Positions 1 to 64,000 of a DNA stretch of 64,000 nt are shown here, piece by piece; the first letter of the stretch is position 1, and each line of letters opens with the position of its first letter. The notes under the pieces are model-generated. The model was not told the origin of the DNA. It searched no databases and saw nothing but the letters and a program-made list of their open reading frames with translations. The translations under genes were made by a program, and so were the position numbers. Source of the DNA: a virus. Location of the stretch: IMG/VR virus record IMGVR_UViG_3300023082_000009, positions 1 to 64,000 of that record; one strand, 5' to 3'.

Positions 1-453
1 AACTCCCAGGTGGCCGTCGCGCTGGCTGAGTCCCAGGTCTTTGGCCCGGACCGCAGCGAGATCGACGAGATCCTGAACAAGATGCTCGTGTCCCATGTGC
101 GCGGCCTGCACATGACCTCGATCAAGCTGGTGAGCCGCGTGCCTGCCATCACCTCCCCAGAGACCACCATCAAGGCACTGACTGCCCTGAACGTGATGGG
201 CGGTGTGACTCCACGGACTGCCATCGTATCGGCCAACACCTTCCTGCAAGCAGAGCTGCCTGAGTATCCGAAGAAGGGCGAGGCTGGCTACGAAGCCTGG
301 ATGGATACCCCGATCACCATCACCCTGCGCTCCGCCGCGAAGACGCAGGCCGAGCAATCCGCCAAGGATCAAGCTGCCAAGGATCTGGAAGCGGACGGCG
401 ACATCGGCCTACAGGTGCCTGAGCACGGCAAGGAAGGGGAGGCGCTGCCATGA
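1..453 (+). CDS. Portal protein, C-terminal part (5' end outside window)
   Basis: Frame open from position 1; directly upstream of the prohead protease; AESQVFGPDR resembles a portal C-terminal motif. Confidence 0.7.
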   Translation, partial: NSQVAVALAESQVFGPDRSEIDEILNKMLVSHVRGLHMTSIKLVSRVPAITSPETTIKALTALNVMGGVTPRTAIVSANTFLQAELPEYPKKGEAGYEAWMDTPITITLRSAAKTQAEQSAKDQAAKDLEADGDIGLQVPEHGKEGEALP

Positions 454-1079
454 GCAATATGATGGAATGCCGCATCGTGCAGCGCAGCGGGGAGGACTTT
501 GAGCGTGTGGTCCTCGCCGAGCTGCTGGTGCCCAACGTGCCCAACTCCTGGGGCGATATTTACACCCCCGAGGCCGTCAAGGAGTTCTGCTACGCGTTCA
601 GCCAGCAGGGCTTCGGCCTGGACGTAGAGCACGACCAAGTGAACGTGGCCGGGGTGGAGTTCTTCGTAGTCGAGAGCTTCATCGCCCGCGCAGGTGACCC
701 GGACTTCATCGAAGGCTCCTGGGTGATCGGGGTGAAGATCCTGGACGACGACCTCTGGGCCAGGGTGCTCTCCGGGGACATCAACGGCTTCTCCTTCCAG
801 GCCGATGTGTTCATGACTCCGGTGGAAATTGTCTACGAGCAAGCCACCCGCGTGGTCATTGGCACCACCGAGCCAGACCCCTTCGATGGGCACACTCACA
901 CATACACTGTAGTAATCGGACCTTTGAATAAGGTAATCTCTGGCGGGACAGGGATCACGGACAACCACATGCACTCGATTACGGGCGCCTCGGTTACCGG
1001 ACTCGGCAATGGCCATACCCACCGCTATCAAGTAATCGACGAGGGTGCAGACAATGACTTCCAAACGAATCCAGCGTAG
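450..1079 (+). CDS. Prohead maturation protease, XkdF-like serine protease with His-rich C-terminus
   Basis: Motifs GDIYTPEAVKE, DVEH, VVESFIAR, GSWVIGVKI, GDINGFS; position between portal and scaffold. Confidence 0.85.
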   Translation: MSNMMECRIVQRSGEDFERVVLAELLVPNVPNSWGDIYTPEAVKEFCYAFSQQGFGLDVEHDQVNVAGVEFFVVESFIARAGDPDFIEGSWVIGVKILDDDLWARVLSGDINGFSFQADVFMTPVEIVYEQATRVVIGTTEPDPFDGHTHTYTVVIGPLNKVISGGTGITDNHMHSITGASVTGLGNGHTHRYQVIDEGADNDFQTNPA

Positions 1080-2502
1080 TGCAAGCGCCGAAGGCAACCT
1101 CGTCACCGTAGACAAGGCCCAATTCGTAACGCTTGTGAAGAAGCCCGCTAACCAGCGCAGCTTTGGAATTCTTCGATCCGACAGAGAGGACGGCAACGTG
1201 AGCAAACCAGTAGCAGCAACCCGGCGCGTCTCGCGCACCAAGCGCAGCGATAGCAACCAGGATCTGGTTAGCCTCACGCTGCCCGGCACCCTGGACGAAG
1301 CTGCGGCCAAGGACGCCCTGGTCTCCTACGGCCTGAGCAACTTCACCGTGGCCCGCAGTGCTGACGACAGCGCCTGGGTGGCCTCCAACCCGAGTGCAAT
1401 CAATTGCACCGCAGAGCTGACCAGCGTGAACCTCGGCGAAGGTCTGGTTGCCCAGGTCAAGCGCACCGAAGCCACCGCCTCGACCGAGGGTAAGGGCCAG
1501 TTGACGGTCACTTCTCTCGAATTCTCGGGCGAAGCCTTTGCCGACGCGGGTGCCGTGAGCGAATGGTGCCAGCGAAATTCTGTTGACTTCGACGATAAAG
1601 CTCTTAACAATCCGTCTGGCAATCTTGTGTTGCAACGGGCGGAGATCCCGGAGGGTGAGGAAACTCGCCTGATGGAGCTGGAAGATGGCGTGACTGCAAC
1701 GATCATTCGTTCGCAGATCGGCGACATCCCTGACGGCTTCGTCGCGGTGATCAACGAGTATGCGTACTGCGGTTGGGGCTGGGGTCAGTTGGACTTCACC
1801 GCAGCTCTGATGGGTCGGCAGGTAACGGATGCACTGTACGACGGGATCTGGATTCTCGAAGATCTCCTCCGCAACATCCTGTTCTGGTCCGAGCTGACCG
1901 TGGACATCCGCATGGAGCTGACGACTCGGGCTTGCGCCCAGTTCGCCAACTACGCAAACGGGCTGCTCGACAGCCTCCCACGCCAACTTCTGATTTCCGT
2001 TGCAACAACTCAACGCAGTTCTAAGGAGAACGACATGAGCACCACGAAGCAACCCGCAGTAGAAGCCCAACGTACCGAACCAGCCGTGGCTCCTGCCGTG
2101 GTCGCTGTCGGTAGCCCTGAGTTCAACACCGCAGTGGCCGACGCTGTAGCCGCTGAGATCAAACGCCGCGAAGACGCCCAGGCTGAACAAGAAGCCGAAG
2201 AAGTCAAGCGCAAAGAACAGGAAGAGCTGGACAAGGCTTCCCTGGAAGAGCAAGCGAAGATTCGCCGCTCGGAGCTGGAAGAAGTTGTCGGCGCGGCCAC
2301 CAAGCCACTGCTGGAGCAGATCGAAGCACTGAAAGGCACCACCGTCGTGCGTAGCCAGGGCGGCGATCCAGAAGCCAACAAAGAAAACGTTAAGCGCGGT
2401 ACCGGCGACCTGTTCAAAGGCGTGTTCGGTATCACCCGTGCAGACCGCCGTGTCGACGCAGCCGCTGCTGCCGACGCTGACGAAGCTGCCGCAACCAAGT
2501 AA
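1054..2502 (+). CDS. Head scaffolding/maturation protein
   Basis: Lies between protease and capsid; FVTLVKKPAN motif; coiled-coil Ala/Glu-rich C-terminus; likely ATG at 1054. Confidence 0.65.
   Translation: MTSKRIQRSASAEGNLVTVDKAQFVTLVKKPANQRSFGILRSDREDGNVSKPVAATRRVSRTKRSDSNQDLVSLTLPGTLDEAAAKDALVSYGLSNFTVARSADDSAWVASNPSAINCTAELTSVNLGEGLVAQVKRTEATASTEGKGQLTVTSLEFSGEAFADAGAVSEWCQRNSVDFDDKALNNPSGNLVLQRAEIPEGEETRLMELEDGVTATIIRSQIGDIPDGFVAVINEYAYCGWGWGQLDFTAALMGRQVTDALYDGIWILEDLLRNILFWSELTVDIRMELTTRACAQFANYANGLLDSLPRQLLISVATTQRSSKENDMSTTKQPAVEAQRTEPAVAPAVVAVGSPEFNTAVADAVAAEIKRREDAQAEQEAEEVKRKEQEELDKASLEEQAKIRRSELEEVVGAATKPLLEQIEALKGTTVVRSQGGDPEANKENVKRGTGDLFKGVFGITRADRRVDAAAAADADEAAATK
1394..1409. 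repeat. Dispersed palindrome copy (in scaffold CDS)
   Basis: GTGCAATCAATTGCAC. Confidence 0.9.
2035..2502 (+). CDS. Probable in-frame internal-start scaffold product
   Basis: AAGGAGAACGACATG at 2023-2037 is identical to the RBS-start sequence of separate genes at 21819 and 61975. Confidence 0.5.
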   Translation: MSTTKQPAVEAQRTEPAVAPAVVAVGSPEFNTAVADAVAAEIKRREDAQAEQEAEEVKRKEQEELDKASLEEQAKIRRSELEEVVGAATKPLLEQIEALKGTTVVRSQGGDPEANKENVKRGTGDLFKGVFGITRADRRVDAAAAADADEAAATK

Positions 2503-2567
2503 CCAATCGGCGCGAGCCACACCGTTACGTTTCACCACTTTATGTCTAAGGACTTAGGAGCAAGAAC

Positions 2568-3593
2568 ATGAGCACCTCCCCAAGTGAAATGATCACTCGC
2601 GCTGACTTGGCCCTTGCGGATCTCGCCAACAACGGCGGTATCCTGCAACCCGAGCAGGCGAACCAGTTCATCGACTTCATCTACAACGAACCGACCATCC
2701 TGCGTCAGGCCCGTTTCATTCGCATGAACGCGCCACAACGCAACATCAACCGCATGGGCTTCGGCTCCCGCATCCTGCGTGCCGCTCGCCAAACTGGCTC
2801 GGCCCTGGACGCTGGTGGTAACGACCGCTACGTTCGCGCTGCGGACCGTGCCAAGCCGCAAGCAACTCAGATCCAGCTGAACACTTCCGAAGTGATCGCC
2901 GAAGTGCGCCTGCCGTACGAAGTGCTGGAAGACAACATCGAAGGCGAGAGCTTCGAGGCTCACGTCCTGCGCGCCATCGCTACCAAGGTTGCAGAAGACC
3001 TGGAAGAGCTGGCTCTCTGGGGCGACACCACCTCGGGCGACCCGTACCTCGCTCTGCAAGATGGCTGGATGAAGCGTGCCAACCTGCACGTCTTCGACAA
3101 CCTGGACACCGGCTTCAACGCCAACACCATCACCTCCGGCCTGCTGATGATGCCTTCCAAGTATCTCCGCAACATGCCGCAGATGAAGGCGTTCGTTGGC
3201 CTGCGCAACCAGCTCCGCTACGCTCAGTACCTGTCCGCTCGCGGCACGGCAATGGGCGACGCCGCACTCCAAGGCACCATCCCGCTGAAAGCGGCTGGTA
3301 TCACCGTGGAAGGCGCTGGCATGCTGGACGTGCACGGCGACGGCGACCAGGGCCTGATCACCATGCCGCAGAACCTGATCTGGGGTGTGCAGCGTGAGAT
3401 CACCATCGAAACCGACAAGGACATCCGTTCCCGCGAATACATCATCGTTGTGACTGCCCGTGTGGCGCTGCAAGTCGATGACCGTGACGCGCTGGTTCGC
3501 CTGGACAACATCGGTAACGTGGCTGACCCATCGCTGGCGGTGCGTGTGACCAACACCGCAGCTGCGCCGGTCAACACCAAAGAAGTGCCTTAA
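2568..3593 (+). CDS. Major capsid protein (HK97 fold)
   Basis: GGILQPEQANQFID and YEVLEDNIEG motifs; strong RBS; biased codon use; followed by a terminator. Confidence 0.9.
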   Translation: MSTSPSEMITRADLALADLANNGGILQPEQANQFIDFIYNEPTILRQARFIRMNAPQRNINRMGFGSRILRAARQTGSALDAGGNDRYVRAADRAKPQATQIQLNTSEVIAEVRLPYEVLEDNIEGESFEAHVLRAIATKVAEDLEELALWGDTTSGDPYLALQDGWMKRANLHVFDNLDTGFNANTITSGLLMMPSKYLRNMPQMKAFVGLRNQLRYAQYLSARGTAMGDAALQGTIPLKAAGITVEGAGMLDVHGDGDQGLITMPQNLIWGVQREITIETDKDIRSREYIIVVTARVALQVDDRDALVRLDNIGNVADPSLAVRVTNTAAAPVNTKEVP

Positions 3594-3606
3594 TCCGCAC
3601 TGAACG

Positions 3607-3632
3607 AAAAGGGGCGCTTCGGCGCCCTTTTT
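3607..3632 (+). terminator. Rho-independent terminator after capsid gene
   Basis: AAAAGGGGCGC-TTCG-GCGCCCTTTTT. Confidence 0.85.
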
Positions 3633-3665
3633 CACTAGAGAGATGGCAAACCCTGGAGATCTACC

Positions 3666-4364
3666 ATGAGCACTTATGTAAAATCCGTTTACCTCGCACG
3701 CGTCGGCCTTGCAGGCATCGACAAACCAGTCGAGAAAAACCAGATCATCGAAGTGGCCGATGACGTGGCTGAAAAGCTGCTGACTCGCACCGCGTGGAGC
3801 GAAGACCTGGGCAAGGAAGTCAACGTCTGGGAAAAGTCCACCGCTGCGGCCTACAAGGCACAGCAGGAAAAAGCGGCCAAGGATAAAGCTGCTGAGCAGT
3901 CCTCGCAGTACGCTGCGCAGGAAGAAGGCAACGACGACCTCGCGCCGAAGCCGATCCCCCTGCAACAGGTCAAGAACACCAACGACACTCACGAAGATCA
4001 GAACGATCCGGCTGATGGCAAGGACGCTGCCCGCAAGGCGCAGCCAGTCGTTGAACCAACTGAGCCCAACGCTGACGCGAAAGGCAAAGTCGTCACCACC
4101 GAAAGCCCTCCAGCTATCGAAGGTGCCGAGCACGAGTTGGACGAGAACCACGGTGACCTGACCAGCGCGGACCTGAACACCAACAAGTCCGAAACCGAAC
4201 CAGCCAAGCCTGCTGCTAAGGCCGCTGCCAAACCAGCCGTGAAGGTGAAGTCTGCCGACACCAGCACCCGCGCCGTGGCCAAGCCTCAGCGTGCTGCCAA
4301 GCCTGCTGTGAAGGCTGCCGTCAAACCAGCTGCTAAACCGGCTGCGAAGAAACCTGCTAAGTAA
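3666..4364 (+). CDS. Hypothetical head-module protein with Lys/Pro/Ala-repeat (KPAA) tail
   Basis: GGAG RBS; C-terminal KPAAK repeats. Confidence 0.7.
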   Translation: MSTYVKSVYLARVGLAGIDKPVEKNQIIEVADDVAEKLLTRTAWSEDLGKEVNVWEKSTAAAYKAQQEKAAKDKAAEQSSQYAAQEEGNDDLAPKPIPLQQVKNTNDTHEDQNDPADGKDAARKAQPVVEPTEPNADAKGKVVTTESPPAIEGAEHELDENHGDLTSADLNTNKSETEPAKPAAKAAAKPAVKVKSADTSTRAVAKPQRAAKPAVKAAVKPAAKPAAKKPAK

Positions 4365-4388
4365 ACCAACTGAACTCTGGGAGGCACT

Positions 4389-5030
4389 ATGTACATTTTG
4401 ACCGCAACCGAGATCGCCGAAGGTAGTGGCGGTATTCAAGGCGCCAACGGCACCCCGTGCGGGACGCCTCCCCAGAGTCAGTTCAATTCCCTCCAAGACG
4501 TGATCCGCAGTCGCGTCGAGGCAGCCCTGGAGATCGGTAGCCTTCGTCGCTACGAGTGCCAGGACACATTCGAGGTTTCTGGGCGCTACAGCGAGATGCG
4601 GCGCCTACGCCTCACCAACGGCTTCGTGCAATCTGTGTCCTTCCTGGACGCGGCTGGCGAGCCGTTAATCGACACACCAGCAACGCACTTCGACGGCTAC
4701 TACGGGATCGTGACTCATCCTTTGTCGGCGGGCGTTGTAACAGTCCAGTACGTGAGCGGGTTCCTGGCCGACTCTTCCAAGGTCTTCCAAGACCTGCCGG
4801 ACTGGGTGAAACCAATTGCACTGAACGTGATGTTCCTCTGGCTGCGCTCGATGAACCGGGGCGCCGCGATCAAGGACATCTCCCAGGCATCGCTCACTGC
4901 CGGGATGATCCGGGAGCTGACTGCACGCGTAGGCAACCGCTACCAGCGCCCTCGGGTGGGCTGCATTTTCCCTACCACGCATAAGCACCGGCTGATCTCC
5001 GACCCAGTATCGGAGTGGAAGCAATGGTAA
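4389..5030 (+). CDS. Head-tail adaptor/connector protein
   Basis: Position after capsid; V-x-Y-x-x-G-F...LPDWVK pattern typical of adaptors. Confidence 0.6.
   Translation: MYILTATEIAEGSGGIQGANGTPCGTPPQSQFNSLQDVIRSRVEAALEIGSLRRYECQDTFEVSGRYSEMRRLRLTNGFVQSVSFLDAAGEPLIDTPATHFDGYYGIVTHPLSAGVVTVQYVSGFLADSSKVFQDLPDWVKPIALNVMFLWLRSMNRGAAIKDISQASLTAGMIRELTARVGNRYQRPRVGCIFPTTHKHRLISDPVSEWKQW
4806..4821. repeat. Dispersed palindrome, degenerate copy (in adaptor CDS)
   Basis: GTGAAACCAATTGCAC, 2 mismatches. Confidence 0.5.
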
Positions 5031-5512
5031 CGGACACTCGCTTCGTCAGAGGGGCAGAGAAGCTGGGGCGCCGGGTCGCTACGATCCGCGCTAACCTCAA
5101 CCTCCCCAGCATGGTCGATGAGATCGGCAACCTGCTCTTGCAACGAACCCTTCGCCGCTTTGACCAGGAGGTAGACCCAGACGGTAATCGTTGGGCAGCC
5201 CTCAAAGAATCCACCATCCTCCGCCGTCGCCAAATGGGCTTAGGCCCGTCCCCGAAGCTGGTACGCACCAGGGACATGCGCGACGCCATCAAGTTGATCA
5301 AGGGTGGCATTCAAGGCGCCATCTTCACTAACACGGGTGCCGGTGTGCGCATCGGTATTGACGACGAAGAGATCGCCAAGTACGGTCGGGCTCAGAACTA
5401 CGGAGTGCCGGGGCGGATTGTCGCTCGTCGCTTCCTGGGCATTGGCAGACTGGACGTTAAGGCAGTCGACTCGTTACTACGCCGCAAGGCATCTCAGCTG
5501 GGGCTTGAATAA
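5024..5512 (+). CDS. Virion morphogenesis / tail completion protein (Phage_tail_S-like)
   Basis: RRFDQEVDPDGNRWAALKESTI and ARRFLGI motifs; start could be 5015. Confidence 0.8.
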   Translation: MVTDTRFVRGAEKLGRRVATIRANLNLPSMVDEIGNLLLQRTLRRFDQEVDPDGNRWAALKESTILRRRQMGLGPSPKLVRTRDMRDAIKLIKGGIQGAIFTNTGAGVRIGIDDEEIAKYGRAQNYGVPGRIVARRFLGIGRLDVKAVDSLLRRKASQLGLE

Positions 5513-6036
5513 TGGCTACCGTATTGAACAAGCGCAGAGACATGCTCGCCGTCCTGGAACAGGATCTGATCCAGAAGATCTCGGCAGCAGTGGGCGCAGC
5601 AGGAATGCAAGGGCACGTACACGGCGTATTCAGCCTGGACGACCTGGAGAACAAAACAGACGCGTCGCTCTGCGGCGGGATCGCTTTCGGGGTGGGGTAC
5701 TTGGGCACCAAGCCTTCGTCCGAAGGGGCACCGCAGCTGAACGTGAACAAGGGCAATGCGGTGCAGAGTTGCGACGTGATGTTTACCGTCCTGGTGGCTG
5801 CACCCATCGACGATCTTTGTACTCAGCGGGTAACGGGTATGCAGCTGCTGACGGTTCTCCGTCAAGGCATCCTGGGCTCGCCCGTAGTAGAGGAGCCGGG
5901 CACGGAGCCGGGCCGGAACCAAGCAACCCGCACCTGGGTTTTCGTTAACGAGAAACCAGAAGTAGGTGAGTCCACCGCAACCATGTTGTACTATACGCAG
6001 GTCTGGAGACTTGTGTTACCAATGACCGGCAACTAA
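5512..6036 (+). CDS. Tail terminator-like neck protein
   Basis: Position immediately before the tail tube gene; size 174 aa. Confidence 0.55.
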   Translation: MATVLNKRRDMLAVLEQDLIQKISAAVGAAGMQGHVHGVFSLDDLENKTDASLCGGIAFGVGYLGTKPSSEGAPQLNVNKGNAVQSCDVMFTVLVAAPIDDLCTQRVTGMQLLTVLRQGILGSPVVEEPGTEPGRNQATRTWVFVNEKPEVGESTATMLYYTQVWRLVLPMTGN

Positions 6037-6062
6037 AAGCACTTTTCAGGAGAGACAGCATC

Positions 6063-6860
6063 ATGGCTACCGAACGTAAAACACCGCAGTCGCATTACTT
6101 CTCGGGCCAAGGTCGCCTGATCATTGGCGAACGCGACCCAGCAACCGGCAAGGCGTTCAACCTGCGCGAAGTGGGTAACTGCACCGCGCTGGAACTGACC
6201 GTGCAAACCACCAAGACCGACCACAAAGAGTCCATGTCTGGCGAACGCGCAATTGACCTGACGCTCGTGACTGAAAAGTCCGCGACCTTCACCGTCACCT
6301 GCGAATCCATCAGCCTGGAAAACTTGGTGATCGGCCTCTGGGGTAAAATCCTCACCAGCACCGCGACCACCGTCACCGACGAGCCGCACGTTGCCGAAGG
6401 TCCGGGCGCCTACATTGCCCTGGCCCACCAGAACGTGTCGACCGTTGTGGTCTCGACCGTTGAAACCACTCCGGTGGTCGTCGACGCCGACTGGTACGAA
6501 GTTGACCCTGAGTTCGGCACCCTCCGCTTCAACGACTTGTACGTTGCTGCCGGTACTGGCGCTGACAAAGGCAAAATCACCGTCGACTACGCTGGCGCTG
6601 CCGGTGTGAAGACGATCCACGGCCTGACCGAAGTTATGCCTCCAGAGCGTTTCGTGCGCTTCGAGGGCATCAACACCGTCGATGGCGATCTGGTCCTGGT
6701 CGAGTTCCCACGCGCCTCGTTCGAGCCGCTGGCATCTCTGCCATTCATCAACGAGGAACTGGCGTCGTTCGAGATGACCGGCACCATCCTCCGCGACAAC
6801 CTGATCACCGGCGATGGCTCGCGCTACTTCCGCCAGACCTACATCGAATCCCAGGCATAA
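6063..6860 (+). CDS. Major tail tube protein
   Basis: YFSGQGRLIIG and VGNCTALEL motifs; strong RBS; followed by a terminator and the chaperone gene. Confidence 0.85.
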   Translation: MATERKTPQSHYFSGQGRLIIGERDPATGKAFNLREVGNCTALELTVQTTKTDHKESMSGERAIDLTLVTEKSATFTVTCESISLENLVIGLWGKILTSTATTVTDEPHVAEGPGAYIALAHQNVSTVVVSTVETTPVVVDADWYEVDPEFGTLRFNDLYVAAGTGADKGKITVDYAGAAGVKTIHGLTEVMPPERFVRFEGINTVDGDLVLVEFPRASFEPLASLPFINEELASFEMTGTILRDNLITGDGSRYFRQTYIESQA

Positions 6861-6876
6861 TCGCCCAGGGTGTGAC

Positions 6877-6907
6877 AAGAAGGGGCCGCACTGGCTCCTT
6901 CTTTTTT
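6877..6907 (+). terminator. Rho-independent terminator
   Basis: AAGAAGGGGCC-GCACT-GGCTCCTTCTT-TTTT. Confidence 0.75.
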
Positions 6908-6920
6908 GGAGGATAGGATC

Positions 6921-6936
6921 ATGCAATCAATTGCAC
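6921..6936. repeat. Dispersed palindrome copy (on a start codon)
   Basis: ATGCAATCAATTGCAC. Confidence 0.9.
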
Positions 6937-7235
6937 CGGACCAAGTTTTCATCGAAGTAACCGGCAACGGCGTAGAGATCGGTGGTAAGGCCCGCGAGAA
7001 GGGCTGGACCGGGTGGGTCAACAAGTCGTCGGCCCGCAAACTGATCGCTCACGAGAAGGCCAAGCCCGCCACTCCGAAAGCCAAGGAGCCCGCAAAGGCT
7101 AAGGCCGCAGCGGAGCCCGTTGAAGAGCAGCCAAAGGTAGTGGATACTGCGTCGGAACCTGACGTTGTGCCCTCGGAGAAAGTTGAGAAGGACACAGCGG
7201 CTACCAAACGTGTATCCCGGAATGGAAGAAAGTAA
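6921..7235 (+). CDS. Hypothetical protein
   Basis: GGAGG/AGGA RBS; start codon overlaps the dispersed palindrome (MQSIA). Confidence 0.65.
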   Translation: MQSIAPDQVFIEVTGNGVEIGGKAREKGWTGWVNKSSARKLIAHEKAKPATPKAKEPAKAKAAAEPVEEQPKVVDTASEPDVVPSEKVEKDTAATKRVSRNGRK

Positions 7236-7237
7236 TC

Positions 7238-7846
7238 ATGACCAAGAAGACCGCCGCACCAGAAGCTGCACCTGAAACCAGCCAAGCTGCCGACACCACG
7301 CTGCACATCCTGCACGCACTGTCGGACCTGTTTGACGGGGCGCCCGAGTCCGTGGCCCTCCCCTCTCGCATTGCCGAGAACAAGGAGGACATCTGTTTCT
7401 ACGGCGCCAAGATGCGGCACCTGAATGAAATCGGCGGTCTGATTCGCGCCATGATTGAAACTCTCAACCAAGCCGAACTCCGTGGCCTCATGGCCATGGT
7501 GTCCAAAGACCAGGAAGACAAGATCAACGCCGGAGTGAGCCCGTACAGCCTGGAGACTACCGAGGTGGTCAAGAAGCTGATGGGCGACACCGGCCTCGGC
7601 GTGAAGCTGCTCGCAGCAGCTAACGATGCGATGACCGGCTTGATCCCTCACTTCACCAACCTGCAACCGGGTGAGTTTGAAGACCTGGACATGGATGAAG
7701 GCCTAGTAGTTCTGTACGGCGTCTTCGCCCGGAACTACGCTTTTTTTTCCCAACGCTTGCTCCCCGTAATAGTCGGCATTTTCGCAAACCTGAAAGCGAA
7801 GCAGAGCGCAGGGAACGAGAAACCGACGAGCGCAAGCGTGCAGTAA
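7238..7846 (+). CDS. Tail assembly chaperone (gpG-like)
   Basis: Between tail tube and tape measure; contains the slippery site. Confidence 0.75.
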   Translation: MTKKTAAPEAAPETSQAADTTLHILHALSDLFDGAPESVALPSRIAENKEDICFYGAKMRHLNEIGGLIRAMIETLNQAELRGLMAMVSKDQEDKINAGVSPYSLETTEVVKKLMGDTGLGVKLLAAANDAMTGLIPHFTNLQPGEFEDLDMDEGLVVLYGVFARNYAFFSQRLLPVIVGIFANLKAKQSAGNEKPTSASVQ

Positions 7847-8145
7847 GCAAGTCAGCGAAACGCAAAGGCAAGGACAAAGGGGAGCCCAAGGGTGCCAAGG
7901 ATATGGGGGCACGCTGGCCAGAGTACGCGGTACAGAAGTTGGTCAACCACGGCCACCTGTTCCGCGAGATCCCCGACTACACACTCTCTCAAGTAACGAT
8001 GCTCCTGGACGCGATTGATCGGGAGGAGGCAGGAGTAAGAAGTGCGTTCCTGATGGACCTGGGTGTAACGGTCTCCGGCGTGCTGGGCGGATCGGATGGG
8101 TTCTCGGACCACCTCGACAAGATGATAGAAAAGCAAACAGACTGA
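7238..8145 (+). CDS. Frameshifted tail assembly chaperone (gpGT-like)
   Basis: Manual translation of the -1 frame shows no stop between 7747 and 8145. Confidence 0.75.
7741..7747 (+). other. Programmed -1 frameshift slippery site (T TTT TTT)
   Basis: T8 run in the X XXY YYZ phase; the -1 frame from 7747 is open and joins ORF 7903-8145 in frame. Confidence 0.8.
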
Positions 8146-8155
8146 GGACAGCGCG

Positions 8156-11100
8156 ATGGCCGGTAACGAAAGCAACTTGGACGTAAACATCCGAGGGAAT
8201 GACGGGCTGACCCCCGCGCTCAATCAGATCGAATCCAAACTCATCCGTTTTGTTGGGGCCGTCTCTTCGGCCCTTACTGCCATCAAGGTAGTGGGTTTCC
8301 CTGTACAGGCTGTGCGCCAGTTTGAAGCGCAAATGGCCAACGTGCAGAAGACCACCAACTTCACGGATGGTCAGATCAAGTCCCTGAGCAACTCGCTCGT
8401 GGACATGTCCCGCAAGATCAACATCTCCGCAAACGACCTGGGTGCTATTGCTGCCGCCGCTGGCCAGCAAGGTCTCGGGCGCGAAGGTGTGGATGGTGTA
8501 AAGCAGTTCACCGAAACCGTGTCCCGTATGGCCGCTGTGTTGGACCTCACTGCCGATCAGGCGGGTGCCAACGTCGGTAAGATCGCGTCCGTCTTCAAGG
8601 TGAGCCTGCGGGACATCGAAGGCGTGTCGTCCGCGATCAACCAAGTGTCCAACAACTCGACAGCCACTGGTGAACAACTGCTCGATGTGGTCAAGCGGAT
8701 TGGTAACGCTGCGGGCGCCCTGAACTTGCAACAGACCATCGGCCTCGCCGCTACCGGTCTGGACCTTGGCCAATCGCCAGAAGTCGTGGGTACCTCCTAC
8801 GCCAAGATCTTCGCTGAGATGTTTGCGCGGGCGGACCAGTTCTCGAAGCTCCTGGGCATCAGTACCAAGGAGTGGATGCAGGTTCTCCAGCGCGACGGTA
8901 TTGAAGCCCTCAAGATGTACTACGCCGGGCTGCGTAAGCTGAGTGCCGAGGACCAGCAGAAGACGATCAAGGCGCTGTCGGGCGGCGGTCGTATCGGCGT
9001 GCTCGTGACCAAGGGTGTACAGGACACGGATAACGCCCTCCTGGACCGCAACCTGCGTAATGCTCAGGAAGGCCGGACCTCTGGCACCTCGGCACTGCGC
9101 GAACAGATGACGGTACTGAAAACCCTGGATGCTGAGATCTCCAAACTCAGTAACAGCTTCACTGCCCTGGGCATCAAGTCGGGTGAGGTCTTCGGCCCGA
9201 AACTCGCCGGGTACTTGGCTCAGCTGAACGCTGCCCTGGCCAACCCTGCCGTGATCGCTTTCGCCGAGAACGTGGGCAAGTCGTTCCTGTCCCTGTTCGA
9301 TACCGTTGCGTCCGGCATCAAGTGGATCGCCTCGCTGAATGTCAACTGGGAAAACTTCATCACCGTGGCCAAGGTCATGCTGGGTTTGAAGCTGGCTCAG
9401 TTCTTCCTCTCGATGGCTGGCAGCGTCCCACTCCTGGGTACGGCTCTGCGGGCGGTCGGTCTGCAAGCGATCACAGCCGGTGAGCAGCAGGCCGCAGGTT
9501 CGGCAGCAGCCAACAGCGCCCTGCAAAACCAGATCCTGAAAATCAAGGAGCTGATGGCCGCTCGTGCTACCGCAGCAGCCGCAGCCAAGGCGCAGACAGA
9601 AGCAGAGATCGCGCTCTCGAAAGCCCTGGTAGCCCAGAAGGCCGCAGAGACGAAGAACCTCCAGGCTCAGACGGCCCTGAAAGCACGCAATACTGTGATT
9701 GCCGGTGCATCCGCAGGCATTACCGCAGCCAAAGGTGGTGTGACCGCAGCGCAGGCAGCAGCCGCAGGTAATCTGGGCGCCACCATGCAGGCGCAGAACG
9801 CACGCATCGAGCAAGCCGAGCAGGCCCACCAAGCCCGCCGTACTGCCATCGTCGCCGAGGGTGAGAAAGCCCGTGGTCTGGCCCGTGCGCTGGGTGACAC
9901 TGCATCGGTCAAGTTGGCCAACCAGCTCCAGACCCAGGCCCTCGCCCAGGAGGACGCGTTCCAGGCCCGCTCCCTGACCAGCATCAACTCCTACTACGCC
10001 AAGCGTATCGCCACCGTGCGCGCTGCTGGCCTTGCCGAGGTAGGTGCTGCACAGGCCGGTCTGATGGCGTCCTTCACCCGGTTCGACTCTGTATCCCAGG
10101 GCCGTGGTTTCGCGGTGCTCACCACCAATGCCCGGATGGCGGCTATCGCGTTGCAGCAAGCTGACGCTGCCGTGGTCAAGGCCTCCGCAGATCTGGCCGT
10201 AGCCGACGCTGCTACTCGCAAGTCCGCGACCGGCTGGCTGGCCCTGCGCAATGCCGTGCAGCTGGCCGGTACTGCCTTCCAGGCGATCCTGGGCATCGCT
10301 GCTCGCGTGTTCCTCTGGGCCACCATCATCTACACCGTGCTCGACGCCTTCCACCTCCTGGACGGCATCGGCGGCATCGTGCAGAAGTTCACGGACAAGA
10401 TCGGCCTCACCTCGGAAGCCAGCCGCAAACTCGCACAGGCGGAGCGCGACCGGGCGGATGCTCACGATGCAGCTACTGCCAAGTTGCAGGAAGCGATCAA
10501 AGTCCTGGACACCTTCATCGACAAGCGTGACGGTCTAATCGACAAGGGCTTCGAGGCGCAGCTCAACGCTGGCCTGGGCGACGCTGACCCGAACGTGCAG
10601 AAGAAAGCGCTGGATGACCTCGTGTCCGCAGTAGAGGGCGCCTACGCCAAACTCGACTCCGCCAAGCAGGCAGCCGTGAACCTGCCCGGCATCGCAGATT
10701 CGACCAAAGCTGACCTGGACGCCGTGGTTGCAGAGATCGCCGCAGCCCAGACCCAGATCGAGGCACTGCAAACCAAGCAGCGCACGGGCGCAGGCTCGCG
10801 CTTCGGTGGCATCGCCGAGAACGGCGCCATCAAGGAACTGCAAAACAAGATCACCGAGCTGCAAGGCGTGCAAAAGCTGCTGGAGGCGTCGGTAGGTAAG
10901 ATCGGCCCGAACACTGCGGCAGCTACCGATACCGCCGTGGCCAAGACCCAGCAGAACCTGGAGAAGCTGTCTCAGTACGTGAGCAAGGCTTTCACCAATG
11001 AGTCTGCGGACGCGTTCATCAAGTTCGTGCCTGACTACATCAAGGCCGTGGAAGCGAAGGAGGCTGCCGACAAGGCACTGGCCAAGGCCCAGGAGGAGTA

Positions 11101-13303
11101 CACCCAGTCCCGTGGCACCGCCGAAGAGGAGGTCAAGAAGAAGGTAGTTGAAACGTCGCTGACCATGCTGGAGAGCGCCAACAACGTCGTGGCCCAGGTG
11201 CAGCAGAATCTCGGCGCATACCTGACCCAGATCAAGGCACAGGGCAACCTGGGCGACAACGTGATCGGCTCGCTGGACCGCCTGCCTGAGCTGCTGAATA
11301 ACTCGCTGCCTCAGCTGTCTGCGCTGCTGCGGATCATGCAGGGTATCAAAGGCACTGCCCAAGGCTTCACCGGGGCTCTGGCGCCTCCGAAGGTCACAGC
11401 TCCTACCGGCGATGGCTCCTTCAACCCCGGTGCCAACAGCGGCAAAGGCGAAGCCCGCGCACTGTCCAAGGCCCGCGTGGAGCTGGCCCGTGCCGAGCTG
11501 CAAGCGATTGCCAACCTGGAGAAGCAAGGCGTCACCGAGCAGACCGCTGCCCTGGAGTATGGCTACGGCAAAGGCCTGGAGACGATCCAACGCTACTACG
11601 ACAAGCGCAAGTCGCTGGCCCAGGAGAACCTGGACATCGAGACCCGCTTGAAGACCGACGAGATCTCCGCGCTCAACAAGGAGCTGGGCGAGGCCGAGGT
11701 AGAGAGTGCCCGCGTTCGGGTCAAAGCCCAGATCGTTAAAGCCGAGGGCGACCTCAAGCTGCTGTCTGCCCAGCGCAAAGCGTTGAACGACACCAACGAC
11801 CGCGAACGGGCGGACGCTGTGCGCGACTTCGCTGACAAGCTGATCAACCAGCAGAAGACCCTCGTTGAATACTTCGGCGCGGCAAACGACAGTGAGGCAT
11901 TCAAGGCTTCGCTCGACTCTGCTGCTGCGTCCTACCGTGACTTCGTGCAGAAGCTGCGCACCGAGGCAGAGGGCCAACCTGAGCTGCTGAAACTGGCGGA
12001 TGCTATCGAGACCCAGGGCCGCTTCGAGGCAACCGAGGCCGCGCTGCAATCAATTGCACGGGAAGCCACGCTGACCTCCGGCCAGTTCGACCTCGTGAAC
12101 CAGCGGATCGCCATGCTGCGGGATAACGGCACCATCACCGGGGTTCAAGCCTCGGGTGCGTACGCCGAGATCCGCAAGTCGATCATTGCCGTCAAGGAGG
12201 CGGAGCTGTCGCGGGCGGAGGCACAGCTGGCCCAGCTCTACGATGCCAACAAGGCCCTGGATGAGCAGTCCCTGAAATACAAGGAGCTGGCCCTGACCGT
12301 GGCCGGGTCCAAGCAATCCCTGGAAGTGTTGAAGACGCAAGCCAACGACACCGCCAAGGAAATCAACACCAGCGTCAACGGTGCGTTCAAGCAGCTGTTC
12401 GTGGACCTGTCCAACCCAGACGCAAGCCTGATGGACGCGGTGCGCACCTTCGGCTTGAAGATCCTTAGCTCGCTGACTGACGTTGCAGCAGGTGGTCTGG
12501 CCGATGCACTGACCCAAGGCATGGGCGGTATGGCTGGCGGCCTGGGCGGGATCTTCTCTTCCCTGTTCGGCGGCGACGGCGGCACCGTGGACACCAAGGG
12601 TACTGAGTTGAACCCTATGATCACCAAGGAGTGGGCTGCGGGTACTGGCCTGGGTCTGGGTGGCGACCTCGCCGGTAAAGCGGGTGACGCAGCCAAGGAC
12701 GCCCCGGCAGGCATCATCAGCCAGGGCCTGGACATGGTGACCAACGGGATCGGCAACCTGGGCAGCACCCTCATGGGCGGCCTGTCTTCCCTGGGCGGGG
12801 GTATCGCCAACGTGTTCGGCGGCGGCATCAGCCAACTGATGGGCTTCATCGGCCCGCTGTTCAGTTCCCTGATCGCAGCCATCTTCTCGTCGAGCGCGGC
12901 AAGCGGCACCTCCTCGGCTATCGGGGCGGCAGGTTCGGCAGCCATGATGGCACACACCGGGGGTATCGCAGGTCGGCTGACAATGAGCCGTAGCCATAGC
13001 GCGATGCCAGCAGGCTGGGCTGTGTACCACTCCGGTGGTATCGTAGGCCAGCGCCCTGATGAGGTCTCCGCTCTGCTGCGTAAAGGCGAGGAGGTCATCA
13101 CCCAGGACGACCCACGCCACCGCGACAACCTGAGCAAAGATCAGGAGAAAGGCGGCGGTACCCAGAACATCCGAGTGGTGCCCGTTCTCGACCCAGGCGT
13201 GGTCACCGATGCGATGTCTTCGTCCCAGGGCGAAACCGTGGTCGTGGCTCACATCAAGAAGAACGCGTCGGCTATCCGCCAAGTGCTGAACATCAAGCAA
13301 TAA
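8156..13303 (+). CDS. Tape measure protein
   Basis: 1715 aa, Ala-rich and helical; FEAQMANVQKTT N-terminal block; HTGG/HSGG...GEEVIT C-terminus. Confidence 0.95.
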   Translation: MAGNESNLDVNIRGNDGLTPALNQIESKLIRFVGAVSSALTAIKVVGFPVQAVRQFEAQMANVQKTTNFTDGQIKSLSNSLVDMSRKINISANDLGAIAAAAGQQGLGREGVDGVKQFTETVSRMAAVLDLTADQAGANVGKIASVFKVSLRDIEGVSSAINQVSNNSTATGEQLLDVVKRIGNAAGALNLQQTIGLAATGLDLGQSPEVVGTSYAKIFAEMFARADQFSKLLGISTKEWMQVLQRDGIEALKMYYAGLRKLSAEDQQKTIKALSGGGRIGVLVTKGVQDTDNALLDRNLRNAQEGRTSGTSALREQMTVLKTLDAEISKLSNSFTALGIKSGEVFGPKLAGYLAQLNAALANPAVIAFAENVGKSFLSLFDTVASGIKWIASLNVNWENFITVAKVMLGLKLAQFFLSMAGSVPLLGTALRAVGLQAITAGEQQAAGSAAANSALQNQILKIKELMAARATAAAAAKAQTEAEIALSKALVAQKAAETKNLQAQTALKARNTVIAGASAGITAAKGGVTAAQAAAAGNLGATMQAQNARIEQAEQAHQARRTAIVAEGEKARGLARALGDTASVKLANQLQTQALAQEDAFQARSLTSINSYYAKRIATVRAAGLAEVGAAQAGLMASFTRFDSVSQGRGFAVLTTNARMAAIALQQADAAVVKASADLAVADAATRKSATGWLALRNAVQLAGTAFQAILGIAARVFLWATIIYTVLDAFHLLDGIGGIVQKFTDKIGLTSEASRKLAQAERDRADAHDAATAKLQEAIKVLDTFIDKRDGLIDKGFEAQLNAGLGDADPNVQKKALDDLVSAVEGAYAKLDSAKQAAVNLPGIADSTKADLDAVVAEIAAAQTQIEALQTKQRTGAGSRFGGIAENGAIKELQNKITELQGVQKLLEASVGKIGPNTAAATDTAVAKTQQNLEKLSQYVSKAFTNESADAFIKFVPDYIKAVEAKEAADKALAKAQEEYTQSRGTAEEEVKKKVVETSLTMLESANNVVAQVQQNLGAYLTQIKAQGNLGDNVIGSLDRLPELLNNSLPQLSALLRIMQGIKGTAQGFTGALAPPKVTAPTGDGSFNPGANSGKGEARALSKARVELARAELQAIANLEKQGVTEQTAALEYGYGKGLETIQRYYDKRKSLAQENLDIETRLKTDEISALNKELGEAEVESARVRVKAQIVKAEGDLKLLSAQRKALNDTNDRERADAVRDFADKLINQQKTLVEYFGAANDSEAFKASLDSAAASYRDFVQKLRTEAEGQPELLKLADAIETQGRFEATEAALQSIAREATLTSGQFDLVNQRIAMLRDNGTITGVQASGAYAEIRKSIIAVKEAELSRAEAQLAQLYDANKALDEQSLKYKELALTVAGSKQSLEVLKTQANDTAKEINTSVNGAFKQLFVDLSNPDASLMDAVRTFGLKILSSLTDVAAGGLADALTQGMGGMAGGLGGIFSSLFGGDGGTVDTKGTELNPMITKEWAAGTGLGLGGDLAGKAGDAAKDAPAGIISQGLDMVTNGIGNLGSTLMGGLSSLGGGIANVFGGGISQLMGFIGPLFSSLIAAIFSSSAASGTSSAIGAAGSAAMMAHTGGIAGRLTMSRSHSAMPAGWAVYHSGGIVGQRPDEVSALLRKGEEVITQDDPRHRDNLSKDQEKGGGTQNIRVVPVLDPGVVTDAMSSSQGETVVVAHIKKNASAIRQVLNIKQ
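12044..12059. repeat. Dispersed palindrome copy (in tape measure CDS)
   Basis: CTGCAATCAATTGCAC. Confidence 0.9.
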
Positions 13304-13313
13304 GGAGAAGAGC

Positions 13314-15866
13314 ATGTCTATCAAACTTTGGCCGTTTCGCCCTGACTGGGAGGCTGGCGTTCTTGAACGGCTGGAGTGGCTCACGGACATGATGGCAAGC
13401 ACGAAAGGGGCGGAGCAGCGCCGCCCCCAACGGCTGACGCCTCGCCGTACCTTTGAGGCCACCTTCCTGCCACACGGTCGCCAACGCTCCGTCTTCGATC
13501 TCCTGGTCATGGAGAAGGGTAACGACGATTGGTACATCCCCTTGTGGTTCGACCACGACGTGCTGCGGGAGGACACCCCTGCGGCGCTGACCGAGCTGTA
13601 CACCGACTACGAAGACCGCGAGTTCACAGCTGGCGGTTTGGCCGTTATCAGGCCCGTCACTTCTGCTGACCATGAACACCACACCTTCACCTACGAACTG
13701 GTGCGCGTGGTCAACAGCAAACAGAACCGCCTCGTCGTGGTCCGTGGCCAGGAAGGTACCGTCGCACGCGATTGGCCACGAGGCTCCGAGATCTACCCAG
13801 TACGGCAGGCCCGCTTCATGGACCAGCCAAACGTCAGCATCGTGTCTGCCAGCATCGTGTCGACCAACATGAAGTTCGTGGTCACCGAGCCCAACGAGTG
13901 GCACGGCGGCAAGCATTATTCGGGCTATGGCGACGCCTACGGGCGCAGCTACGGCAAGTACCGCGACGTTTCCCCGCGTACGCCAGCGAAGAACCTGGGG
14001 ACGGTAGCGTCTCCGTGGTTTATGCCAGCGTTCGAGGGCATCCGGGTGATGAACGCCGAGCCCGACTACAACCAGGACATGAGCTACACCTACGACCGCC
14101 TGCTGAACATCCTGGACAACGAGAACGGCATTCCGAAGTACACCGACAGCCTGGGCTTCGCCACTCCTGCCCAGCAGCACACATGGTTCCTCAATGGCCG
14201 CGCCGAGCAGGCTGCCTACCGGACCATGCTGTACTTCCTGCGCGGCAAGGTGAAACCGGTCTGGCTGCCGACCTTCGCGGACGATGTGCAATTGATTGCA
14301 CCGACCCCGGCTGGCCAGAACTGGATCGACATCAGGAAGATCGGGTACACCGACGGCGGGCGGACCGTGATCAGTCGCCAATGCTTGGCCATCCAGAAGA
14401 ACAACGGAGAGTGGCACTTCGCTCGTATCACCGGCTGCGCCAACGTGGGCGACCACGAGCGCCTGGAGCTGAGCATGCACTTCCTGGAAGACCTCAACCC
14501 GAAGGACATCTACAAGATCTCCTTCATGGCCGTGGCTCGCCTGGACCAGGACGGTATCGAGATCAACCACGTCACCGATAACAAGGGCTTGGCCAAGTCG
14601 GTCATCACCTTCCGGGTGGCGCCGAACATTCGCCAGTACGTTCCCTGGGCGGTAACTTGGCCACCGACCTGGAGAGCGTGCGACCGCACCTGCGCCCAGA
14701 TGCCACGCGTGGAAAACATCGTCGGCTTTGGTCTGCCGAACGAAGACTGGAGCATCGAAGACACGATCACCACCACCCAGTACGCATGGCTGTACTACGC
14801 GCTCTGCTACTCGCAGAAGTACATCAGCACCGAGACGCTGGAGCTGGATGAGCTGCAAGAGTATTTTGCGTGGGCTCTCGGTGGGCCGTTCGGCGGGAGG
14901 CCTTGGGTCTACAACCCGCAGAGCGTGATCAACTCCTTCAACTTCCAGTATTACCTCTGGACCGGGTACAACCGCGCCGCGCAGTTGCAGTTCCTGGGAA
15001 CAGTCCTGCCAGATAAGTTCTTGGAAGAGATCGCGTCCTTCGATGACAAGAAGCTGTACGACTACTACATTCGCCAGCAGATGTACTGGAGCTACCAGAC
15101 TTACATGGAGAGCGGGTGGCAGTGCCAGCACCAGAACGTCAAGCTGCACATCCGCAACTGGCTGCCGTTCAAGCGACTGACCGAGATCCCGCAGTCGTGC
15201 AAGAACAACATGCTCGGCAAGTTCTGCGTGCAGTCCACCTACACGCGGTCCCCTATTGACCGGCACCCTACGAACGCCCGAGGGTCTCACAACGTCTACG
15301 CGGCTGGCCTCATCCACGAGATGTTGAAGCACACCTCGCCAGAGTGGCCACTCGACCAAACCCTGCTGGGTCAGTCCTACAGCCACGCGATCATGCCCTA
15401 TAACGGCAACGGCCTGCACTCGTCCTGCGGCTGCCTAGCGTTGCAGTTTGTAGAGTCGCACAACGGCCTGCGCACGCAGCTGTCTGACCCGAGCGACGAC
15501 AGTCAGCAAAAGGTGCTTTGGTGGCACCGGGCGGAGGCTGCGTGGCTCACCCCGGCTCCTTGGCCTAACCAGATCCGCTTGCTCATGTACGACAGCCTGA
15601 CCGGCTATCTTTTGCGGACCCTGGACATGGACGTGGAGAACTACCCGGTGAGCGGCTATGGCACTGAGTTCGACCGACCTGCGTGGCACACCGAGGACGA
15701 CGAGTTCCCTGAGCCGCAGATCTATAACGCCAACTTGGTTGTATTCCGCAAATCGTATGGCCGGGAAGATTCTCAGACCCTGCTGCACCCCGACCCTTGG
15801 GACAATATCTGGAACGTGGTACCACTCAACTCGAAGGGATTTGTGGTAGAAGTCTACCCACGGTAA
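13314..15866 (+). CDS. Distal tail protein with long C-terminal extension
   Basis: WPFRPDW...ERLEWLTD...EQR motif of siphophage tail-tip proteins following the tape measure. Confidence 0.7.
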   Translation: MSIKLWPFRPDWEAGVLERLEWLTDMMASTKGAEQRRPQRLTPRRTFEATFLPHGRQRSVFDLLVMEKGNDDWYIPLWFDHDVLREDTPAALTELYTDYEDREFTAGGLAVIRPVTSADHEHHTFTYELVRVVNSKQNRLVVVRGQEGTVARDWPRGSEIYPVRQARFMDQPNVSIVSASIVSTNMKFVVTEPNEWHGGKHYSGYGDAYGRSYGKYRDVSPRTPAKNLGTVASPWFMPAFEGIRVMNAEPDYNQDMSYTYDRLLNILDNENGIPKYTDSLGFATPAQQHTWFLNGRAEQAAYRTMLYFLRGKVKPVWLPTFADDVQLIAPTPAGQNWIDIRKIGYTDGGRTVISRQCLAIQKNNGEWHFARITGCANVGDHERLELSMHFLEDLNPKDIYKISFMAVARLDQDGIEINHVTDNKGLAKSVITFRVAPNIRQYVPWAVTWPPTWRACDRTCAQMPRVENIVGFGLPNEDWSIEDTITTTQYAWLYYALCYSQKYISTETLELDELQEYFAWALGGPFGGRPWVYNPQSVINSFNFQYYLWTGYNRAAQLQFLGTVLPDKFLEEIASFDDKKLYDYYIRQQMYWSYQTYMESGWQCQHQNVKLHIRNWLPFKRLTEIPQSCKNNMLGKFCVQSTYTRSPIDRHPTNARGSHNVYAAGLIHEMLKHTSPEWPLDQTLLGQSYSHAIMPYNGNGLHSSCGCLALQFVESHNGLRTQLSDPSDDSQQKVLWWHRAEAAWLTPAPWPNQIRLLMYDSLTGYLLRTLDMDVENYPVSGYGTEFDRPAWHTEDDEFPEPQIYNANLVVFRKSYGREDSQTLLHPDPWDNIWNVVPLNSKGFVVEVYPR
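14286..14301. repeat. Dispersed palindrome copy (in tail CDS, reverse orientation)
   Basis: GTGCAATTGATTGCAC. Confidence 0.9.
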
Positions 15867-15878
15867 GAGGAGCAGATC

Positions 15879-16694
15879 ATGAGCGACCAAGAGATGACCA
15901 ACTACGAAGGGCGCCCCGTGCAGCTCTTCGACTTCAACCGGGGCACACTGCATTGGCGGTACGCTCGGGCGGACCAGGACGTGACGTTCCAGGGCAATGT
16001 GTACACGGCGGTTTCCGGCCTGATGGAGACCGGCGTGCAGCAGAAGGTGGACCCTGCGGAGAACGACCTCGCGATCACCGTGCCAGCCGACAGCGACATC
16101 GCTCAGCTGTACGTCAGCGACACCCCAAGCGACCGCATGTACGTGACCATCTGGGTCTACGACCTGGAGGACCAGTCTGGCCGGATGTACTGGAAGGGGT
16201 CGGTAGGCGGTAAGTCCCAGGGCGACAGCGGGGCGGCCAAGCTGAACTGCCAGGATCTGTCCATGGGCTTCACTCGCCGTGGATTGCGGCTGGCCTGGGA
16301 GCGGCAATGCCCTCACACCCTGTACGACAACCAATGCAAGGTCGACCCGCTGGTTTACGAGGTGGAGGGTGCACTGATCCAGGCGCAGGGTGACACCCTG
16401 GTTGCCGCGATCCTGGACAACTTCGTCGACGGGTACTTCGCGGGCGGATTCTGCATGTGGAGGATCGCCGAGGGCATCTACCAGCGCCGAGGGATCGAAA
16501 ACCACGCAGGTAACGCAGTGACCGTGATCGGCGGCGTAAGCACGCTCCAGGCGGGTGACACCGTGTTCTTCTATCCAGGCTGCATGCACACGATTAGTAT
16601 CTGTGCATCGAAGTTTAATAACTTCCTGAACTTCGGCGGTGTCCCCAACCTCAAGGGCGACTCTCCGTTCTCCGGCAACCCAGTATTCAACTAA
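15879..16694 (+). CDS. Tail tip hub protein (DUF2163/BR0599-like, Cys-ligand C-terminus)
   Basis: RQCPHTLYDNQC and GCMHTISICASKFNNFLNFGG motifs. Confidence 0.85.
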   Translation: MSDQEMTNYEGRPVQLFDFNRGTLHWRYARADQDVTFQGNVYTAVSGLMETGVQQKVDPAENDLAITVPADSDIAQLYVSDTPSDRMYVTIWVYDLEDQSGRMYWKGSVGGKSQGDSGAAKLNCQDLSMGFTRRGLRLAWERQCPHTLYDNQCKVDPLVYEVEGALIQAQGDTLVAAILDNFVDGYFAGGFCMWRIAEGIYQRRGIENHAGNAVTVIGGVSTLQAGDTVFFYPGCMHTISICASKFNNFLNFGGVPNLKGDSPFSGNPVFN

Positions 16695-16704
16695 GGGGAA
16701 TCCC

Positions 16705-16983
16705 ATGTCTCAGCACCTGGATGGCCTGACGGTACTCGTCGGGTACTGGCAGATCCTTTACTACATCGCCGTGATCATCGTGAGCTACTTCGTGGGGCAG
16801 GCTATGGCGGCCAAGCCTCAGAAGCCAAAGCCCGCAGCGTTCGGCGACTTCGAGTTCCCGCAGTTCGATGAGTCCACCCCGCAGTGCGTGTTCTGGGGCG
16901 ACAACTGGACGGACGATTGGATGGTTCTCGACTACGGCAACTACCGCAACAAGAAGATCAAATCGAAAGGCAGCAAGAAGTAA
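16705..16983 (+). CDS. Small tail tip assembly protein
   Basis: Hydrophobic N-terminus, FEFPQFDE...VFWGD; conserved position after the hub gene. Confidence 0.7.
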   Translation: MSQHLDGLTVLVGYWQILYYIAVIIVSYFVGQAMAAKPQKPKPAAFGDFEFPQFDESTPQCVFWGDNWTDDWMVLDYGNYRNKKIKSKGSKK

Positions 16984-16994
16984 CAGGAGGCACC

Positions 16995-17210
16995 ATGGAC
17001 GATTACTCGGATGTGCTAGTCGAGATGCGCCACGTACGTGGCCTTTATTGTTCCAGGGGTGCCAAGCGTCTGGGCGAGCACCTGGGCTTCAACTGGCTGG
17101 ACTTTGTAAAGAACGGCATCACCGCAGACAAGCTGCTGGCAACCGGGGACGAGATGGCCCGCAAGCTGGCGATGATCGCTATCGAGGAGAAACAAAATGG
17201 GCGGCGGTAG
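16995..17210 (+). CDS. Small tail assembly protein
   Basis: AGGAGG RBS; YCSRGAK...WLDFVKNGI motif. Confidence 0.7.
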   Translation: MDDYSDVLVEMRHVRGLYCSRGAKRLGEHLGFNWLDFVKNGITADKLLATGDEMARKLAMIAIEEKQNGRR

Positions 17211-19563
17211 TAAGGCGCAGACACTAGGGTACCGGTACTTCTTCACACTCCAGATGGGGGTGGGTCGAGGCCCGATCAACGAGCTGATCGAGATCCGCGT
17301 GGGTGACAAACTCGCATGGTTCGGCAGCGCTACCTCCAGCGGCAGTATCTACATCGGTGCAGGTAGCCTGTTCGGTGGCGACAAGGGCGAGGGCGGCATC
17401 GAAGGGACCATGGACATCTGCATGGGCGAACCGACCCAGGGCCAGAACAGCATGATGGTCAAGATGCGCGGCGCCCTGCTCTCTGCCTACCGTGGCGTGA
17501 CCACCTTCGTCTATGACGGTCTGGTCTGCTCGATGAACCCGTACCCGAAGCCCTGGCGCTTCCGCGTGCGACGTACCACCGCAGGCTGGGACCGCGCTGG
17601 CGGGTGCTGGTACCCCGAGCGGGCGGACATCTACTACTACGACGACTACACAGCCCTGGAGTCGCCCCAGGTGGCCGTGGGCTACGTCGGCAACCCTGAC
17701 TTCTACACCAAGGAGCAATGGAAGGAGATTTTGAAGTCTCACCAGATCAACATGGCCGAGGAAGTGAACATCCGCCGCCGTACGATCAACGCCATGAACC
17801 CGGCCCACATCCTGGTGGAGATCGCCACCAACCGCGAGTGGGGCCGTGGCATGCCCGATGACCAGATCGACTGGACCTCGTTCAAGCTGGCTGCCGATAC
17901 CCTGTACTGCGAGAAGTTCGGCATCTGCATGCGCTGGAACCGCCAGTCGAGCATCGACGAGGTGGTGGGCGAGATCATCAATACCATCGGCGCGTTCCAG
18001 TACGTTTCCCGCAGCACCGGCAAGCTGACCATCCGCATGGTGCGCAGCGACTACGACGTGGACGCCCTGCCAGTCTTCACCCGGACCTCCGGCATCCTGA
18101 GCATCGAGTCGAACGAGTCCTCCGGCTCCGACGCTGGCTTCAACGAAGTCGTGGTCAAGTGGAAGTCCCCGCTCAACGGCAAGATGGCTTCCGTGCGCTA
18201 CCAGAACCTGGGCAGTGCGATGTCCGACGGCGGTATCAACTCCGAGACCACCGAGTACCTGACCGTGCCCGACCGCAACCTCGCCCTGCGTCTCGCAGCC
18301 CGCGATGTGAAGTCCAGCACCGGGGACATCAGCCGCTTGAAGATCACCTTCGACCGTCGCGGCTGGCCGCTGGAGCCAGGGGTGGTCTTCGTCCTGTCCG
18401 ACCCAGACTCCGGCATCGGCCAAATGGTGATGCGTGTTGTCACCGTAGAGAACGAAGACTACGTGAAGGGCACGATCACCGTGTCTTGCCTGACGGACAT
18501 CTTTGGGCTGCCTGAAACCACGTATGTCGGTGGCCTGCCTCCGGTAGACGGCGGGGACGACACGCCCGAGCCAACCCTGGACGACCAGATGATCGAGATC
18601 CCGTATCGCTCGATCTACCAGAACCTGGACCGTGCCAACTTCGAGATCCTCGACCCAGCCACCGTGGTGATCGGCGGCGTAGCTGCGCGGCCCAACCTTT
18701 TCCACAAAGCGTTCGAGCTGCGGACCCGCGCCGAAGGTGAGCCTGAGTGGGGCGAGGATGCCGAGGGTACCTGGACCGACTGGGCCACCCTGCGTCTGCC
18801 ACTGCGCCCACTCGACACCATCGCCTACCTGAACCCAACCGCTGACTGGGACGATGCCAAGAACGGCGATGTGGCCATGATCGGCAAGGAGCAGGTCAAG
18901 GTGGTCACTATCGACCGCGTGAACATGACCCTGCTGCTGGAGCGCGGCTGCCTGGACACCGTGCCCGACCGCCACAACATCGGCGACCGCTTCTGGTTCT
19001 ACGACACCGGGTCTGCCGTGGTTGAGCGTGAGTTCGTCGCGGGCGAGACCGTCCTCGGCAAGTTCCTGCCCTACACCTCGTCGAACCAGTTGCTTGAGTC
19101 TTACGCGACGATGGAGACGGTGAAAACCGTGGGCCGGTTTGGCTCTCCGTACGTGCCCGGCCTGTTGAAGCTGAACGGCGTGAGCGTGTACGAGACCTAC
19201 GAGCTGACCACCGACACCGAGGTCACCTGGGCGCGCCGTAACCGTGTCACCCAGATGGATACCGTGGTCGACCACACCCAGCCGGACATCCTCCCAGAGG
19301 TCGGCCAGACCGTGAGCATCAAGCTCTTCCGGGCGGACACTGACGCTGTGCTGGCGACCTGGGATACACTGGCCGACACCAGCGCCACCATCAACACAAC
19401 TTACGGCGGCGAAGTGCGCATGGAGGTCTTCTCCGTACGAGACACCTTCGAGAGCTACGACCGCTATAACACCACCTTTGGGTACGACGGCATCCACCTC
19501 GTAATGGTCGACGGCTCGCTGATGCTTACCCAAGAAAACGATTTGATCATTACTCAGGAGTGA
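17197..19563 (+). CDS. Central tail tip / tip attachment protein (J-like)
   Basis: MGGGSKAQTLGYRY start; MNPYPKPW and MNPAHIL motifs. Confidence 0.85.
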   Translation: MGGGSKAQTLGYRYFFTLQMGVGRGPINELIEIRVGDKLAWFGSATSSGSIYIGAGSLFGGDKGEGGIEGTMDICMGEPTQGQNSMMVKMRGALLSAYRGVTTFVYDGLVCSMNPYPKPWRFRVRRTTAGWDRAGGCWYPERADIYYYDDYTALESPQVAVGYVGNPDFYTKEQWKEILKSHQINMAEEVNIRRRTINAMNPAHILVEIATNREWGRGMPDDQIDWTSFKLAADTLYCEKFGICMRWNRQSSIDEVVGEIINTIGAFQYVSRSTGKLTIRMVRSDYDVDALPVFTRTSGILSIESNESSGSDAGFNEVVVKWKSPLNGKMASVRYQNLGSAMSDGGINSETTEYLTVPDRNLALRLAARDVKSSTGDISRLKITFDRRGWPLEPGVVFVLSDPDSGIGQMVMRVVTVENEDYVKGTITVSCLTDIFGLPETTYVGGLPPVDGGDDTPEPTLDDQMIEIPYRSIYQNLDRANFEILDPATVVIGGVAARPNLFHKAFELRTRAEGEPEWGEDAEGTWTDWATLRLPLRPLDTIAYLNPTADWDDAKNGDVAMIGKEQVKVVTIDRVNMTLLLERGCLDTVPDRHNIGDRFWFYDTGSAVVEREFVAGETVLGKFLPYTSSNQLLESYATMETVKTVGRFGSPYVPGLLKLNGVSVYETYELTTDTEVTWARRNRVTQMDTVVDHTQPDILPEVGQTVSIKLFRADTDAVLATWDTLADTSATINTTYGGEVRMEVFSVRDTFESYDRYNTTFGYDGIHLVMVDGSLMLTQENDLIITQE

Positions 19564-19568
19564 CACCC

Positions 19569-20507
19569 ATGGCTGGCAAGCGCATTAACGATCCGTCCCT
19601 TCCACGGGCCACGCAGATCAAAGACGACGACGTGTTCTACCTGATCCAGGACGGCCAGGACTTCGCGATCACAGGTGAGGTGCTGCGAGCTACCCTGGCG
19701 GTGCTCACCAACCCGATGACCACCAAGGGCGACTTGATCGCCGGGGGCGTAGACGGTGTGCCAGCCCGCTTCGCCATTGGCGCCACCGGCAAGTTCCTGA
19801 GCGTGGACGTGGACGGCAATCTGTCCTGGGTGGATCGCCCTGGCAGCAGCTCCGGCACCGGCCTCATCAACCCCATGACTGCGCAGAACGACTTGATCGT
19901 GGGCGGCACTGACGGTGAGGCGATTCGCCTGGAGGCGGGAGCTGCTGGCCAGTACCTCACCATCGACGGCGGCGTTCTGGTCTGGAAGGATCTGCCCGCT
20001 CACGAGGGCGAGCTGTCGAACCCCATGACCGAGATCGCTGACCTGATCGTCGGCGGCGCTGCGGGCGCCCCTACTCGCCTGGAGAAGGGTAACGACGGCG
20101 ACACCTTGAAGATGGTGGGCGGGGTCATCCAATGGGTGACCGTGGGCAGTGCCCGTGCCGTGGTCCGAAGCGTCACTCAGGCGGGCGGCACCTCGGACGG
20201 TACCCTGAACATCACCAAGCTGGACGATGGCAAGTACCTGCGTATCCAGACCCACTTCGTCGGCGCAGACGTATGGAACTTCGACCTCACCGTACAGAGC
20301 CAAGCGAACACCGAGTGGCTGGCAGATGCCGAAGTCACCATCGAGCAGGCGGGCGACAGTATCATCACCATCGTGGGTGCGCCCGGCGTAACGATCAACA
20401 AGATGGTCTCGTTCTCGAACCGTACCCGAGGCAAGTATGCGGTTATCACCTTGAAGCGGGTTGACCAAAACGTCTGGACTCTGTTCGGCCAGCTGGAGAC
20501 GCCATAA
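19569..20507 (+). CDS. Tail fibre protein with three internal repeats
   Basis: Three NPMT-x3-DLI-x-GG...W repeats of about 45 aa. Confidence 0.7.
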   Translation: MAGKRINDPSLPRATQIKDDDVFYLIQDGQDFAITGEVLRATLAVLTNPMTTKGDLIAGGVDGVPARFAIGATGKFLSVDVDGNLSWVDRPGSSSGTGLINPMTAQNDLIVGGTDGEAIRLEAGAAGQYLTIDGGVLVWKDLPAHEGELSNPMTEIADLIVGGAAGAPTRLEKGNDGDTLKMVGGVIQWVTVGSARAVVRSVTQAGGTSDGTLNITKLDDGKYLRIQTHFVGADVWNFDLTVQSQANTEWLADAEVTIEQAGDSIITIVGAPGVTINKMVSFSNRTRGKYAVITLKRVDQNVWTLFGQLETP

Positions 20508-21775
20508 TGATCATCGGAGTTAGTGCCGCCCAGGGCGGTGGCTTCAAGCGCGCCCAGTTCAAACAGATCTCCGCAGCAGCGAGCCCTTCGTTCAACACCA
20601 AGAAGCTGGGCGTGCGCTTCGGCGCCAAGGGTGAGGAGGCGGGAGACTTGGCCGTGATCGCCGTCACCCACCGGAGCAACCTTACTCCGCCAGACGGCCT
20701 GACCTTGTTGAGCCACCAGCGCATCACCGACGCCACCGGCATCGTGCAGAGCTTGAGCCTGTTCTACATCAAGCTGGCTACCGGTGACCTCGGGCGGCCC
20801 CTGGACTTCACCCAGGTGCTGGAGAAGCGGATGTCCCTGGCCTACACGGTTCAACGCCCTGGGAATATCACGTCTGCGCTCACCGTGGTGGCGTTTGCCG
20901 AGCAAGCCGAGACCGACACACCCGCACCATGGTCTGCGGCGCCTGTGACCGGCACGCACTACGGACAATTGGTAGTCCAGGCCCAGGCTCGCGTTGCTGC
21001 CACCGACACCGACATGTACTTGGTCCCGAACTACATGGTCCAGGCAGGCGACCCCAAGGGTTCGCGGCTGACCCTGGGCTCCAGGACTATCAACGACAAC
21101 CTGACCCAGGCGGGCGAGTTCACCCTGGATAACCCAGGCTACGACGTGACCAGTACCCTGTCCGCTAGCGTCATCTTCTCGGTGCAGGTATACGGCCCTC
21201 CGCAGAACATCACACTTTCCAGCGCAGGCAACGGCAGCACCAGCGACTTGACCCAGGCCAACCGCTTCTGGCGGGTACGCCCCGACGCAGGAGCTACGTT
21301 GTGGCACAAGGTGAAAGGCTCACCTACCAAGATCCCTAAAGCCGGTCTGTTCTTCGAGATGAAGATCGAGGAAGGCCCAGCGGCGGGCGGCCCTCGCGTG
21401 TGGGGCTTCGGGTTCTGCCGGGACCGCATGCCGTCTACCTCCGTCACCGACGGGCCAGATAACGTCGACTGCTTCATGTGGATGAACGACGGCACCGTGG
21501 TTGACAAGGCTGGGGCCTTCCCTTGGCCGTATGTACCCAAGACCGTGCCGTGGGGCGTAGGCGACACGGTGGGCATGATGCTAGGGGAGTGGAGCTACGG
21601 CGAGAACCCCCTGACCCGCCTGTACATCAACGGTGAGTTCGCGGGCGAGTTCAGGACAAGCGGCTTCACCTCCGAACAGCATCAACCTATCGTCATGAAG
21701 CTGGGGCCGGACGGAGCGATCCGTAGCCCTGACCGTGTGATCCGACTCCCTGATGGCTGTACCGTCTGGAACTGA
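20507..21775 (+). CDS. Putative receptor-binding/tail protein with SPRY/ConA-like C-terminal domain
   Basis: FFEMKI...WGFGFC...GDTVGMML...LYING pattern. Confidence 0.55.
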   Translation: MIIGVSAAQGGGFKRAQFKQISAAASPSFNTKKLGVRFGAKGEEAGDLAVIAVTHRSNLTPPDGLTLLSHQRITDATGIVQSLSLFYIKLATGDLGRPLDFTQVLEKRMSLAYTVQRPGNITSALTVVAFAEQAETDTPAPWSAAPVTGTHYGQLVVQAQARVAATDTDMYLVPNYMVQAGDPKGSRLTLGSRTINDNLTQAGEFTLDNPGYDVTSTLSASVIFSVQVYGPPQNITLSSAGNGSTSDLTQANRFWRVRPDAGATLWHKVKGSPTKIPKAGLFFEMKIEEGPAAGGPRVWGFGFCRDRMPSTSVTDGPDNVDCFMWMNDGTVVDKAGAFPWPYVPKTVPWGVGDTVGMMLGEWSYGENPLTRLYINGEFAGEFRTSGFTSEQHQPIVMKLGPDGAIRSPDRVIRLPDGCTVWN

Positions 21776-21790
21776 ATAGTGATAACCTTC

Positions 21791-21806
21791 GTGCAATCAA
21801 TTGCAC
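21791..21806. repeat. Dispersed palindrome copy (intergenic)
   Basis: GTGCAATCAATTGCAC. Confidence 0.9.
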
Positions 21807-21830
21807 CGGCCCAGTTTTAAGGAGAACGAC

Positions 21831-22559
21831 ATGCCCGACGAAAAAGCGCGGCTGATCAACAGCGGACTGAGGTTCGGCTGGATCGACAACGAAGACGACT
21901 GGAACCACACGGGCGTCGACCTGAACTGGCAGTGGATTGACGCGCTGATGGCCCGCACTGTGCTGGACATCCGCGCCTTGCCCATCTCCGGCCTCACCCC
22001 TGGCATGCTGTACATCGAAGGCCAGATCGAGAGCACCACCAACATCAAGCTGGCACTGCGGGTGGTCGACCTGAGCGAGACGGGCGTAGCTACCGAACGC
22101 TGGGACTACCTCACCCCGGTGGCGGGTATGGAGTTCCATTGCTTGGCCAAGAACACCAAGCTGCGCTTCGACGGCAGCAAGTGGGTCACAGCTCAGCCGA
22201 TCTCGATCTCGTTCTTTGCGGGCGGTCTCCTGGAAGCCGAGCAGGTCATCGCGAAGTGGTTTGCGCCGGTACCCTTCGACTTCACCGTCAAGACAGTGGG
22301 CGGCGTAACCTCCCTGCCCAACTGCTACGCCAGCTGCCAGACCGAGACCACCGGAGCGGTGACCATCTCGATCCGACGCAATAACCTGAGCATCGGCAAC
22401 ATCAAGTTCGTGGCCGGTAGCACCGCAGGCACCTTCGAGTTTCTCGCCAACGCGGCCTTCGCGCCGGGCGACGATCTGTCCTTCATTGCACCGGCAGAGG
22501 CAGACGAAACCATGTCCGGCCTTTCCGTCACCATGCTGGGTAACAGGAGAACAGTATGA
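21831..22559 (+). CDS. Tail fibre-associated protein (DUF2793-like)
   Basis: GLRFGW...GVDLNWQWID N-terminus; strong RBS. Confidence 0.6.
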   Translation: MPDEKARLINSGLRFGWIDNEDDWNHTGVDLNWQWIDALMARTVLDIRALPISGLTPGMLYIEGQIESTTNIKLALRVVDLSETGVATERWDYLTPVAGMEFHCLAKNTKLRFDGSKWVTAQPISISFFAGGLLEAEQVIAKWFAPVPFDFTVKTVGGVTSLPNCYASCQTETTGAVTISIRRNNLSIGNIKFVAGSTAGTFEFLANAAFAPGDDLSFIAPAEADETMSGLSVTMLGNRRTV

Positions 22560-25192
22560 CCATTTACTACGTGGACCCAGAGAGCGGCAACGACGCTAAC
22601 GACGGCCTGTCCTTCGCCACCCGCTGGAAGACCCTCAAGGGGCTGCGCCTCACCACTTATGCTGCGGGCGATGAGATCCGCTTCAAGGCCAGCAAGCCCT
22701 CCTACTCGCTGGGCGGCGCGCAGTGGGTGGACAATCAGGCTTACTTCACCCTCGACGACCCGAGCGGGTTTGTCATGGTGGACAACTGCGAAAGCGGGTG
22801 GTCGGTAGTCTCCCCGAACCTGCTGGACTACCTGAACCCAGCCACCGGCAAGGACAGCTTCATGGATGCAGGTGTCATGTTGCGGATCGTGCCCGCGAAC
22901 TTCACCGGCAAGCTGGCGTACAAGACCCTGCCCGCCCCTCTGGACCTGTCGGGCTTCACCCACATCTCCATGCTGATGAACAACGGACAGAACTGGCCTT
23001 TCGGGATGGCCCTGACGCTGTGCTCCGACACCGTGGGCAACGTTCCTATCGTGACCCTCGCCATCGAGCAGTTCCGCAGCTACAAGTTCCCTGCCTTGCT
23101 CACCAACGGCGGCGCTGCCCTGCCCTCGGGCGTGCAGTCGATTGCGTTGCATGTTACAGAGGCCCGGCCCGACACGTTCAACATCGTGATCCTGGACAAC
23201 ATCATTGCCTGCAAGGCTCCTACTGATCCTAAGCACGTCTCGCACAGCATCCTCGTGTCGCGGATGACCGAGACTGAGCCTGAGTGGATGCCGGTGCGTG
23301 GCTTCAAGGCCCCTGGTCGGGTGTATATCGGTGGCTGCCGTGGCGCTGATGACCCTATCGCGTGGCCGAACTGGCGTGGCCCTGCGGGCTCCTCGGAAGC
23401 CTTCGCAATGCAGCCCACCAAGCTGCGCTTCTGGCGCCGATACGAGAACGACGTGGCCCCTGGCAGCAACGAGTACGACTTCACGGGCGGCTGGAGCCGT
23501 ACCGACATGAGCGTGCAGGACGGAGTGACTTGGCTTCATGGCGAGCACTCGCGCATGCTCAACGGCGGGCAAGGTTCGGCCAACCCGGATCTGCCTTCTG
23601 CGGCGGATCGCCAGCAGCAGATCTTCAACCCAGTCAACGACGTGGGCAACGTGTACGTCTGGAAGCGCTGGACGTTCAAGAACTTCGGGCTGGCGGAGTT
23701 CTACAACTCCCCGTTCAACTACGAGTCCCAGTACTTCCTGAGCCAGGACATCCAGCTCGAAGGCATGGCCGGGGTGCGGCGCGGGTTCGGACCTCACGGA
23801 CCCTACTCGCACTTCGACCTGGGCAACGTGGCGTTCTGCACTAGTGGCCCCTTCTACGAATTCCAGGTGCCGACCCAACCACTCGCCCCCACCATCCTTG
23901 CAGGCATCCAGCACTTCGGCCCGAGCGAGTACGTGGCCAACCGAGTGGTAGGTAGCGACAGGGTTTGGCTGCCTCCGCAGGGCTTCGGGGTGGAGAACGT
24001 CTACGCCGTGAAAGAGATCCAGAACTGCAACTACGGCCTGGACACCACCACGCAGTCGGCGTACCGCGAGTTCGGCTACGGTAAGATCTCCGGCACGTCT
24101 TTCCGGTGGTGCCAGTACGGCGACGTTATCGCCTCCACCAACGTGCACATGGAAAACTGCAAGTTCCTGGACTCGGACACCGGCCTGCCGACCCGTAACC
24201 CCTTCATCGCTTGGGGCTACCGCCGACTCGCCCAGGTCCGTCTCGATAGCGTCAACGGCAAGTCCTGGGACACCCGCACCTACGTACAGGGCGGGCAGAG
24301 CGCCCGCGTCATGGAAGGGCAGGGACGAGCGCCCAACAAACGAGCCCTCGTACTGGAGCCTGCCATCGAGCAGAACGTCGGCACACGGTTGCAGCCTTTC
24401 ATGCGCGAACGCATCGCCTTGGTAGTGGCAAGAGCCGGAGTTCCCACCGTCGTAAGCGCCTACCTCAAGCAGGCAGCGTCCATCGAAGGGGCGCCGTTTA
24501 TCCTGCCGCAGTTCGTGCGCATCGCAACCGTGGCCGGTCTGGTCAAAGGGGTGGGCCGCCACATGGCCACGGGCATCCAGCGCAAGAACGTATGGGGCCG
24601 GGTGGTCCTGGAGTTCACCGCCGAGGAGGACGCCCTGGTACCGATCTACCTGGAGACCGACACGTACACCGCGTGGGGCACCGAGTGTGGCCTGGACGAC
24701 AGTGGGCTGCCTCCTGATCCGTACTTCCCTAAGCCACCACCAGTGAAGACCGACTCGTTCACCTTCGTAGCGTTCTACGAGAACATCATGGGCGTCCTGG
24801 ACTCTTACGAGGCAGGTACCCAGGAAGCAGAAGACGCCATGGCCGCAGGCATCGGCGTACCGTTCCCTGGGATGACCGATGGCACGATCCTGGACATGTC
24901 GTTGGGTAACATCATCGGGGTGGCGCTGATCCCGCAGGAGGGTACGGTGCAGGCTTACGGGGTCTTCAAGCCCGGCTACCAGAACGACGGTGGGTTCCAG
25001 AACTGCTACATCGTCCTCAAGAACGGGGCGGGCGACATCATCGCGCAGCCTGAGCCTAACTTCGCCAACGTAACCGCCATCCCGTCGATGCCCGGCTACG
25101 CCTACTTTGCATTCCTGGGCGGCGTGTCCTCGGAGCCTCTGGCTGCGGGCAACACCTACACCCTGGAAGTCTGGAGAGGAGAGCCTGACTAA
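22556..25192 (+). CDS. Tail spike / receptor-binding protein
   Basis: YYVDPESGNDANDGLSFATRWKT N-terminus, typical of beta-helix proteins; 878 aa. Confidence 0.65.
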   Translation: MTIYYVDPESGNDANDGLSFATRWKTLKGLRLTTYAAGDEIRFKASKPSYSLGGAQWVDNQAYFTLDDPSGFVMVDNCESGWSVVSPNLLDYLNPATGKDSFMDAGVMLRIVPANFTGKLAYKTLPAPLDLSGFTHISMLMNNGQNWPFGMALTLCSDTVGNVPIVTLAIEQFRSYKFPALLTNGGAALPSGVQSIALHVTEARPDTFNIVILDNIIACKAPTDPKHVSHSILVSRMTETEPEWMPVRGFKAPGRVYIGGCRGADDPIAWPNWRGPAGSSEAFAMQPTKLRFWRRYENDVAPGSNEYDFTGGWSRTDMSVQDGVTWLHGEHSRMLNGGQGSANPDLPSAADRQQQIFNPVNDVGNVYVWKRWTFKNFGLAEFYNSPFNYESQYFLSQDIQLEGMAGVRRGFGPHGPYSHFDLGNVAFCTSGPFYEFQVPTQPLAPTILAGIQHFGPSEYVANRVVGSDRVWLPPQGFGVENVYAVKEIQNCNYGLDTTTQSAYREFGYGKISGTSFRWCQYGDVIASTNVHMENCKFLDSDTGLPTRNPFIAWGYRRLAQVRLDSVNGKSWDTRTYVQGGQSARVMEGQGRAPNKRALVLEPAIEQNVGTRLQPFMRERIALVVARAGVPTVVSAYLKQAASIEGAPFILPQFVRIATVAGLVKGVGRHMATGIQRKNVWGRVVLEFTAEEDALVPIYLETDTYTAWGTECGLDDSGLPPDPYFPKPPPVKTDSFTFVAFYENIMGVLDSYEAGTQEAEDAMAAGIGVPFPGMTDGTILDMSLGNIIGVALIPQEGTVQAYGVFKPGYQNDGGFQNCYIVLKNGAGDIIAQPEPNFANVTAIPSMPGYAYFAFLGGVSSEPLAAGNTYTLEVWRGEPD

Positions 25193-25416
25193 TGGCTAAG
25201 GACAAGTTGGACGACGCGGACTACGCGAACATGCGCAACATGGAGTTCAGCCAGGACGGCTCCACGTACGCGCCCCACGCCTTGGACGGGATCGACGACC
25301 CGCACACGGACTTCGGCCTGAGAGGCAAATCTGTCTCGATCTACCAGCCGCCAGGGGGCGGTCCTGGCCCCGGAGGAAGCGGTACCGGAACCGTAATCTT
25401 CACAGTGATCTACTAG
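25192..25416 (+). CDS. Small hypothetical tail-module protein
   Basis: GAGGAG RBS, TAATG coupling, ends at a terminator. Confidence 0.6.
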   Translation: MAKDKLDDADYANMRNMEFSQDGSTYAPHALDGIDDPHTDFGLRGKSVSIYQPPGGGPGPGGSGTGTVIFTVIY

Positions 25417-25435
25417 CCCGCGAAAGCGGGCTTTT
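25415..25435 (+). terminator. Rho-independent terminator ending the tail operon
   Basis: AGCCCGC-GAAA-GCGGGCT-TTT. Confidence 0.75.
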
Positions 25436-25458
25436 CATTGGCCCTCGCCGGGTTTGTG

Positions 25459-25487
25459 TTGCCCACGCTTTACAGCGCTGCTAATCT
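25459..25487 (+). promoter_or_regulatory. Putative sigma70 promoter of the lysis cassette
   Basis: TTGCCC-N17-TAATCT with extended -10 TG. Confidence 0.45.
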
Positions 25488-25506
25488 GCCATCACTGCGA
25501 ACACCG

Positions 25507-25522
25507 ATGCAATTGATTGCAC
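25507..25522. repeat. Dispersed palindrome copy (intergenic, reverse)
   Basis: ATGCAATTGATTGCAC. Confidence 0.9.
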
Positions 25523-25541
25523 TGACAAAGGAGTTGCCGTC

Positions 25542-26144
25542 ATGAAATACAAACGCTGGGCAGCCTGGGCATTGGTCCTCGCTTTTCTGAACCTGGGGGT
25601 GCTGGCCTGCATCTACAGTTTCACCTCCATCGGGGAGGACCGCGCATCCGCTCAGAAGATCGGGCGCCTGATCTCGACCTACGCTGAACCAGAGGCCAAT
25701 CCCGTTTTCCTGGTACGCGCCGAGGACCGTTGCAGGTTCTACAGCGAGGCCTATTGCGCATCGGCTCGGGCGCAGCGACGTGGCATCACCCCCGGCCTGT
25801 ACACGAACCCCATCAAGCTCGACGTGAGCCCAGAGTCCGCCCTCTTCTACACCGCTTATGTGGATGCCCGAGCCCGCCTCATCCGCGCCACGGCTTCCTA
25901 CGTTGTCTTCCTCGACACCAAGCCCGCCAACCCTGAATACCTCAAGCAGTCGATCTCCTTTGAAGAGGAGTCCGGCGTGCTGGTCGGCACCATCGTTTCC
26001 AATCTGTACGCCCTCCAAGAAGAAGCACTACGTGACACAGATCACAGGAGCAACTGGGCGTATGTGGTAGGGTTTCTTGCCAACTTGCTTGTATTGATCT
26101 TTGTGGCCTATGCCACCAGGAGACACGCACCAAAGGGGAGTTAA
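25542..26144 (+). CDS. Membrane protein (two terminal TM helices) in lysis region
   Basis: Hydrophobic N- and C-terminal segments; AAGGAG RBS. Confidence 0.65.
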   Translation: MKYKRWAAWALVLAFLNLGVLACIYSFTSIGEDRASAQKIGRLISTYAEPEANPVFLVRAEDRCRFYSEAYCASARAQRRGITPGLYTNPIKLDVSPESALFYTAYVDARARLIRATASYVVFLDTKPANPEYLKQSISFEEESGVLVGTIVSNLYALQEEALRDTDHRSNWAYVVGFLANLLVLIFVAYATRRHAPKGS

Positions 26145-26148
26145 GGCT

Positions 26149-26487
26149 ATGACCGCAGCAACGGATGTACTGAGCCTTCCCCTTTCGACGTACGCCTGGA
26201 TCATTGGCATTGCGATCATGGGCGGGCTCGTCGGATACATGAACAAAACGAGTGATTACACGGTCAAGGATATTGTGAAGTCGACACTCACCAGCGCCTT
26301 GACCGGCTTCTTAGCATTCTGCGCCTGCTTTGAAGGTGGATTGTCCATGGGATGGACGTTGTTTGCAGTCGGCGTAGCGGGCCTCATGGGCAAACGTGCC
26401 TGGGAGGATATGGAGAACATCCTGAGAATCCGTGCCGGGCTTCCGCCAGCGGCGCCACAACCCAAAGATCCAAGTGAGGCAGAATGA
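26149..26487 (+). CDS. Holin
   Basis: Three hydrophobic segments, GGLVGY and GVAGLMG motifs; upstream of endolysin. Confidence 0.75.
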   Translation: MTAATDVLSLPLSTYAWIIGIAIMGGLVGYMNKTSDYTVKDIVKSTLTSALTGFLAFCACFEGGLSMGWTLFAVGVAGLMGKRAWEDMENILRIRAGLPPAAPQPKDPSEAE

Positions 26488-26966
26488 TGAACAGGGTCAA
26501 GAGATACGCAAACAGCGCGTGGAGTGCGACCTGCATGGCCACCTTCTTCGGACTACTTGCCGCGACGGTCTACTGGGCTGTCCTTCAACGTCCGCCACTC
26601 ACCTACAACACCGAGGGCCTCCTCACCACCTACCATGTAACCCGTGGTTCTACGGCTTACCTGGAGAACCCGTTGTACCCTCCTGACACATCCTTGAAGG
26701 TCACGATTAATCCAAGGATCACGGGGCACGACGAGGTGGGAGGCACGTACCGTCTGGGTTCGGTGGACACGAGCGACGGGTTCCGCCCAAGCGTCACCGA
26801 GGCCCGTCTTTCGTACGTTCGCCCAGGCTACCCAGTCTACGGGCTGTTCATCCCCTCCTATGTGAAGCCGGGGGTGTACACGTACCGGGCAACCGCCACC
26901 TACAGACTCAACCTCTTCCGCACTGCCAAGCTGGACATGCCGGAGTTCACGGTAGTAGTGGAGTAA
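26484..26966 (+). CDS. Membrane-anchored lysis-cassette protein
   Basis: Single N-terminal TM helix then a beta-rich domain; between holin and endolysin. Confidence 0.6.
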   Translation: MMNRVKRYANSAWSATCMATFFGLLAATVYWAVLQRPPLTYNTEGLLTTYHVTRGSTAYLENPLYPPDTSLKVTINPRITGHDEVGGTYRLGSVDTSDGFRPSVTEARLSYVRPGYPVYGLFIPSYVKPGVYTYRATATYRLNLFRTAKLDMPEFTVVVE

Positions 26967-26970
26967 CACG

Positions 26971-26993
26971 AAGCCCGCCGAGTTGCGGGCTTT
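26971..26993 (+). terminator. Terminator-like hairpin before endolysin
   Basis: AAGCCCGC-CGAGTT-GCGGGCTTT; short U-tract runs into the palindrome. Confidence 0.5.
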
Positions 26994-27007
26994 GCAATTG
27001 ATTGCAT
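26992..27007. repeat. Dispersed palindrome copy (intergenic, reverse)
   Basis: TTGCAATTGATTGCAT. Confidence 0.9.
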
Positions 27008-27019
27008 GGGAGAGAAAGC

Positions 27020-27697
27020 ATGATGTGCAAGCTGCGGTTAGAAGCCCTCACCAAGATTGCCCCAGGGGCGGTCAAGGTCGTGAATAAGCAGGCCCTCGTC
27101 GACGCGATCAACGCCGCCGCCGAGAAGTTCTTCATCAACGCCACCCCACGCCGCCTCCGCTACTTCGTAGCCCAGATGGCCTTCGAGACCCTGGACTTCA
27201 CCAAGTTCGAGGAAGACCTCTACTACACCGACCCGGCCCGCGTGGCTGCGATCTTCAAGTCCGGCTTCGACCTGAACAAGAACCAGAAGGTCGACCCCGA
27301 AGAGATCGAGTTCGCCAAGGGCTACATCCGCAACCCGCAGAAGCTGGCCAACCGTGCGTACGCCAACCGCTTCGGCAACGGCGACGAGGCCTCTGGCGAT
27401 GGCTGGCGCTATCGTGGACGGGGCGGCATGCACACCACCTTCAAAGCCAACTACCTGAAAGCCTCCATGGCCCTGTACGGCGACGACCGACTGGTCCGCA
27501 ACCCTGACGCCTTGTCCGACACCCAGACCTACGAGGCGGCCTTTATGTCTGCCGGTCAGTTCTGGAAGGACAACTCCCTCAACGTGCTGGCCGACGCCGA
27601 CGCCTGGACCAAGTTGACCGGCGTGATCAACGGCTCGACATCCACCGCCGAAGCGCGTAAACCTTGGCTACGTCGTGCGAACGAAAACATCCCGTAG
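27020..27697 (+). CDS. Endolysin, glycoside hydrolase family 19
   Basis: FVAQMAFET, GDGWRYRGRG and ING motifs. Confidence 0.9.
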   Translation: MMCKLRLEALTKIAPGAVKVVNKQALVDAINAAAEKFFINATPRRLRYFVAQMAFETLDFTKFEEDLYYTDPARVAAIFKSGFDLNKNQKVDPEEIEFAKGYIRNPQKLANRAYANRFGNGDEASGDGWRYRGRGGMHTTFKANYLKASMALYGDDRLVRNPDALSDTQTYEAAFMSAGQFWKDNSLNVLADADAWTKLTGVINGSTSTAEARKPWLRRANENIP

Positions 27698-27706
27698 GAG
27701 GTAGCC

Positions 27707-28075
27707 ATGTTCACCGGACTTTCCACCACCATCAAACTGGGCGCGCTTTGCGCCCTTATCGCTTTACTGGGCATCGCCACCACCTACGGTGCCTGGAAGT
27801 GGCAGGGTGCAAACATCGCCAAAGAGGTGAAGGCTGCGGAAGACCGGAAGGACAAGCAGCTCGCCGTCGAGCGTGGGTATATCAAGCTCTGGCGTGACCG
27901 GGCGGAGGCAGCCCGAGCCGAGGCAGACGCCAAGAAGACCAAGGCCACCGTGGTGACCACCAAGGCCACCGAAGTGATCAAGCAGGAACGCAAGACCAAC
28001 CCCGCGTTCTACGAACAGGAAGTACCAGCCGGAGGTGCCGAGCAATGGGAAGCCGCCAGAAAACTCATGCAGTAG
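27707..28075 (+). CDS. Inner-membrane spanin (Rz-like)
   Basis: N-terminal TM helix plus coiled coil; follows endolysin. Confidence 0.75.
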   Translation: MFTGLSTTIKLGALCALIALLGIATTYGAWKWQGANIAKEVKAAEDRKDKQLAVERGYIKLWRDRAEAARAEADAKKTKATVVTTKATEVIKQERKTNPAFYEQEVPAGGAEQWEAARKLMQ

Positions 28076-28350
28076 TGGCCCTGATGTTTATCGGCCTTTC
28101 TCTCACCGGCTGTGCCGCCAAGGCGCCCGAGCCGACCAACGAGTACAAGATCGCCCTGCAAGAGCTGGACGCCTCCTGGCTCGACAAATGCCAGGGGCTG
28201 GAGGACATCCCTGATCGAAAGGTTGGCACGTTGTTGCAGGACTTCGTGGATCTGACCAAAGTTGCAGCGCCGTGCCGGGCGGATCACAATGCACTCCTCG
28301 ACTACCTCAAACCACTTATCGACAAGGCTAAGGCCGGGGAACCGCAATGA
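28045..28350 (+). CDS. Outer-membrane spanin lipoprotein (Rz1-like)
   Basis: Lipobox LTGC; overlaps the end of the i-spanin. Confidence 0.75.
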   Translation: MGSRQKTHAVVALMFIGLSLTGCAAKAPEPTNEYKIALQELDASWLDKCQGLEDIPDRKVGTLLQDFVDLTKVAAPCRADHNALLDYLKPLIDKAKAGEPQ

Positions 28351-28631
28351 GTAACGAACTTCCGAAGATCGGTCTGTACGTGCAGTGGCTGGTAAACGGC
28401 AAGCTGTCGGAGATGACCTTTCTACCTGCGTCTGATCGGTCGCCGATGGAAGTGGCCGAAGCCCTGGCTGCCCTGGTACCTGACGGCTGCGTTGCCGAGG
28501 TGGTGGGCTTCACCCTGGGTAACGCCAACAACGTCTGGTTCACCCGCCAGCACAGCGTTGACGCCATACAGCAGCTCAAGCAGCACGCTGCCCAGGTACC
28601 GCCCCCGCCACCACCCCGCAGTCGCATGTAA
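28347..28631 (+). CDS. Hypothetical protein
   Basis: ATGA coupling; ends at a terminator. Confidence 0.6.
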   Translation: MSNELPKIGLYVQWLVNGKLSEMTFLPASDRSPMEVAEALAALVPDGCVAEVVGFTLGNANNVWFTRQHSVDAIQQLKQHAAQVPPPPPPRSRM

Positions 28632-28635
28632 CAGA

Positions 28636-28663
28636 GGGAACCCGCTTCGGCGGGTTTCTTTTT
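28636..28663 (+). terminator. Rho-independent terminator ending the lysis cassette
   Basis: GGGAACCCGC-TTCG-GCGGGTTTCT-TTTT. Confidence 0.85.
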
Positions 28664-28672
28664 GGTCAGTGT

Positions 28673-28702
28673 TTGTACTTAAATACAATATTTTGATATA
28701 GT
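28673..28702 (+). promoter_or_regulatory. Sigma70-type promoter
   Basis: TTGTAC-N18-TATAGT with extended -10 TG in a very AT-rich intergenic stretch. Confidence 0.7.
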
Positions 28703-28714
28703 CATCTCGTCGCC

Positions 28715-28730
28715 GTGCAATTGATTGCAC
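28715..28730. repeat. Dispersed palindrome copy (just downstream of promoter, reverse)
   Basis: GTGCAATTGATTGCAC. Confidence 0.9.
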
Positions 28731-28783
28731 CGCCACATGGTCGTCAGGACTGAGCACTCCGCTCCCCCATAAAGGAAACACCC

Positions 28784-30517
28784 ATGTCAAATGCACCGCT
28801 AGCATCCGCCCTCGGTTCGTCCGAGACCCAACTCATGGCAGAGGTCTATAAGCTGTCGGACGCCGGGGGTTCGATCATCCAGATCCGTTCCCGCGAAGTA
28901 CCGCGCACCCTCACCACTCTGCGCAAATCCATCATCGCCGATGACGCCAACCGCTACCGCGAGTGGGACACCGTAAACGGCTGGCGCGTCTTCACGCTGG
29001 AGAATTTCAGCGAGCACAAGATGGCGGGCGACAACAACCTGGACTTCGACTTGGCACTCATGACCCCACTCAGTGAGCTGCGCAGCCAATCCAGCCCGGT
29101 CATCTCCGAGCCAGAGAAGATCCACTACTTCATCTACACGGACCTGCACCCGTTCATCGACGGCAACCCGCGCATGATCGCCATGCTCCAGCAGTACGCG
29201 GCGGTCCTGCCTTCCCGCAACATCTGCCTGATCCTGCTCACGCCCGAGGTGAACCTCACCTACCTGCCAATGGGCACCGTGCTGACCGTCGACGCCCCTA
29301 CGCCTACCGCCGAGGAACTGGAGACCTGCCTGCGCAAGTTGACCGTAGCCAGCGAGCAGGACACGGAAGCGTGGCCGGATGGCCTGGACATCGAAGAAGA
29401 TGAGTACCACCTGATCAGCCACCTCGGCCAGGGTATGACTCGTTATGAGTTCGAGCAGTACGCATCCATTGCCATCGTCGAGCACGGCTCCAAGGGCAGC
29501 ACCTGCCTGGAAGCGGCCTGTCTGATCGAAGGCATCTCGAAGGGCAAGACCGAGGTGGTCAAACAGACCGACATCCTCGAACTGTTCCGCACCGAGAACA
29601 TGGACGACGTGGGCGGCATGAACAAGTTGAAGGACTGGATCGACGACCGCGCCGATTGCTTCTCCGACGATGCCAAGAAGTTCGGCGTCCAGGCACCCAA
29701 GGGCATTGCTATCGTCGGCGTGCCCGGCACCGGTAAATCGCTCATCGCCAAGGCCATCGCCAGCCGTTTGAACGTGCCACTCCTGCGCCTGGACTTCGGG
29801 CGGGTATTCAGCAAGTTCATCGGCGACTCCGAGAGCCGTATGCGCGCAGCCCTCAAGATGGTCGACCAGATGGGCCACCTTGTCCTGTTCGCAGATGAGA
29901 TCGACAAAGGCCTGGGCGGTATTGGCCAGGGCGGCGGCGACAGCGGCACCAGCTCCCGCGTACTGGGTGCGTTCCTCACTTGGCTCCAGGAGAACGAGTC
30001 CAACGTATTCGTCGTGGTCACCGCCAACACCATCACCAACCTGCCGCCTGAGCTGTTCCGTAAAGGCCGTATGGATGAAGTGTTCAGCGTTGGCCTGCCC
30101 GGCCCGTCCGAGCGTCGCGAAGTCCTGGAAGTCCATCTGCGTAAGCGTGATCGCAACATCGCCGACTACAGCGAAAAGGACATCGCTCGTTTCATTGAAG
30201 CGTCGGCCACCCGCGTGCCTGCCGAGATCGAAGCGGCGGTCAAGGACGGTCTGATCGCCGCCTACAACGACAAGAAGGCGGACGACATCACCATGGACCA
30301 CATCATCGGCGCCCTGGAGAACTCGATCCCCATGGCCACGTCGCAGAAGGCGAAGATTCAAGCGATCATCGACTGGGCACGCGACAATGCCACGCCGGTC
30401 AACTACGAAGAGCAGGAGCTGGCGCCAAGCGTACCCGGCGTCACCGGCAACGACAGCGTGGCACCGCGCCGTGTAACTCGCCGCGTACCGCCTACTGCCC
30501 GCCCTGACCAAGTGTAA
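28784..30517 (+). CDS. AAA+ ATPase, Ycf46-like
   Basis: DVGGMNKLKDW, Walker A GVPGTGKS, Walker B LFADEIDK, LPPELFRKGRMDE; degenerate N-terminal AAA-like domain. Confidence 0.9.
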   Translation: MSNAPLASALGSSETQLMAEVYKLSDAGGSIIQIRSREVPRTLTTLRKSIIADDANRYREWDTVNGWRVFTLENFSEHKMAGDNNLDFDLALMTPLSELRSQSSPVISEPEKIHYFIYTDLHPFIDGNPRMIAMLQQYAAVLPSRNICLILLTPEVNLTYLPMGTVLTVDAPTPTAEELETCLRKLTVASEQDTEAWPDGLDIEEDEYHLISHLGQGMTRYEFEQYASIAIVEHGSKGSTCLEAACLIEGISKGKTEVVKQTDILELFRTENMDDVGGMNKLKDWIDDRADCFSDDAKKFGVQAPKGIAIVGVPGTGKSLIAKAIASRLNVPLLRLDFGRVFSKFIGDSESRMRAALKMVDQMGHLVLFADEIDKGLGGIGQGGGDSGTSSRVLGAFLTWLQENESNVFVVVTANTITNLPPELFRKGRMDEVFSVGLPGPSERREVLEVHLRKRDRNIADYSEKDIARFIEASATRVPAEIEAAVKDGLIAAYNDKKADDITMDHIIGALENSIPMATSQKAKIQAIIDWARDNATPVNYEEQELAPSVPGVTGNDSVAPRRVTRRVPPTARPDQV

Positions 30518-30527
30518 GGAGCCGACC

Positions 30528-31151
30528 ATGAGCCAGATGTCAGGCGTGTCGCTTTGCTACGGCAAGGTCAATCTGCCCGACCAGGGGCAGACGGTAGCCG
30601 TGCTGCGATTGAAAGCTCCGTTCGATAAGGCCATGTCGGCAACTCTCTGCGGCAAGGCATTCCTCAACACCAAGGAGTATTGCGCGGCCACCCGTAACCG
30701 GGACATCGGCGGCGGGTTCACCCGGCAGCGGGTGGAGCACGAGCAAGGCACCCTGATCCTGCTCCAGGTCTCCCGCACCCGCCGAGGTGTGCCACACGCA
30801 GACGGGGCCATGGTCCTGCGGCTCCGCAATGGGGCCGACCTGCTGAGCATCTCCGCTCGGCTCCCGATGGGCGGGGGCTCGATCCTGGGTGAGCAGATCC
30901 AGATCTTCGCAGGGGCGGCAGACATCTGCGCACCGGAGGAGCTGGCCCTGCTCGGGGTGAAGATTCCGAAGTGGTACGCGGAGCGGTACCTGGACCCGCA
31001 GGAAGTGGCGCAGCTCTTTGACGTATCGGTAGTACGGGCGGGCGAGATTGCCCGGCCTACGCTGCATGCGGTAGCCACCTCGGAAGGCGTTGTGATCAAG
31101 GCCGTAGGGGAGGAAGCACCACGCCGCATGCGGATGAGGAGGAACACCTGA
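30528..31151 (+). CDS. Hypothetical protein
   Basis: AAGGAG RBS; Arg-rich C-terminus. Confidence 0.7.
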   Translation: MSQMSGVSLCYGKVNLPDQGQTVAVLRLKAPFDKAMSATLCGKAFLNTKEYCAATRNRDIGGGFTRQRVEHEQGTLILLQVSRTRRGVPHADGAMVLRLRNGADLLSISARLPMGGGSILGEQIQIFAGAADICAPEELALLGVKIPKWYAERYLDPQEVAQLFDVSVVRAGEIARPTLHAVATSEGVVIKAVGEEAPRRMRMRRNT

Positions 31152-32116
31152 TGCCAGACGCACGAGTAGAGCTATGGCGCGATCCTCGCATGATGCAGGA
31201 CGTGCTTACCTACACCTTCACCTACACTCGCGAGCAGTTCCACGAGATGGAGCGTGATCTGGTCATGTCTGCGCGTAACACGGTAGCCCAGGAGCTTTCC
31301 CAGCTGATCTACCAGCGCCTGGGAGAGCTAGGGCTGCGGGGAGCCACCATGGCCGCCTGGATGGAGGCTGGATCTGGGCAGGCGCGGCAGTACGGCCTGG
31401 GCCTGGACATGGCTAACCCTCAACACATGGTAGGCCTGGGGCTACTTGTTGCTGCGGAGTACCACCGCCCCACTTTCGTCAACCTGATGGATCTGGACCG
31501 TGGGGTAGAGGTGCGGCTGGAGTGTGGCTACAACAACCTGGAGTACACGGTAAACCTGTACGTGCATGTCAGGGTTCCAGCGCACTTGGCGTACCGGGGT
31601 GGCCGCTCCCTGAGCATGGGAGAGGCGCCTATACGAGGGGACCGGTACCGTATGGGCGGCAGCGAAGTGAACTTGGTCCAGGAGAGTATGACCCTCGACC
31701 TGGGCGGAGAGCTGCGCAGCATGCCACGAGGCCCGCGCCGGGCGGAGGTGTCATTAAACGGAGTCGACGTTGGCTCCTTCACGGATCTCACCGTGGCCGC
31801 CAATATCACGGGAGGCGAGGCAGTAACACTGCGTGACCCTGCCATGGTAGTAGCGGCTCGCGAGAACCCGGAGCGGGAGAGCATACGCAACGAGGCCAGG
31901 GCACTCACCAATCAGCAACAACTACGCAACCAGGAGCGCATCCTGGAGCAGAACAACATGCGGCAGCAGCAGGTGGCCGCAGCAAGAGCAGCACTCGACA
32001 AACCCCAGGGTGAGTTGAAGCCGCGCAAAGCCAAGAGGGTCAGTGTCGGTACCGAGACACCGCCCCTTGAGGCAGAATCACCACGTCGATTGAAACTTCG
32101 GCGAGACCGAAAATAA
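31151..32116 (+). CDS. Hypothetical protein
   Basis: TGATG coupling; coiled-coil and Arg-rich C-terminus. Confidence 0.7.
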   Translation: MPDARVELWRDPRMMQDVLTYTFTYTREQFHEMERDLVMSARNTVAQELSQLIYQRLGELGLRGATMAAWMEAGSGQARQYGLGLDMANPQHMVGLGLLVAAEYHRPTFVNLMDLDRGVEVRLECGYNNLEYTVNLYVHVRVPAHLAYRGGRSLSMGEAPIRGDRYRMGGSEVNLVQESMTLDLGGELRSMPRGPRRAEVSLNGVDVGSFTDLTVAANITGGEAVTLRDPAMVVAARENPERESIRNEARALTNQQQLRNQERILEQNNMRQQQVAAARAALDKPQGELKPRKAKRVSVGTETPPLEAESPRRLKLRRDRK

Positions 32117-32121
32117 CCAAC

Positions 32122-32137
32122 GTGCAATTGATTGCAC
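32122..32137. repeat. Dispersed palindrome copy (abuts RBS, reverse)
   Basis: GTGCAATTGATTGCAC. Confidence 0.9.
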
Positions 32138-32150
32138 AGGAGGCAACAAC

Positions 32151-32594
32151 GTGAGCCACACCAGCGCAGTAAAAAGCATTGCCATCACCAGCGTTGAAGC
32201 GCTGCGTGAGGCCGTCAAGGAACTGAACGCCAACGGCGTGAAGTGCAGCTTGGTCGAGAACTCCACCCCTCGCGCCTACTACAGCAACCAGACCGGCCTG
32301 GGCAAAGCCGACTTCGTACTCAAGCTGGACAACAGCCGTTACGACGTTGGCTTCTACAAGTCCGAGAACGGCGGCTACGAAGTGCGCACCGACTTCTGGG
32401 GCCAGGACGTGAAGAACCAGCTCGGCGCCACCGCGTCAGGCCCTGGCAAGACTGAGCAAGCCCAGCTGGGCAAACTCTTCCAGGCGTACGGCATCCACGC
32501 CGCCATGATGGAAGCCCGCCGCAAGGGCCTGATGGCTACCCGCCAGAAAGGCAAGGACGGCATCGAGCAAGTAGTCGTCTCGGGCTACCGTTAA
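32151..32594 (+). CDS. DUF1257 (Ycf35-like) protein
   Basis: MSHTSAVK start, YDVGF...YEVRTDFW, LFQAYG pattern; near the Ycf46-like ATPase. Confidence 0.7.
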   Translation: MSHTSAVKSIAITSVEALREAVKELNANGVKCSLVENSTPRAYYSNQTGLGKADFVLKLDNSRYDVGFYKSENGGYEVRTDFWGQDVKNQLGATASGPGKTEQAQLGKLFQAYGIHAAMMEARRKGLMATRQKGKDGIEQVVVSGYR

Positions 32595-32629
32595 TCCACT
32601 CACCCGGCCATAGGCCAGAGGACCGCACC

Positions 32630-32833
32630 ATGCGTAAGCAAGTCGTTATCTCCATCCTCCCGGATGGCACCACCAGCATCGACGCCCAGAACTTCAAAGG
32701 TAAGGGCTGCCAGGATGCTACCAACCAGATCGCGCTCGCCCTGGGCGGTGCCGGTCGCGACACGTCGGACGACAAGAAGAAGCCTGACTTCTTCGCGCCC
32801 GGCACCACCGGCACCCAGACCCACAACGTCTGA
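32630..32833 (+). CDS. DUF2997-like protein
   Basis: I-x-PDG...FKGKGC-x-DAT...LALG...KPDFF pattern. Confidence 0.7.
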   Translation: MRKQVVISILPDGTTSIDAQNFKGKGCQDATNQIALALGGAGRDTSDDKKKPDFFAPGTTGTQTHNV

Positions 32834-32857
32834 TAGCGAGGCACCAGGAGAGAGATC

Positions 32858-33232
32858 ATGGGACTGTTAGCCAATAGCTTGGACAAGCCGCAGGACGCAG
32901 TGGTTATCACCTTCGGGGAGGACGGCTCTGCCGAGTCCCTGCACGTAGACCAGTTCGACCTGGGCTTCCTCGGCAAGAAGGAAATCACCCGCGCCACGGA
33001 CATCCGCTTCGAGGGTGACACGCAGGACTGGACGATCTACCTCCTGGACGCCAAGGGCGAAAACCCTACGCTGGCCTGGAAGGGCTGCAAAGGCCTGCCC
33101 TCCTACGAAGTGGCGCGCACCGTCGAGGTGGCTTGGTTGAACCTTTGCCGTCTCAACGATGCCGACCCGCGTGACGGGGACGGACACACCTACCTCAACC
33201 AAGCACGGAAGGCCAACGGTCTCGCCATCTGA
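32858..33232 (+). CDS. Hypothetical protein of the AAA module
   Basis: AGGAG RBS; ends at a hairpin. Confidence 0.65.
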   Translation: MGLLANSLDKPQDAVVITFGEDGSAESLHVDQFDLGFLGKKEITRATDIRFEGDTQDWTIYLLDAKGENPTLAWKGCKGLPSYEVARTVEVAWLNLCRLNDADPRDGDGHTYLNQARKANGLAI

Positions 33233-33245
33233 CCTTCCACCCCTC

Positions 33246-33263
33246 GGGCGCTTCGGCGCCCTT
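33246..33263 (+). terminator. Terminator-like hairpin
   Basis: GGGCGC-TTCG-GCGCCC-TT; same stem-loop as after the capsid gene. Confidence 0.6.
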
Positions 33264-33282
33264 CCTTGTTTCGGAGAACACC

Positions 33283-33606
33283 ATGAGTCGATCAATCGCA
33301 GAAGAGCTGCTGGCGCGAGTGCGTGAGCAGATCCACGGCATCGGAGCCCGCCCAGGCCCGTCCGCTTTGGCCGTGTATTGCTGGGTGCTGGGCGTCATGT
33401 CTTACGAGGGCGTCCGCGTCCTGGAAGTGACCCCTTCCCAGATCCATCTGGGCGTAGTAGTCGGAGGCAACGCCCGCTACACCGGGGTGGGCTTCTCCTT
33501 GAACACGATCAAATCGTCACTGGAGATCCTGGAGCATCACGGCTGGCTTATCATCAGCAGGAAGCCCGCGAAGAAGGGCGAGATCCTCCGTATCGAAACC
33601 CCATAG
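33283..33606 (+). CDS. Hypothetical protein, possible winged-helix
   Basis: GGAG RBS; SLNTIKSSLEILEHHGWLI resembles a wHTH recognition helix and wing. Confidence 0.5.
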   Translation: MSRSIAEELLARVREQIHGIGARPGPSALAVYCWVLGVMSYEGVRVLEVTPSQIHLGVVVGGNARYTGVGFSLNTIKSSLEILEHHGWLIISRKPAKKGEILRIETP

Positions 33607-33616
33607 GGCCTCCGCC

Positions 33617-34153
33617 ATGACGCGCTTAGTTCAGCAACCGCTAGTAGATCGCAAAGAGTTTCACGAGCTGTACCGCAAGCTCCGTTTTTGGTGGGGCATG
33701 CGGCACATCGAAGAGTCCGCCTACCTGCTCGGCATGCACGTCCTCCAGAAGATGAGCAAGCAAGACAGCCTGGAAGTGTCCGGGACTTGGCGCGAGTTCG
33801 CCGGTCAGATCGTGATGCGCGGCGGCGAGATCCTCGCTGGCCCTGTCGACGATAACCAGTACATGTTCCTCGGCGCCCTGCACCAGCTGCAAGGTACCGT
33901 GGGCGTGCTGAGCCACATCAACCAGGAAGGCATCGAGCTGACCAAAGCAGACGCCTACCAGAACCTGGGCCGCAGCCCACACTTCACCAAGGAGCCGGGC
34001 GTAGATCCTAACCTGATCGGGGCGGACACTCCGTTGCTCTTCGTGTACGTGCCGTGGGCCGGGTACGACATGGAAGCCACCTGGGCGAAGTACCCAGAGT
34101 GCGGTCGGCTGGTCAACCTCCCGAACTGGCTCACGGTGAAGGGGAGGGGCTAG
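33617..34153 (+). CDS. Hypothetical protein
   Basis: Fits operon packing and codon usage. Confidence 0.6.
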   Translation: MTRLVQQPLVDRKEFHELYRKLRFWWGMRHIEESAYLLGMHVLQKMSKQDSLEVSGTWREFAGQIVMRGGEILAGPVDDNQYMFLGALHQLQGTVGVLSHINQEGIELTKADAYQNLGRSPHFTKEPGVDPNLIGADTPLLFVYVPWAGYDMEATWAKYPECGRLVNLPNWLTVKGRG

Positions 34154-34155
34154 CC

Positions 34156-35511
34156 ATGAAGTACAACCACGGGCACCACACTTTGTCGACCCTGGCAAAG
34201 ACGCTGACCACCAAAGACGACGCTCACTTCATCGCCTACATCGAAGTGATGTCCGTTCTGGGCAAGTTCTGGTCCGCCCGGTTCACCCCCAGCGAGTTCC
34301 TGGTCCTCAGTTTCCTGGCCAATCGCACGCTGATTTTCCGTAAACGGGCGGAGGCAATCACCCGTAGACACTTCGAGGAGGGCATCTCGTCGGAGAGAGG
34401 GGACACCTGCACAGGCTGCGGAGTGAGCGAACACGCCCGAGTCAGGGCTTTAAACTCTTTGTGTTCCCGCAATTTCATCAACGTACACTGCTTTTTGGAA
34501 GGCAAAACAGAGACCAAGCCCCGGATCTACGAGCTGAATTATGAGCTTTTAGTAGAGGGCCACGACCTCGGGGAGATCCGAAACATGCTAAAACGTAGCC
34601 GAACACTCGACCGAGATAAGCGTCCCGAGGACGATTTTTATGCCGAAAATACCCCCCGACAATTCGCGGGGGTACCCCCCGACAATCGTGGAGGCTTAAC
34701 AGAGCTATTACATAGCTCTAAAAGAACTTCTATTAACATAGAAGAGTCGGCAGCTGCGCAGCCGAGCCAATCGAGGTTGAAGGTTGGTAAGAAGACAGTA
34801 GCGGGCGCAATCAATTGCACACCCAAACCTCCGCCTACTGGTAATGCCGCAGAGCGCATCGCGCAGATCCAAGCTGACACTACGAAAGCTCGGACCACCC
34901 GCGTGGCTACTGCAAAGACCCTCCCCGCCCGGCGCTGGGAGATCAAGGATCTACAGGCCCTCCTTGACCAGGGGCGCGCCGACGCGGGCGTCACCGTGCC
35001 TCGCGTTATGGCGACTACCAAAGGGGCGGGTGTGTTGTTCAAGCGGATGAAGGAAGCCGAGATCACCGACGCGCTGGAGTTCTTCACCTGGACCTTCCAG
35101 AACTGGGGCACCGTGGCCTCGGCCAACCGCCGCGCCAAGGCCAAGCAGTTGAAGGACACCAAGGCGTCGAACAGCGAGATGTCCCTGATCCCGAACTTCG
35201 CGGAGCTGGCCTACCGCTTCCCCTACATCCTCGCGTTCTTCAACGACCGCAAGTACACCAAGGTGCAGGAAGAGCAGAAGGTTGTCCGGCAGAAGCAGGA
35301 GACCCGCGCCCTCGCAGAGAAGCAGCAGGTGGCCATTGCTACCCGCCGCGACATCGTGCGCCAGCAGGACATCGAGCAACGCGACAAAGACCGAGCTGCC
35401 CAGGAGCGTCGCGTAGCCCGCCCGGTCGTGCGCCGCAGCCGCCAGCTCGTCGACGACCTGGACGAACCGTTGCCAGCCTACAAAGAAAGGGAGTGGAACC
35501 CAGATGAGTAA
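34156..35511 (+). CDS. Putative replication initiator (N-terminal winged-helix)
   Basis: FTPSEFLVLSFLANRT...AITRRHF...ALNSL pattern; internal direct repeats; upstream of loader-like and helicase genes. Confidence 0.6.
   Translation: MKYNHGHHTLSTLAKTLTTKDDAHFIAYIEVMSVLGKFWSARFTPSEFLVLSFLANRTLIFRKRAEAITRRHFEEGISSERGDTCTGCGVSEHARVRALNSLCSRNFINVHCFLEGKTETKPRIYELNYELLVEGHDLGEIRNMLKRSRTLDRDKRPEDDFYAENTPRQFAGVPPDNRGGLTELLHSSKRTSINIEESAAAQPSQSRLKVGKKTVAGAINCTPKPPPTGNAAERIAQIQADTTKARTTRVATAKTLPARRWEIKDLQALLDQGRADAGVTVPRVMATTKGAGVLFKRMKEAEITDALEFFTWTFQNWGTVASANRRAKAKQLKDTKASNSEMSLIPNFAELAYRFPYILAFFNDRKYTKVQEEQKVVRQKQETRALAEKQQVAIATRRDIVRQQDIEQRDKDRAAQERRVARPVVRRSRQLVDDLDEPLPAYKEREWNPDE
34650..34740. 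repeat. Iteron-like direct repeats plus AT-rich inverted repeat (candidate origin)
   Basis: TACCCCCCGACAAT at 34650 and 34673; AGAGCTA-TTACA-TAGCTCT at 34701-34719. Confidence 0.55.
34805..34820. repeat. Dispersed palindrome copy (in initiator CDS)
   Basis: GCGCAATCAATTGCAC. Confidence 0.85.
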
Positions 35512-36109
35512 GTCAACCGAACGTTTCATGGCTGCCGGGGTTCCTCGGTCCTGCTGGGAGCTGAGCTGCCGCGACCGTGGTCAGGTGAACATCACCGAGT
35601 GGGCCAAGGAGCAGGCCCGCCGCCGTAAAGAGCGGGAGGCCCTTGTCTCCGCCTACGTCCTGCACCCCGTGACCAAGCGAGGGGCCGAACGCCGGGCGGA
35701 GGATTTCACCTATTGCCAGGAGACGGTCGACCTGCTCGCGAGGCAGGCGGTGCTTGAAGGATTGCCTGTGAAAGTAGTTCCGTTCCACGGGCTGGTTCAT
35801 GCTCTTCAACACCCCTCGGCCTATATCTCCCAGGACACGGACCCAGAAGCCCGCGCCAGGACCACGATATTTGACTTACTTGGTCAAGGAGTTATTGTCG
35901 TACCTCTCCTGCCCAACCCGCTCGACGCTGAATGCGAGCCATATCAGTATCGGGTCGCGCTCGACTTCCTGCTCACCCACCTCTACGAGGGCGGTGCCCT
36001 GGTCATCGGCGGTTCGGAGCAGCTAAGCAAGCGACTTCAAAGTGGCTACCCCGATTCCCTGGAACGTCTACTCCTGGGGAACTCGGAATACTTCGGGACA
36101 GGCTCATGA
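35504..36109 (+). CDS. DnaC-like helicase loader, apparently degenerate
   Basis: AGVPRSCW start and position between initiator and helicase; no Walker A motif visible. Confidence 0.45.
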   Translation: MSKSTERFMAAGVPRSCWELSCRDRGQVNITEWAKEQARRRKEREALVSAYVLHPVTKRGAERRAEDFTYCQETVDLLARQAVLEGLPVKVVPFHGLVHALQHPSAYISQDTDPEARARTTIFDLLGQGVIVVPLLPNPLDAECEPYQYRVALDFLLTHLYEGGALVIGGSEQLSKRLQSGYPDSLERLLLGNSEYFGTGS

Positions 36110-37380
36110 GCACAGGATTGAAATTCATCGCTTCGGCGATCCAGCACCAGGCGGGGAACGCGATCATCCGCGTCGACCCCGACCTGCTGATCACGGAGCA
36201 AGAGGTAGCGGTCTACGAGTTCTGCCGTGACTACTACCGCAGCTACCGCGAAGTGCCCACGCCCGCGATGGTCCAGGAGAACCTGAACATCCGCATGCCT
36301 CGGGTAGAAGGGCCGGTGGGTTTCTACGAAGACGAACTCCAGGATCGCTTCAACTTCGAGGTGGTCCGGGAGGGCTTCACCGATCTGCGCTCGATGGTCC
36401 AGGAAGGCAAGCCCGGTCCGATGATCGAGACCATGGAGCAGACCATCCGGCGCATCCGTCGGACCCGTCGCGGCCAGGGCGGGATGATCAACATCGGCGA
36501 AGCCATGACCTTGGCCATCGACCGCCTGCAAGCCCTCCAGGGGAGCGGCGGGATGTCAGGGGTACCTACCCCTTGGCCGACCCTCAATCGCATCACCAGC
36601 GGCTACCAGAACGCCGACCTGATCACCTGGGTGGGCCGGACCTCCCTCGGTAAGACGATGATGCTCCTGGCCCAAGCCGAGTTCGCCTATGACAACGGCT
36701 ACTCGGTTCTTTTCGTTACGACGGAGATGGCCTCGGAAGCAATCGCACGACGCTGGATGGCCATGAAGTGGGGCTTCGATCCCGAGGCCCTCAAGTCGGC
36801 CCAGGTCTCCACTTACACCCTGCGCAAGATGCGTGCGCTGAACGTCGAACTCCTCGGGCGGGAGCGCTTCCGTTTGCTCAGCGCCGGGATGAAGGGTGAC
36901 CTTGCCATGGTCGAGGCCGCCATCGAAGAGATGCAGCCCGACATCCTGTTCCTGGACGGTGTGTACCTGATGCGCCCGAGCGGCAAGCAAGTACCCCGCA
37001 GCAAGACCGAGCAGGTCTCTGCCGTGTTCGACGAACTCAAGCAACGCAACATCGACACCAATATCCCGTTTGTCGTCAATACCCAGTTCAACCGGTCATC
37101 CGGGAAGGGCGGTAAAGAGGGCAGCCTGGAAAGCATCGGCCTCTCCGACACGATTGGCCAACACAGCTCCATCGTAATTGCGATCAAGCCTGGACCCACG
37201 GACAACTGGCACCACTCCCGAGAGCTGGACTTGCTCAAGGGGCGGGAAGGTGAACAGGGCAAGGTGAACATCAATTACCGCTTCAAACCTACGGATCTCA
37301 GCGAGATGTCGGATGAGCAACTGGAGGAATGCAGCAATGGGGCGCCCGCTATCGGAAGCGATGGCGAGATCTACACTTGA
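36106..37380 (+). CDS. Replicative DnaB-like helicase
   Basis: GVPTPWPTLN, Walker A GRTSLGKT, TTEM, FLDGVYLM, TQFNR, KGREG. Confidence 0.92.
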   Translation: MSTGLKFIASAIQHQAGNAIIRVDPDLLITEQEVAVYEFCRDYYRSYREVPTPAMVQENLNIRMPRVEGPVGFYEDELQDRFNFEVVREGFTDLRSMVQEGKPGPMIETMEQTIRRIRRTRRGQGGMINIGEAMTLAIDRLQALQGSGGMSGVPTPWPTLNRITSGYQNADLITWVGRTSLGKTMMLLAQAEFAYDNGYSVLFVTTEMASEAIARRWMAMKWGFDPEALKSAQVSTYTLRKMRALNVELLGRERFRLLSAGMKGDLAMVEAAIEEMQPDILFLDGVYLMRPSGKQVPRSKTEQVSAVFDELKQRNIDTNIPFVVNTQFNRSSGKGGKEGSLESIGLSDTIGQHSSIVIAIKPGPTDNWHHSRELDLLKGREGEQGKVNINYRFKPTDLSEMSDEQLEECSNGAPAIGSDGEIYT

Positions 37381-37390
37381 GGACTGAGCA

Positions 37391-40270
37391 ATGACATGCA
37401 ACCGCGACCTTTGTGAGGGGTGCCCGATTGACGGGCTCCATGAGCCAGTCGAGCCGTTGGGCTACGAGGACGCTCCCTACCTCATCGTGACAGACACACC
37501 GAGCAAGGCAGGTGCCAAAGCTGGCCGCCTCCTTGCACCTTCCCACAAGGCAATGCTGTTCAAGCACATGGGCAACGAGCAGTTCACCGAGGACCAGTTC
37601 CAGTACCACCCTCTCTGCCTCTGCCCGTTCGACCAGGACCAGTACAAGAACACCGAGAAGAAGAAGATCTTCAAACACTGCCGGGCGCACCTGGAGGACT
37701 TCATCGACGAGATCCGTCCCGAGGTGATCATCCCCCTGGGCAGCGAGGCCGCGTGCCAAGTCTTCAACAAGTCGGTGAAGATCACCCAGGTGAAAGGTCT
37801 GGGTGCTCAGTCCGATGAGTTCGGCGTGCCGATCTTCCCGCTCCAGAACCCAGGCCTCGCCACTTTCCGTCCTGAGAACGAACCAGTCCTCGCGGCGGAC
37901 ATTGCGTCGTTCGGGCGGTTGGTGGATGCAGGCTTCGACATCGCCAAAGCTGACGACTTCATGACGGGCGATTACACCGAGGTGACTGACCTCCAGTTCC
38001 TCATCGACGGCAAGCACGAACTGCTCTCGTACGATACCGAGACCACCGGCCTGCGCTGGTACCAGAAGGGCGTCAACGTCCGCACCTACGACGAGGCCAA
38101 GCACAAAGGCAAGGACTGGTTCCGCCCACGGTTCCAGATCCTTACGATGCAGTTCACCGTGAAGACCGGCGAGGCGTTTATCCTGGTCTGGGACCACCCA
38201 GAACGCCCGATCCCCGAGGAGCGCAAGCCTGTATTGCGTAACCAGCTTCGGCAGCTGTTGTGCGCACCAGAAACCACGGTAATCGGACAGCGCATCAAGT
38301 TCGATAACGTGGCTCTTTGGATGACCGAGGGTATCCGTTTCCCTATCGGCGGGTGCACCCAGATGCTGTGCGCGATCCACGATGAAAACCTGCCCGAGAA
38401 GAACCTGGACATCCTCACCAAGATCCATGCGCCGGAGATGGCCGGGTACGCCGACCGCTTCAACGCCAGCGTGGACAAGTCGAGGATGTGGGAAGTCCCG
38501 ATCAAGACCATGATCCCGTACGGCGGTGGCGATACCGATGCAGCGTTCCGCGTCTACAACGAGCTGGAGCGCCTCGTGCAGGAAGACGAAAAGAACTGGA
38601 ACCACTACTGCCGCGTCTCGATCCCAGGCCTCAACGCCCTGGCCGCAATGGAGACCCGAGGCATGCTCGTGGATCTCGAAGTGGCCCTGCCAGAGTTCCA
38701 GGCCTACCTGGAGGAGGAGGTGCTGCGCCAGCGCAACAGCCTGCTGGCCCAGGTGCACCGCGACATCAAGCGCGACCACATCGAAGCCAAGAAGGGCGAC
38801 GTGGAAGAGGCCCTCAAGTTCTCCCGTCAAGAGTTCCTCAAGGACATCCTGTTCAACCATCCGAAGGGCTTCAAACTCAAGCCGAAGGTGTGGACCAAGA
38901 CGACAGAGAAACTGCCGGACCACATGAAGGAGCCGAGCACCAGCTCGAAGGACCACCTGCCGTTCTTCTTCGAGAGCTGCCCCTTCACGTTCGAGCTGGC
39001 CGAGTACGTCAAAGACTCCACCATGCTGCGCAACAACGTCCAGGGCTTCCAGGACAAGTTCGTGGTAGATGGATGGTGCCGACCGACCTACTTCCTGGAC
39101 GTGGCGGTGACCCGTCGTACGGCCTCGCGTGACCCCAACGGCCAGAACTTTCCGAAGCGTGGCAAGAAGGCCAAGATGTACCAGCGTTCGTTCATCGCGC
39201 CCAAGGGCAAAGTGATCATCGCGTGCGACTTATCGCAGGCCGAGCTGCGCATCGCGGGCGACATGGCCAACGACAAAGAGATCATCAGGATCTACAACGA
39301 AAACGGCGATATTCACATCACCACGGCTGCTCTCGCGATGGGCATCAGCGAAGAGAAGTTCGCCCTGCTCCCGGCCAAGGAACGTAAGGAGTGGCGGCAG
39401 AAGGCCAAGGCGATCAACTTCGGTTTCATCTACGGGATGTCGTGGAAGAAGTTCATGGCTTACGCCAAGACCCAGTACGGGGTGGAGTTCACCGAGACCG
39501 AAGCCAAGAACATCCGGTCGAACTACTTCAAGAAGTACAAGGGCATTGCAGCGTGGCACGAAGTGGTCAAGAACTTCGTCAAGCAACACGGCTTCGTCCG
39601 CTCCTACAGCGGCCTCGTGCGCCACCTGCCAAGCGTTTACTCCGAGGAGGAGTGGATTCAGGCGGAGGCCATGCGCCAAGGCATCAACAGCCCGGTGCAA
39701 GAGTTCGGCTCCACCCTGGGCGTGATCAGTCTCGGGCGGATGAACGAAGAGATGGACCCGGTGTACCTGGAAGTGTTTGGCTTCATCCACGACGCCATCT
39801 ACGCCTACGTCGACGAGAAGTATGTCGACTGGGGCCTCAAGACACTCAAGGGCTACATGCAGTCCAACGACCTGGAAGATCTGTTTGGCCGGAAGATGAA
39901 GGTGCCGATCATCGCCGACGCGGCGTTTGGCTGGAACCAGGGCGAGCTGTACGAGCTGGGCGACTACGGTGGCTTCGACCTCGACACCCCGTACGACTTC
40001 ACCCAGATCCAGGACAAGGACGGCAATCAGCTGGTCGATCTGCCACCGCAGGAGATCCCACCAAATGGCGGTTTCCTCACCCGCTCCCCGTACACCGAGG
40101 TCACCGACCTGGAAGACGAAAGCGTTGTGGTCGCAGTGCGCCGTCGCCACCTGGGCGTAGCACCGCCACGCCAAGCACAGGTCAAGCCACGCCGGGTGGC
40201 CGTCCGGGAGGAGGAACCGGAGCAAGTCAAGGCGGTCAAGCGGACGTACCGCAGCCGCGAATCAGTGTAG
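37391..40270 (+). CDS. DNA polymerase family A with N-terminal UDG-like domain and 3'-5' exonuclease
   Basis: YDTETTGL (Exo I), DLSQAELRI (motif A), RQKAKAINFGFIYG (motif B), IHDAIY (motif C). Confidence 0.95.
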   Translation: MTCNRDLCEGCPIDGLHEPVEPLGYEDAPYLIVTDTPSKAGAKAGRLLAPSHKAMLFKHMGNEQFTEDQFQYHPLCLCPFDQDQYKNTEKKKIFKHCRAHLEDFIDEIRPEVIIPLGSEAACQVFNKSVKITQVKGLGAQSDEFGVPIFPLQNPGLATFRPENEPVLAADIASFGRLVDAGFDIAKADDFMTGDYTEVTDLQFLIDGKHELLSYDTETTGLRWYQKGVNVRTYDEAKHKGKDWFRPRFQILTMQFTVKTGEAFILVWDHPERPIPEERKPVLRNQLRQLLCAPETTVIGQRIKFDNVALWMTEGIRFPIGGCTQMLCAIHDENLPEKNLDILTKIHAPEMAGYADRFNASVDKSRMWEVPIKTMIPYGGGDTDAAFRVYNELERLVQEDEKNWNHYCRVSIPGLNALAAMETRGMLVDLEVALPEFQAYLEEEVLRQRNSLLAQVHRDIKRDHIEAKKGDVEEALKFSRQEFLKDILFNHPKGFKLKPKVWTKTTEKLPDHMKEPSTSSKDHLPFFFESCPFTFELAEYVKDSTMLRNNVQGFQDKFVVDGWCRPTYFLDVAVTRRTASRDPNGQNFPKRGKKAKMYQRSFIAPKGKVIIACDLSQAELRIAGDMANDKEIIRIYNENGDIHITTAALAMGISEEKFALLPAKERKEWRQKAKAINFGFIYGMSWKKFMAYAKTQYGVEFTETEAKNIRSNYFKKYKGIAAWHEVVKNFVKQHGFVRSYSGLVRHLPSVYSEEEWIQAEAMRQGINSPVQEFGSTLGVISLGRMNEEMDPVYLEVFGFIHDAIYAYVDEKYVDWGLKTLKGYMQSNDLEDLFGRKMKVPIIADAAFGWNQGELYELGDYGGFDLDTPYDFTQIQDKDGNQLVDLPPQEIPPNGGFLTRSPYTEVTDLEDESVVVAVRRRHLGVAPPRQAQVKPRRVAVREEEPEQVKAVKRTYRSRESV

Positions 40271-40325
40271 CTACCCTGGGGCCGTGATTGGCCCCAGACT
40301 TCTTTTCACTACAGGAGATACCACC

Positions 40326-40781
40326 ATGTCCGAAGAACGCATCATCCGCCGCACACGCACCGTAGCCCGAGGGGTACTCCGCCAGGAGCCTACTCACCTG
40401 GGCGACATCAACCAACGCATGCAATTGATTGCAGAAGCCGAGGCCGAGATCCGCAAGACCCTGGAGGCCATCGAGACAGCCAAGGCCGAAGTGGAAGACC
40501 TCATGAAGGCCGCAAAGCTGACCACCCACGAGCACCTGGGGCTGATCGCGGAGTGGGTCGAGACCAAGACCAACTCGTCTACCGAAGTCAGCGTAGAAGC
40601 GGCTCGCAAGGCGATCAGGAACGACAAGGACTTCTTCTCCGTCCTCAAGGTCCAGATGGGTCCGCTGGGCAAGGTGCTGTCCGAGAACGAGATCAAGGCC
40701 ATCGCCAAGGTCACGCCCGGTCAGGTCACCGGCAAGAAGTTCCAGATCATGCAACCGAAAAAGAAGGCAGGCAAAAAATGA
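40326..40781 (+). CDS. Hypothetical protein
   Basis: AGGAG RBS; coiled coil; IIRRTR N-terminus. Confidence 0.7.
   Translation: MSEERIIRRTRTVARGVLRQEPTHLGDINQRMQLIAEAEAEIRKTLEAIETAKAEVEDLMKAAKLTTHEHLGLIAEWVETKTNSSTEVSVEAARKAIRNDKDFFSVLKVQMGPLGKVLSENEIKAIAKVTPGQVTGKKFQIMQPKKKAGKK
40419..40434. repeat. Dispersed palindrome copy (in CDS, reverse)
   Basis: ATGCAATTGATTGCAG. Confidence 0.9.
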
Positions 40782-41335
40782 ACAAGACCCTGGAGCTGGC
40801 CGATCACCTCGAACGCACCCCTGCCGACTCCGGGGTGCTTGTTGTCCACGATGCCTTGCGTATGGCTGCCGCCGAGCTGCGCCGCCTGGACGCGCTGATC
40901 AACACACCCGAGACCGAGAACTTCGTCGAAGGCATCCGCCTGGAAGCCGCACACCAGGAGCAGCGCTGGGGCGCGTCGCACGATGACGGTAAGGGTCCGC
41001 AGGACTGGTACTGGCTCGTCGGCCACCTCGCAGGCAAGGCCCTCATGTCCTTCGTTACGGGCGACATCGAGAAGGCCAAACACCACGTCATCACAACAGC
41101 TGCGGCGCTGGCCAACTGGCACCGCAAACTCTGTGGGAGCGGCACCATGCGTCCAGGCATCGCACCACCAGAGCCGGAGAAGACCGAGGAGTACCAGCAG
41201 GGCTTCAAGGCTTACCAGGAAGGCCGCACCCCTTGCGCCAACCCCTACCTGTCCACCAACCAGTTCTGGGCCAGCGGCTCTTGGGCTCGCGGCTTCCGCG
41301 CCGCCGCTCTCAAAGACACAAAGGAGCATGGCTAA
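40778..41335 (+). CDS. Hypothetical protein, MazG-like helical core plus Rmf-like C-terminus
   Basis: EAAHQEQRWG...W core; YQQGFKAY...NPY...WARGF tail. Confidence 0.45.
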   Translation: MNKTLELADHLERTPADSGVLVVHDALRMAAAELRRLDALINTPETENFVEGIRLEAAHQEQRWGASHDDGKGPQDWYWLVGHLAGKALMSFVTGDIEKAKHHVITTAAALANWHRKLCGSGTMRPGIAPPEPEKTEEYQQGFKAYQEGRTPCANPYLSTNQFWASGSWARGFRAAALKDTKEHG

Positions 41336-42333
41336 TGGAGCGGGCGCACATCAAGGAGGTTCTGCGTGACGTGTTCGGGCGGAACTTCGCGATGAAGGAT
41401 CTCGGCGAGTGGGTGAGTATCAAGTGCCCGCTGGCCAAGTGGACCCACGAGAAGGGCTCCGACTCCACGGCGTCTGCCGGGGTCAAGGTCGCGCCCGACG
41501 GCACCAGTATCTACAACTGCTTCACCTGCAAGCACCCCAAGCCGTTCCACGCCATGCTCAAGGAGTACGCGGAGTATTCCGGGGACAACCTGGACGGCTT
41601 GATCGAGGAGCTGGAGGAGGGTGAGTTCCTCGGCCCGTCCAGGCCCCGCACGTACGACGAGATCCGGGCGGAGATGGCCCAGGAAACCGAGATGGCTATG
41701 CCCCTGGACGAAGGCCTGTACATGGACCTCTACCAGCCAGCAGGCAAGCACCGGTACCTGCGTGATCGCGGCATCGACCTCGCCACCTCCCAGAAGCTGG
41801 AGCTGCGGTTTGATCCGAAGGACAGCGAAGGCGAGGCCCGCATCATGTTCCCGGTGCGCGGCCCCGATGGCCTGCTCTACGGGTTCAGCGGGCGGGCGAT
41901 CAACCCAGGTGCCCGGCTCAAGGTCCGCGACTACCACGGCCTCAAGAAGTCCGAGATGGTCCTGGGCTCGCACCTCGTAGGGCCGACCGACAAGATCTGC
42001 ATCGTCGAGGGGCTCTTCGACTACGCCAACGCGCATCAGTGTGGCTATACAGGGTGTGCCGTAATGCACTCAACTATGACCGATCACCAAGCCGACATCT
42101 TCCGGGATCTCGGGCGGCCAGCCTACCTCTTCTACGATGACGACAAGGCCGGTGAAGATGGCAACGTGATTGCCGAACGGAAACTGAAAGGCCACATCCC
42201 TCTACTCGGAGTGACCTACCCAGACGTGAAGATTGAAGACGATTCACCGGAAGGATGGCACTGGCTCAAAGACCCCGGAGAGATGATTCCCGAGGACTTT
42301 GCCCAGATGATCCGGGACGCCTATCTTCTTTGA
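41335..42333 (+). CDS. DNA primase (zinc finger plus TOPRIM)
   Basis: CPLAKWTH...CFTC, GFSGR, IVEGLFD, YDDDKAG, KDPGE. Confidence 0.9.
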   Translation: MERAHIKEVLRDVFGRNFAMKDLGEWVSIKCPLAKWTHEKGSDSTASAGVKVAPDGTSIYNCFTCKHPKPFHAMLKEYAEYSGDNLDGLIEELEEGEFLGPSRPRTYDEIRAEMAQETEMAMPLDEGLYMDLYQPAGKHRYLRDRGIDLATSQKLELRFDPKDSEGEARIMFPVRGPDGLLYGFSGRAINPGARLKVRDYHGLKKSEMVLGSHLVGPTDKICIVEGLFDYANAHQCGYTGCAVMHSTMTDHQADIFRDLGRPAYLFYDDDKAGEDGNVIAERKLKGHIPLLGVTYPDVKIEDDSPEGWHWLKDPGEMIPEDFAQMIRDAYLL

Positions 42334-42358
42334 CATACGAAAGGCCAATGCCTAGTAT
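42330..42358 (+). promoter_or_regulatory. Sigma70-type promoter
   Basis: TTGACA-N17-TAGTAT upstream of the SSB/recombination genes. Confidence 0.7.
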
Positions 42359-42366
42359 GGTGCGAC

Positions 42367-42741
42367 ATGACTAATGGTCAGATAGAAGAACCCGATTACT
42401 TCCTGTTGCACCTCCAACCCCTCTTGAAGGGCAAGAGCGTAAAGCTCGTAGTTGAGCAGGAAAAGACGCACGGAAAGGTTAACCGTCTCGTGCAAAAAGG
42501 ATTACTCATCGCGCCAGGGAAAGTCTACGGACTCGATACCCATGCGATGGTAGTGTCGCTCCTCGGGAGCGGGAGCTGCGTGATCTATCCAGACTCGCAG
42601 ACAAGCAAAGGTGAATTGGTCAAGGCTGGGCTCTCCGCTCGGCTGGCCATAGCCTTAATTGATTCACTTAAAAAACTCTACGGAGAGTCAACCCATGGCA
42701 CCGCAAAGACCCGCAAGACCCGCTCGCGCCGCAGCAAGTAA
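42367..42741 (+). CDS. Hypothetical protein
   Basis: ORF just after the promoter; weak RBS, atypical codon usage. Confidence 0.4.
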   Translation: MTNGQIEEPDYFLLHLQPLLKGKSVKLVVEQEKTHGKVNRLVQKGLLIAPGKVYGLDTHAMVVSLLGSGSCVIYPDSQTSKGELVKAGLSARLAIALIDSLKKLYGESTHGTAKTRKTRSRRSK

Positions 42742-43975
42742 GGCGCCAGCAGCACGCACTTCCTACCGAGGCGACGCGGGCCGTCGTCAGATGGAGGAAG
42801 AGCAGATCCGCCAGGAAGCAGCCAAAGAAGCACGCAAGGCCAAAGGCTTTGAACCCTTCCGCTTCTGGACCCCGGTTGGCGAAACTCGCCAGATCGTGAT
42901 CATCGACGACGCGCCGGACTTCTTCCGCTACGAGCACGCCCTGAAAAGTGCAGGCTCGAATCGCTACGACAACTTCTTGCCGTGCATCAACGAAGACGCC
43001 AACTGCCCGGCCTGCTCGGTATCCGAGAAGCCTGCGTACTTTGCCATGTACCTGTCGGTCATCGACCTGACTCCGTACAACAACAAAGACGGCGACGAAG
43101 TTCCATGGTCCAAGAAAATGCTGGTCGTGAAACCGTCCCAGCAGAAGAAGATCTCCCGCCTGTTCGAGCGTGAAGGCTCCCTGCGCGGCATGATTCTGGA
43201 CATGACCCGCGACGGCGACAAAGACGCGGCCATTGGCAACGACATCGAGTTCGTGGGCTGGATGGAAGAAGACGAACTGGCCACCTACTACGATGAATAC
43301 ACGGACAAAGACGGCAAGGTCCAAACCATCGACTGCCTGGAGCCGTTCGACTACGACAGCATCTACCCTGAAATGACCGAAGAGCAGTTGGCTACCATCG
43401 CAGGCGTAACCGACCACGGCGTGGGCAACCGTCGCCAGACTGATCGTGCGATTGGCCGTGGCGGTCGTGAAGCTCCAGCACCAGCAGCTCGCGGTGGTCG
43501 TTCCGCAGGCCGTCGTGATGCCGAGGCGCCGACTCGTCCAGCGCGGGGCGGTCGTCAGGCTCCTGCCGATGATGGCAACGATGACCAGCAGGACGCACCA
43601 CAACGTGGTCGCCGCCCAGCGCCAGCAGCAGAAGCCCCGGCACGCGGTCGTCGCCAAGCAGCGGAAGAAGCCCCGGCGCCTACTCGTGGCCGCCGTGCGC
43701 CTCCACCGCCTGCCGACGATTACCCGGATGACCAGGGTGGCGAAGACTACGCCGATGACGCCCCAGCAGAAGCTCCACCGGCACGCGGCGGTCGTCGCCC
43801 GGCACCGGCAGCAGAAGCGCCTTCGCGTGGTCGCCGCCCATCGCCAGCAGCTGATGATGCCCCTCAGCGTCCAGCTCGCGGCGGTCGTGCGGCAGCAGCA
43901 CACGAAGACCCGCCATTCGAGGAAGAGCCACCAGCAGCGCGGGGCCGTACTGCCCTTCGCGGTCGGCGTAACTAA
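42695..43975 (+). CDS. Single-stranded DNA-binding protein (gp32-like) with RGG-rich disordered tail
   Basis: FRFW...YEH...C...CPAC zinc module, SVID, MTRDG; low-complexity C-terminal half. Confidence 0.7.
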   Translation: MAPQRPARPARAAASKAPAARTSYRGDAGRRQMEEEQIRQEAAKEARKAKGFEPFRFWTPVGETRQIVIIDDAPDFFRYEHALKSAGSNRYDNFLPCINEDANCPACSVSEKPAYFAMYLSVIDLTPYNNKDGDEVPWSKKMLVVKPSQQKKISRLFEREGSLRGMILDMTRDGDKDAAIGNDIEFVGWMEEDELATYYDEYTDKDGKVQTIDCLEPFDYDSIYPEMTEEQLATIAGVTDHGVGNRRQTDRAIGRGGREAPAPAARGGRSAGRRDAEAPTRPARGGRQAPADDGNDDQQDAPQRGRRPAPAAEAPARGRRQAAEEAPAPTRGRRAPPPPADDYPDDQGGEDYADDAPAEAPPARGGRRPAPAAEAPSRGRRPSPAADDAPQRPARGGRAAAAHEDPPFEEEPPAARGRTALRGRRN

Positions 43976-43978
43976 ACC

Positions 43979-45667
43979 ATGCGCCCGGCTATCCTTGCGG
44001 GCGCTATGAAGCTCCCTCTCGATAGTATCGACGCCCCTGCCGTAAAGAAGCTGACCACCTACAAGCATCGCCCCCTGGGCCTTGCCGACGGTGAGCCAGA
44101 TCTGGAGGTCGAGGCTTGGTACTACGAGGGGGATTTTCTTTGCGTGCCCCGCCAGCTCGGGATCACGCTGTGCAATCAGTTGCACATCGAGATCGAAGAT
44201 CAGACCAGTGATGGGTTCCCTGCCGTCTTCCCTTGCATCCCCGATCCCAGGGTGTACCAGGAGCCGCAGATCGACCAGATCGTGGAAACCTTCGACAGCT
44301 TTTACGACTTCATCTTCCGTGCCCATACCGGGTGGGGTAAGACCGTGGGCTCCCTCATTGCCGCAGCGCGGATGGGGCGGACCACCATTGTCATCGTTGA
44401 CCAGGACAACCTCCGGGAGCAGTGGGAGGAGTGCCTGATCAAGTTGTTCGGCTTCAAGCCCGAGGAGATCGGGATCATCCAGGGGCCGGAGAAGAAGTGG
44501 CGCTGGAAGGGACTGGCCGTAACCATCGCTATGGTGCAGACCCTCAGCCAGAAGGGCGTGTCGGAGGAGATGGCGGAATACTACGGTACTGCCATCGTCG
44601 ACGAGGTACACACCGCTGGCGCCCCGACGTTCTCCGCCTCCCTGGTCATGTTCAGCGCCGGTCGACGCCTGGGCGTGTCTGCTACTCCTGGTCGCCGTGA
44701 TGGCCTCCAGCGCGCCCTGGACCACAACCTGGGCAAGATCCGCGTGGCAGCCGACAAGGAGCACGACCGCTCCGCCGTCTACGTGATCCGTCACGAGACC
44801 GTCTACAGCTTCTACGGCAACGTGTCCAAGATGACCGGGCGGATCTTCTCCGAGGTCGAGGAGGATGGCCCGCGTAACATGACGATCATGGAGGCAGCTC
44901 TCTGGCTGTACGAGTCGGGGCGGGACGTGCTGATCCTCTCGGACCGTATCGAGCAGCTGCGGGAGCTGATGAGCATCGGCTATTACCTGGGGGTGCCCGA
45001 GGAGGAGATGGGCCTGTATACTGGCCACGACCCCCAGTGGATCTTCGGCAAAGACCCGAAGCCTACCAAGAGACCTGATGACCTGCACCGATGGAAAGAC
45101 GACCGAGGCCGCTTCGTGTACGCGGAGTACAGCGCGGTCGGTTTGCAGCTCGTGAGGAAACGAATTCCTAAAGCCACACTCAAACAGGTCAAAGAAAGAT
45201 GCACGATGATGTTTGCTACATACGGGATGTGCTCAAAGGGCTTCGACAAACCCAGCCTCACGGGCGGCATCGACGCTACACCTAGAAGCACGGCAGAACA
45301 GATTCACGGTCGGATTCTCCGAGGGGAAGACGGCAGGCCAATACCGATCTGGGTAACCATCGCCGACGTGAACAGCTACCGACTGATGTATTCGTTCGGT
45401 AGTCGGGTGAAGGAGTATCTCAAAAGCAATGGTGTCCTCTTTGAGTGGCACCCAGACGGGAGTGTTGAACCATGCGACGTGACAGACCTAAAGGCAGAGA
45501 TCTACGACCGGGTAACCGAGCTGAAATCTATGCAGATCCAAACCAACAGCGACGGGCTAAATATTCTGCTGACGGCCAAGGACGCGCAGAGAAACAAGCG
45601 GACAGCCGAGCGCGCTATAATGCAAAAGTTCCAAAGACCGCCAGCCCGCCTGCCCCGCCATCAGTGA
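43979..45667 (+). CDS. Superfamily 2 DNA helicase
   Basis: AHTGWGKT, DEVH, SATP, QIHGRILR. Confidence 0.9.
   Translation: MRPAILAGAMKLPLDSIDAPAVKKLTTYKHRPLGLADGEPDLEVEAWYYEGDFLCVPRQLGITLCNQLHIEIEDQTSDGFPAVFPCIPDPRVYQEPQIDQIVETFDSFYDFIFRAHTGWGKTVGSLIAAARMGRTTIVIVDQDNLREQWEECLIKLFGFKPEEIGIIQGPEKKWRWKGLAVTIAMVQTLSQKGVSEEMAEYYGTAIVDEVHTAGAPTFSASLVMFSAGRRLGVSATPGRRDGLQRALDHNLGKIRVAADKEHDRSAVYVIRHETVYSFYGNVSKMTGRIFSEVEEDGPRNMTIMEAALWLYESGRDVLILSDRIEQLRELMSIGYYLGVPEEEMGLYTGHDPQWIFGKDPKPTKRPDDLHRWKDDRGRFVYAEYSAVGLQLVRKRIPKATLKQVKERCTMMFATYGMCSKGFDKPSLTGGIDATPRSTAEQIHGRILRGEDGRPIPIWVTIADVNSYRLMYSFGSRVKEYLKSNGVLFEWHPDGSVEPCDVTDLKAEIYDRVTELKSMQIQTNSDGLNILLTAKDAQRNKRTAERAIMQKFQRPPARLPRHQ
44170..44185. 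repeat. Dispersed palindrome copy (in helicase CDS)
   Basis: GTGCAATCAGTTGCAC. Confidence 0.85.
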
Positions 45668-45990
45668 GGCGAGGACATCGGCGCGAGGTGAGTCAAGCTG
45701 ATATGGACGGTACCGCAATCGTAGAGAGCTACACGGTGCCCGAGGCGGCGGAGGCAATGGGCAAAGCCCTGAACACCTTCCGACGCTGGATACACGATGA
45801 ACTGATCCCTGGCCCGTACCTGCATGACACGCAGTCGGGGTATCTGGTCTACAGCAGAGGCGAGCTGGACATAATCGCCCAGGCACTGCAAGTGCACGCC
45901 GAGGAGTTCTCCTACTTCCGGGCGGACCACACGACAGTGATTCATGCAATCAACCAGCGCATCCAGGCATACCGCTCGATGCACATCTGA
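45472..45990 (+). CDS. MerR-type helix-turn-helix protein (start uncertain, 45472 or 45703)
   Basis: YTVPEAAEAMGKALNTFRRW...LIP...VYS pattern. Confidence 0.65.
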   Translation: MRRDRPKGRDLRPGNRAEIYADPNQQRRAKYSADGQGRAEKQADSRARYNAKVPKTASPPAPPSVRRGHRREVSQADMDGTAIVESYTVPEAAEAMGKALNTFRRWIHDELIPGPYLHDTQSGYLVYSRGELDIIAQALQVHAEEFSYFRADHTTVIHAINQRIQAYRSMHI

Positions 45991-45997
45991 GGTCACC

Positions 45998-46387
45998 ATG
46001 GCAGACCAACCAAGAGTCATTCGCCCGAAGGCTGCTCAAACGCGGCAGGCGGCGAGTCAAGAGATCGCGGGGCGTGCGACAGTCCAGACGGACTACCGCA
46101 GGAAGAAGACCACCGAGCAGGAAACGGCAAGGCAGGAATCACTCGATGCGGGGTACTTTCCCCCAGGAGTGGAGCCTGCCCTTGTCCGTGTAGGGGTGGG
46201 CAACACCATCAACCTGGGTAACTTTGAGTCCATGCGCATCGACATCAGCATCACGCTGCCGTGTCTCGTCGAGGACATCGAAGACACCTACCGTCGCGCC
46301 AGCGAATACGCGTCGGAGTTCATGGCCGAAGAAGAAGCCGTATGGCTCGGGCCAACCAACGCCAATCCAGCAAAACCTAAGCGCTAA
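45998..46387 (+). CDS. Hypothetical protein
   Basis: GAGG RBS; TINLGNFESMRID motif. Confidence 0.7.
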   Translation: MADQPRVIRPKAAQTRQAASQEIAGRATVQTDYRRKKTTEQETARQESLDAGYFPPGVEPALVRVGVGNTINLGNFESMRIDISITLPCLVEDIEDTYRRASEYASEFMAEEEAVWLGPTNANPAKPKR

Positions 46388-46398
46388 GGAGCCTCACC

Positions 46399-47538
46399 AT
46401 GGCCCGCACCATTATCCGTGGTAAACCAGTAGGAAAGCCCGCTGAGCATAAGATGGGCGCCGAGCTGATGCAGACGATCAAGGAAATCGACAAGGCGTAC
46501 GGCGGTGGCCTGGTCCTCAAGGGGCGCGGTGTGCAGCAGCCCATGCGAATCCCTACCGGCATCTTTGCCGTGGACTTGGCAACCTGCGGCGGCATCCCGG
46601 TGCGGGGCATCTCGATGTTCCACGGGCGCCGGTCCTCCGGCAAGACCACCAGCGCCTTGAAGACCATCGCCCAGGCCCAGCGACTCTGGCCGGATCTCGA
46701 TCACGTCTTCGTTGACGCCGAGCACAGCTTCGAGTCCGTGTGGGCCGCCAAGCTGGGTGTGGACCTGGACCGCTTGATCCTGGTTCAGCCAGAGACAGGG
46801 GAGCAGGGCGTGAACATCATGGACGCGCTCATGCAGACCCCAGGGGTGGGCCTCATGGTCCTGGACAGCATCGCCGCACTGATCCCGATGAAGGAGCTGG
46901 ACGCGGCAGCCGAGGACGCCCACGTAGGCATCCACGCCAAGTTGGTCACCACCCTCATGCGCCGGATCACCGCAGCCTTTTCCAAGGCCCGCCAGACTGG
47001 CCGCATGATGGCGTTCCTCTGCATCAACCAGGAGCGCGCCGGTATCGGCAAATGGGCACCACCAGGACAGGAAGCGATCAACCTGCCGGGCGGCAAGGCG
47101 CTCGATCACTACACCATGCTCCAGATCAAGTTCAAGAATAAGGAGAACATCTCGAAGGACCACCAGGGCATCGAAACCCTGGAGTACAACGAGCACGCTT
47201 TCCAGATCGACAAAAACAAAATGAATGCTGGCCTGCGCAAGGGCGAGTTCCAGCTGATGCGCCGGGCCAACGAAGAGAAGGGCTTGGTGGAGGGCGACCT
47301 CGACGACTGCGGCACCATGATCGCCTACGCCAAGAAGGTCGGCATCTACACGGGCGGCGGTCAGTCCTGGACCCTGGACCTCAATGGCGTGCCGATCAAG
47401 TTCCGCTCAGCCGATGAAGCCTGCCAGCACTTCCAGAGCGACCACGATGACTTCTGGGCGCTGCGCAACCACTTGATCGCTCTGCATGCGCAGAAGATGG
47501 GTATGCCCGCTGACTTCATCCAACGCTTCTACGAGTGA
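46399..47538 (+). CDS. recA: RecA-like recombinase
   Basis: IPTGIFAVDLATCGGIP, GRRSSGKTT, VDAEH, LDSIAAL, INQER, PGGKAL. Confidence 0.92.
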   Translation: MARTIIRGKPVGKPAEHKMGAELMQTIKEIDKAYGGGLVLKGRGVQQPMRIPTGIFAVDLATCGGIPVRGISMFHGRRSSGKTTSALKTIAQAQRLWPDLDHVFVDAEHSFESVWAAKLGVDLDRLILVQPETGEQGVNIMDALMQTPGVGLMVLDSIAALIPMKELDAAAEDAHVGIHAKLVTTLMRRITAAFSKARQTGRMMAFLCINQERAGIGKWAPPGQEAINLPGGKALDHYTMLQIKFKNKENISKDHQGIETLEYNEHAFQIDKNKMNAGLRKGEFQLMRRANEEKGLVEGDLDDCGTMIAYAKKVGIYTGGGQSWTLDLNGVPIKFRSADEACQHFQSDHDDFWALRNHLIALHAQKMGMPADFIQRFYE

Positions 47539-47545
47539 CCCTGCC

Positions 47546-47920
47546 ATGTCCGACACGCCACCTACCAACAGCGCCCTGGCACGCATGCAGCGAACCGGTA
47601 ACCTGACTGCCTCGCACAAGCGTGCTCCTAAGCAAGAAGCATCCCTGGCCAAGCGGGTAGGTGGCCGGGTAACCCCAGGCTCCGGCAACGGTGCAACGAA
47701 GGGCGACATTCGTATCAAGGGCATCGCCCGGATCGAGTGCAAGTGCACCAAGAACAAGTCCTTCTCTGTCACGTTCGACATGATCGAGAAGATCGAAGCA
47801 GCCGGGGCCGAGGGTGCCGAGCTACCAATCATTGCAATTGAGTTCATCGACGACACCGGGCGGGTTTTGAAGTCTGTAGCCGTATGCCCGATGTACGTCC
47901 TCGACAGTCTCAGGGAGTAG
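47546..47920 (+). CDS. PD-(D/E)xK nuclease, Holliday-junction resolvase-like
   Basis: TPGSG...KGDI...IECK motif. Confidence 0.7.
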   Translation: MSDTPPTNSALARMQRTGNLTASHKRAPKQEASLAKRVGGRVTPGSGNGATKGDIRIKGIARIECKCTKNKSFSVTFDMIEKIEAAGAEGAELPIIAIEFIDDTGRVLKSVAVCPMYVLDSLRE

Positions 47921-47923
47921 TCC

Positions 47924-48925
47924 ATGCCGATCATCCGCAGAATCCGAACCAGAGTGCAGGAACAGCCGCCGCAGCCGCGTGCTGAGTCCCGCGCCAGCCT
48001 CGCACTGCGTCGCCGTCGTGGCGAGACCGTGGAGCCGACGCCTGCCCCTGGTCGCCGGGTGCGCAACGCCAACCCAGATACCCAGGTTGTGCCTGCACCT
48101 AACACGGACTACCCCCTGGGCGAAGTGATCGACCGTGCGAAGTGGTCCATGCAGGACACGCGCCCAGGCCACCACCTCCACGTCAGCGACCTGCTTTATA
48201 AGTGCATCCGCAAGCGTGCCCTGGAGGAGCGGTACAGCGTCCTGCCGCCAGCGCGCCGGTTGACCATGAGCGACATGCTGACCTTCGCGATGGGCGATGC
48301 CGTCCACGACTGTCTCAAGGAGCGTGCCCGCATCGGCGCACCCGAGAAGGTCTGGGGCATCTGGTCCTGCAAGTGCAAGTACCTCACGCACGACGAGCCT
48401 TGCATCTATGCCGAGATCAACCAGGAGGAGACGTGCCCACACTGCAAGTCCCTGGTTAACCACTACAACGAAGTCTCCATGTTCGACGAGGAGTACGGGG
48501 TGGTCGGCAACCCTGACCTGATCCTGTACATCGAACGCAGCGATGCCTTCCATGTGACCGAACTCAAGTCGATGGCGCACAAGCAGTGGGAGGAGCTGAC
48601 CCGGCCCGATCCTGACCACGTTCGCCAAGTCGTCTTCTACTGGCACCTGATGCACCGCAAGGGCTACCGCCTCACCGACCGCGTGTCGATCTTCTACTGC
48701 ACCAAGCAATGGCAGTTCGGGGACAAGACCGTCTACAAGGAATTCCTCATCGACCCGGTGGCCGAGCTGCACCGCCTGGACCCGATGATCGAAGATGCCA
48801 AGGCCTACAAGGCGTGCGTGGAACTCGGGGAGGCTGCACCTTTGCCACTCCGTACCCACTGCGCCCACGAAGGCTCCAAGGATGCAAAGAAGTGCGGGGT
48901 TCTCGAACTCTGCTTTGGAGAGTGA
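47924..48925 (+). CDS. Cas4-like PD-(D/E)xK exonuclease
   Basis: HVSDL...C-x-R, GDAVH, GNPD...ELKS, QVVFY, Cys clusters. Confidence 0.75.
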   Translation: MPIIRRIRTRVQEQPPQPRAESRASLALRRRRGETVEPTPAPGRRVRNANPDTQVVPAPNTDYPLGEVIDRAKWSMQDTRPGHHLHVSDLLYKCIRKRALEERYSVLPPARRLTMSDMLTFAMGDAVHDCLKERARIGAPEKVWGIWSCKCKYLTHDEPCIYAEINQEETCPHCKSLVNHYNEVSMFDEEYGVVGNPDLILYIERSDAFHVTELKSMAHKQWEELTRPDPDHVRQVVFYWHLMHRKGYRLTDRVSIFYCTKQWQFGDKTVYKEFLIDPVAELHRLDPMIEDAKAYKACVELGEAAPLPLRTHCAHEGSKDAKKCGVLELCFGE

Positions 48926-48926
48926 C

Positions 48927-49439
48927 ATGCGCATTCAGAGATCGCGCCCTGGTGCGCAGCCACAAGCAAAGGCCGAACACATCCTGGGCGTAGACCCAGG
49001 CAACTCCGGCGCCCTCGTCGTGCTGACTGAGCGAGGGGCATTCGTCGACGCGCTCAACGTACCTATCGTTCAGTCAGGCAAGAGTTACCGCGTCAACGGG
49101 GCGGCGGTCGCTGCCTTCCTTTGGAAGTACAACATCATCCATGCCTACATCGAGAAGGTAGGGTCCATGCCCGGCCAGGGCGTCGCCTCGATGTTCACGT
49201 TCGGCCATGCAGCCGGGCTGGTAGAAGGTGTAGTAGCCGGTCAGATGATTCCGATCAGCCACATCACCCCGCAGTCCTGGAAGAAGATGGCCGGACTGAC
49301 AGGCAAGGAGAAGGATTGCGCCCGGTCCCGCTGCGTCCAGCTCTACCCACACGTCCGCGTCCTGGACACCAAGGTGCGGGGCGGTGCAATAGGCGATGCC
49401 ATCCTGATCGCCAGGGCCGGACACGGACTGCCGCTATAA
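48927..49439 (+). CDS. RuvC-like resolvase
   Basis: LGVDPG, YIEKV...QGVASMFTFG, PQSWK, DAILIA. Confidence 0.85.
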   Translation: MRIQRSRPGAQPQAKAEHILGVDPGNSGALVVLTERGAFVDALNVPIVQSGKSYRVNGAAVAAFLWKYNIIHAYIEKVGSMPGQGVASMFTFGHAAGLVEGVVAGQMIPISHITPQSWKKMAGLTGKEKDCARSRCVQLYPHVRVLDTKVRGGAIGDAILIARAGHGLPL

Positions 49440-49445
49440 GTTTCA

Positions 49446-49461
49446 ATGCAATTGATTGCAC
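49446..49461. repeat. Dispersed palindrome copy (upstream of promoter, reverse)
   Basis: ATGCAATTGATTGCAC. Confidence 0.9.
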
Positions 49462-49478
49462 CAAAGGTCTGTGAAGAC

Positions 49479-49507
49479 TTGAATAAAGAATGAACCCGCC
49501 CTACTAT
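49479..49507 (+). promoter_or_regulatory. Sigma70-type promoter
   Basis: TTGAAT-N17-TACTAT. Confidence 0.6.
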
Positions 49508-49569
49508 CACTTCGCGAGTTCACCAACTTGACCCGGCATCCCGCCACCTACACACGAGAGTTACCCACC

Positions 49570-51063
49570 ATGGCAAACACCAAAGCTAAATCCGCTCCGG
49601 TTGAGGAAGCGGCTGCCGACATCGAAGTCGGTTCCAATGTCACCTTCCTCGGCTACGATGCCGACACCCCCGAAGCCGAACGCATCCTCGAAGCTGGCGA
49701 GCGTTACGAAGTAATCGAACTGCCCGGCACCACCGAGATCGACGGCGAAGTTGTCGAAACCGGTTACGTTCTGCGCCTGCCGAACCCTGACTTCAACAAG
49801 AAGAAAAAGGTTCACGCCGAAACCAACCCTGAATTCCTGGAAACCGAAGTCTTCGCCGAAGAGATCGAACTCTACGTTGAAGGCGACGATGCGGGTGCCG
49901 AAGGTGGCGAAGCTGCCGACGCGGGCGCTGATGCCCCAGGCGATGATGACCCTCTGACCTACGAAGAGCTGGCCGGTTACGACAAAGCCCAGCTGCTCGA
50001 ATTCGCAGAAGTCAACGAAGTCAAGCTGACCGCAGCTGACAAGAAAACCGACAAGGCGCTCCTGGCCAAGCTGGCTGCCGTCTACGAGCTGAGCCCTGCC
50101 GAGCCTGCCCCTACCAAGGCACCGGCCAAACCAGCAGCCAAAACTGCCGCAGCCAAGCCTGCCGCCGAAGCGCCTGCTGCCAAGCCTGAAACCGCCGCAG
50201 CCAAGAAAAAGCGTGAAGCTGCCGAAGCCGCGCAGAAGACCGCAGCCGCTGCCAAGAACAAAGGCGTGAACAAGTCGCCCGAAGGCGAAGTCGATCCTGA
50301 CGAAGTGCCGGACCTGGACAACGAAGACGATGCCGTTCTGGCGTTGATCGACGGTGACGTGGATCTGGTCGAAGTAGCCCAGGAACTGGAATCGGCGGTG
50401 GCCGTGTCCGAGTACCAACTCGGCGGCGTGCTGTACCACATCAAAAAAGAAAAAGTGCATCTGGCCGTCGACAAGAAGGGCAAGCTGCTCAACCCTGAAT
50501 ACGGCGAAACGGGCGGCTTCAAGCTGTTCCTCCAGGAGAACTTCAACCTGGACTACCGCAAGGCCACCTACCTGATCGACATCTACATCAACTTCACCCA
50601 GGCCGGTATCGAAAACCCGTCCGAAGTTGTTGGCCGTATCGGCTGGACCAAGGCAAGCAAGATCGCCAAGCCGCTGGGCCTGCCTGACGCTGACGTAGAA
50701 GGCCTGATCCAGGCTGCCGAGAACAACACCGTTCAAGACCTGTCTACCATCATCAAAGATGAATTCACGGTCGGCGGCGGTGAGGGCGCCAGCAAAGGCT
50801 CCGAAGGTACCAAGGTCAATCGCCTGACCCTGCGCTTCCGCTTCGTTGAAGAAGAAGCCAACGTGGTCGAGGACATCCTCAAGGAAGCCGCTGAGAAACT
50901 CGGCGTCAAAGAAGATGAAGCCTTGTTCCAGATCCTGACCGAGTATCACGCACAAGCCCTGACCGGCGACGCTGATGCCCAGGACGTGGAAGACACTGCC
51001 AAGGCAGCGGCCAACGCCAAGCCAGCTACACGCGGTAAGCCTCGTGGCGCAGCTCGTGCCTAA
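49570..51063 (+). CDS. Acidic protein with AKP-rich linker, putative DNA-binding/organising protein
   Basis: Own promoter and terminator; strongly biased codons; GF...YRKA...IGWTKA C-terminal domain. Confidence 0.7.
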   Translation: MANTKAKSAPVEEAAADIEVGSNVTFLGYDADTPEAERILEAGERYEVIELPGTTEIDGEVVETGYVLRLPNPDFNKKKKVHAETNPEFLETEVFAEEIELYVEGDDAGAEGGEAADAGADAPGDDDPLTYEELAGYDKAQLLEFAEVNEVKLTAADKKTDKALLAKLAAVYELSPAEPAPTKAPAKPAAKTAAAKPAAEAPAAKPETAAAKKKREAAEAAQKTAAAAKNKGVNKSPEGEVDPDEVPDLDNEDDAVLALIDGDVDLVEVAQELESAVAVSEYQLGGVLYHIKKEKVHLAVDKKGKLLNPEYGETGGFKLFLQENFNLDYRKATYLIDIYINFTQAGIENPSEVVGRIGWTKASKIAKPLGLPDADVEGLIQAAENNTVQDLSTIIKDEFTVGGGEGASKGSEGTKVNRLTLRFRFVEEEANVVEDILKEAAEKLGVKEDEALFQILTEYHAQALTGDADAQDVEDTAKAAANAKPATRGKPRGAARA

Positions 51064-51081
51064 CTGACCCGCAGCAACCAG

Positions 51082-51111
51082 AAAAGGCACCCACTACCGG
51101 GTGCCTTTTTT
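51082..51111 (+). terminator. Rho-independent terminator
   Basis: AAAAGGCACCC-ACTACC-GGGTGCCTTTT-TT. Confidence 0.85.
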
Positions 51112-51131
51112 ACTTGACCAGGAGATCTGCT

Positions 51132-51893
51132 ATGCCAACTCCAATTCGCCCAGGTCGTAAGTCGGTGAACGTGACCCGACCAGAGAAGGGCAGTACCCCG
51201 GCACGCCCGTCGCGCCCTGCGCCACGGCCAAAGCCAACCGACATGTCCAAGGTCAAACTGCGCCTTGAGTACGTGGACATCAATGACATCCAGCCCTACG
51301 AATGGAACGCACGCGACAACGCCAAGGCTGTGACTGCCGTGGCCAACTCGATCAGAGCGTTCGGCTTTGTCGTGCCCGTAGTGATCGACGCCAACGGCGT
51401 GCTGGGCGCTGGCCACACTCGTGTCGAAGCAGCCAAGACCCTGGGAATGCTGGAGGTTCCTGCGGTGCGGGCGGAGCACTTGACCAAGGAACAGATGGAC
51501 GCCTTCCGTATCGCCGATAACAAGGTGGCGGAGATGGCAACCTGGAATACCTCGATGCTGGCGGATGAGATGGACAAGCTGACCGGCCTGTTCGACTTCA
51601 CCGACTTCGGTTTCGGCCAGGGCGAGATCGACTGCCTTGCGTCCCTGGTAGGCGACGACTGCCTGTCTACTGCCAACCTGGGCGCCCTCACCGGTACCGC
51701 AGCAGGCGAAGAGACTCCAGGCCGCAGCGTTCGCCGTGCGCCGCTCCAGGCCCGCATCGTGATCGGTGAGCTGACCTTCTTTGTCCCCGCCGAGCAGTAC
51801 CGTAACTGGGTGCAGGGTCTGCGCGATCTGCACGACTTCAAAGACGAAGACATTGCGGCTGATCTGAAACGCCGCCTGGGGTTCCACGAATGA
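51132..51893 (+). CDS. ParB/Srx N-terminal domain protein
   Basis: PYEWNAR, SIRAFGFVVPVVID, AGHTR, RIADNK. Confidence 0.88.
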   Translation: MPTPIRPGRKSVNVTRPEKGSTPARPSRPAPRPKPTDMSKVKLRLEYVDINDIQPYEWNARDNAKAVTAVANSIRAFGFVVPVVIDANGVLGAGHTRVEAAKTLGMLEVPAVRAEHLTKEQMDAFRIADNKVAEMATWNTSMLADEMDKLTGLFDFTDFGFGQGEIDCLASLVGDDCLSTANLGALTGTAAGEETPGRSVRRAPLQARIVIGELTFFVPAEQYRNWVQGLRDLHDFKDEDIAADLKRRLGFHE

Positions 51894-52486
51894 AATACCT
51901 CCCTTGGATTGTTTGCTCCATCATCGCCCTGGCCTACCCCTTCGCCGGGTACCTGCCAGCCCTCGTACCTGGGACGGACTGGGGCCTCGTAGGCGTCCTG
52001 GCTGCACCGCTCCGGCATGCGACCCTTCTACACCTCGCGGTGAATCTGTTACCCTTGGCCTACCTCCTCAGCCTGATGCGCAACGACCCGCCTGCCCGTG
52101 TGATCATGGGCCTGCTGACCATCGTTGTAGTGGGAGGTATGTGGGTGTGGTTCTGGGGTCGACTCGGTATCCACGAAGGGGCAAGCGGCCTCACCCTCGG
52201 CGTGCTGGCAATGCTGGCGATGCGCACTGACTACCGATCCGTACTATCCGTTGCAGCCCTGGTGGGCACCGGCATCGCCCTTGAGTATGTGAACATACCC
52301 GAGGCGTCCTGGGAGACCCACCTGGGTGGCTTCGTGGCTGGAGCCTACTACGGGATCATCACACTGAACTGGAAGAGCAAGCGGGAGATGGACCATGACG
52401 ACGAATCGAGTAGTGCGCAGGCTACGCCATGCCCGGCCAAGTGCCGAAGTGACAGCCGACCACATTACCCTGGTCCCGGTCGATAA
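51890..52486 (+). CDS. Rhomboid-family intramembrane serine protease
   Basis: H-x4-HL-x2-N, GASG and HLGG catalytic motifs; multiple TM segments. Confidence 0.8.
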   Translation: MKYLPWIVCSIIALAYPFAGYLPALVPGTDWGLVGVLAAPLRHATLLHLAVNLLPLAYLLSLMRNDPPARVIMGLLTIVVVGGMWVWFWGRLGIHEGASGLTLGVLAMLAMRTDYRSVLSVAALVGTGIALEYVNIPEASWETHLGGFVAGAYYGIITLNWKSKREMDHDDESSSAQATPCPAKCRSDSRPHYPGPGR

Positions 52487-53951
52487 GCTGACCCCCGACA
52501 ATAAGAACCCCCGCAAGGCGGACCAAGCCCGGTCCGCTCTGCTGCTCCTCTCGCTCAAGAAGTTGAGCTTCCTCATGCCGCTGTTCCGTCAAAGGTCCAG
52601 CGGCTTGTTGCTGTCTGGCCACCAGCGCCTCACCCAGTCGAAGATCCTGGGCCTGGATGCGGTGCCGGTGGTAGACGTGGATGTCGAGGACAGCGAGGTG
52701 ATGAACATCAACCTCCTGTTCAACCGACTGACCAACGACTTCAACGCGTTCGACACGGGAGCCCAGGTCCAGGAGCGCCTGGACATGAAGCAGGTGCTTG
52801 CGCTGCTGGAGGCCCTACCGGACGCCGAGGGTCACTACGCCCTGGGCTGCACCGTGGAACCGATCCGGCAGTTCGCTCGGGCGGTGGGTGATCAGTACGA
52901 CAAGAAGGCCGCAGTCACAGCCGGTGCCTTTACCCGTATGAATATCCGCATCCCTCTCGTCGTCAGCGAGTCCGGCAAGGTGGTCAATGGCGTCAACCGG
53001 ATGTTCGCCGCGCTCGACCGTGGTATCGAAGAGTGGCCGGTAGTCCGGGTGCCCGACGACATCGCCGAGGTTGCAGCCGTGGTGCTGAACTACCTGTCCA
53101 TGGACTTCTCCGTCGACGACGATTTCAAGAACCTGCTGCGCTCCTCTGCGTTCCGCCGCGTGTCGAACAACCGGGGCACCGTAGGCAAGACCTACCGCTT
53201 CTGGGCCAACGGCTGCCGCTCGCTCCTGGATCGCGACAGCTACTCGCCGGAGTATTGGTCGAACTTCCGCCAGCTGCACGGCAACTCGATCCTGGACTTC
53301 GGGGCGGGCCTCGGGAAGGTGGCGCCCTACCTCCTGACCAAGGGCTTCGACGCTCACGACTTCGAGCCGTACCGCGTAGACCCAGACATGAATGCCGCCG
53401 AGCCCTCGCGCACCTACAGCAGGGAGCAGGCCAAGCGATTCCTCAAGGCCATCGAGAACCCCGAGCAGCGCTTCGACAGCATCTTCATGTCTGCCGTGAT
53501 GAACTCGATCCCGTTCCCGGAAGACCGGCTCATGGTGCTGGCGATTGTCCATGCGCTGTGTGCCCGTGAAACCGTGGTCTACGGAACCTGCCGCGACATG
53601 TCCGACTTTGACTACGAGTACGGCGGCGTGCGCAACGGCAACTACTTCGTCTGGGATACCGAGCCGGGCGTTCGCCTGGGCGACGTGTCGAGCTGCCCCA
53701 AGCTCCAGAAGTTCATGACCCAGGAAGAGGCTCGCGGGTACTTCGAGCGCTTCTGGACCACTATCGAGTTCTGGAAGGGTGGCAACGTGTTCTACTTCAA
53801 GCTCTCCGATCCGAAGGGCGTGAACATCAAGGCCCTGGGCCAGTCGCTAGACTTCGAGTTCAACCTGCCGTTTCGGGACGGCAAGGGCTTGGATCTGGTC
53901 AAGGAAGCCAAGGCTGCATTCAGCAAGCGTCTGCGGAGGCAAGTTCCATGA
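52395..53951 (+). CDS. Tandem ParB-like domains fused to a class I SAM-dependent methyltransferase fold
   Basis: NPRK...LLSGHQR; second PLVV...VNGVNR; ILDFGAG...DFEPY...FMSAVMNSIP. Confidence 0.8.
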   Translation: MTTNRVVRRLRHARPSAEVTADHITLVPVDKLTPDNKNPRKADQARSALLLLSLKKLSFLMPLFRQRSSGLLLSGHQRLTQSKILGLDAVPVVDVDVEDSEVMNINLLFNRLTNDFNAFDTGAQVQERLDMKQVLALLEALPDAEGHYALGCTVEPIRQFARAVGDQYDKKAAVTAGAFTRMNIRIPLVVSESGKVVNGVNRMFAALDRGIEEWPVVRVPDDIAEVAAVVLNYLSMDFSVDDDFKNLLRSSAFRRVSNNRGTVGKTYRFWANGCRSLLDRDSYSPEYWSNFRQLHGNSILDFGAGLGKVAPYLLTKGFDAHDFEPYRVDPDMNAAEPSRTYSREQAKRFLKAIENPEQRFDSIFMSAVMNSIPFPEDRLMVLAIVHALCARETVVYGTCRDMSDFDYEYGGVRNGNYFVWDTEPGVRLGDVSSCPKLQKFMTQEEARGYFERFWTTIEFWKGGNVFYFKLSDPKGVNIKALGQSLDFEFNLPFRDGKGLDLVKEAKAAFSKRLRRQVP

Positions 53952-54220
53952 AACACATCACCGATGGGTATCAGCCAGTGAGTGCAGGGCGCGTGGGCGC
54001 TGCCCCTCCAAAGGAGCGCTTCGACCCACCTCCTACTACCGAGGAACGGCGCGTCACCAAGACCCAGTTACAGGCCGAGCTGCGTAACGAGATCCTCGAA
54101 GAGCTGGCTGTGCTGCGGCGCATCATCAAGGGCCGAACTCTGGGCGCCGATGTATGCCTGGACAAGCACGAGGCAGAGTCCCTGGCCGACCGTCTACAGA
54201 GTTGGGCCGGTCGCGTCTAA
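53948..54220 (+). CDS. Hypothetical protein
   Basis: GGAGG RBS; ATGA coupling. Confidence 0.6.
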   Translation: MKHITDGYQPVSAGRVGAAPPKERFDPPPTTEERRVTKTQLQAELRNEILEELAVLRRIIKGRTLGADVCLDKHEAESLADRLQSWAGRV

Positions 54221-54224
54221 TCGA

Positions 54225-54240
54225 ATGCAATCAATTGCAC
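54225..54240. repeat. Dispersed palindrome copy (abuts RBS of CmoA-like gene)
   Basis: ATGCAATCAATTGCAC. Confidence 0.9.
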
Positions 54241-54250
54241 GGAGTACACC

Positions 54251-54961
54251 ATGAACAGTCCCGCACACTTCCCGGCCAACCCTTCCCGCTTCGTCTTCGA
54301 CGCGTCGGTGGCAGCCATCTTCGATGACATGGCCGACCGCTCGATCCCACTCTTCCGGGAGGCGCACCGCAACAACGTCAAGCTGGCGGAGCCCTGGCTG
54401 GCGAGCGATCCCCAGGTGCTGGACGTGGGCGCGTCCCGTGGTGCGTTCCTGCTGGAGCTGGATCGCCTATACGGCATCGACAACTTTGACGTGCGCGCCA
54501 CCGACATCAGCCCGGAGATGGTGGCCTACATGCGGGAGGACTTCCCCTCGGTGCAGGTCGACCAGCTGGACATCACCACCAGCGCGTTCCTCAACTGCTC
54601 CCACACGTACGACGTGATCAACTTCACCTACGTACTCCAGTTCATCCCGAAGGAGCTGCAACGCATTGTGCTGGCCAAGGTGTGCGCCATGGTCAAGCCG
54701 GGCGGTGTGCTCTTTATCGGCCAGAAGAACAAGGACGACAGCCCCGCAGGCCAGATGCTCCACAAGCAGTACATCAAATGGCGCATGGACAATGGCTACA
54801 CCCAGGAAGAGATCGACGCCAAGACGAAGGCACTTGCTGGTAGCATGTGGCCCACTGATGAGGCTATGCTCATCGGAGATCTCAAAGGCGCCGGGATGGT
54901 CGAGGTGGTACGCACCTGCTCCTGGGGTCCATTCAGCAACCTGATGTGCATCAAGCGATAA
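54251..54961 (+). CDS. CmoA-like protein (carboxy-SAM synthase family)
   Basis: FVFD-x2-VA-x2-FDDM-x2-RSIP, LDVGAS-x-G, DIS-x2-M, VLQF, NGYT-x2-EI-x2-K, all following the CmoA pattern. Confidence 0.8.
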   Translation: MNSPAHFPANPSRFVFDASVAAIFDDMADRSIPLFREAHRNNVKLAEPWLASDPQVLDVGASRGAFLLELDRLYGIDNFDVRATDISPEMVAYMREDFPSVQVDQLDITTSAFLNCSHTYDVINFTYVLQFIPKELQRIVLAKVCAMVKPGGVLFIGQKNKDDSPAGQMLHKQYIKWRMDNGYTQEEIDAKTKALAGSMWPTDEAMLIGDLKGAGMVEVVRTCSWGPFSNLMCIKR

Positions 54962-54971
54962 GGAGACGGAC

Positions 54972-55760
54972 ATGCCCACGAATAACGAACGCCCTGGCGA
55001 ACGCCGCGTCATCATGCGCCGGAGTCGTGGGCAGATGCCTTTCAGCAGTGCAGGCCGGGTGGACGGTACCCCTCGGGAAGCCCCGGTGATCGACGACGAT
55101 ATTGACGACGCCATCGACCCTGACCAGATCGACGACCACGTACGCCAGCAGACCCGACGCCCTGCCCCAGGCCCGAGCCGTGGCGACGCGCCAGAGCGCA
55201 ACCCTGCCCAGATGCTTATGGACGTGGATGAGTCCGGCAGCGCCGCCTACAGCAAGGAATACCGCATGGTGCTGCTGCACAAGATGCTGGCGCGGAAGAT
55301 GCCCCTGCACGAGATCGCCCGGCACCTGCGCGTATCCATCTCCACCATCGAGAAGGACCGGGTGCGGTTGAAGGCCTGGATGCGCGAGCAGGCCAAGGAG
55401 ATGAACATCGACGAGATGATCGGCAGCCAAGTCGCTCTCTACGATGAGCTGACCGCCATGTCGTTGCGCATCGCCTCGAAGACCTCCGGCGAGGGTGCCG
55501 TGCCCGTGGCCATGCAGCTGGCCGCCATGCGTACCACCCTGGCAGCCAACGCTGACAAGACCCGGTTCCTCGGCGCCGCTGGTGTACTCGATGTGCTGCG
55601 CTTCCGTAAGGGCGATACCGGTGAAGCACAATCTGACATCCAGATCGTCATGGAGCGGACTGCCCGCATGCTCGCTGCCCTGGCAGAGGACGGCGGCGGC
55701 ATGGAGAACTTCGGCGACTTCTCCATCAACGATGTGGAACCTGAAAGCGAGGAACTGTGA
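54972..55760 (+). CDS. Terminase small subunit (putative, HTH)
   Basis: EIARHLRVSISTIEKD HTH; coupled to the large subunit. Confidence 0.65.
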   Translation: MPTNNERPGERRVIMRRSRGQMPFSSAGRVDGTPREAPVIDDDIDDAIDPDQIDDHVRQQTRRPAPGPSRGDAPERNPAQMLMDVDESGSAAYSKEYRMVLLHKMLARKMPLHEIARHLRVSISTIEKDRVRLKAWMREQAKEMNIDEMIGSQVALYDELTAMSLRIASKTSGEGAVPVAMQLAAMRTTLAANADKTRFLGAAGVLDVLRFRKGDTGEAQSDIQIVMERTARMLAALAEDGGGMENFGDFSINDVEPESEEL

Positions 55761-57667
55761 TGGCCGTTCAACGTAGAAGCGCCATGCGCAAGCAGCTGGT
55801 TATCCAGGAGGTCGAGCTGATCGCCGACGGCTTGGCCAACAAGCAGTTCTCCGAGATGTACCGGCACGCAGTCCTCTGCGCCATGAACGGCGACACCCGG
55901 CTGTTCGACTTCATGTCGGTCCTGGACCGCGTGCCCGTGAGCATCGAAGACTTCATCGACAGCCCTGAGTTCCTGGGCAGCACTGACCTTGAGATGTGGC
56001 CAGAGGTTCGCCGGGCGGTCATCGAAGAGAACAAGGACTGGTGGAAGGGCCTAGAAGGCGGAGCACGGGATACCTGCTGCCTCATGGGGTGCACCCGTAG
56101 CGGCAAGTCGACCCAGGCAATCATCGGTACCCTGTACGACTTCTACATCCTCACCTGCATGCAGAACCCGCAGAAGTGGTACGGCCTGCCCTCGGCTACC
56201 TCCATCGTGTTCCCGATCATTGGCGCGAAGCCACACGTAACGAAGAAGGTTGTGTATGCCCCGATGCGGAAGTGGATCGAGCGCATGCCCTACTTCCAGG
56301 CCTGGGCACAGCCCGACAAGAACATCGACAGCGAGATGCTGTTCACCGAGAAGAACTTGCGGATCACGCCCGTCGGCGGTAGCGAGGATGCGATCCTGGG
56401 TGAGGCGACCATCGGTGGCATCATCGACGAGATCAACTTCATGAACGTGGTGCAGAAGTCGAAGAAGGCCGAGGTGTCCACCGGGCGGTCCGGCGTCTAC
56501 GATCAGGCAGCGCAGATCTTCGATACGTTCAGCCGCCGTCGCCGTGGTACGTTCGCCAAACGCTTCCCGCAGATCGGCAAGATCTTCGCGGTGTCGTCCA
56601 CTCGGTACCGGGGCGACTTCACCGACAAGCTCAAGGCCGACGTGATCAAGCACGACATGAAGAACGTCTACATCTTCGACAAGAAGCAGTACGAGGTTCA
56701 GCCTGCATCCAACTACTGCGGCCAGACCTTCCGCCTTCTGATCGGTAACGATGTGCAGCACGAGACCCGCGTGCTCCGGGACGACGAGGAAGTGATCGAA
56801 GGCGCCTGGGTGGAGAACGTGCCTATCGAATGCCTCCAGGACTTCCAGCGTAAGCCGTACGACGCGCTGCGGGACATCCTGGGCCTGTCGTCCAACGTGA
56901 TCAGCCCGTTCATCAAATCGCGCCACAAGGTCTACGAGTGCGTGGAGGCTGGCCGGGAGGTTGGGCTGGAGTCCTTCCTCATCCGCGACCACGTTATCCT
57001 GGGCGAGCACGGGATGCCGCAGGTCAAGCATGCCCACTATTGCAAGAACCCATCGCGCCCTCGCTATGTTCACATCGACTTGTCGCAAACGGGTGACCGG
57101 TGTGGGATCGCGATGATCCGATTCGATGGCATGATGCACCTACAGCGGAGTGGTGACTTGACCGAGCTGCTGCCCACCGGGGCGGTAGAGATGGCTTGCT
57201 CCATTCAGCCGGATGCAAACAACGAGATCGACATCGCCGAGGTACGGGCCTTCGTCAAGAACCTGAGCCGGTTGTATGGCTACCCCATCAAGGGCGTGTC
57301 CTATGACGGCTTCGATAGTCGCGAGTCTATCCAGGCGTGGCGCAAGGATCGGATGCCTACCAAGATCATCTCGATGGACCGCACGAGCGCACCCTACAAG
57401 CAGTTCCGGGACGCGCTGTACGACCGTCGGATTGGTCTGCTCGATGACGCGGACGTGACCAGCGAGATCCTTGAACTGGAGTACGACGAGTCGAAGGACA
57501 AGGTAGACCACACCATCGTCGGCAAGAAGGACGTGGCGGATGCGATCTGCGGTGCGTACACCAACATGCTGGAGCGCCGGAGCACCTGGGAAGGCGTGGA
57601 TGAATCCCTGGCCGAGTCTGGCCGATACGATGGCGAGCGGTTCGGGGACGAACCACGCCCACACTAG
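55757..57667 (+). CDS. Terminase large subunit
   Basis: GCTRSGKS Walker A, IIDEINF Walker B, HIDL...D, YDGF, KVDH...KDVADA nuclease motifs. Confidence 0.9.
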   Translation: MMAVQRRSAMRKQLVIQEVELIADGLANKQFSEMYRHAVLCAMNGDTRLFDFMSVLDRVPVSIEDFIDSPEFLGSTDLEMWPEVRRAVIEENKDWWKGLEGGARDTCCLMGCTRSGKSTQAIIGTLYDFYILTCMQNPQKWYGLPSATSIVFPIIGAKPHVTKKVVYAPMRKWIERMPYFQAWAQPDKNIDSEMLFTEKNLRITPVGGSEDAILGEATIGGIIDEINFMNVVQKSKKAEVSTGRSGVYDQAAQIFDTFSRRRRGTFAKRFPQIGKIFAVSSTRYRGDFTDKLKADVIKHDMKNVYIFDKKQYEVQPASNYCGQTFRLLIGNDVQHETRVLRDDEEVIEGAWVENVPIECLQDFQRKPYDALRDILGLSSNVISPFIKSRHKVYECVEAGREVGLESFLIRDHVILGEHGMPQVKHAHYCKNPSRPRYVHIDLSQTGDRCGIAMIRFDGMMHLQRSGDLTELLPTGAVEMACSIQPDANNEIDIAEVRAFVKNLSRLYGYPIKGVSYDGFDSRESIQAWRKDRMPTKIISMDRTSAPYKQFRDALYDRRIGLLDDADVTSEILELEYDESKDKVDHTIVGKKDVADAICGAYTNMLERRSTWEGVDESLAESGRYDGERFGDEPRPH

Positions 57668-57677
57668 GAGCAGGACC

Positions 57678-57992
57678 ATGATGACTTTCTTTGCAGTAGC
57701 CGGGATGGTGTGGCTCACGCTGATGGCGATACGCGTGCCCGCCCTCTACCGTGAGTCCAAGATCTTCGTAATGTCGTTCGTCAAGGGCGGCGGGTACACG
57801 AAGCTCCAGGCCCGCTGGGTGACTTTCCGTTGGGTGATCCTGCCCAGCCTCGGGGCGGCGCCGTCGCTTGTGTTCCTTGAATGGAGCCTGTTCTACACCG
57901 CACCATCTGCCCCAGAGATCCACGAAGCAGCCAAAGCCATCGACAAGTTCCTCAAGGAACGTCAGGCCAACGCAATCAACGAAGGGAAGTAA
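57678..57992 (+). CDS. Small membrane protein
   Basis: AGGAG RBS; two hydrophobic segments. Confidence 0.6.
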   Translation: MMTFFAVAGMVWLTLMAIRVPALYRESKIFVMSFVKGGGYTKLQARWVTFRWVILPSLGAAPSLVFLEWSLFYTAPSAPEIHEAAKAIDKFLKERQANAINEGK

Positions 57993-57994
57993 CC

Positions 57995-58843
57995 ATGCAA
58001 CAGTACCGCGAATTGATCAGCGACATCCTCCTGCGCGGCGAGGAGCGCAAATGGCGCAACGGCCACACCGGCATCAGTATCTTCGATGCCCGGATGGAGT
58101 TCGACTTGCGTGAAGGCTTCCCGCTCGAAGGGCTCAAGAAGGTGCCGTTCAAGACCGGGGTGGTAGGTGAGCTGATCGGCTTCATTCGCGGGTACACCAA
58201 CGCTGCGGACTTCCGTGCCCTGGGCTGCAACGTCTGGAACCAGAACGCCAACGAAGAGCCGAGCTGGCTGAACAACCCGGCACGTAAAGGGCACGACGAC
58301 CTGGGCCGCATCTACGGTGCGCAATGGCGGGACATCCGCGTCCAGGACGGCGGTAGCTACGCGGTGGTCGACCAGCTCTGGCAACTCCTGGCTGGCCTGC
58401 GCAGCGACCCGCACGGGCGGCGTCACGTAGTGTCCGCCTGGAACCCGGCTGAGCTGCACCTCATGGCCCTGCCTCCTTGCCACATGTTCTTCCAGTGCTA
58501 CGTGAGCAACGACGGGCACCTGGACCTCAAGATGTACCAGCGCAGTGCGGACGCCTTCCTGGGCATCCCGTTCAACATCGCCAGCTACGCGACGCTGATG
58601 CACATCCTGGCCCACTTCTGCAACCTCGTGCCGCGTCGTCTGATCATGGACCTGGGCGATGCCCACCTGTACACGAACCAGATTGATCTGGCCCACGAGA
58701 TGCTCAAGCGTTCGTGCCCGGAACTGCCCGACCTGGAGTTGAACACCGACGGGTGGGAAAGCCTGATGCACATCAAGCCCGAAGACTTCGCACTCAACGG
58801 GTACCGTCCACACGCTGCAATGAACTGCGAGATGGCCGTATGA
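57995..58843 (+). CDS. thyA: Thymidylate synthase
   Basis: LGRIYGAQWR, MALPPCH, YQRSADAFLGIPFNIASY, DAHLY. Confidence 0.95.
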   Translation: MQQYRELISDILLRGEERKWRNGHTGISIFDARMEFDLREGFPLEGLKKVPFKTGVVGELIGFIRGYTNAADFRALGCNVWNQNANEEPSWLNNPARKGHDDLGRIYGAQWRDIRVQDGGSYAVVDQLWQLLAGLRSDPHGRRHVVSAWNPAELHLMALPPCHMFFQCYVSNDGHLDLKMYQRSADAFLGIPFNIASYATLMHILAHFCNLVPRRLIMDLGDAHLYTNQIDLAHEMLKRSCPELPDLELNTDGWESLMHIKPEDFALNGYRPHAAMNCEMAV

Positions 58844-60243
58844 GAATCGTACGTACCCGACCGGCAGTCCTGGCCCAGGCTGTCCGTGACACCACCGCCG
58901 ACCAGCGCGGCAGCTCCGACCTCGTGGCCCGCGTGATCGAAGAGATCAAGGCCGAGTCCGGGCGCACTGCCAAGAAGGAGATGCTCAAGGCACTACGCGA
59001 CAGCAGCGACATCGCGCTCAAGGTGATGCTAGCCGTCTTCGACGTGAACCGTACCTACGGCATCAAGAAGGTACCGAGTGCCCGCGTGAAGGGTAACCCA
59101 CACTCCGGCAGCCGCGAGTTCAGCGACAACACCTGGGGCATCCTGGATGACTTGGCCAGCCGTAAGCTGACCGGCAATCGTGCCCAGGATGTCCTGGCCG
59201 TGGAGCTGGGCTTCCTGACGCAGCCATCGCGTGACCTGTTCACCGCCATCCTCCAGCAGAACCTGCGGGCGGGGTTCAGCGGCGACGTGGTAAACGAGGT
59301 CTGGGGCCCGGTCCTGCGCATCGTCAAGATCCAGCTGGCCAACACCTTCTTCATGAAGCAGAAGGCTGGCGAGAAGGGTCCGCGTAAGGTGAACCCGAAG
59401 GCCCGCTTCCCTGCCTACGACGACATCAAGTACGACGGCGTGCGCGGCTTCCGCCTGAGCGACGAGGACACCGGGTTCTTCTCGCGGGCCGGTCTCCCCC
59501 TGGAATGCCCGCCTGCCTTGCATACCCTGATCGGCGAGTTCCTGGAGGATGCCCGTGCGTTCTACGAGTGCGGTGCCGAGGAGGCGTTGTTGCTCGATTG
59601 CGAGATCGTGCCGCTTGCCGGTGGCTTCGCCGACATCATGAGTCAGGTGCGTGCCTCGAAGCGTGGCGCGAGCGACGGAACCACCGGTATTCGCATCATC
59701 GACATCATCACCAAGCAGGAGTACCTGGAGGGTAAGTCCTACGATAACCAGCGTGCCCGCCGTGAAGACCTGGAGCTGATGATCCAGCAGCCTTGGTTCA
59801 AGAAGTACGAGGGCTACATCAAGCTGACCGAAGGCCGCGAAGTGAAGAACGCCGAGGAGGCCCTGGCCTTCTACGCGGAGGTCGTGGCCAACGGCGGCGA
59901 AGGCACGATGCACAAGCACTACGACGATTACTGGGAAGCCAAGCGCACCGACGGCTGGTTGAAGCTCAAGCCTGCCGAGGAGATCGAAGGCAAGATCGTC
60001 GGGTACAAGGACGGTGCCAAGCACAGCAAGTGGGAAGGCTGGCTCGGGGCGGTCCTGGTCAAGCTACCCAACGGGGTGGTGGTATCCGTCGACGGTATGA
60101 CCGACAAGGTGCGCGAGTACATCCACCTGCACCGCGAAGAACTCCTGGGCGAGACAGTCGAACTGCTCTACCACGAGATGACCCCAGACGGCAGCCTGCG
60201 TCATCCACGGTTCAAGCCCGGCTTTGTACGGGACGATAAATAG
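58840..60243 (+). CDS. ATP-dependent DNA ligase
   Basis: KYDGVR, FSR, LDCEI, EGTMHK, WLKLK, GSLRHPRF. Confidence 0.92.
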   Translation: MRIVRTRPAVLAQAVRDTTADQRGSSDLVARVIEEIKAESGRTAKKEMLKALRDSSDIALKVMLAVFDVNRTYGIKKVPSARVKGNPHSGSREFSDNTWGILDDLASRKLTGNRAQDVLAVELGFLTQPSRDLFTAILQQNLRAGFSGDVVNEVWGPVLRIVKIQLANTFFMKQKAGEKGPRKVNPKARFPAYDDIKYDGVRGFRLSDEDTGFFSRAGLPLECPPALHTLIGEFLEDARAFYECGAEEALLLDCEIVPLAGGFADIMSQVRASKRGASDGTTGIRIIDIITKQEYLEGKSYDNQRARREDLELMIQQPWFKKYEGYIKLTEGREVKNAEEALAFYAEVVANGGEGTMHKHYDDYWEAKRTDGWLKLKPAEEIEGKIVGYKDGAKHSKWEGWLGAVLVKLPNGVVVSVDGMTDKVREYIHLHREELLGETVELLYHEMTPDGSLRHPRFKPGFVRDDK

Positions 60244-60252
60244 GAGCACACC

Positions 60253-60477
60253 ATGCAAACCAACAACCTGGACCCACGGGTGTCTGAGGTACTCAAGGCC
60301 CGCGTAGAGATGAACGCAGCCATAGCGAAGGCGGCCTCGGACGCTATCTCGGCATTCGAGAGCAGCACTGGGCTGGCCGTAACCTCGGTCGCTATCACTA
60401 CCGTACAGCACAGGAGCTTCGGCCAGCCGGACGGGTGCATGGTGACGGGCGTTACCACGACAATCGCTGGCCTTTAA
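60253..60477 (+). CDS. Hypothetical protein
   Basis: AGGAG RBS. Confidence 0.6.
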   Translation: MQTNNLDPRVSEVLKARVEMNAAIAKAASDAISAFESSTGLAVTSVAITTVQHRSFGQPDGCMVTGVTTTIAGL

Positions 60478-60483
60478 CCTGAC

Positions 60484-60499
60484 GTGCAATCAACTGCAC
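60484..60499. repeat. Dispersed palindrome copy (before dcd RBS)
   Basis: GTGCAATCAACTGCAC. Confidence 0.85.
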
Positions 60500-60510
60500 C
60501 GGAGAAACCT

Positions 60511-61068
60511 ATGTCCCTCCTTTCGTACACCGAGCTTGTAGAGCTGGTAGAACAAGGCGTCCTCAAGGGGGTCCAGCCGGGCGCCATCCAGCCAGCAAGC
60601 ATCGACGTGCGCCTGGGGGACGTGTTCCTCCGGGAGAATCGCCTGCCCTGGTACAAGCGCCTCCTCGGGTGGCCCAGGCCCGTGGTCGACCTTGCCCGCC
60701 GTGAGTCCGTAGGGTTCACCGAGGAGCTGGGCTACGTGATCCTGCGGCCCCAGGACTTCTGCCTCGCCCACACCATCGAGATCTTCAACCTGCCGGATGA
60801 CATCTCGTGCGCGTTCTGCCTCAAGTCCTCCATGGCCCGTAATGGTTTGGAACATTTGAATGCGTGCTGGGCGGACGCCGGGTTCAACAGCTCGGTGCTT
60901 ACGCTGGAGGTCAAGAATATGCTGCGCTTCCATGATCTCGTATTGACATCAGGCATGTTTATTGGTCAATTGAAGTTCTGGCGGCACACAGCGGTGCCCG
61001 CCGAAAAGAGCTACAGAGCAGTAGGTCGGTACAACGGGGACAGCTCCGTGAGTGCCATCAAGAAGTAA
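60511..61068 (+). CDS. dcd: dCTP deaminase
   Basis: IQPASIDVRLG, KSSMARNGL, DAGF...LTLE, IGQL. Confidence 0.88.
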   Translation: MSLLSYTELVELVEQGVLKGVQPGAIQPASIDVRLGDVFLRENRLPWYKRLLGWPRPVVDLARRESVGFTEELGYVILRPQDFCLAHTIEIFNLPDDISCAFCLKSSMARNGLEHLNACWADAGFNSSVLTLEVKNMLRFHDLVLTSGMFIGQLKFWRHTAVPAEKSYRAVGRYNGDSSVSAIKK

Positions 61069-61092
61069 CCAACCGCAGCAAGGAGTGTCGCC

Positions 61093-61926
61093 ATGGGTAG
61101 CAGCTACCAGTCGGAACGCCGCAAGGGCCGCAACACTAAGGGCAAAGGCAACCGCGAGCAGGACGGCAGCAATAATATTCTCGACCTCAACGACGCTCTG
61201 GCCCGTAAGGAAGGCCCGACCAAGAAGCAATGGCACGAACACGACCTCCGCCACATCAAGGCCAAGACCGATGGCCAGGAGACCGCCATCCAGGCATGGT
61301 TCGCTGACCCCGAGGGTCACCTCTCCCTGATCGGTTCCGCAGGTACCGGCAAATCCCTCCTCGCTGTCTACTGCGCCTCCGTTGACTACACTCGCGGTCA
61401 GGTAGAAGGCATCACCATCATTCGAGCCTCCGTGCCCAAGCGTGACCCTGGCGCACTGCCCGGCACCCTGGAGCAGAAGCAGGCCCCGTACGAGGCTCCC
61501 TACGCCTCGCTCCTGCAAACTCTGTTCGGTCGCAAGTCCACCTACGACGACATGAAGGCCGCAGGCGTCATCGAGTACAAGTCGACCAGCTACATCCGTG
61601 GCACCACCATCGACAACCGCATCATCATCGTCGAGGAAGCCCAGAACCTGGACTTCGACGAGATCGACTCCGTGCTCACTCGGGCGGGTGAAGGCTCTCG
61701 GGTGATCCTGACCGGCGACACGCTGCGTCAATGCGACCTCAAGCACTTCGAGACCTCCGGCATTCAGATCCTCAAGGAAGTCCAGGACAAGCTGGAAGGT
61801 ATGACCGTCGTGGAGTTCGGCCCGCATGACTGCGTGCGCTCTGGCTTTGCTCGGTCCTGGCTCCTGGCCACGGAAGACTTCTTCACCGAGCAGCGTGCCC
61901 GCGAGCGCAACGAACGCAACGCTTGA
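61093..61926 (+). CDS. phoH: PhoH-family ATPase
   Basis: GSAGTGKS, GALPG, YIRGTT, EEAQN, TGD...Q-x-D, VRSG. Confidence 0.92.
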   Translation: MGSSYQSERRKGRNTKGKGNREQDGSNNILDLNDALARKEGPTKKQWHEHDLRHIKAKTDGQETAIQAWFADPEGHLSLIGSAGTGKSLLAVYCASVDYTRGQVEGITIIRASVPKRDPGALPGTLEQKQAPYEAPYASLLQTLFGRKSTYDDMKAAGVIEYKSTSYIRGTTIDNRIIIVEEAQNLDFDEIDSVLTRAGEGSRVILTGDTLRQCDLKHFETSGIQILKEVQDKLEGMTVVEFGPHDCVRSGFARSWLLATEDFFTEQRARERNERNA

Positions 61927-61986
61927 TCGCCAGTGTCGGTTGCCCGGTAACACGGGCGCCGATACATTGAACCCAAGGAGAACGAC

Positions 61987-62298
61987 ATGAGCGACAAGAC
62001 ACCACCAGACAATGTTCGTAGCATCTCCCTAGTCGCGAGTAACTCGCAGATCAAAGGCCCAGTTGCGGAACCCGGCGCAGCCGTCAAGCACCTGAAAAGC
62101 ATGATCGAGGCGATTGAGAGCGGCGCCATGCCCGAGCCAGAGTTCGGCGTAACGATGATGGGTTTCACCGACCCTAACGAAGCGCCGATCCAGATGGAGT
62201 TCGGGACCAAGGAAGTACACCCGTACATGATTGTCGGGCTGATCGCGGAGGCCAAGATCCTTACCTTGAGCCCTGCCTTCGATGCCGACGAAGGTTAA
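61987..62298 (+). CDS. Hypothetical protein
   Basis: AAGGAG RBS. Confidence 0.65.
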   Translation: MSDKTPPDNVRSISLVASNSQIKGPVAEPGAAVKHLKSMIEAIESGAMPEPEFGVTMMGFTDPNEAPIQMEFGTKEVHPYMIVGLIAEAKILTLSPAFDADEG

Positions 62299-62320
62299 CC
62301 CACCGAGAAAGGTAATACCC

Positions 62321-62536
62321 ATGGCAGTAGTAGCGCACTTTGTAGGCGGCCCGCGTAACGGTCGCAAGAACAACCTCCAGGGCAACGACGAAGCGCCAGA
62401 CCGCATCGCCGTCACCGCCAAGGAAGCCAAGGCGGTCAACATGAAGCCAGGGCGTTACGAGATCTCCTCCAAGGAAGCGGACGGCAGCAAAGGTGTCTAC
62501 CGCTGGGTAACCCTTCAACAGGCCGAGATGGCCTAA
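62321..62536 (+). CDS. Hypothetical protein
   Basis: AAGG RBS; FVGGP-x-NG motif. Confidence 0.6.
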   Translation: MAVVAHFVGGPRNGRKNNLQGNDEAPDRIAVTAKEAKAVNMKPGRYEISSKEADGSKGVYRWVTLQQAEMA

Positions 62537-62557
62537 CCAGAGCAGCAAAGGCATTTA

Positions 62558-62582
62558 GGCCCGCTTCGGCGGGTCATTTTTT
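62558..62582 (+). terminator. Rho-independent terminator
   Basis: GGCCCGC-TTCG-GCGGGTC-ATTTTTT. Confidence 0.75.
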
Positions 62583-62584
62583 AA

Positions 62585-62600
62585 GTGCAACTAATTGCAC
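62585..62600. repeat. Dispersed palindrome copy (between terminator and RBS)
   Basis: GTGCAACTAATTGCAC. Confidence 0.8.
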
Positions 62601-62611
62601 GGGAGGTAGGT

Positions 62612-62881
62612 ATGCGCCGCTATGATGTTCAAAAGGTCATCATGTCCACCGGCCTGACCGTAGGCCACTTCCTCCTGCTGCCTCCTGAGATGGAGGACGT
62701 GCTTCGCAGCTTCACGCCCGACGCCTACGACAGCGACATGATCCTGGACGGCCTGTCCGGCGTGTACTTCTACCTGGACCCGCAGGGCAAGCGCTGCACC
62801 ATCCCACCGGACGACGTGCGCTCCCAGCTGATGCTGTCCATGAACCTGCCGGGCCACGGCCCGATCTTCGGCGACGCGTGA
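62612..62881 (+). CDS. Hypothetical protein
   Basis: GGAGGT RBS. Confidence 0.6.
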   Translation: MRRYDVQKVIMSTGLTVGHFLLLPPEMEDVLRSFTPDAYDSDMILDGLSGVYFYLDPQGKRCTIPPDDVRSQLMLSMNLPGHGPIFGDA

Positions 62882-63267
62882 TGTCTATCCTCATACTGGC
62901 AACCCAGTTGCTCGTAGAGGCGGGGATACGTCGCGCCATGAACCCACCGAGACAGACCATGAAATACACTCAACGCCAAGTAGACTTCCACGAGGACAAC
63001 CGGGGCTTGCAGGGTCACCGTTGCAGTGCAGCCGTGGAGGCCGAGGTAATGGCCATGCCCGCCTACTCCTGCGATTCCCCTGTCCTCTATGACCAGCGCA
63101 GCCGGATGTTCTACTTCCTCAACACGGACGGTCGACCTGAGTACCTGGAGCGCGAGAGCGTACACACCATGCCGCTACGCGACGCCAGCGTCGACCGTGA
63201 CTACATCGACGAACTGCCTGCGGGTGTGGTTCAGCGCGTCGGCCAATGGTCGGGGCCGTCAGCATGA
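62878..63267 (+). CDS. Hypothetical protein (start uncertain)
   Basis: Fills the gap and is coupled to neighbours; C-terminal half resembles the previous ORF (YDS/CDS...F/Y-Y/F-L-D/N-x2-G). Confidence 0.5.
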   Translation: MMSILILATQLLVEAGIRRAMNPPRQTMKYTQRQVDFHEDNRGLQGHRCSAAVEAEVMAMPAYSCDSPVLYDQRSRMFYFLNTDGRPEYLERESVHTMPLRDASVDRDYIDELPAGVVQRVGQWSGPSA

Positions 63268-63704
63268 GCCGCCTGGAGCTGTACACCGACGGTGCCCGCA
63301 AAGGTGACAAGGTAGGCGGGTGGGGTTGCCTGATACGCTGGGGCAATGTGGAGAAGGAACTCTTCGGCGGCGAGCGTGACACCACCAACAACCGCATGGA
63401 GATGATGGGCGTGATCGAGGGGCTGCATGCCCTGACCAGGACCGACCTGGACATCCTGATCACCACCGACAGCCAGTACGTGATGAAGGGTGCCACCGAG
63501 TGGCGGCGCGGGTGGATAGGCCGAGGCTGGCGGACAGGCGAAGGCGAGCCCGTCAAGAACAAGGACTTGTGGATCGAGATGTACTCCCTACTAGACCAGC
63601 ACAACGTGGAGTGGAAGTGGGTCAAGGGCCACAAGGGTCACCCGGAGAACGAGCGCGCAGACGCCTTGGCCAACAAGGGTGTGGACTGGGCAAGGCAACA
63701 GTAG
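63264..63704 (+). CDS. rnhA: Ribonuclease HI
   Basis: YTDG, TTNNRME, TDSQY, VKNKDLW, WVKGH-x-G-x2-ENE-x-AD. Confidence 0.95.
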   Translation: MSRLELYTDGARKGDKVGGWGCLIRWGNVEKELFGGERDTTNNRMEMMGVIEGLHALTRTDLDILITTDSQYVMKGATEWRRGWIGRGWRTGEGEPVKNKDLWIEMYSLLDQHNVEWKWVKGHKGHPENERADALANKGVDWARQQ

Positions 63705-63750
63705 TTGCCCCAGGCCCGGTCAGTGGCTATCATCAGCAGGACGAATAATC

Positions 63751-63780
63751 AAGCCTCGGCATTCGCCGGGGCTTTCTTTT
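63751..63780 (+). terminator. Rho-independent terminator
   Basis: AAGCCTCGGC-ATTC-GCCGGGGCTT-TCTTTT. Confidence 0.7.
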
Positions 63781-63790
63781 GGAGAACGCC

Positions 63791-64000
63791 ATGTCTTGCG
63801 GACCTACAGTAAGCGTCAAGCGCGGCGCCAGCCTGACGCTCCAGCATCGAGTAAAGATCGACGGCAAGGTCACCGACCTGACCGGGTGGCAGTTCGCCTC
63901 GACCGTCAAGCAGGGTGACCGCGTGCTGGGTGAGTTTATCTTCACGCCCACCGACATTGCCCATGGTCAGGTGCAGATGGATCTGCAAACCGACGAGACG
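63791..64000 (+). CDS. Partial ORF running off the window, possible virion Ig-like/BppU-N-like protein
   Basis: GGAG RBS; MSCGPTVSVKRG...DLTGWQFAS; no stop before the window ends. Confidence 0.5.
   Translation, partial: MSCGPTVSVKRGASLTLQHRVKIDGKVTDLTGWQFASTVKQGDRVLGEFIFTPTDIAHGQVQMDLQTDET

Follow-up and report, generated by a model that had tools for sequence, protein, structure and literature searches.

The window analysed here is a 64,000-nucleotide stretch of a 94.9-kb phage genome (IMG/VR record IMGVR_UViG_3300023082_000009, positions 1 to 64,000). A sequence-only reading of this DNA had described a tightly packed seven-gene unit on the + strand at 51132-57667, and an ORF check recovered all seven frames. 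In order, these encode a ParB-N protein (51132-51893; 253 aa; phrog_620, 2.4e-46), a rhomboid (51890-52486), a candidate transferase in which two ParB-like domains are fused to a SAM-binding fold, here termed PMT (52395-53951; 518 aa; phrog_5475, 6.4e-136), a 90-aa ORF (53948-54220), a CmoA-family protein that is a probable carboxy-SAM synthase (54251-54961; 236 aa; TIGR00740, 1.1e-28), a probable TerS (54972-55760; 262 aa) and a probable, divergent TerL (55757-57667; 636 aa); the module thus lies directly ahead of the DNA-packaging genes. No terminator-like site was found on the + strand within 51.1-57.67 kb, and one lies 3' of TerL at 57853. A copy of the 14-bp palindrome TGCAATCAATTGCA (+ strand, 54226-54239) stands 11 nt upstream of the start codon of the CmoA-like gene; this palindrome occurs 15 times in the window with at most one mismatch, against 0.01 expected, and 22 times exactly in the whole genome.

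Across relatives only the ParB, PMT, CmoA-like and terminase genes are conserved. The rhomboid has a PF01694 match above the cut-off (8.1e-10) with the GASG serine and HLGG histidine present, and its frame begins within the stop codon of the ParB gene (ATGA) and runs 92 nt into the PMT gene. It is absent from 80 related loci and has 0 matches in 50,697 phage records; it has been inserted in this genome alone and lies outside the conserved module. The 90-aa ORF, which has no match in Pfam, PHROG or NCBIfam, has homologues in the closest relatives only; it occupies a variable slot between the PMT and CmoA-like genes that in other relatives holds Acb2/Tad1-like, DHFR, ThyX or gp49-like genes. Both had been counted as members of the unit and are better regarded as lineage-specific passengers.

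The divergent TerL is probable from its sequence: a Walker A (GCTRSGKST) and a Walker B (IIDE) can be read from the translation, as can motifs resembling those of nucleases towards the C-terminus, a partial phrog_9 match (4.5e-7) covers residues 432-565 in the C-terminal part, and its Atlas neighbours at 0.99 carry MJ0330_N, one of their clusters being named TerL. It has no Pfam terminase or PDB sequence match, and no other TerL was found elsewhere in the genome. TerS is a probable assignment made from position and a weak HTH match only (residues 103-127; HTH_38 at 7.7e-4, and sigma-70 region 4-like matches); in relatives this gene is kept directly before the TerL candidate, and in distant clades the gene at the same position is a recognisable TerS (phrog_57, phrog_4102). 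The adjacency to terminase genes that had been read from this one genome is found more widely, the module preceding TerS-TerL of at least three TerL families (phrog_9-like, phrog_15 and phrog_2). The module may, however, stand here simply because late transcription begins at this point, which tells against the proposal made below.

The ParB-N protein is a stand-alone ParB/Srx fold that matches a PHROG ParB family, its Pfam ParB_N score falling under the cut-off (20.9 bits, 3.8e-4). The Pfam ParB_N match of PMT at residues 24-110 is also under the cut-off (3.3e-4), and ParB/Spo0J chains of the PDB match its first domain at 8.4e-5. Foldseek pairs the N-terminal region with CDP/CTP-bound ParB and Noc at a probability of 1.0, and by profile and model comparison the N-terminal domains of PMT adopt the ParB CTPase fold. 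Domain 1 (residues 24-115; 52464-52739, + strand) carries the invariant motifs NPR (box I), SGHQR (box II, GxxR) and NRxTNDF, and domain 2 (about residues 150-235; 52842-53099, + strand) has NGVxR and LNYLSMDF. The two align with each other over 67 columns (hhalign probability 90.6%, E 1.3e-6) and share the same strand-helix order in the AlphaFold model (pLDDT 80.5 for the whole of PMT); domain 2 is a degenerate second copy of domain 1. Pfam and NCBIfam searches gave no HTH family for either the ParB-N protein or PMT.

The remainder of PMT (residues 243-518; 53121-53948, + strand) is a class I Rossmann SAM-fold domain, modelled with a pLDDT of 91.9 and matching Methyltransf_23 (PF13489) at residues 294-395 (1.5e-8), so that the domain composition first read from the translation, two ParB-like domains and a SAM-binding fold, is upheld. 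The domain reads DFGxG at motif I and FEP at motif II, with NSxPFxxDR after strand 4; the family-wide invariants are R249, D301, G303, G305, E324, P325, N370, S371, P373, F374, D377, R378 and K436. At least 358 homologues of PMT, of about 500-520 aa, were collected on contigs of about 95-119 kb. The SAM domain itself is rare, with only 235 matching clusters among 1.84 billion representatives, in nearly all of which it is C-terminal in a protein of about 500 aa.

Motif scan, profiles and hhalign also bear out the view that PMT belongs to none of the familiar transferase classes. It contains MSAVMNSIP, and the scan found no PC, DPPY, NPPY or other (D/N/S)PP(Y/F/W) motif. We rejected a C5-methyltransferase (no PC motif and no PF00145 match), a DPPY-type amino-methyltransferase (motif missing, no PF01555 or PF02086 match) and CmoB, with which the hhalign alignment is limited to 20 columns at motif I. 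In structure searches the domain comes closest to small-molecule and peptide N-methyltransferases and to RNA methyltransferases, the best neighbours being GNMT, GSMT, CcbJ, CypM, METTL6, Trm9 and cap N7. There is no DNA methyltransferase among the top structural matches, an absence that is not decisive by itself; the resemblance to small-molecule, peptide and RNA enzymes does count against the proposal made below. The lack of similarity to CmoB beyond motif I weighs against it as well, as does the fact that so far no residue of PMT can be assigned to the carboxylate of carboxy-SAM.

Profile searches of the whole 94.9-kb genome gave no match to the C5 family PF00145, to PF01555 or PF02086, to the CmoB family PF08003 or to the amide ligase family PF00733, and no tRNA genes were found in it. 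As the genome encodes none of the C5, N6/N4, Dam or CmoB types of transferase, PMT alone is left as a candidate to use the CmoA product, and with no tRNA genes a phage tRNA is not available as its target.

By sequence, the product of 54251-54961 belongs to the CmoA family proper, as first read, and is probably a carboxy-SAM synthase. TIGR00740 matches residues 12-234 with 100.5 bits, phrog_4752 matches at 1.1e-46 and PDB entries 4GEK and 1IM8 at 1.4e-17, and homology is full-length, including the N-terminal lid motif FD..VA..F..M..RS.P. Identity to E. coli CmoA is about 27-30% and the score lies below the NCBIfam equivalog cut-off of 193.3 bits, both of which weigh against the proposal. However, SpCmoA, the verified enzyme of Synechococcus phage S-B43, which is 10-fold more active than EcCmoA (PMC12783734), has a comparable score of 115.6 bits and is likewise below this value, which indicates a cut-off tuned to cellular CmoA. 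The residues in contact with SAM are kept as D58, G60, S62, D85, D107 and F131 (E. coli Asp62, Gly64, Ser66, Asp89, Asp117 and Phe137), and K191, the equivalent of E. coli Lys198, does not vary among the homologues linked to the module (56/56). Thr192 aligns with Arg199, which forms a salt bridge to the cofactor carboxylate in CmoA (PMC3663124). Residue 199 is Thr/Ser, Ala/Val or Glu depending on the clade, with Arg only in the type represented by L084, L086 and L128; since SpCmoA has Glu there, the absence of Arg199 does not argue against synthesis of carboxy-SAM.

The association between these genes is near-obligate. A ParB homologue lies directly upstream of the PMT gene in 65/66 viral loci, and a CmoA-like gene lies downstream of it in 56/57 viral loci and in 27 of 28 loci in bacterial genomes that span many phyla. 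The sequence-only reading had staked itself on co-occurrence across phages, and the gene-neighbourhood survey finds the trio together. Clades that share the PMT/CmoA-like pair are only 30-35% identical. The module genes are nevertheless separable: the slot between PMT and CmoA accepts unrelated inserts, and no CmoA-like gene is detectable in one locus of each kind, the viral L047 and the bacterial L117, observations that tell against the proposal.

In three distant lineages an Amidoligase_2 gene adjoins the module, directly after the PMT gene in L083/L091 (4.4e-15) and in L128 (1.6e-15, together with a GGACT gene), and directly before ParB in L133 (2.6e-35, with GATase_6/7). Amidoligase, GATase and GGACT genes are among the gene types found in DNA hypermodification clusters, as the Iyer/Aravind surveys are said to have described. 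These neighbours support a carboxyl handle.

We propose, tentatively and with a probability of roughly 45%, that the module is a late-expressed, post-replicative DNA modification system that would place a carboxymethyl-type mark on phage DNA. According to this model, the CmoA-family enzyme would convert SAM, with prephenate, to carboxy-SAM, and the Rossmann domain of PMT would move the carboxymethyl group onto a base of the phage DNA while its two ParB-like domains keep it on the double strand. The separate ParB-N protein is a candidate activator or DNA-tether of PMT, acting as the ParB homologues of phage thymine dioxygenases do; there, a phage ParB without a DNA-binding domain is required by the dioxygenase on dsDNA (PMC13229309).

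An ordinary SAM-dependent DNA methyltransferase, with the CmoA-like protein serving separately to drain host SAM against defences or to feed host CmoB, is an unlikely explanation in our view. PMT has standard SAM motifs I and II and matches Methyltransf_23, ParB-Methyltransf_23 fusions are among predicted phage DNA methyltransferases (PMC12704722), SAM depletion by CmoA has been raised as a possibility (PMC12783734), and unrelated genes can separate the PMT and CmoA-like genes. However, the 56/57 and 27/28 co-occurrence at 30-35% identity would be difficult to account for if the two did not act in one pathway, and an amidoligase needs a carboxyl or amine handle, neither of which a methyl group gives. 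We also doubt that the target is something other than DNA, such as host tRNA or rRNA, a nucleotide that the ParB/Srx-fold domains bind, or a protein, be it terminase, portal or the ParB protein. Carboxy-SAM serves tRNA (CmoB) and peptide (TglF; PMC10491745) as well, and ParB-fold domains can bind ATP, GTP or CTP (PMC12704722). A PHROG annotation reads 'tRNA methyltransferase', the nearest folds of PMT are as described above, and the module genes adjoin those for terminase. Against this, the genome has no tRNA gene and PMT no CmoB-like similarity, three ParB-fold domains point to DNA, and the amidoligase, GATase and GGACT neighbours are of kinds that occur in DNA hypermodification clusters; there is also precedent for ParB partners of DNA-modifying enzymes (PMC13229309, PMC12783734). 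That the CmoA-like enzyme makes a different SAM derivative, whose group PMT transfers, is quite improbable: residue 199 is clade-variable, Tyr39 is Phe in the window's protein, and Asn90 and Asn132 are not conserved, but Lys198 and the SAM-contact residues are invariant, and SpCmoA, with Glu199 and without Asn132, indicates that these positions do not define the product.

Carboxymethylation of phage DNA, the reading we prefer, has a parallel in the CmoA-CmoX(-CmoY) system of phage S-B43, in which a phage CmoA feeds a DNA transferase that yields 5-carboxymethylcytosine, 5cxmC (Yang et al., Nat Commun 2025, PMC12783734). In both cases a phage CmoA-family enzyme lies beside a SAM-fold transferase with ParB-domain proteins nearby, as these accompany CmoA-CmoX clusters (PMC12783734). 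An amide ligase is an optional third step in both, although for the present module it is confined to distant relatives and comes from another family; the Amidoligase_2 genes mirror CmoY, an asparagine-synthetase-like ligase acting on the carboxyl of 5cxmC, and the present genome has no ligase. CmoX is a C5-cytosine methyltransferase homologue (SPPC, Arg350), whereas PMT represents a separate family and carries two fused ParB-like domains, and the lack of any PF00145 match means no SPPC motif or Arg350 equivalent in this genome. The present module also lies directly before terminase genes. Compared with the E. coli CmoA/CmoB pathway to tRNA cmo5U, the CmoA-like protein is homologous throughout and keeps the SAM-binding residues and Lys198, but differs in Arg199 to Thr, in its score under the equivalog cut-off and in its phage lacking tRNA genes; PMT aligns with CmoB at motif I only, with no homology to its Lys91, Tyr200 and Arg315.

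Other systems share single features. Like the ParB-dependent thymine dioxygenases (O'Toole et al., PNAS 2026, PMC13229309), PMT would be a DNA-modifying enzyme encoded beside a stand-alone phage ParB with no obvious DNA-binding domain. Those enzymes are of the Fe/2OG type, and PMT in addition carries two ParB-like domains of its own. A survey (Hocher et al., PNAS 2025, PMC12704722) reports enrichment in phages and prophages for the combination of a ParB-CTPase fold with Methyltransf_23 that is found in PMT; it lists the fusion without function, duplicated ParB domain, or connection with CmoA or terminase. The carbamoylmethyl group that could be the end product in amidoligase/GATase lineages recalls the N6-carbamoylmethyl-adenine made by phage Mu Mom (PMC7261163), a likeness that is chemical and speculative only, as Mom is an unrelated GNAT-fold enzyme.

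To call the locus a candidate new DNA-modification system, as was first done, is thus an overstatement: transfer from carboxy-SAM to DNA in phages is not categorically new since CmoA-CmoX (PMC12783734), and the fusion was already listed (PMC12704722). The idea of a SAM derivative used by a ParB-guided transferase gains from homology and co-occurrence even as it loses this claim to a new concept. PMT itself is unrelated to CmoX, to date the one natural DNA carboxymethyltransferase on record, and the authors of that work report finding no CmoA-linked candidate of the N6 or N4 type (PMC12783734). The mark that PMT would place on phage DNA may guard it against host nucleases, and in a few distant lineages the amidoligase next to the module, in some cases joined by a glutamine amidotransferase, would turn that mark into an amide.

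Each of the open reading frames that the sequence-only reading had listed in this cluster was found, all on the + strand. A ParB-N protein (51132-51893; phrog_620, 2.4e-46, with Pfam ParB_N sub-threshold) is followed by a rhomboid (51890-52486; PF01694, 8e-10) that has the catalytic GASG serine and HLGG histidine, by PMT (52395-53951), the fusion protein that is the candidate transferase, by an ORF of 90 aa and by a CmoA-like protein (54251-54961) that is homologous to CmoA along its full length (TIGR00740, 1.1e-28; PDB 4GEK and 1IM8, 1.4e-17). PMT is of the full-length type of phrog_5475 (6e-136), with Pfam matches to ParB_N (residues 24-110) and Methyltransf_23 (residues 294-395). A second ParB-like domain had also been proposed for it; since residues 20-132 and 140-245 match in an hhalign-type profile comparison (90.6% probability, E 1.3e-6), this domain is a real, degenerate duplicate. 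Probable TerS (54972-55760) and TerL (55757-57667) genes follow, and between 51.1 and 57.67 kb no terminator-like site was found on the + strand.

The PMT family is compact and highly conserved: its clusters number at least 358, the proteins have 500-520 aa and are encoded mostly by contigs of 95-119 kb, and identity among the best 120 is 56-88%. The catalytic domain alone, used as query, matched just 235 clusters in a set of 1.84 billion representatives, and almost every match is a ~500-aa protein in which the domain is C-terminal. We mapped the window's proteins onto each of 80 related viral loci and surveyed 36 further loci from bacterial genomes and MAGs (Alphaproteobacteria, Verrucomicrobiota, Bilophila, Roseibium, Laceyella, Anaerolineae and others). 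The module genes co-occur, with ParB upstream of PMT in 65 of the 66 viral loci that have room for the gene, and with a CmoA-like gene downstream in 56/57 viral and 27/28 bacterial loci and TerL downstream in 38/40 viral loci, counts that are not independent because many of the loci are close relatives. For the most divergent family members, gene neighbourhoods come only from the related-locus search, and the sampled loci cover at least five clades whose PMT is just 30-37% identical to that of the window. Distant clades have other TerL families (phrog_15 in L058, L071 and L085; phrog_2 in L084), and the order ParB, PMT, CmoA-like, TerS, TerL is retained despite these different terminase families. 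The placement of PMT ahead of the terminase genes may be a reflection of late expression alone. Inteins in the PMT gene, suspected from match spans of ~2.1 kb at many loci, proved to be an artefact, the spans arising because the ParB domain of PMT also hits the ParB gene upstream.

The rhomboid gene is intact and sits between the ParB and PMT genes, overlapping both; it was absent from all 80 related loci, had no match among 50,697 phage records, and looks like a recent acquisition. The interval between the PMT and CmoA-like genes is an accessory-gene hot spot: where the window has the 90-aa ORF, other relatives have Acb2/Tad1-like sponge domain, DHFR, ThyX or gp49/gene 66-like genes (L014:8677-9159, L017:6880-7431, L038:2800-3579, L042:8950-9597, L023:8482-8991). 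Because the rhomboid is absent elsewhere and this slot is variable, the conserved unit consists of the ParB, PMT, CmoA-like and terminase genes, and the two remaining genes that had been counted in it fall outside. The distant clades share a conserved 140-aa ORF (phrog_32036; L085:9180-9602, with homologues in L055-L086 and L109-L140) that always lies between the PMT and CmoA-like genes; it has no Pfam match and is possibly a fourth module component there.

The source record is an IMG/VR virus of 94,879 bp, complete by CheckV, of which the window is bases 1-64000; the window has a GC content of ~60% and almost all of its genes on the + strand. At the DNA level it is distantly related to the Samunavirus siphophages of Pseudomonas aeruginosa SM1, PaMx31, UF_RH6 and FBPa45, with ~69% identity across 40% of the region. 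Upstream of the ParB gene, and adjoining it in most close relatives, is the conserved gene for a 511-aa protein (49528-51063; phrog_17202, 3.8e-30, no Pfam match), which may be a member of the same unit. The terminase genes are followed by those of a thymidylate synthase extended by ~39 aa at its N-terminus (57881-58843; PF00303, 2.5e-84) and of an ATP-dependent DNA ligase (58714-60243); because their ORFs as listed overlap by 130 nt, the ligase start codon is probably further downstream than 58714.

Both terminase identities are probable ones. The TerL call is favoured by Walker A, Walker B and C-terminal nuclease-like motifs read from the translation, by a partial phrog_9 match and by supportive Atlas neighbours, but searches of PDB sequences with the single sequence and with a profile gave nothing significant, and hhalign comparison with two clear TerLs, also not significant, aligned the Walker A and final Asp motifs only. 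No second TerL was found elsewhere in the 94,879-bp genome, and SM1 likewise has no annotated terminase in another place and has its portal gene far away. The TerS call has weak HTH-type matches and gene position in its favour. The window TerL is uninterrupted; in many relatives (L016, L023, L030, L031, L033, L035, L036, L038, L039, L046, L051, L052) an insert of ~0.9-1.1 kb divides the gene at residues 105-125, where the Walker A motif lies, and in L037 the gene has its insert at about residue 449. These inserts are probably inteins, a reading based on the Intein_splicing and LAGLIDADG domains that Atlas neighbours of the window TerL carry.

A 14-bp palindrome, TGCAATCAATTGCA, occurs at 15 window sites with at most one mismatch (1395-60498; 0.01 expected), on both strands and within genes, and has 22 exact copies in the whole genome. 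The 14-mer is present unchanged in 22 related phage loci, and SM1 (L001/L003/L004) has instead 21 copies of TGCAAACGCTTGCA, the two sharing identical arms (TGCAA-N4-TTGCA). One copy lies 11 nt 5' of the start codon of the CmoA-like gene in the window, and many relatives have one ~200 bp inside that gene. A dimeric DNA-binding protein conserved in this group of phages probably binds the palindrome. As a site of the ParB machine it found no support: its arms, present in SM1 and others, are absent from distant clades that carry the module. The palindrome is unrelated to WACTRTGAC, a motif associated with nicks in other Pseudomonas phages (PMC11780129).

Of the SAM-contacting residues listed by Byrne et al., the CmoA-like protein has all but Tyr39, Asn90 and Arg199. 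Position 39 is Phe in the window protein and Tyr in 45 of 56 relatives; position 199 is Thr, and Arg199 is the residue singled out as binder of the cofactor carboxylate (Byrne et al., PMC3663124). The view that a protein without Arg199 is no carboxy-SAM synthase is rejected, since SpCmoA, the verified enzyme of Synechococcus phage S-B43, has Glu there: it aligns Lys-Glu-Lys with Lys198-Arg199-Ser of E. coli, is also missing Asn132, and has a kcat tenfold above that of the E. coli enzyme (Yang et al., PMC12783734), so that activity does not depend on Arg199. Every one of the 56 module-linked homologues has Lys198. On the NCBIfam CmoA model the window protein scores 100.5 bits, SpCmoA 115.6, and the proteins of SM1 and HJ05 91.7 and 120.8, respectively, all below the cut-off of 193, which fits cellular CmoA. 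The window protein is thus as CmoA-like as the sole phage enzyme of known activity. One phage has a T4 Rnl1-type RNA ligase gene after PMT (L084:8693-9862; PF09511, 1.2e-25), and its CmoA partner retains Arg199.

In the full PMT model (pLDDT 80.5) the N-terminus matches nucleotide-bound ParB and Noc and the C-terminus small-molecule methyltransferases. Modelled alone (pLDDT 91.9), the catalytic domain is nearest in Foldseek to the small-molecule and peptide N-methyltransferases YunM, CcbJ, GNMT, GSMT, ToxA, TylM1 and CypM (E about 1e-6, TM 0.4-0.46), and a wide VIA-align search returned a flat list of class I enzymes (Z 13.5 to 10) acting on heterocycles, tRNA, mRNA cap and metabolites. Neither list includes a DNA methyltransferase, and the flat list fixes no substrate. 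PMT has the MSAVMNSIP motif and no PC, DPPY or NPPY motif, as had been described; its proposed unlikeness to CmoB is supported by E. coli CmoB aligning over motif I only and by a genome without CmoB, and a CmoB-like transferase is rejected. The basic residues R249, R378 and K436 are invariant family-wide and are candidate carboxylate holders.

Neither a C5, N6/N4 or Dam-type methyltransferase nor an asparagine-synthetase-like ligase or tRNA was found in the 94,879-bp genome. With no other transferase, PMT alone is a candidate to use the CmoA product, and with no tRNA gene the phage offers no tRNA of its own for modification. The three ParB-fold domains of the module argue for a DNA target; ParB-domain proteins accompany CmoA-CmoX clusters (PMC12783734), and a thymine dioxygenase depends, specifically when acting on dsDNA, on a phage ParB that has no DNA-binding domain (PMC13229309). 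For the full chain, in which carboxy-SAM is made, is used by PMT and modifies DNA, we estimate a probability of about 0.45.

An Amidoligase_2 gene adjoins the module in three separate lineages, directly after PMT in L083/L091 (4.4e-15) and in L128 (1.6e-15), where a gamma-glutamyl cyclotransferase-like gene is also present, and directly before ParB in L133 (2.6e-35), together with a class II glutamine amidotransferase. The CmoA partner has Arg199 in L128 and the SpCmoA-type Lys-Glu in L083. An ATP-dependent amide ligase needs a substrate carrying a carboxyl or an amine, and its place beside the module follows the same logic as the amide ligase CmoY acting on 5-carboxymethylcytosine. A more specific and unlikely version of the chain is that PMT is a DNA N-carboxymethyltransferase (making, for example, N6-carboxymethyl-adenine or N4-carboxymethyl-cytosine), that its ParB domains form a clamp loading it on DNA at packaging, and that the lineages with Amidoligase_2 and glutamine amidotransferase amidate the mark to a carbamoylmethyl base. 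The fold neighbours of PMT, mainly N-methyltransferases, are consistent with N-carboxymethylation. Should this improbable reading hold, N-carboxymethyl DNA bases would be a natural base class not yet described, and the carbamoylmethyl end product would match the chemistry of phage Mu Mom, via an unrelated route.

The closest known system is CmoA-CmoX-CmoY, with which the window has the synthase and a ParB neighbour in common, but the C5-type methyltransferase that defines CmoX is absent. The authors who described that system state that they found no CmoA-linked N6- or N4-type candidates (PMC12783734), and a 2025 ParB-fold survey lists a ParB-Methyltransf_23 fusion without giving it a function (PMC12704722). 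Of the proposed new DNA-modification system, the concept had thus already been published, whereas the transferase family, the double ParB fusion and the placement before the terminase genes are uncharacterised.

The PMT family is widespread, with at least 358 sequence clusters, and occurs in phages of ~95-119 kb, among them the Samunavirus genus and Aeromonas phage HJ05, and in prophages of many bacterial phyla. SM1, PaMx31, UF_RH6 and HJ05 are cultured relatives. If the full chain is true, carboxy-SAM-dependent DNA modification would extend beyond C5-cytosine enzymes, the same rare cofactor being used by a second, unrelated transferase family. There would be one more natural DNA base and a new enzyme to place a reactive carboxyl handle on DNA, and ParB-fold domains would gain a defined role in base modification.

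Follow-up and report, generated by a model that had tools for sequence, protein, structure and literature searches.

A short palindrome recurs throughout the genome of the phage analyzed here, and its sequence and distribution suggest that the copies together form a lattice of sites, spread over the genome, at which a symmetric protein dimer would bind double-stranded DNA. This lattice does not depend on the transferase encoded in its midst. Some 20-50 evenly spaced, co-evolving palindromes are conserved in cultured as well as uncultured phages from many Proteobacteria and are retained even within essential genes, which points to a genome-wide phage DNA-protein system; no published description of the lattice was found, either by searching the literature for the motif or by looking for palindromes in the papers on SIO-2, L338C, DLP3 and DLP5.

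Distribution and sequence of the palindromes

Sixteen copies of (G)TGCAAT-YR-ATTGCA(C), counted as TGCAATNNATTGCA with up to one mismatch allowed, were found in the window, i.e., the whole stretch of 64,000 nucleotides that was analyzed (Table 1), against 0.04 expected, and none of 100 shuffled sequences reached this number. The entire 94.9-kb phage genome contains 27 copies. The preliminary description of this DNA had noted palindromes every few kilobases and one near 54225, and both observations were confirmed, the latter copy occupying 54226-54239. The copies are spaced more evenly than expected by chance (CV of the gaps 0.58 vs. 0.95, p 0.001; 0.42-0.70 across eight lattice genomes) and form an even lattice over the genome instead of a cluster, with one copy 5' of the candidate reader gene described below.

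Table 1. Positions of the palindromes and of the genes discussed, numbered from the first nucleotide of the window.
Feature	Coordinates	Strand	Remarks
Palindrome	1395..1408	.	Intragenic
Palindrome	6922..6935	.	Includes a start codon (ATG-CAA-TCA-ATT-GCA); SM1 has a variant site at the same place
Palindrome	12045..12058	.	Within tape-measure gene
Palindrome	14287..14300	.	Intragenic
Palindrome	21792..21805	.	Intergenic
Palindrome	25508..25521	.	Intergenic
Palindrome	26993..27006	.	Intergenic, 3' of terminator-like hairpin
Palindrome	28716..28729	.	Intergenic; preceded by AT-rich promoter-like stretch, followed by AAA+ gene
Palindrome	32123..32136	.	Intergenic
Palindrome, 1 mismatch	34806..34819	.	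Intragenic
Palindrome	40420..40433	.	Intragenic
Palindrome, 1 mismatch	44171..44184	.	Within SF2 helicase gene
HTH_17/MerR-like protein, ~108 aa, rival reader candidate	45664..45990	+	Conserved HTH
Palindrome	49447..49460	.	5' of candidate reader gene; followed by sigma-70-like TTGAAT-17 bp-TACTAT
Candidate site reader	49570..51063	+	ORF opens at 49528; start at 49570 implied by 497-aa database entry
P0001	51132..51893	+	Stand-alone ParB N-domain protein (AGHTR); ORF opens at 51114
Rhomboid-like membrane protein	51890..52486	+	Absent in SM1; DLP3 has a rhomboid-family gene
P0002	52395..53951	+	ParB_N (SGHQR), degenerate second unit (NGVNR), class I SAM-methyltransferase fold; PHROG 5475
90-aa ORF	53948..54220	+	No family match, no homologue in the compared genomes
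Palindrome	54226..54239	.	Between 90-aa ORF stop (54220) and CmoA-like start (54251); SM1 has a positionally orthologous variant site 5' of its CmoA-like gene
CmoA-like SAM-dependent enzyme, candidate carboxy-SAM synthase	54251..54961	+	PHROG 4752
262-aa protein, weak HTH	54972..55760	+	Small-terminase position
Large terminase subunit	55757..57667	+	251 phage records, many annotated terminase; PHROG 9
Palindrome, 1 mismatch	60485..60498	.	Intergenic, 5' of dCTP-deaminase homologue; orthologous site in SM1
Palindrome, 1 mismatch	62586..62599	.	Intergenic, 3' of terminator-like hairpin

The CA and TG centres are opposite-strand readings of one site, and each was found 11 times on the coding strand, indicating a palindrome without orientation. 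Its flanks lengthen it to 16 bp, a 5' G being present in 13 and a 3' C in 22 of the 25 exact TGCAA-N4-TTGCA matches. About 60% of the copies lie in non-coding DNA, which itself makes up about 10% of the genome, and the palindrome often takes up everything between a stop codon and the ribosome-binding site that follows; about 40% end 9-25 nt 5' of a start codon that has a Shine-Dalgarno sequence. The copies that are not intergenic form part of long genes, where they lie in several frames.

The core TGCAA-N4-TTGCA was also found, at 16-54 copies, in related Pseudomonas, Stenotrophomonas, Rhizobium, Aeromonas, Vibrio and Rhodobacter phages (SM1 30, DLP5 31, RHph_I4 45, HJ05 16, G006 47 and G007 39 sites) and in many uncultured contigs, the carriers forming a broad clade of siphophages of 80-110 kb. 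SIO-2 has about 26 degenerate sites, and the Gordonia phage Evaa has no lattice. What varies between genomes is the outer and the inner position and, in some cases, a core letter, and the flanks are themselves palindromic and genome-specific. In sites with T/A or R/Y as the inner pair the centre is always a pyrimidine-purine step, whereas RHph_I4 shows free variation at the centre. Compared with this phage, the sites of SM1 are positionally orthologous and differ in the inner letters; SM1 had appeared as a case of the cluster without the motif when an exact-motif search returned 0 copies, and it was dropped as such once palindrome counting had found TGCAA-RCGY-TTGCA at orthologous places.

Three simple readings of the sites were rejected. 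A restriction site (CAATTG) does not fit, as this hexamer is missing from the SM1 and RHph_I4 variants. A promoter would find no room at the many sites flanked directly by the preceding stop codon and the following Shine-Dalgarno sequence, and the spacing to recognizable -10/-35 boxes is inconsistent. A start codon within 40 nt was likewise abandoned as a general rule, its enrichment being weak or absent in G006 and G007.

A candidate reader of the palindromes

The preliminary description had foreseen a separate specificity factor, and the best candidate is the protein encoded directly 5' of P0001, at 49570-51063; the predicted structure of this candidate suggests a ParB/KorB-like DNA-binding fold. 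Its family was found in all nine proteobacterial lattice genomes examined, is absent from Evaa and, among deposited phages, is confined to the lattice clade. The protein consists of an N-terminal domain, an acidic stretch and an Ala/Lys/Pro-rich linker, followed by the ParB/KorB-like HTH domain with the motifs RKAxYLIxIY and GWTK, and then by a predicted ribbon-helix-helix and basic tail. The putative DNA-reading residues R, K, G, W and K are invariant, like the DNA core. A palindrome lies 0-120 nt 5' of the gene in about 38 of 66 loci, variant-motif lineages included, which may partly reflect inherited synteny.

The AF2 model of the candidate reader (pLDDT 84) was compared with known structures using VIA-align. 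The top match was the DNA-binding domain of the ParB-parS complex 6s6h at Z 6.9, a value within the chance range for helical models, and KorB, SopB, Spo0J and VirB came next; ParB-family matches spanned Z 4.1-6.9, and ParB-family DNA-binding domains made up 7 of the 12 top structural matches. The KorB DNA-binding domain was matched at Z 5.1 and 4.7, and ribbon-helix-helix proteins at Z 3.1-3.6. Sequence searches against Pfam and the PDB returned low-complexity matches only and no ParB/KorB DNA-binding domain, Foldseek with the model gave no match, and Atlas yielded only weak DUF3102 and ParB-HTH leads. The published table of DLP3 virion proteins identified by mass spectrometry does not include the homologue gp62, which lends no support to a packaged protein.

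One residue of the invariant GWxK motif tracks the half-site. GWTK pairs with TGCAAT, GWAK with TGAAAT (9 of 9 loci), GWWK with TGCAGG, and GWSK with TGCAAC or TGCAAR in five of the six GWSK loci or genomes whose half-site is known, the exception being SIO-2, which has GWSK yet T/A sites. Several half-site changes occurred without a change in GWxK, and the covariation was not significant under phylogenetic control with a FastTree tree, which provided only four independent pairs on supported branches (sign test, p 0.25-0.5).

We consider it probable, if only slightly so, that the 49570-51063 protein is the reader, which would bind the palindromes as a dimer and nucleate a nucleoprotein system of the KorB-OB or Noc-NBS kind. 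The dimer would contact the palindrome via its ParB/KorB-type HTH domain, the GWxK element would help to set half-site specificity, and the ribbon-helix-helix and lysine-rich tails would also be part of the reader. The resulting system would regulate or organize the entire phage chromosome, and the reader would autoregulate its own gene. P0002 and the CmoA-like protein may use the lattice, which does not depend on them. The lack of significance of the GWxK covariation, the SIO-2 exception and the half-site changes without GWxK change count against this assignment, as does the second conserved HTH protein at 45664-45990.

Such a system would resemble KorB-OB of the IncP plasmid RK2 (PMC11790492; structures 1r71 and 8qa8), in which one short palindrome is likewise dispersed over the replicon, at and off promoters. 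The spacing of the lattice would allow for sliding over about 1.5 kb, and the modeled candidate reader appears to share the ParB-family HTH fold of KorB. However, KorB shows no sequence similarity to the candidate reader and combines its CTPase N-domain, DNA-binding domain and dimerization domain in one chain, whereas the N-domain here is on a separate protein. KorB also works with KorA and IncC (a ParA), while no ParA is found here, and OB has 12 sites compared with 27-54 even, in many cases intragenic, sites in the lattice phages. Noc-NBS of Bacillus subtilis and ParB-parS share with the lattice palindromes of 14-16 bp and, if the modeled fold is right, a ParB-type domain that reads them, and the Noc sites are dispersed in dozens; the many copies scattered over the replicon in KorB/OB- or Noc/NBS-type systems are also seen here. 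The Noc and ParB N-domains match the fold of P0001, in which the GERR box is altered, and they occur together with a DNA-binding domain, whereas the two are on different proteins here; type Ia ParB has its HTH in the same polypeptide as the N-domain, unlike P0001 (by the model) and P0002 (by Pfam). Moreover, parS sites cluster near the origin, in contrast to the lattice. The term parS-like used in the preliminary description is therefore apt for the kind of site, closest to KorB-OB or Noc-NBS, and does not extend to the proposed tie between sites and transferase. If the reader is indeed a ParB/KorB-fold protein without an NTPase domain of its own, it would offer a natural 'split' ParB clamp for study and might help to explain the association of ParB domains with phage DNA modification.

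The HTH_17 protein at 45664-45990 was found in eight of the nine genomes examined (not in RcZahn), and this conservation favors an unlikely alternative in which the palindromes are operators, like stoperators or the phiC31 conserved inverted repeats, for this or another regulator such as an early-region repressor that would silence the whole genome in a plasmid-prophage state or else time its expression. The position of sites at gene junctions and near promoters would agree with this, as would a specificity that differs by genome, as in immunity groups, and the temperate lifestyle and phagemid replication of DLP5 (PMC5834331). On the other hand, the recognition helix of the HTH_17 protein differs widely among genomes with the same half-site, many sites lie within operons or genes, where a promoter has no space, and no repressor-type gene was identified in this genome. 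Cluster A mycobacteriophage stoperators and the phiC31 repeats, like the lattice, comprise tens of copies of a short site mostly in short intergenic gaps, and stoperator specificity is likewise genome-specific and co-evolves with the binding protein. However, stoperators are asymmetric, oriented with transcription and read by immunity repressors of another fold, and even spacing and intragenic copies are not among their hallmarks; the sites here are palindromic and without orientation (11 vs. 11).

ParB-like proteins and the transferase genes

The preliminary description had counted three ParB-like domains in this cluster, of which AGHTR and SGHQR hold and NGVNR is tentative. P0001, with the boxes AGHTR and DNK, matches PHROG 620 (E 2.6e-46) and, under the curated cutoff, Pfam ParB_N (E 4e-4). 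In Foldseek its AlphaFold model matched the N-domains of ParB, Noc, KorB and PadC, and the model has a small beta-beta-alpha-alpha domain at the C-terminus. The first domain of P0002 was recognized by Pfam (E 3.3e-4) and aligned to the P0001 family with an hhalign probability of 94.8%, compared with 28.9% (E 6e-4, 42 columns) for the second. As described earlier, no HTH was found in either protein, in the AlphaFold model of P0001 or in the Pfam scan of P0002. The absence of a ParA was confirmed for every ORF of the 94.9-kb genome by a scan for the deviant Walker A motif (KGGxGK[ST]); the only P-loops are those of the DnaB, RecA-like, PhoH, AAA+ and TerL proteins.

The ParB N-domain proteins are part of a ParB_N-TerS-TerL block, into which P0002 and the CmoA-like gene are inserted as what their sequences indicate to be an accessory DNA-modification pair. 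The two genes always co-occur in the genomes compared, and P0002 is carried only by this phage, its closest uncultured relatives G011, G014 and G015, SM1-like phages, HJ05 and Evaa. The methyltransferase part of P0002 gave only generic SAM-methyltransferase matches (Pfam Methyltransf_23/12), and the CmoA-like protein scored 100.5 bits with TIGR00740 (E 1.1e-28), below the 193-bit cutoff.

Relatives with the motif but not the cluster, or the reverse, were to refute the hypothesis according to the preliminary description, and the lattice and the transferase pair are separable in both directions. G006, G007, DLP5, RHph_I4, RcZahn and SIO-2 have 9-54 sites (19-54 with one mismatch) and neither P0002 nor the CmoA-like gene, while Evaa has ParB_N, P0002 and the methyltransferase and no lattice. 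The proposed link to the transferase is therefore not supported, and the two are to be treated as separate systems, which may or may not interact.

These distributions bear on the mechanism originally envisaged, which we now regard as improbable, namely that the palindromes are where P0001 and P0002 load as sliding, NTP-dependent clamps, so that the methyltransferase-fold domain marks phage DNA and spares that of the host. Three ParB_N-like units are indeed encoded beside the candidate reader gene, a site spacing of 2-3.5 kb suits clamps that slide about 1.5 kb, as KorB does (PMC11790492), and a link between ParB domains and phage DNA-modifying enzymes is common, though unexplained (PMC12783734). 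In relatives, variable modification-type genes adjoin the ParB_N-terminase block, and the DNA of relatives resists restriction enzymes. However, six genomes have the lattice without P0002 or the CmoA-like gene, with the reverse in Evaa, and P0001 has no DNA-binding domain. The replacement of the GERR glutamate and first arginine in P0001 makes CTPase clamp chemistry uncertain, and we know of no precedent for a clamp divided between two polypeptides. The ParB_N-TerS-TerL synteny, present also in Evaa, points to a packaging-linked role.

A variant that retains the candidate reader appears similarly doubtful. The reader on the lattice would recruit the ParB N-domain proteins by engaging their N-domains, and in phages with P0002 and the CmoA-like enzyme a carboxy-SAM-dependent transferase would be delivered processively, to phage DNA only, as evenly spaced palindromes would be absent from host DNA. 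Such self-marking, if true, would provide a general explanation for the frequent fusion or adjacency of ParB domains to phage DNA-modifying enzymes. The phage CmoA-CmoX 5-carboxymethylcytosine system, near which ParB-domain proteins have been reported (PMC12783734), similarly has a CmoA-like gene adjoining that of a SAM-fold transferase. However, CmoX is a C5-cytosine methyltransferase homologue, whereas in P0002 a class I fold of the small-molecule type is joined to ParB_N units, and no C5-methyltransferase family was matched among the cluster ORFs scanned. The CmoA-like protein here falls short of the TIGR00740 equivalog level.

RNA-level and host-factor readings

It is very unlikely that the palindrome acts in RNA, as a short hairpin that lies just 5' of ribosome-binding sites and controls how mRNA is processed, how stable it is or how it is translated: although one strand carries all genes and about 40% of the copies precede a start codon as described, the would-be loop positions are kept palindromic (T/A, C/G), as are the genome-specific outer flanks, variant copies show no compensatory pairing, copies occur within genes in several frames, the stem would be only 5 bp, and sites with a downstream start are no commoner than random positions in G006 and G007.

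Binding of a conserved host factor, e.g., a LacI/CytR-like regulator with operators similar to the consensus TGNAANCGNTTNCA, is just as remote. We take the consensus to resemble LacI-family operators, the core is constant in phages of alpha- and gammaproteobacterial hosts, and the same 16-mer is present in some bacterial contigs, but close phage relatives differ (TGAAAT, TGCAGG, TGCAAC, TGCAAR), the half-site variants track a residue of a phage protein, and regulons are very different across hosts. In the scan of genome contigs for the 16-mer most matches were single, at about chance level, and L319 and L286 were the only contigs having proteins in common with this phage.

Distribution and form of the palindromic sites

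The window spans 64 kb at the start of a phage genome of 94,879 bp. It has a GC content of ~0.61 and carries long open reading frames with high third-position GC, mostly on the + strand. Among deposited phages, the nearest relatives are SM1 and PaMx31 (Pseudomonas phages of the genus Samunavirus, 93 kb), with ~72% DNA similarity over one gene and 50-68% similarity at the protein level.

Allowing at most one mismatch, 16 copies of TGCAATNNATTGCA were found in the window, as against a mean of 0.04 in shuffled sequences, and 0 of 100 shuffles reached 16. The whole genome carries 27 copies. CA and TG centres represent one site on opposite strands, and the flanks extend it to a 16-bp palindrome (5' G in 13 and 3' C in 22 of the 25 copies with an exact TGCAA-N4-TTGCA core). 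The preliminary description of repeated 16-bp palindromes, one of them inside the ParB cluster, was thus confirmed. About 16 of the 27 copies were judged intergenic or at gene boundaries, the non-coding share of this genome being ~10%, and copies also lie within long genes, the tape-measure gene being one example. The densest stretch lies past the window in a small-gene region (5 copies in 3.6 kb, genome positions 72226-75806); two of its copies directly adjoin stop codons and one precedes a terminator-like hairpin.

A supposed absence of the motif from SM1 was dropped, since this phage has 30 copies of the variant TGCAA-RCGY-TTGCA(C). According to the RefSeq gene table, 16 of these are intergenic, 3 are at or beside start codons and 11 lie within genes; many start 1-2 bases past a stop codon. 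Many are also at positions orthologous to sites of the present genome, including those upstream of the CmoA-like gene, dCTP deaminase and endolysin and one start-codon site (ATG-CAA). Such start-embedded sites are seen at 6920-6935 of the window (ATG-CAA-TCA-ATT-GCA-CCG, encoding MQSIAP) and at 3839-3853 and 80845-80859 of SM1 (ATG-CAA-ACG-CTT-GCA-CCG, encoding MQTLAP), the encoded peptide shifting along with each genome's motif variant.

Exact TGCAA-N4-TTGCA cores were counted in Stenotrophomonas phage DLP5 (31), Rhizobium phage RHph_I4 (45), Aeromonas phage HJ05 (16) and Rhodobacter phage RcZahn (9), and exact TGCAAT-NN-ATTGCA in the uncultured IMG/VR genomes G006 (47), G007 (39) and G011 (31); Vibrio phage SIO-2 has ~26 degenerate copies. 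The letters at the outer and inner site positions are genome-specific and palindromic, and wherever the inner pair is T/A or R/Y the centre keeps without exception to a pyrimidine-purine step (CA/TG, CG or TA); in RHph_I4 the site centre is free to vary. From these palindromic positions, and from the lack of an RNA-hairpin-type compensatory pattern among variant copies, we conclude that the palindrome is probably a double-stranded DNA site, which would be read by a symmetric dimer.

The gaps between sites were more even than expected by chance in all eight genomes analyzed (CV 0.42-0.70 versus ~0.95), with p ≤0.004 in seven of them and 0.048 in RcZahn. In the present genome, with a gap CV of 0.58, the longest interval is 7.5 kb where 13.7 kb would be expected. 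Given this regularity and the internal copies in long genes, the constraint on the sites seems to be one of covering the whole genome, not of controlling individual promoters.

The form GTGCAAT-YR-ATTGCAC also occurs in 11 copies within 8 kb on a bacterial/MAG contig (L326) and in 4 copies per 8 kb on several further contigs (L245, L322, L341). No proteins common to this phage and these contigs were found by BLAST; the contigs may be other elements with the same site or dense early regions of distant relatives.

A candidate reader and its likely mode of action

Core genes were listed by iterated profile searches over nine genomes, and three DNA-binding candidates were found among them: P0001 (a stand-alone ParB N-domain protein), a small HTH_17 protein, and a protein whose gene immediately precedes that of P0001. 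Genomes sharing one half-site diverge widely in the recognition helix of their HTH_17 protein. A further core protein of 147 aa, encoded between the helicase and a RecA-like gene, has a conserved TxNLGNYES...LPC segment and found no match in family searches.

The family of the protein upstream of P0001 has no members outside this clade in a set of 50,697 deposited phages; it is present in 9 of 9 genomes with the dispersed sites and absent from Gordonia phage Evaa. With 63 additional IMG/VR loci included, a single variable residue in its otherwise invariant GWxK motif, just past the predicted helix-turn-helix, tracks the half-site: GWTK is paired with TGCAAT in most loci, GWAK with TGAAAT (9 of 9 loci), GWSK with TGCAAC (HJ05, RHph_I4 and two contigs) or TGCAAR (SM1), and GWWK with TGCAGG. 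SIO-2 departs from this pairing, and in some cases the half-site changes while GWxK does not. On a FastTree phylogeny the residue changes 8 times and the half-site 12 times, and 5-6 of the residue changes were judged coincident with a half-site change; a sign test, with only four independent pairs on supported branches, was not significant. In ~38 of 66 loci, from all deep branches, the gene is preceded at 0-120 nt by a site of the variant found in that genome, compared with ~5% expected from site density, although the count is inflated by shared ancestry. Distribution, covariation and own-gene site all point to this protein as the putative reader.

Pfam and PDB sequence searches with the candidate reader gave no match. 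A model of its conserved C-terminal half (43 sequences, pLDDT 84) aligned best in VIA-align with 6s6h, a ParB DNA-binding domain on parS (Z 6.9, 102 residues, 2.9 Å), followed by Spo0J, KorB (twice), SopB (twice) and VirB (Z 4.1-5.2); its C-terminal segment matched ribbon-helix-helix antitoxins (Z 3.1-3.6). For a model made of helices, Z scores of this size are modest, and Foldseek returned no matches, so the predicted ParB-type DNA-binding fold is suggestive but not firm.

By analogy, the sites and their reader most likely constitute a KorB-OB- or Noc-NBS-like system, in which a ParB-fold reader would nucleate at evenly spaced palindromes, autoregulate its own gene and regulate or organise the phage chromosome as a whole. 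After loading at its operators, KorB can slide as far as 1.5 kb (PMC11790492), a range that suits the site spacing of 2-3.5 kb. DLP5 is a temperate phage maintained as a phagemid (PMC5834331), so a reasonable output would be to silence or maintain a prophage kept as an episome. The earlier label parS-like fits in kind, in that the system would work like KorB-OB or Noc-NBS, but the system does not belong to ParABS, from which it differs on two tested features: the predicted DNA-binding domain and the N-domain are on separate proteins, and no ParA-type Walker A was found in a motif scan of the ORFs of the whole genome, the absence of ParA having been noted for the window. Unlike stoperators, the sites are palindromic and have no orientation. 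A literature search found no published description of these dispersed sites.

ParB-like proteins and the putative modification genes

Features of the window and the basis of their assignment
Feature	Position	Assignment or context	Basis
HTH_17 protein	45664-45990	core gene	
147-aa protein	45944-46387	core gene	alignment A2
Candidate reader	49570-51063	core gene	
P0001	51132-51893	ParB N-domain	PHROGs, PDB profile searches, AlphaFold model and Foldseek agree
Rhomboid-like membrane protein	51890-52486	between the two ParB genes	
P0002 N-terminus	52395-53951 (gene)	ParB N-domain	PHROGs and hhalign
Palindrome copy	54226-54239	fills spacer between 90-aa ORF and CmoA-like gene	
TerL	55757-57667		

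Two of the three ParB-like domains reported previously, in P0001 and at the N-terminus of P0002 (which also carries a methyltransferase part), were upheld, with Pfam scores slightly below the cutoff; the third unit (NGVNR) gave only a weak, partial match. P0001 retains the NPR and final arginine positions, while His-Thr replaces the Glu-Arg of ParB CTPases. Its AlphaFold model contains no helix-turn-helix, as had been noted. P0001 or P0002 might dock on the candidate reader.

It had been suggested that the ParB proteins load at the palindromes and slide, letting the transferase mark phage DNA, with motif and gene cluster expected to occur together across relatives. The CmoA-like gene and the methyltransferase part of P0002 go strictly together in four genomes (this one, SM1, HJ05 and Evaa), and full-length P0002 homologues are confined to SM1-like phages, the closest uncultured relatives (G011, G014 and G015), HJ05 and Evaa. 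However, six genomes (G006, G007, DLP5, RHph_I4, RcZahn and SIO-2) have the sites without this gene pair, and Evaa shows no enriched palindrome despite its ParB_N, P0002, methyltransferase and terminase. The association thus fails in both directions; relatives with one but not the other had been named beforehand as the refuting result. The model in its full form, with a transferase that is loaded and slides, is judged quite improbable.

In G006, G007, DLP5 and RcZahn a conserved block consists of a stand-alone ParB_N protein, a protein of ~200-260 aa and TerL, in this order, and this neighbourhood suggests a packaging-linked role for P0001. The block contains P0002 and the CmoA-like gene in the present genome and in SM1; the corresponding place is occupied in DLP5 and G006 by sugar-modification-type genes. 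Within 51132-57667 of the window, the region immediately preceding the ParB_N-TerS-TerL block looks like a swappable DNA-modification island. It holds P0002 and the CmoA-like gene in this genome, SM1 and HJ05; in DLP5 (L142, 1-7683) it encodes an epimerase, aminotransferase, methyltransferase and glycosyltransferase, and in G006 (L120, 14923-19362) a Polysacc_synt_2 dehydratase. DLP5 and DLP3 DNA has been reported to be resistant to most restriction enzymes. P0002 and the CmoA-like gene resemble CmoA-CmoX (PMC12783734), but the transferase fold of P0002 differs.

Within 28784-60243 of the window, Arg-rich N-terminal stretches are seen in the translations of P0001, P0002, TerS and the ligase. 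The rhomboid-like gene is missing from SM1, while DLP3 has a rhomboid-family gene (gp93).
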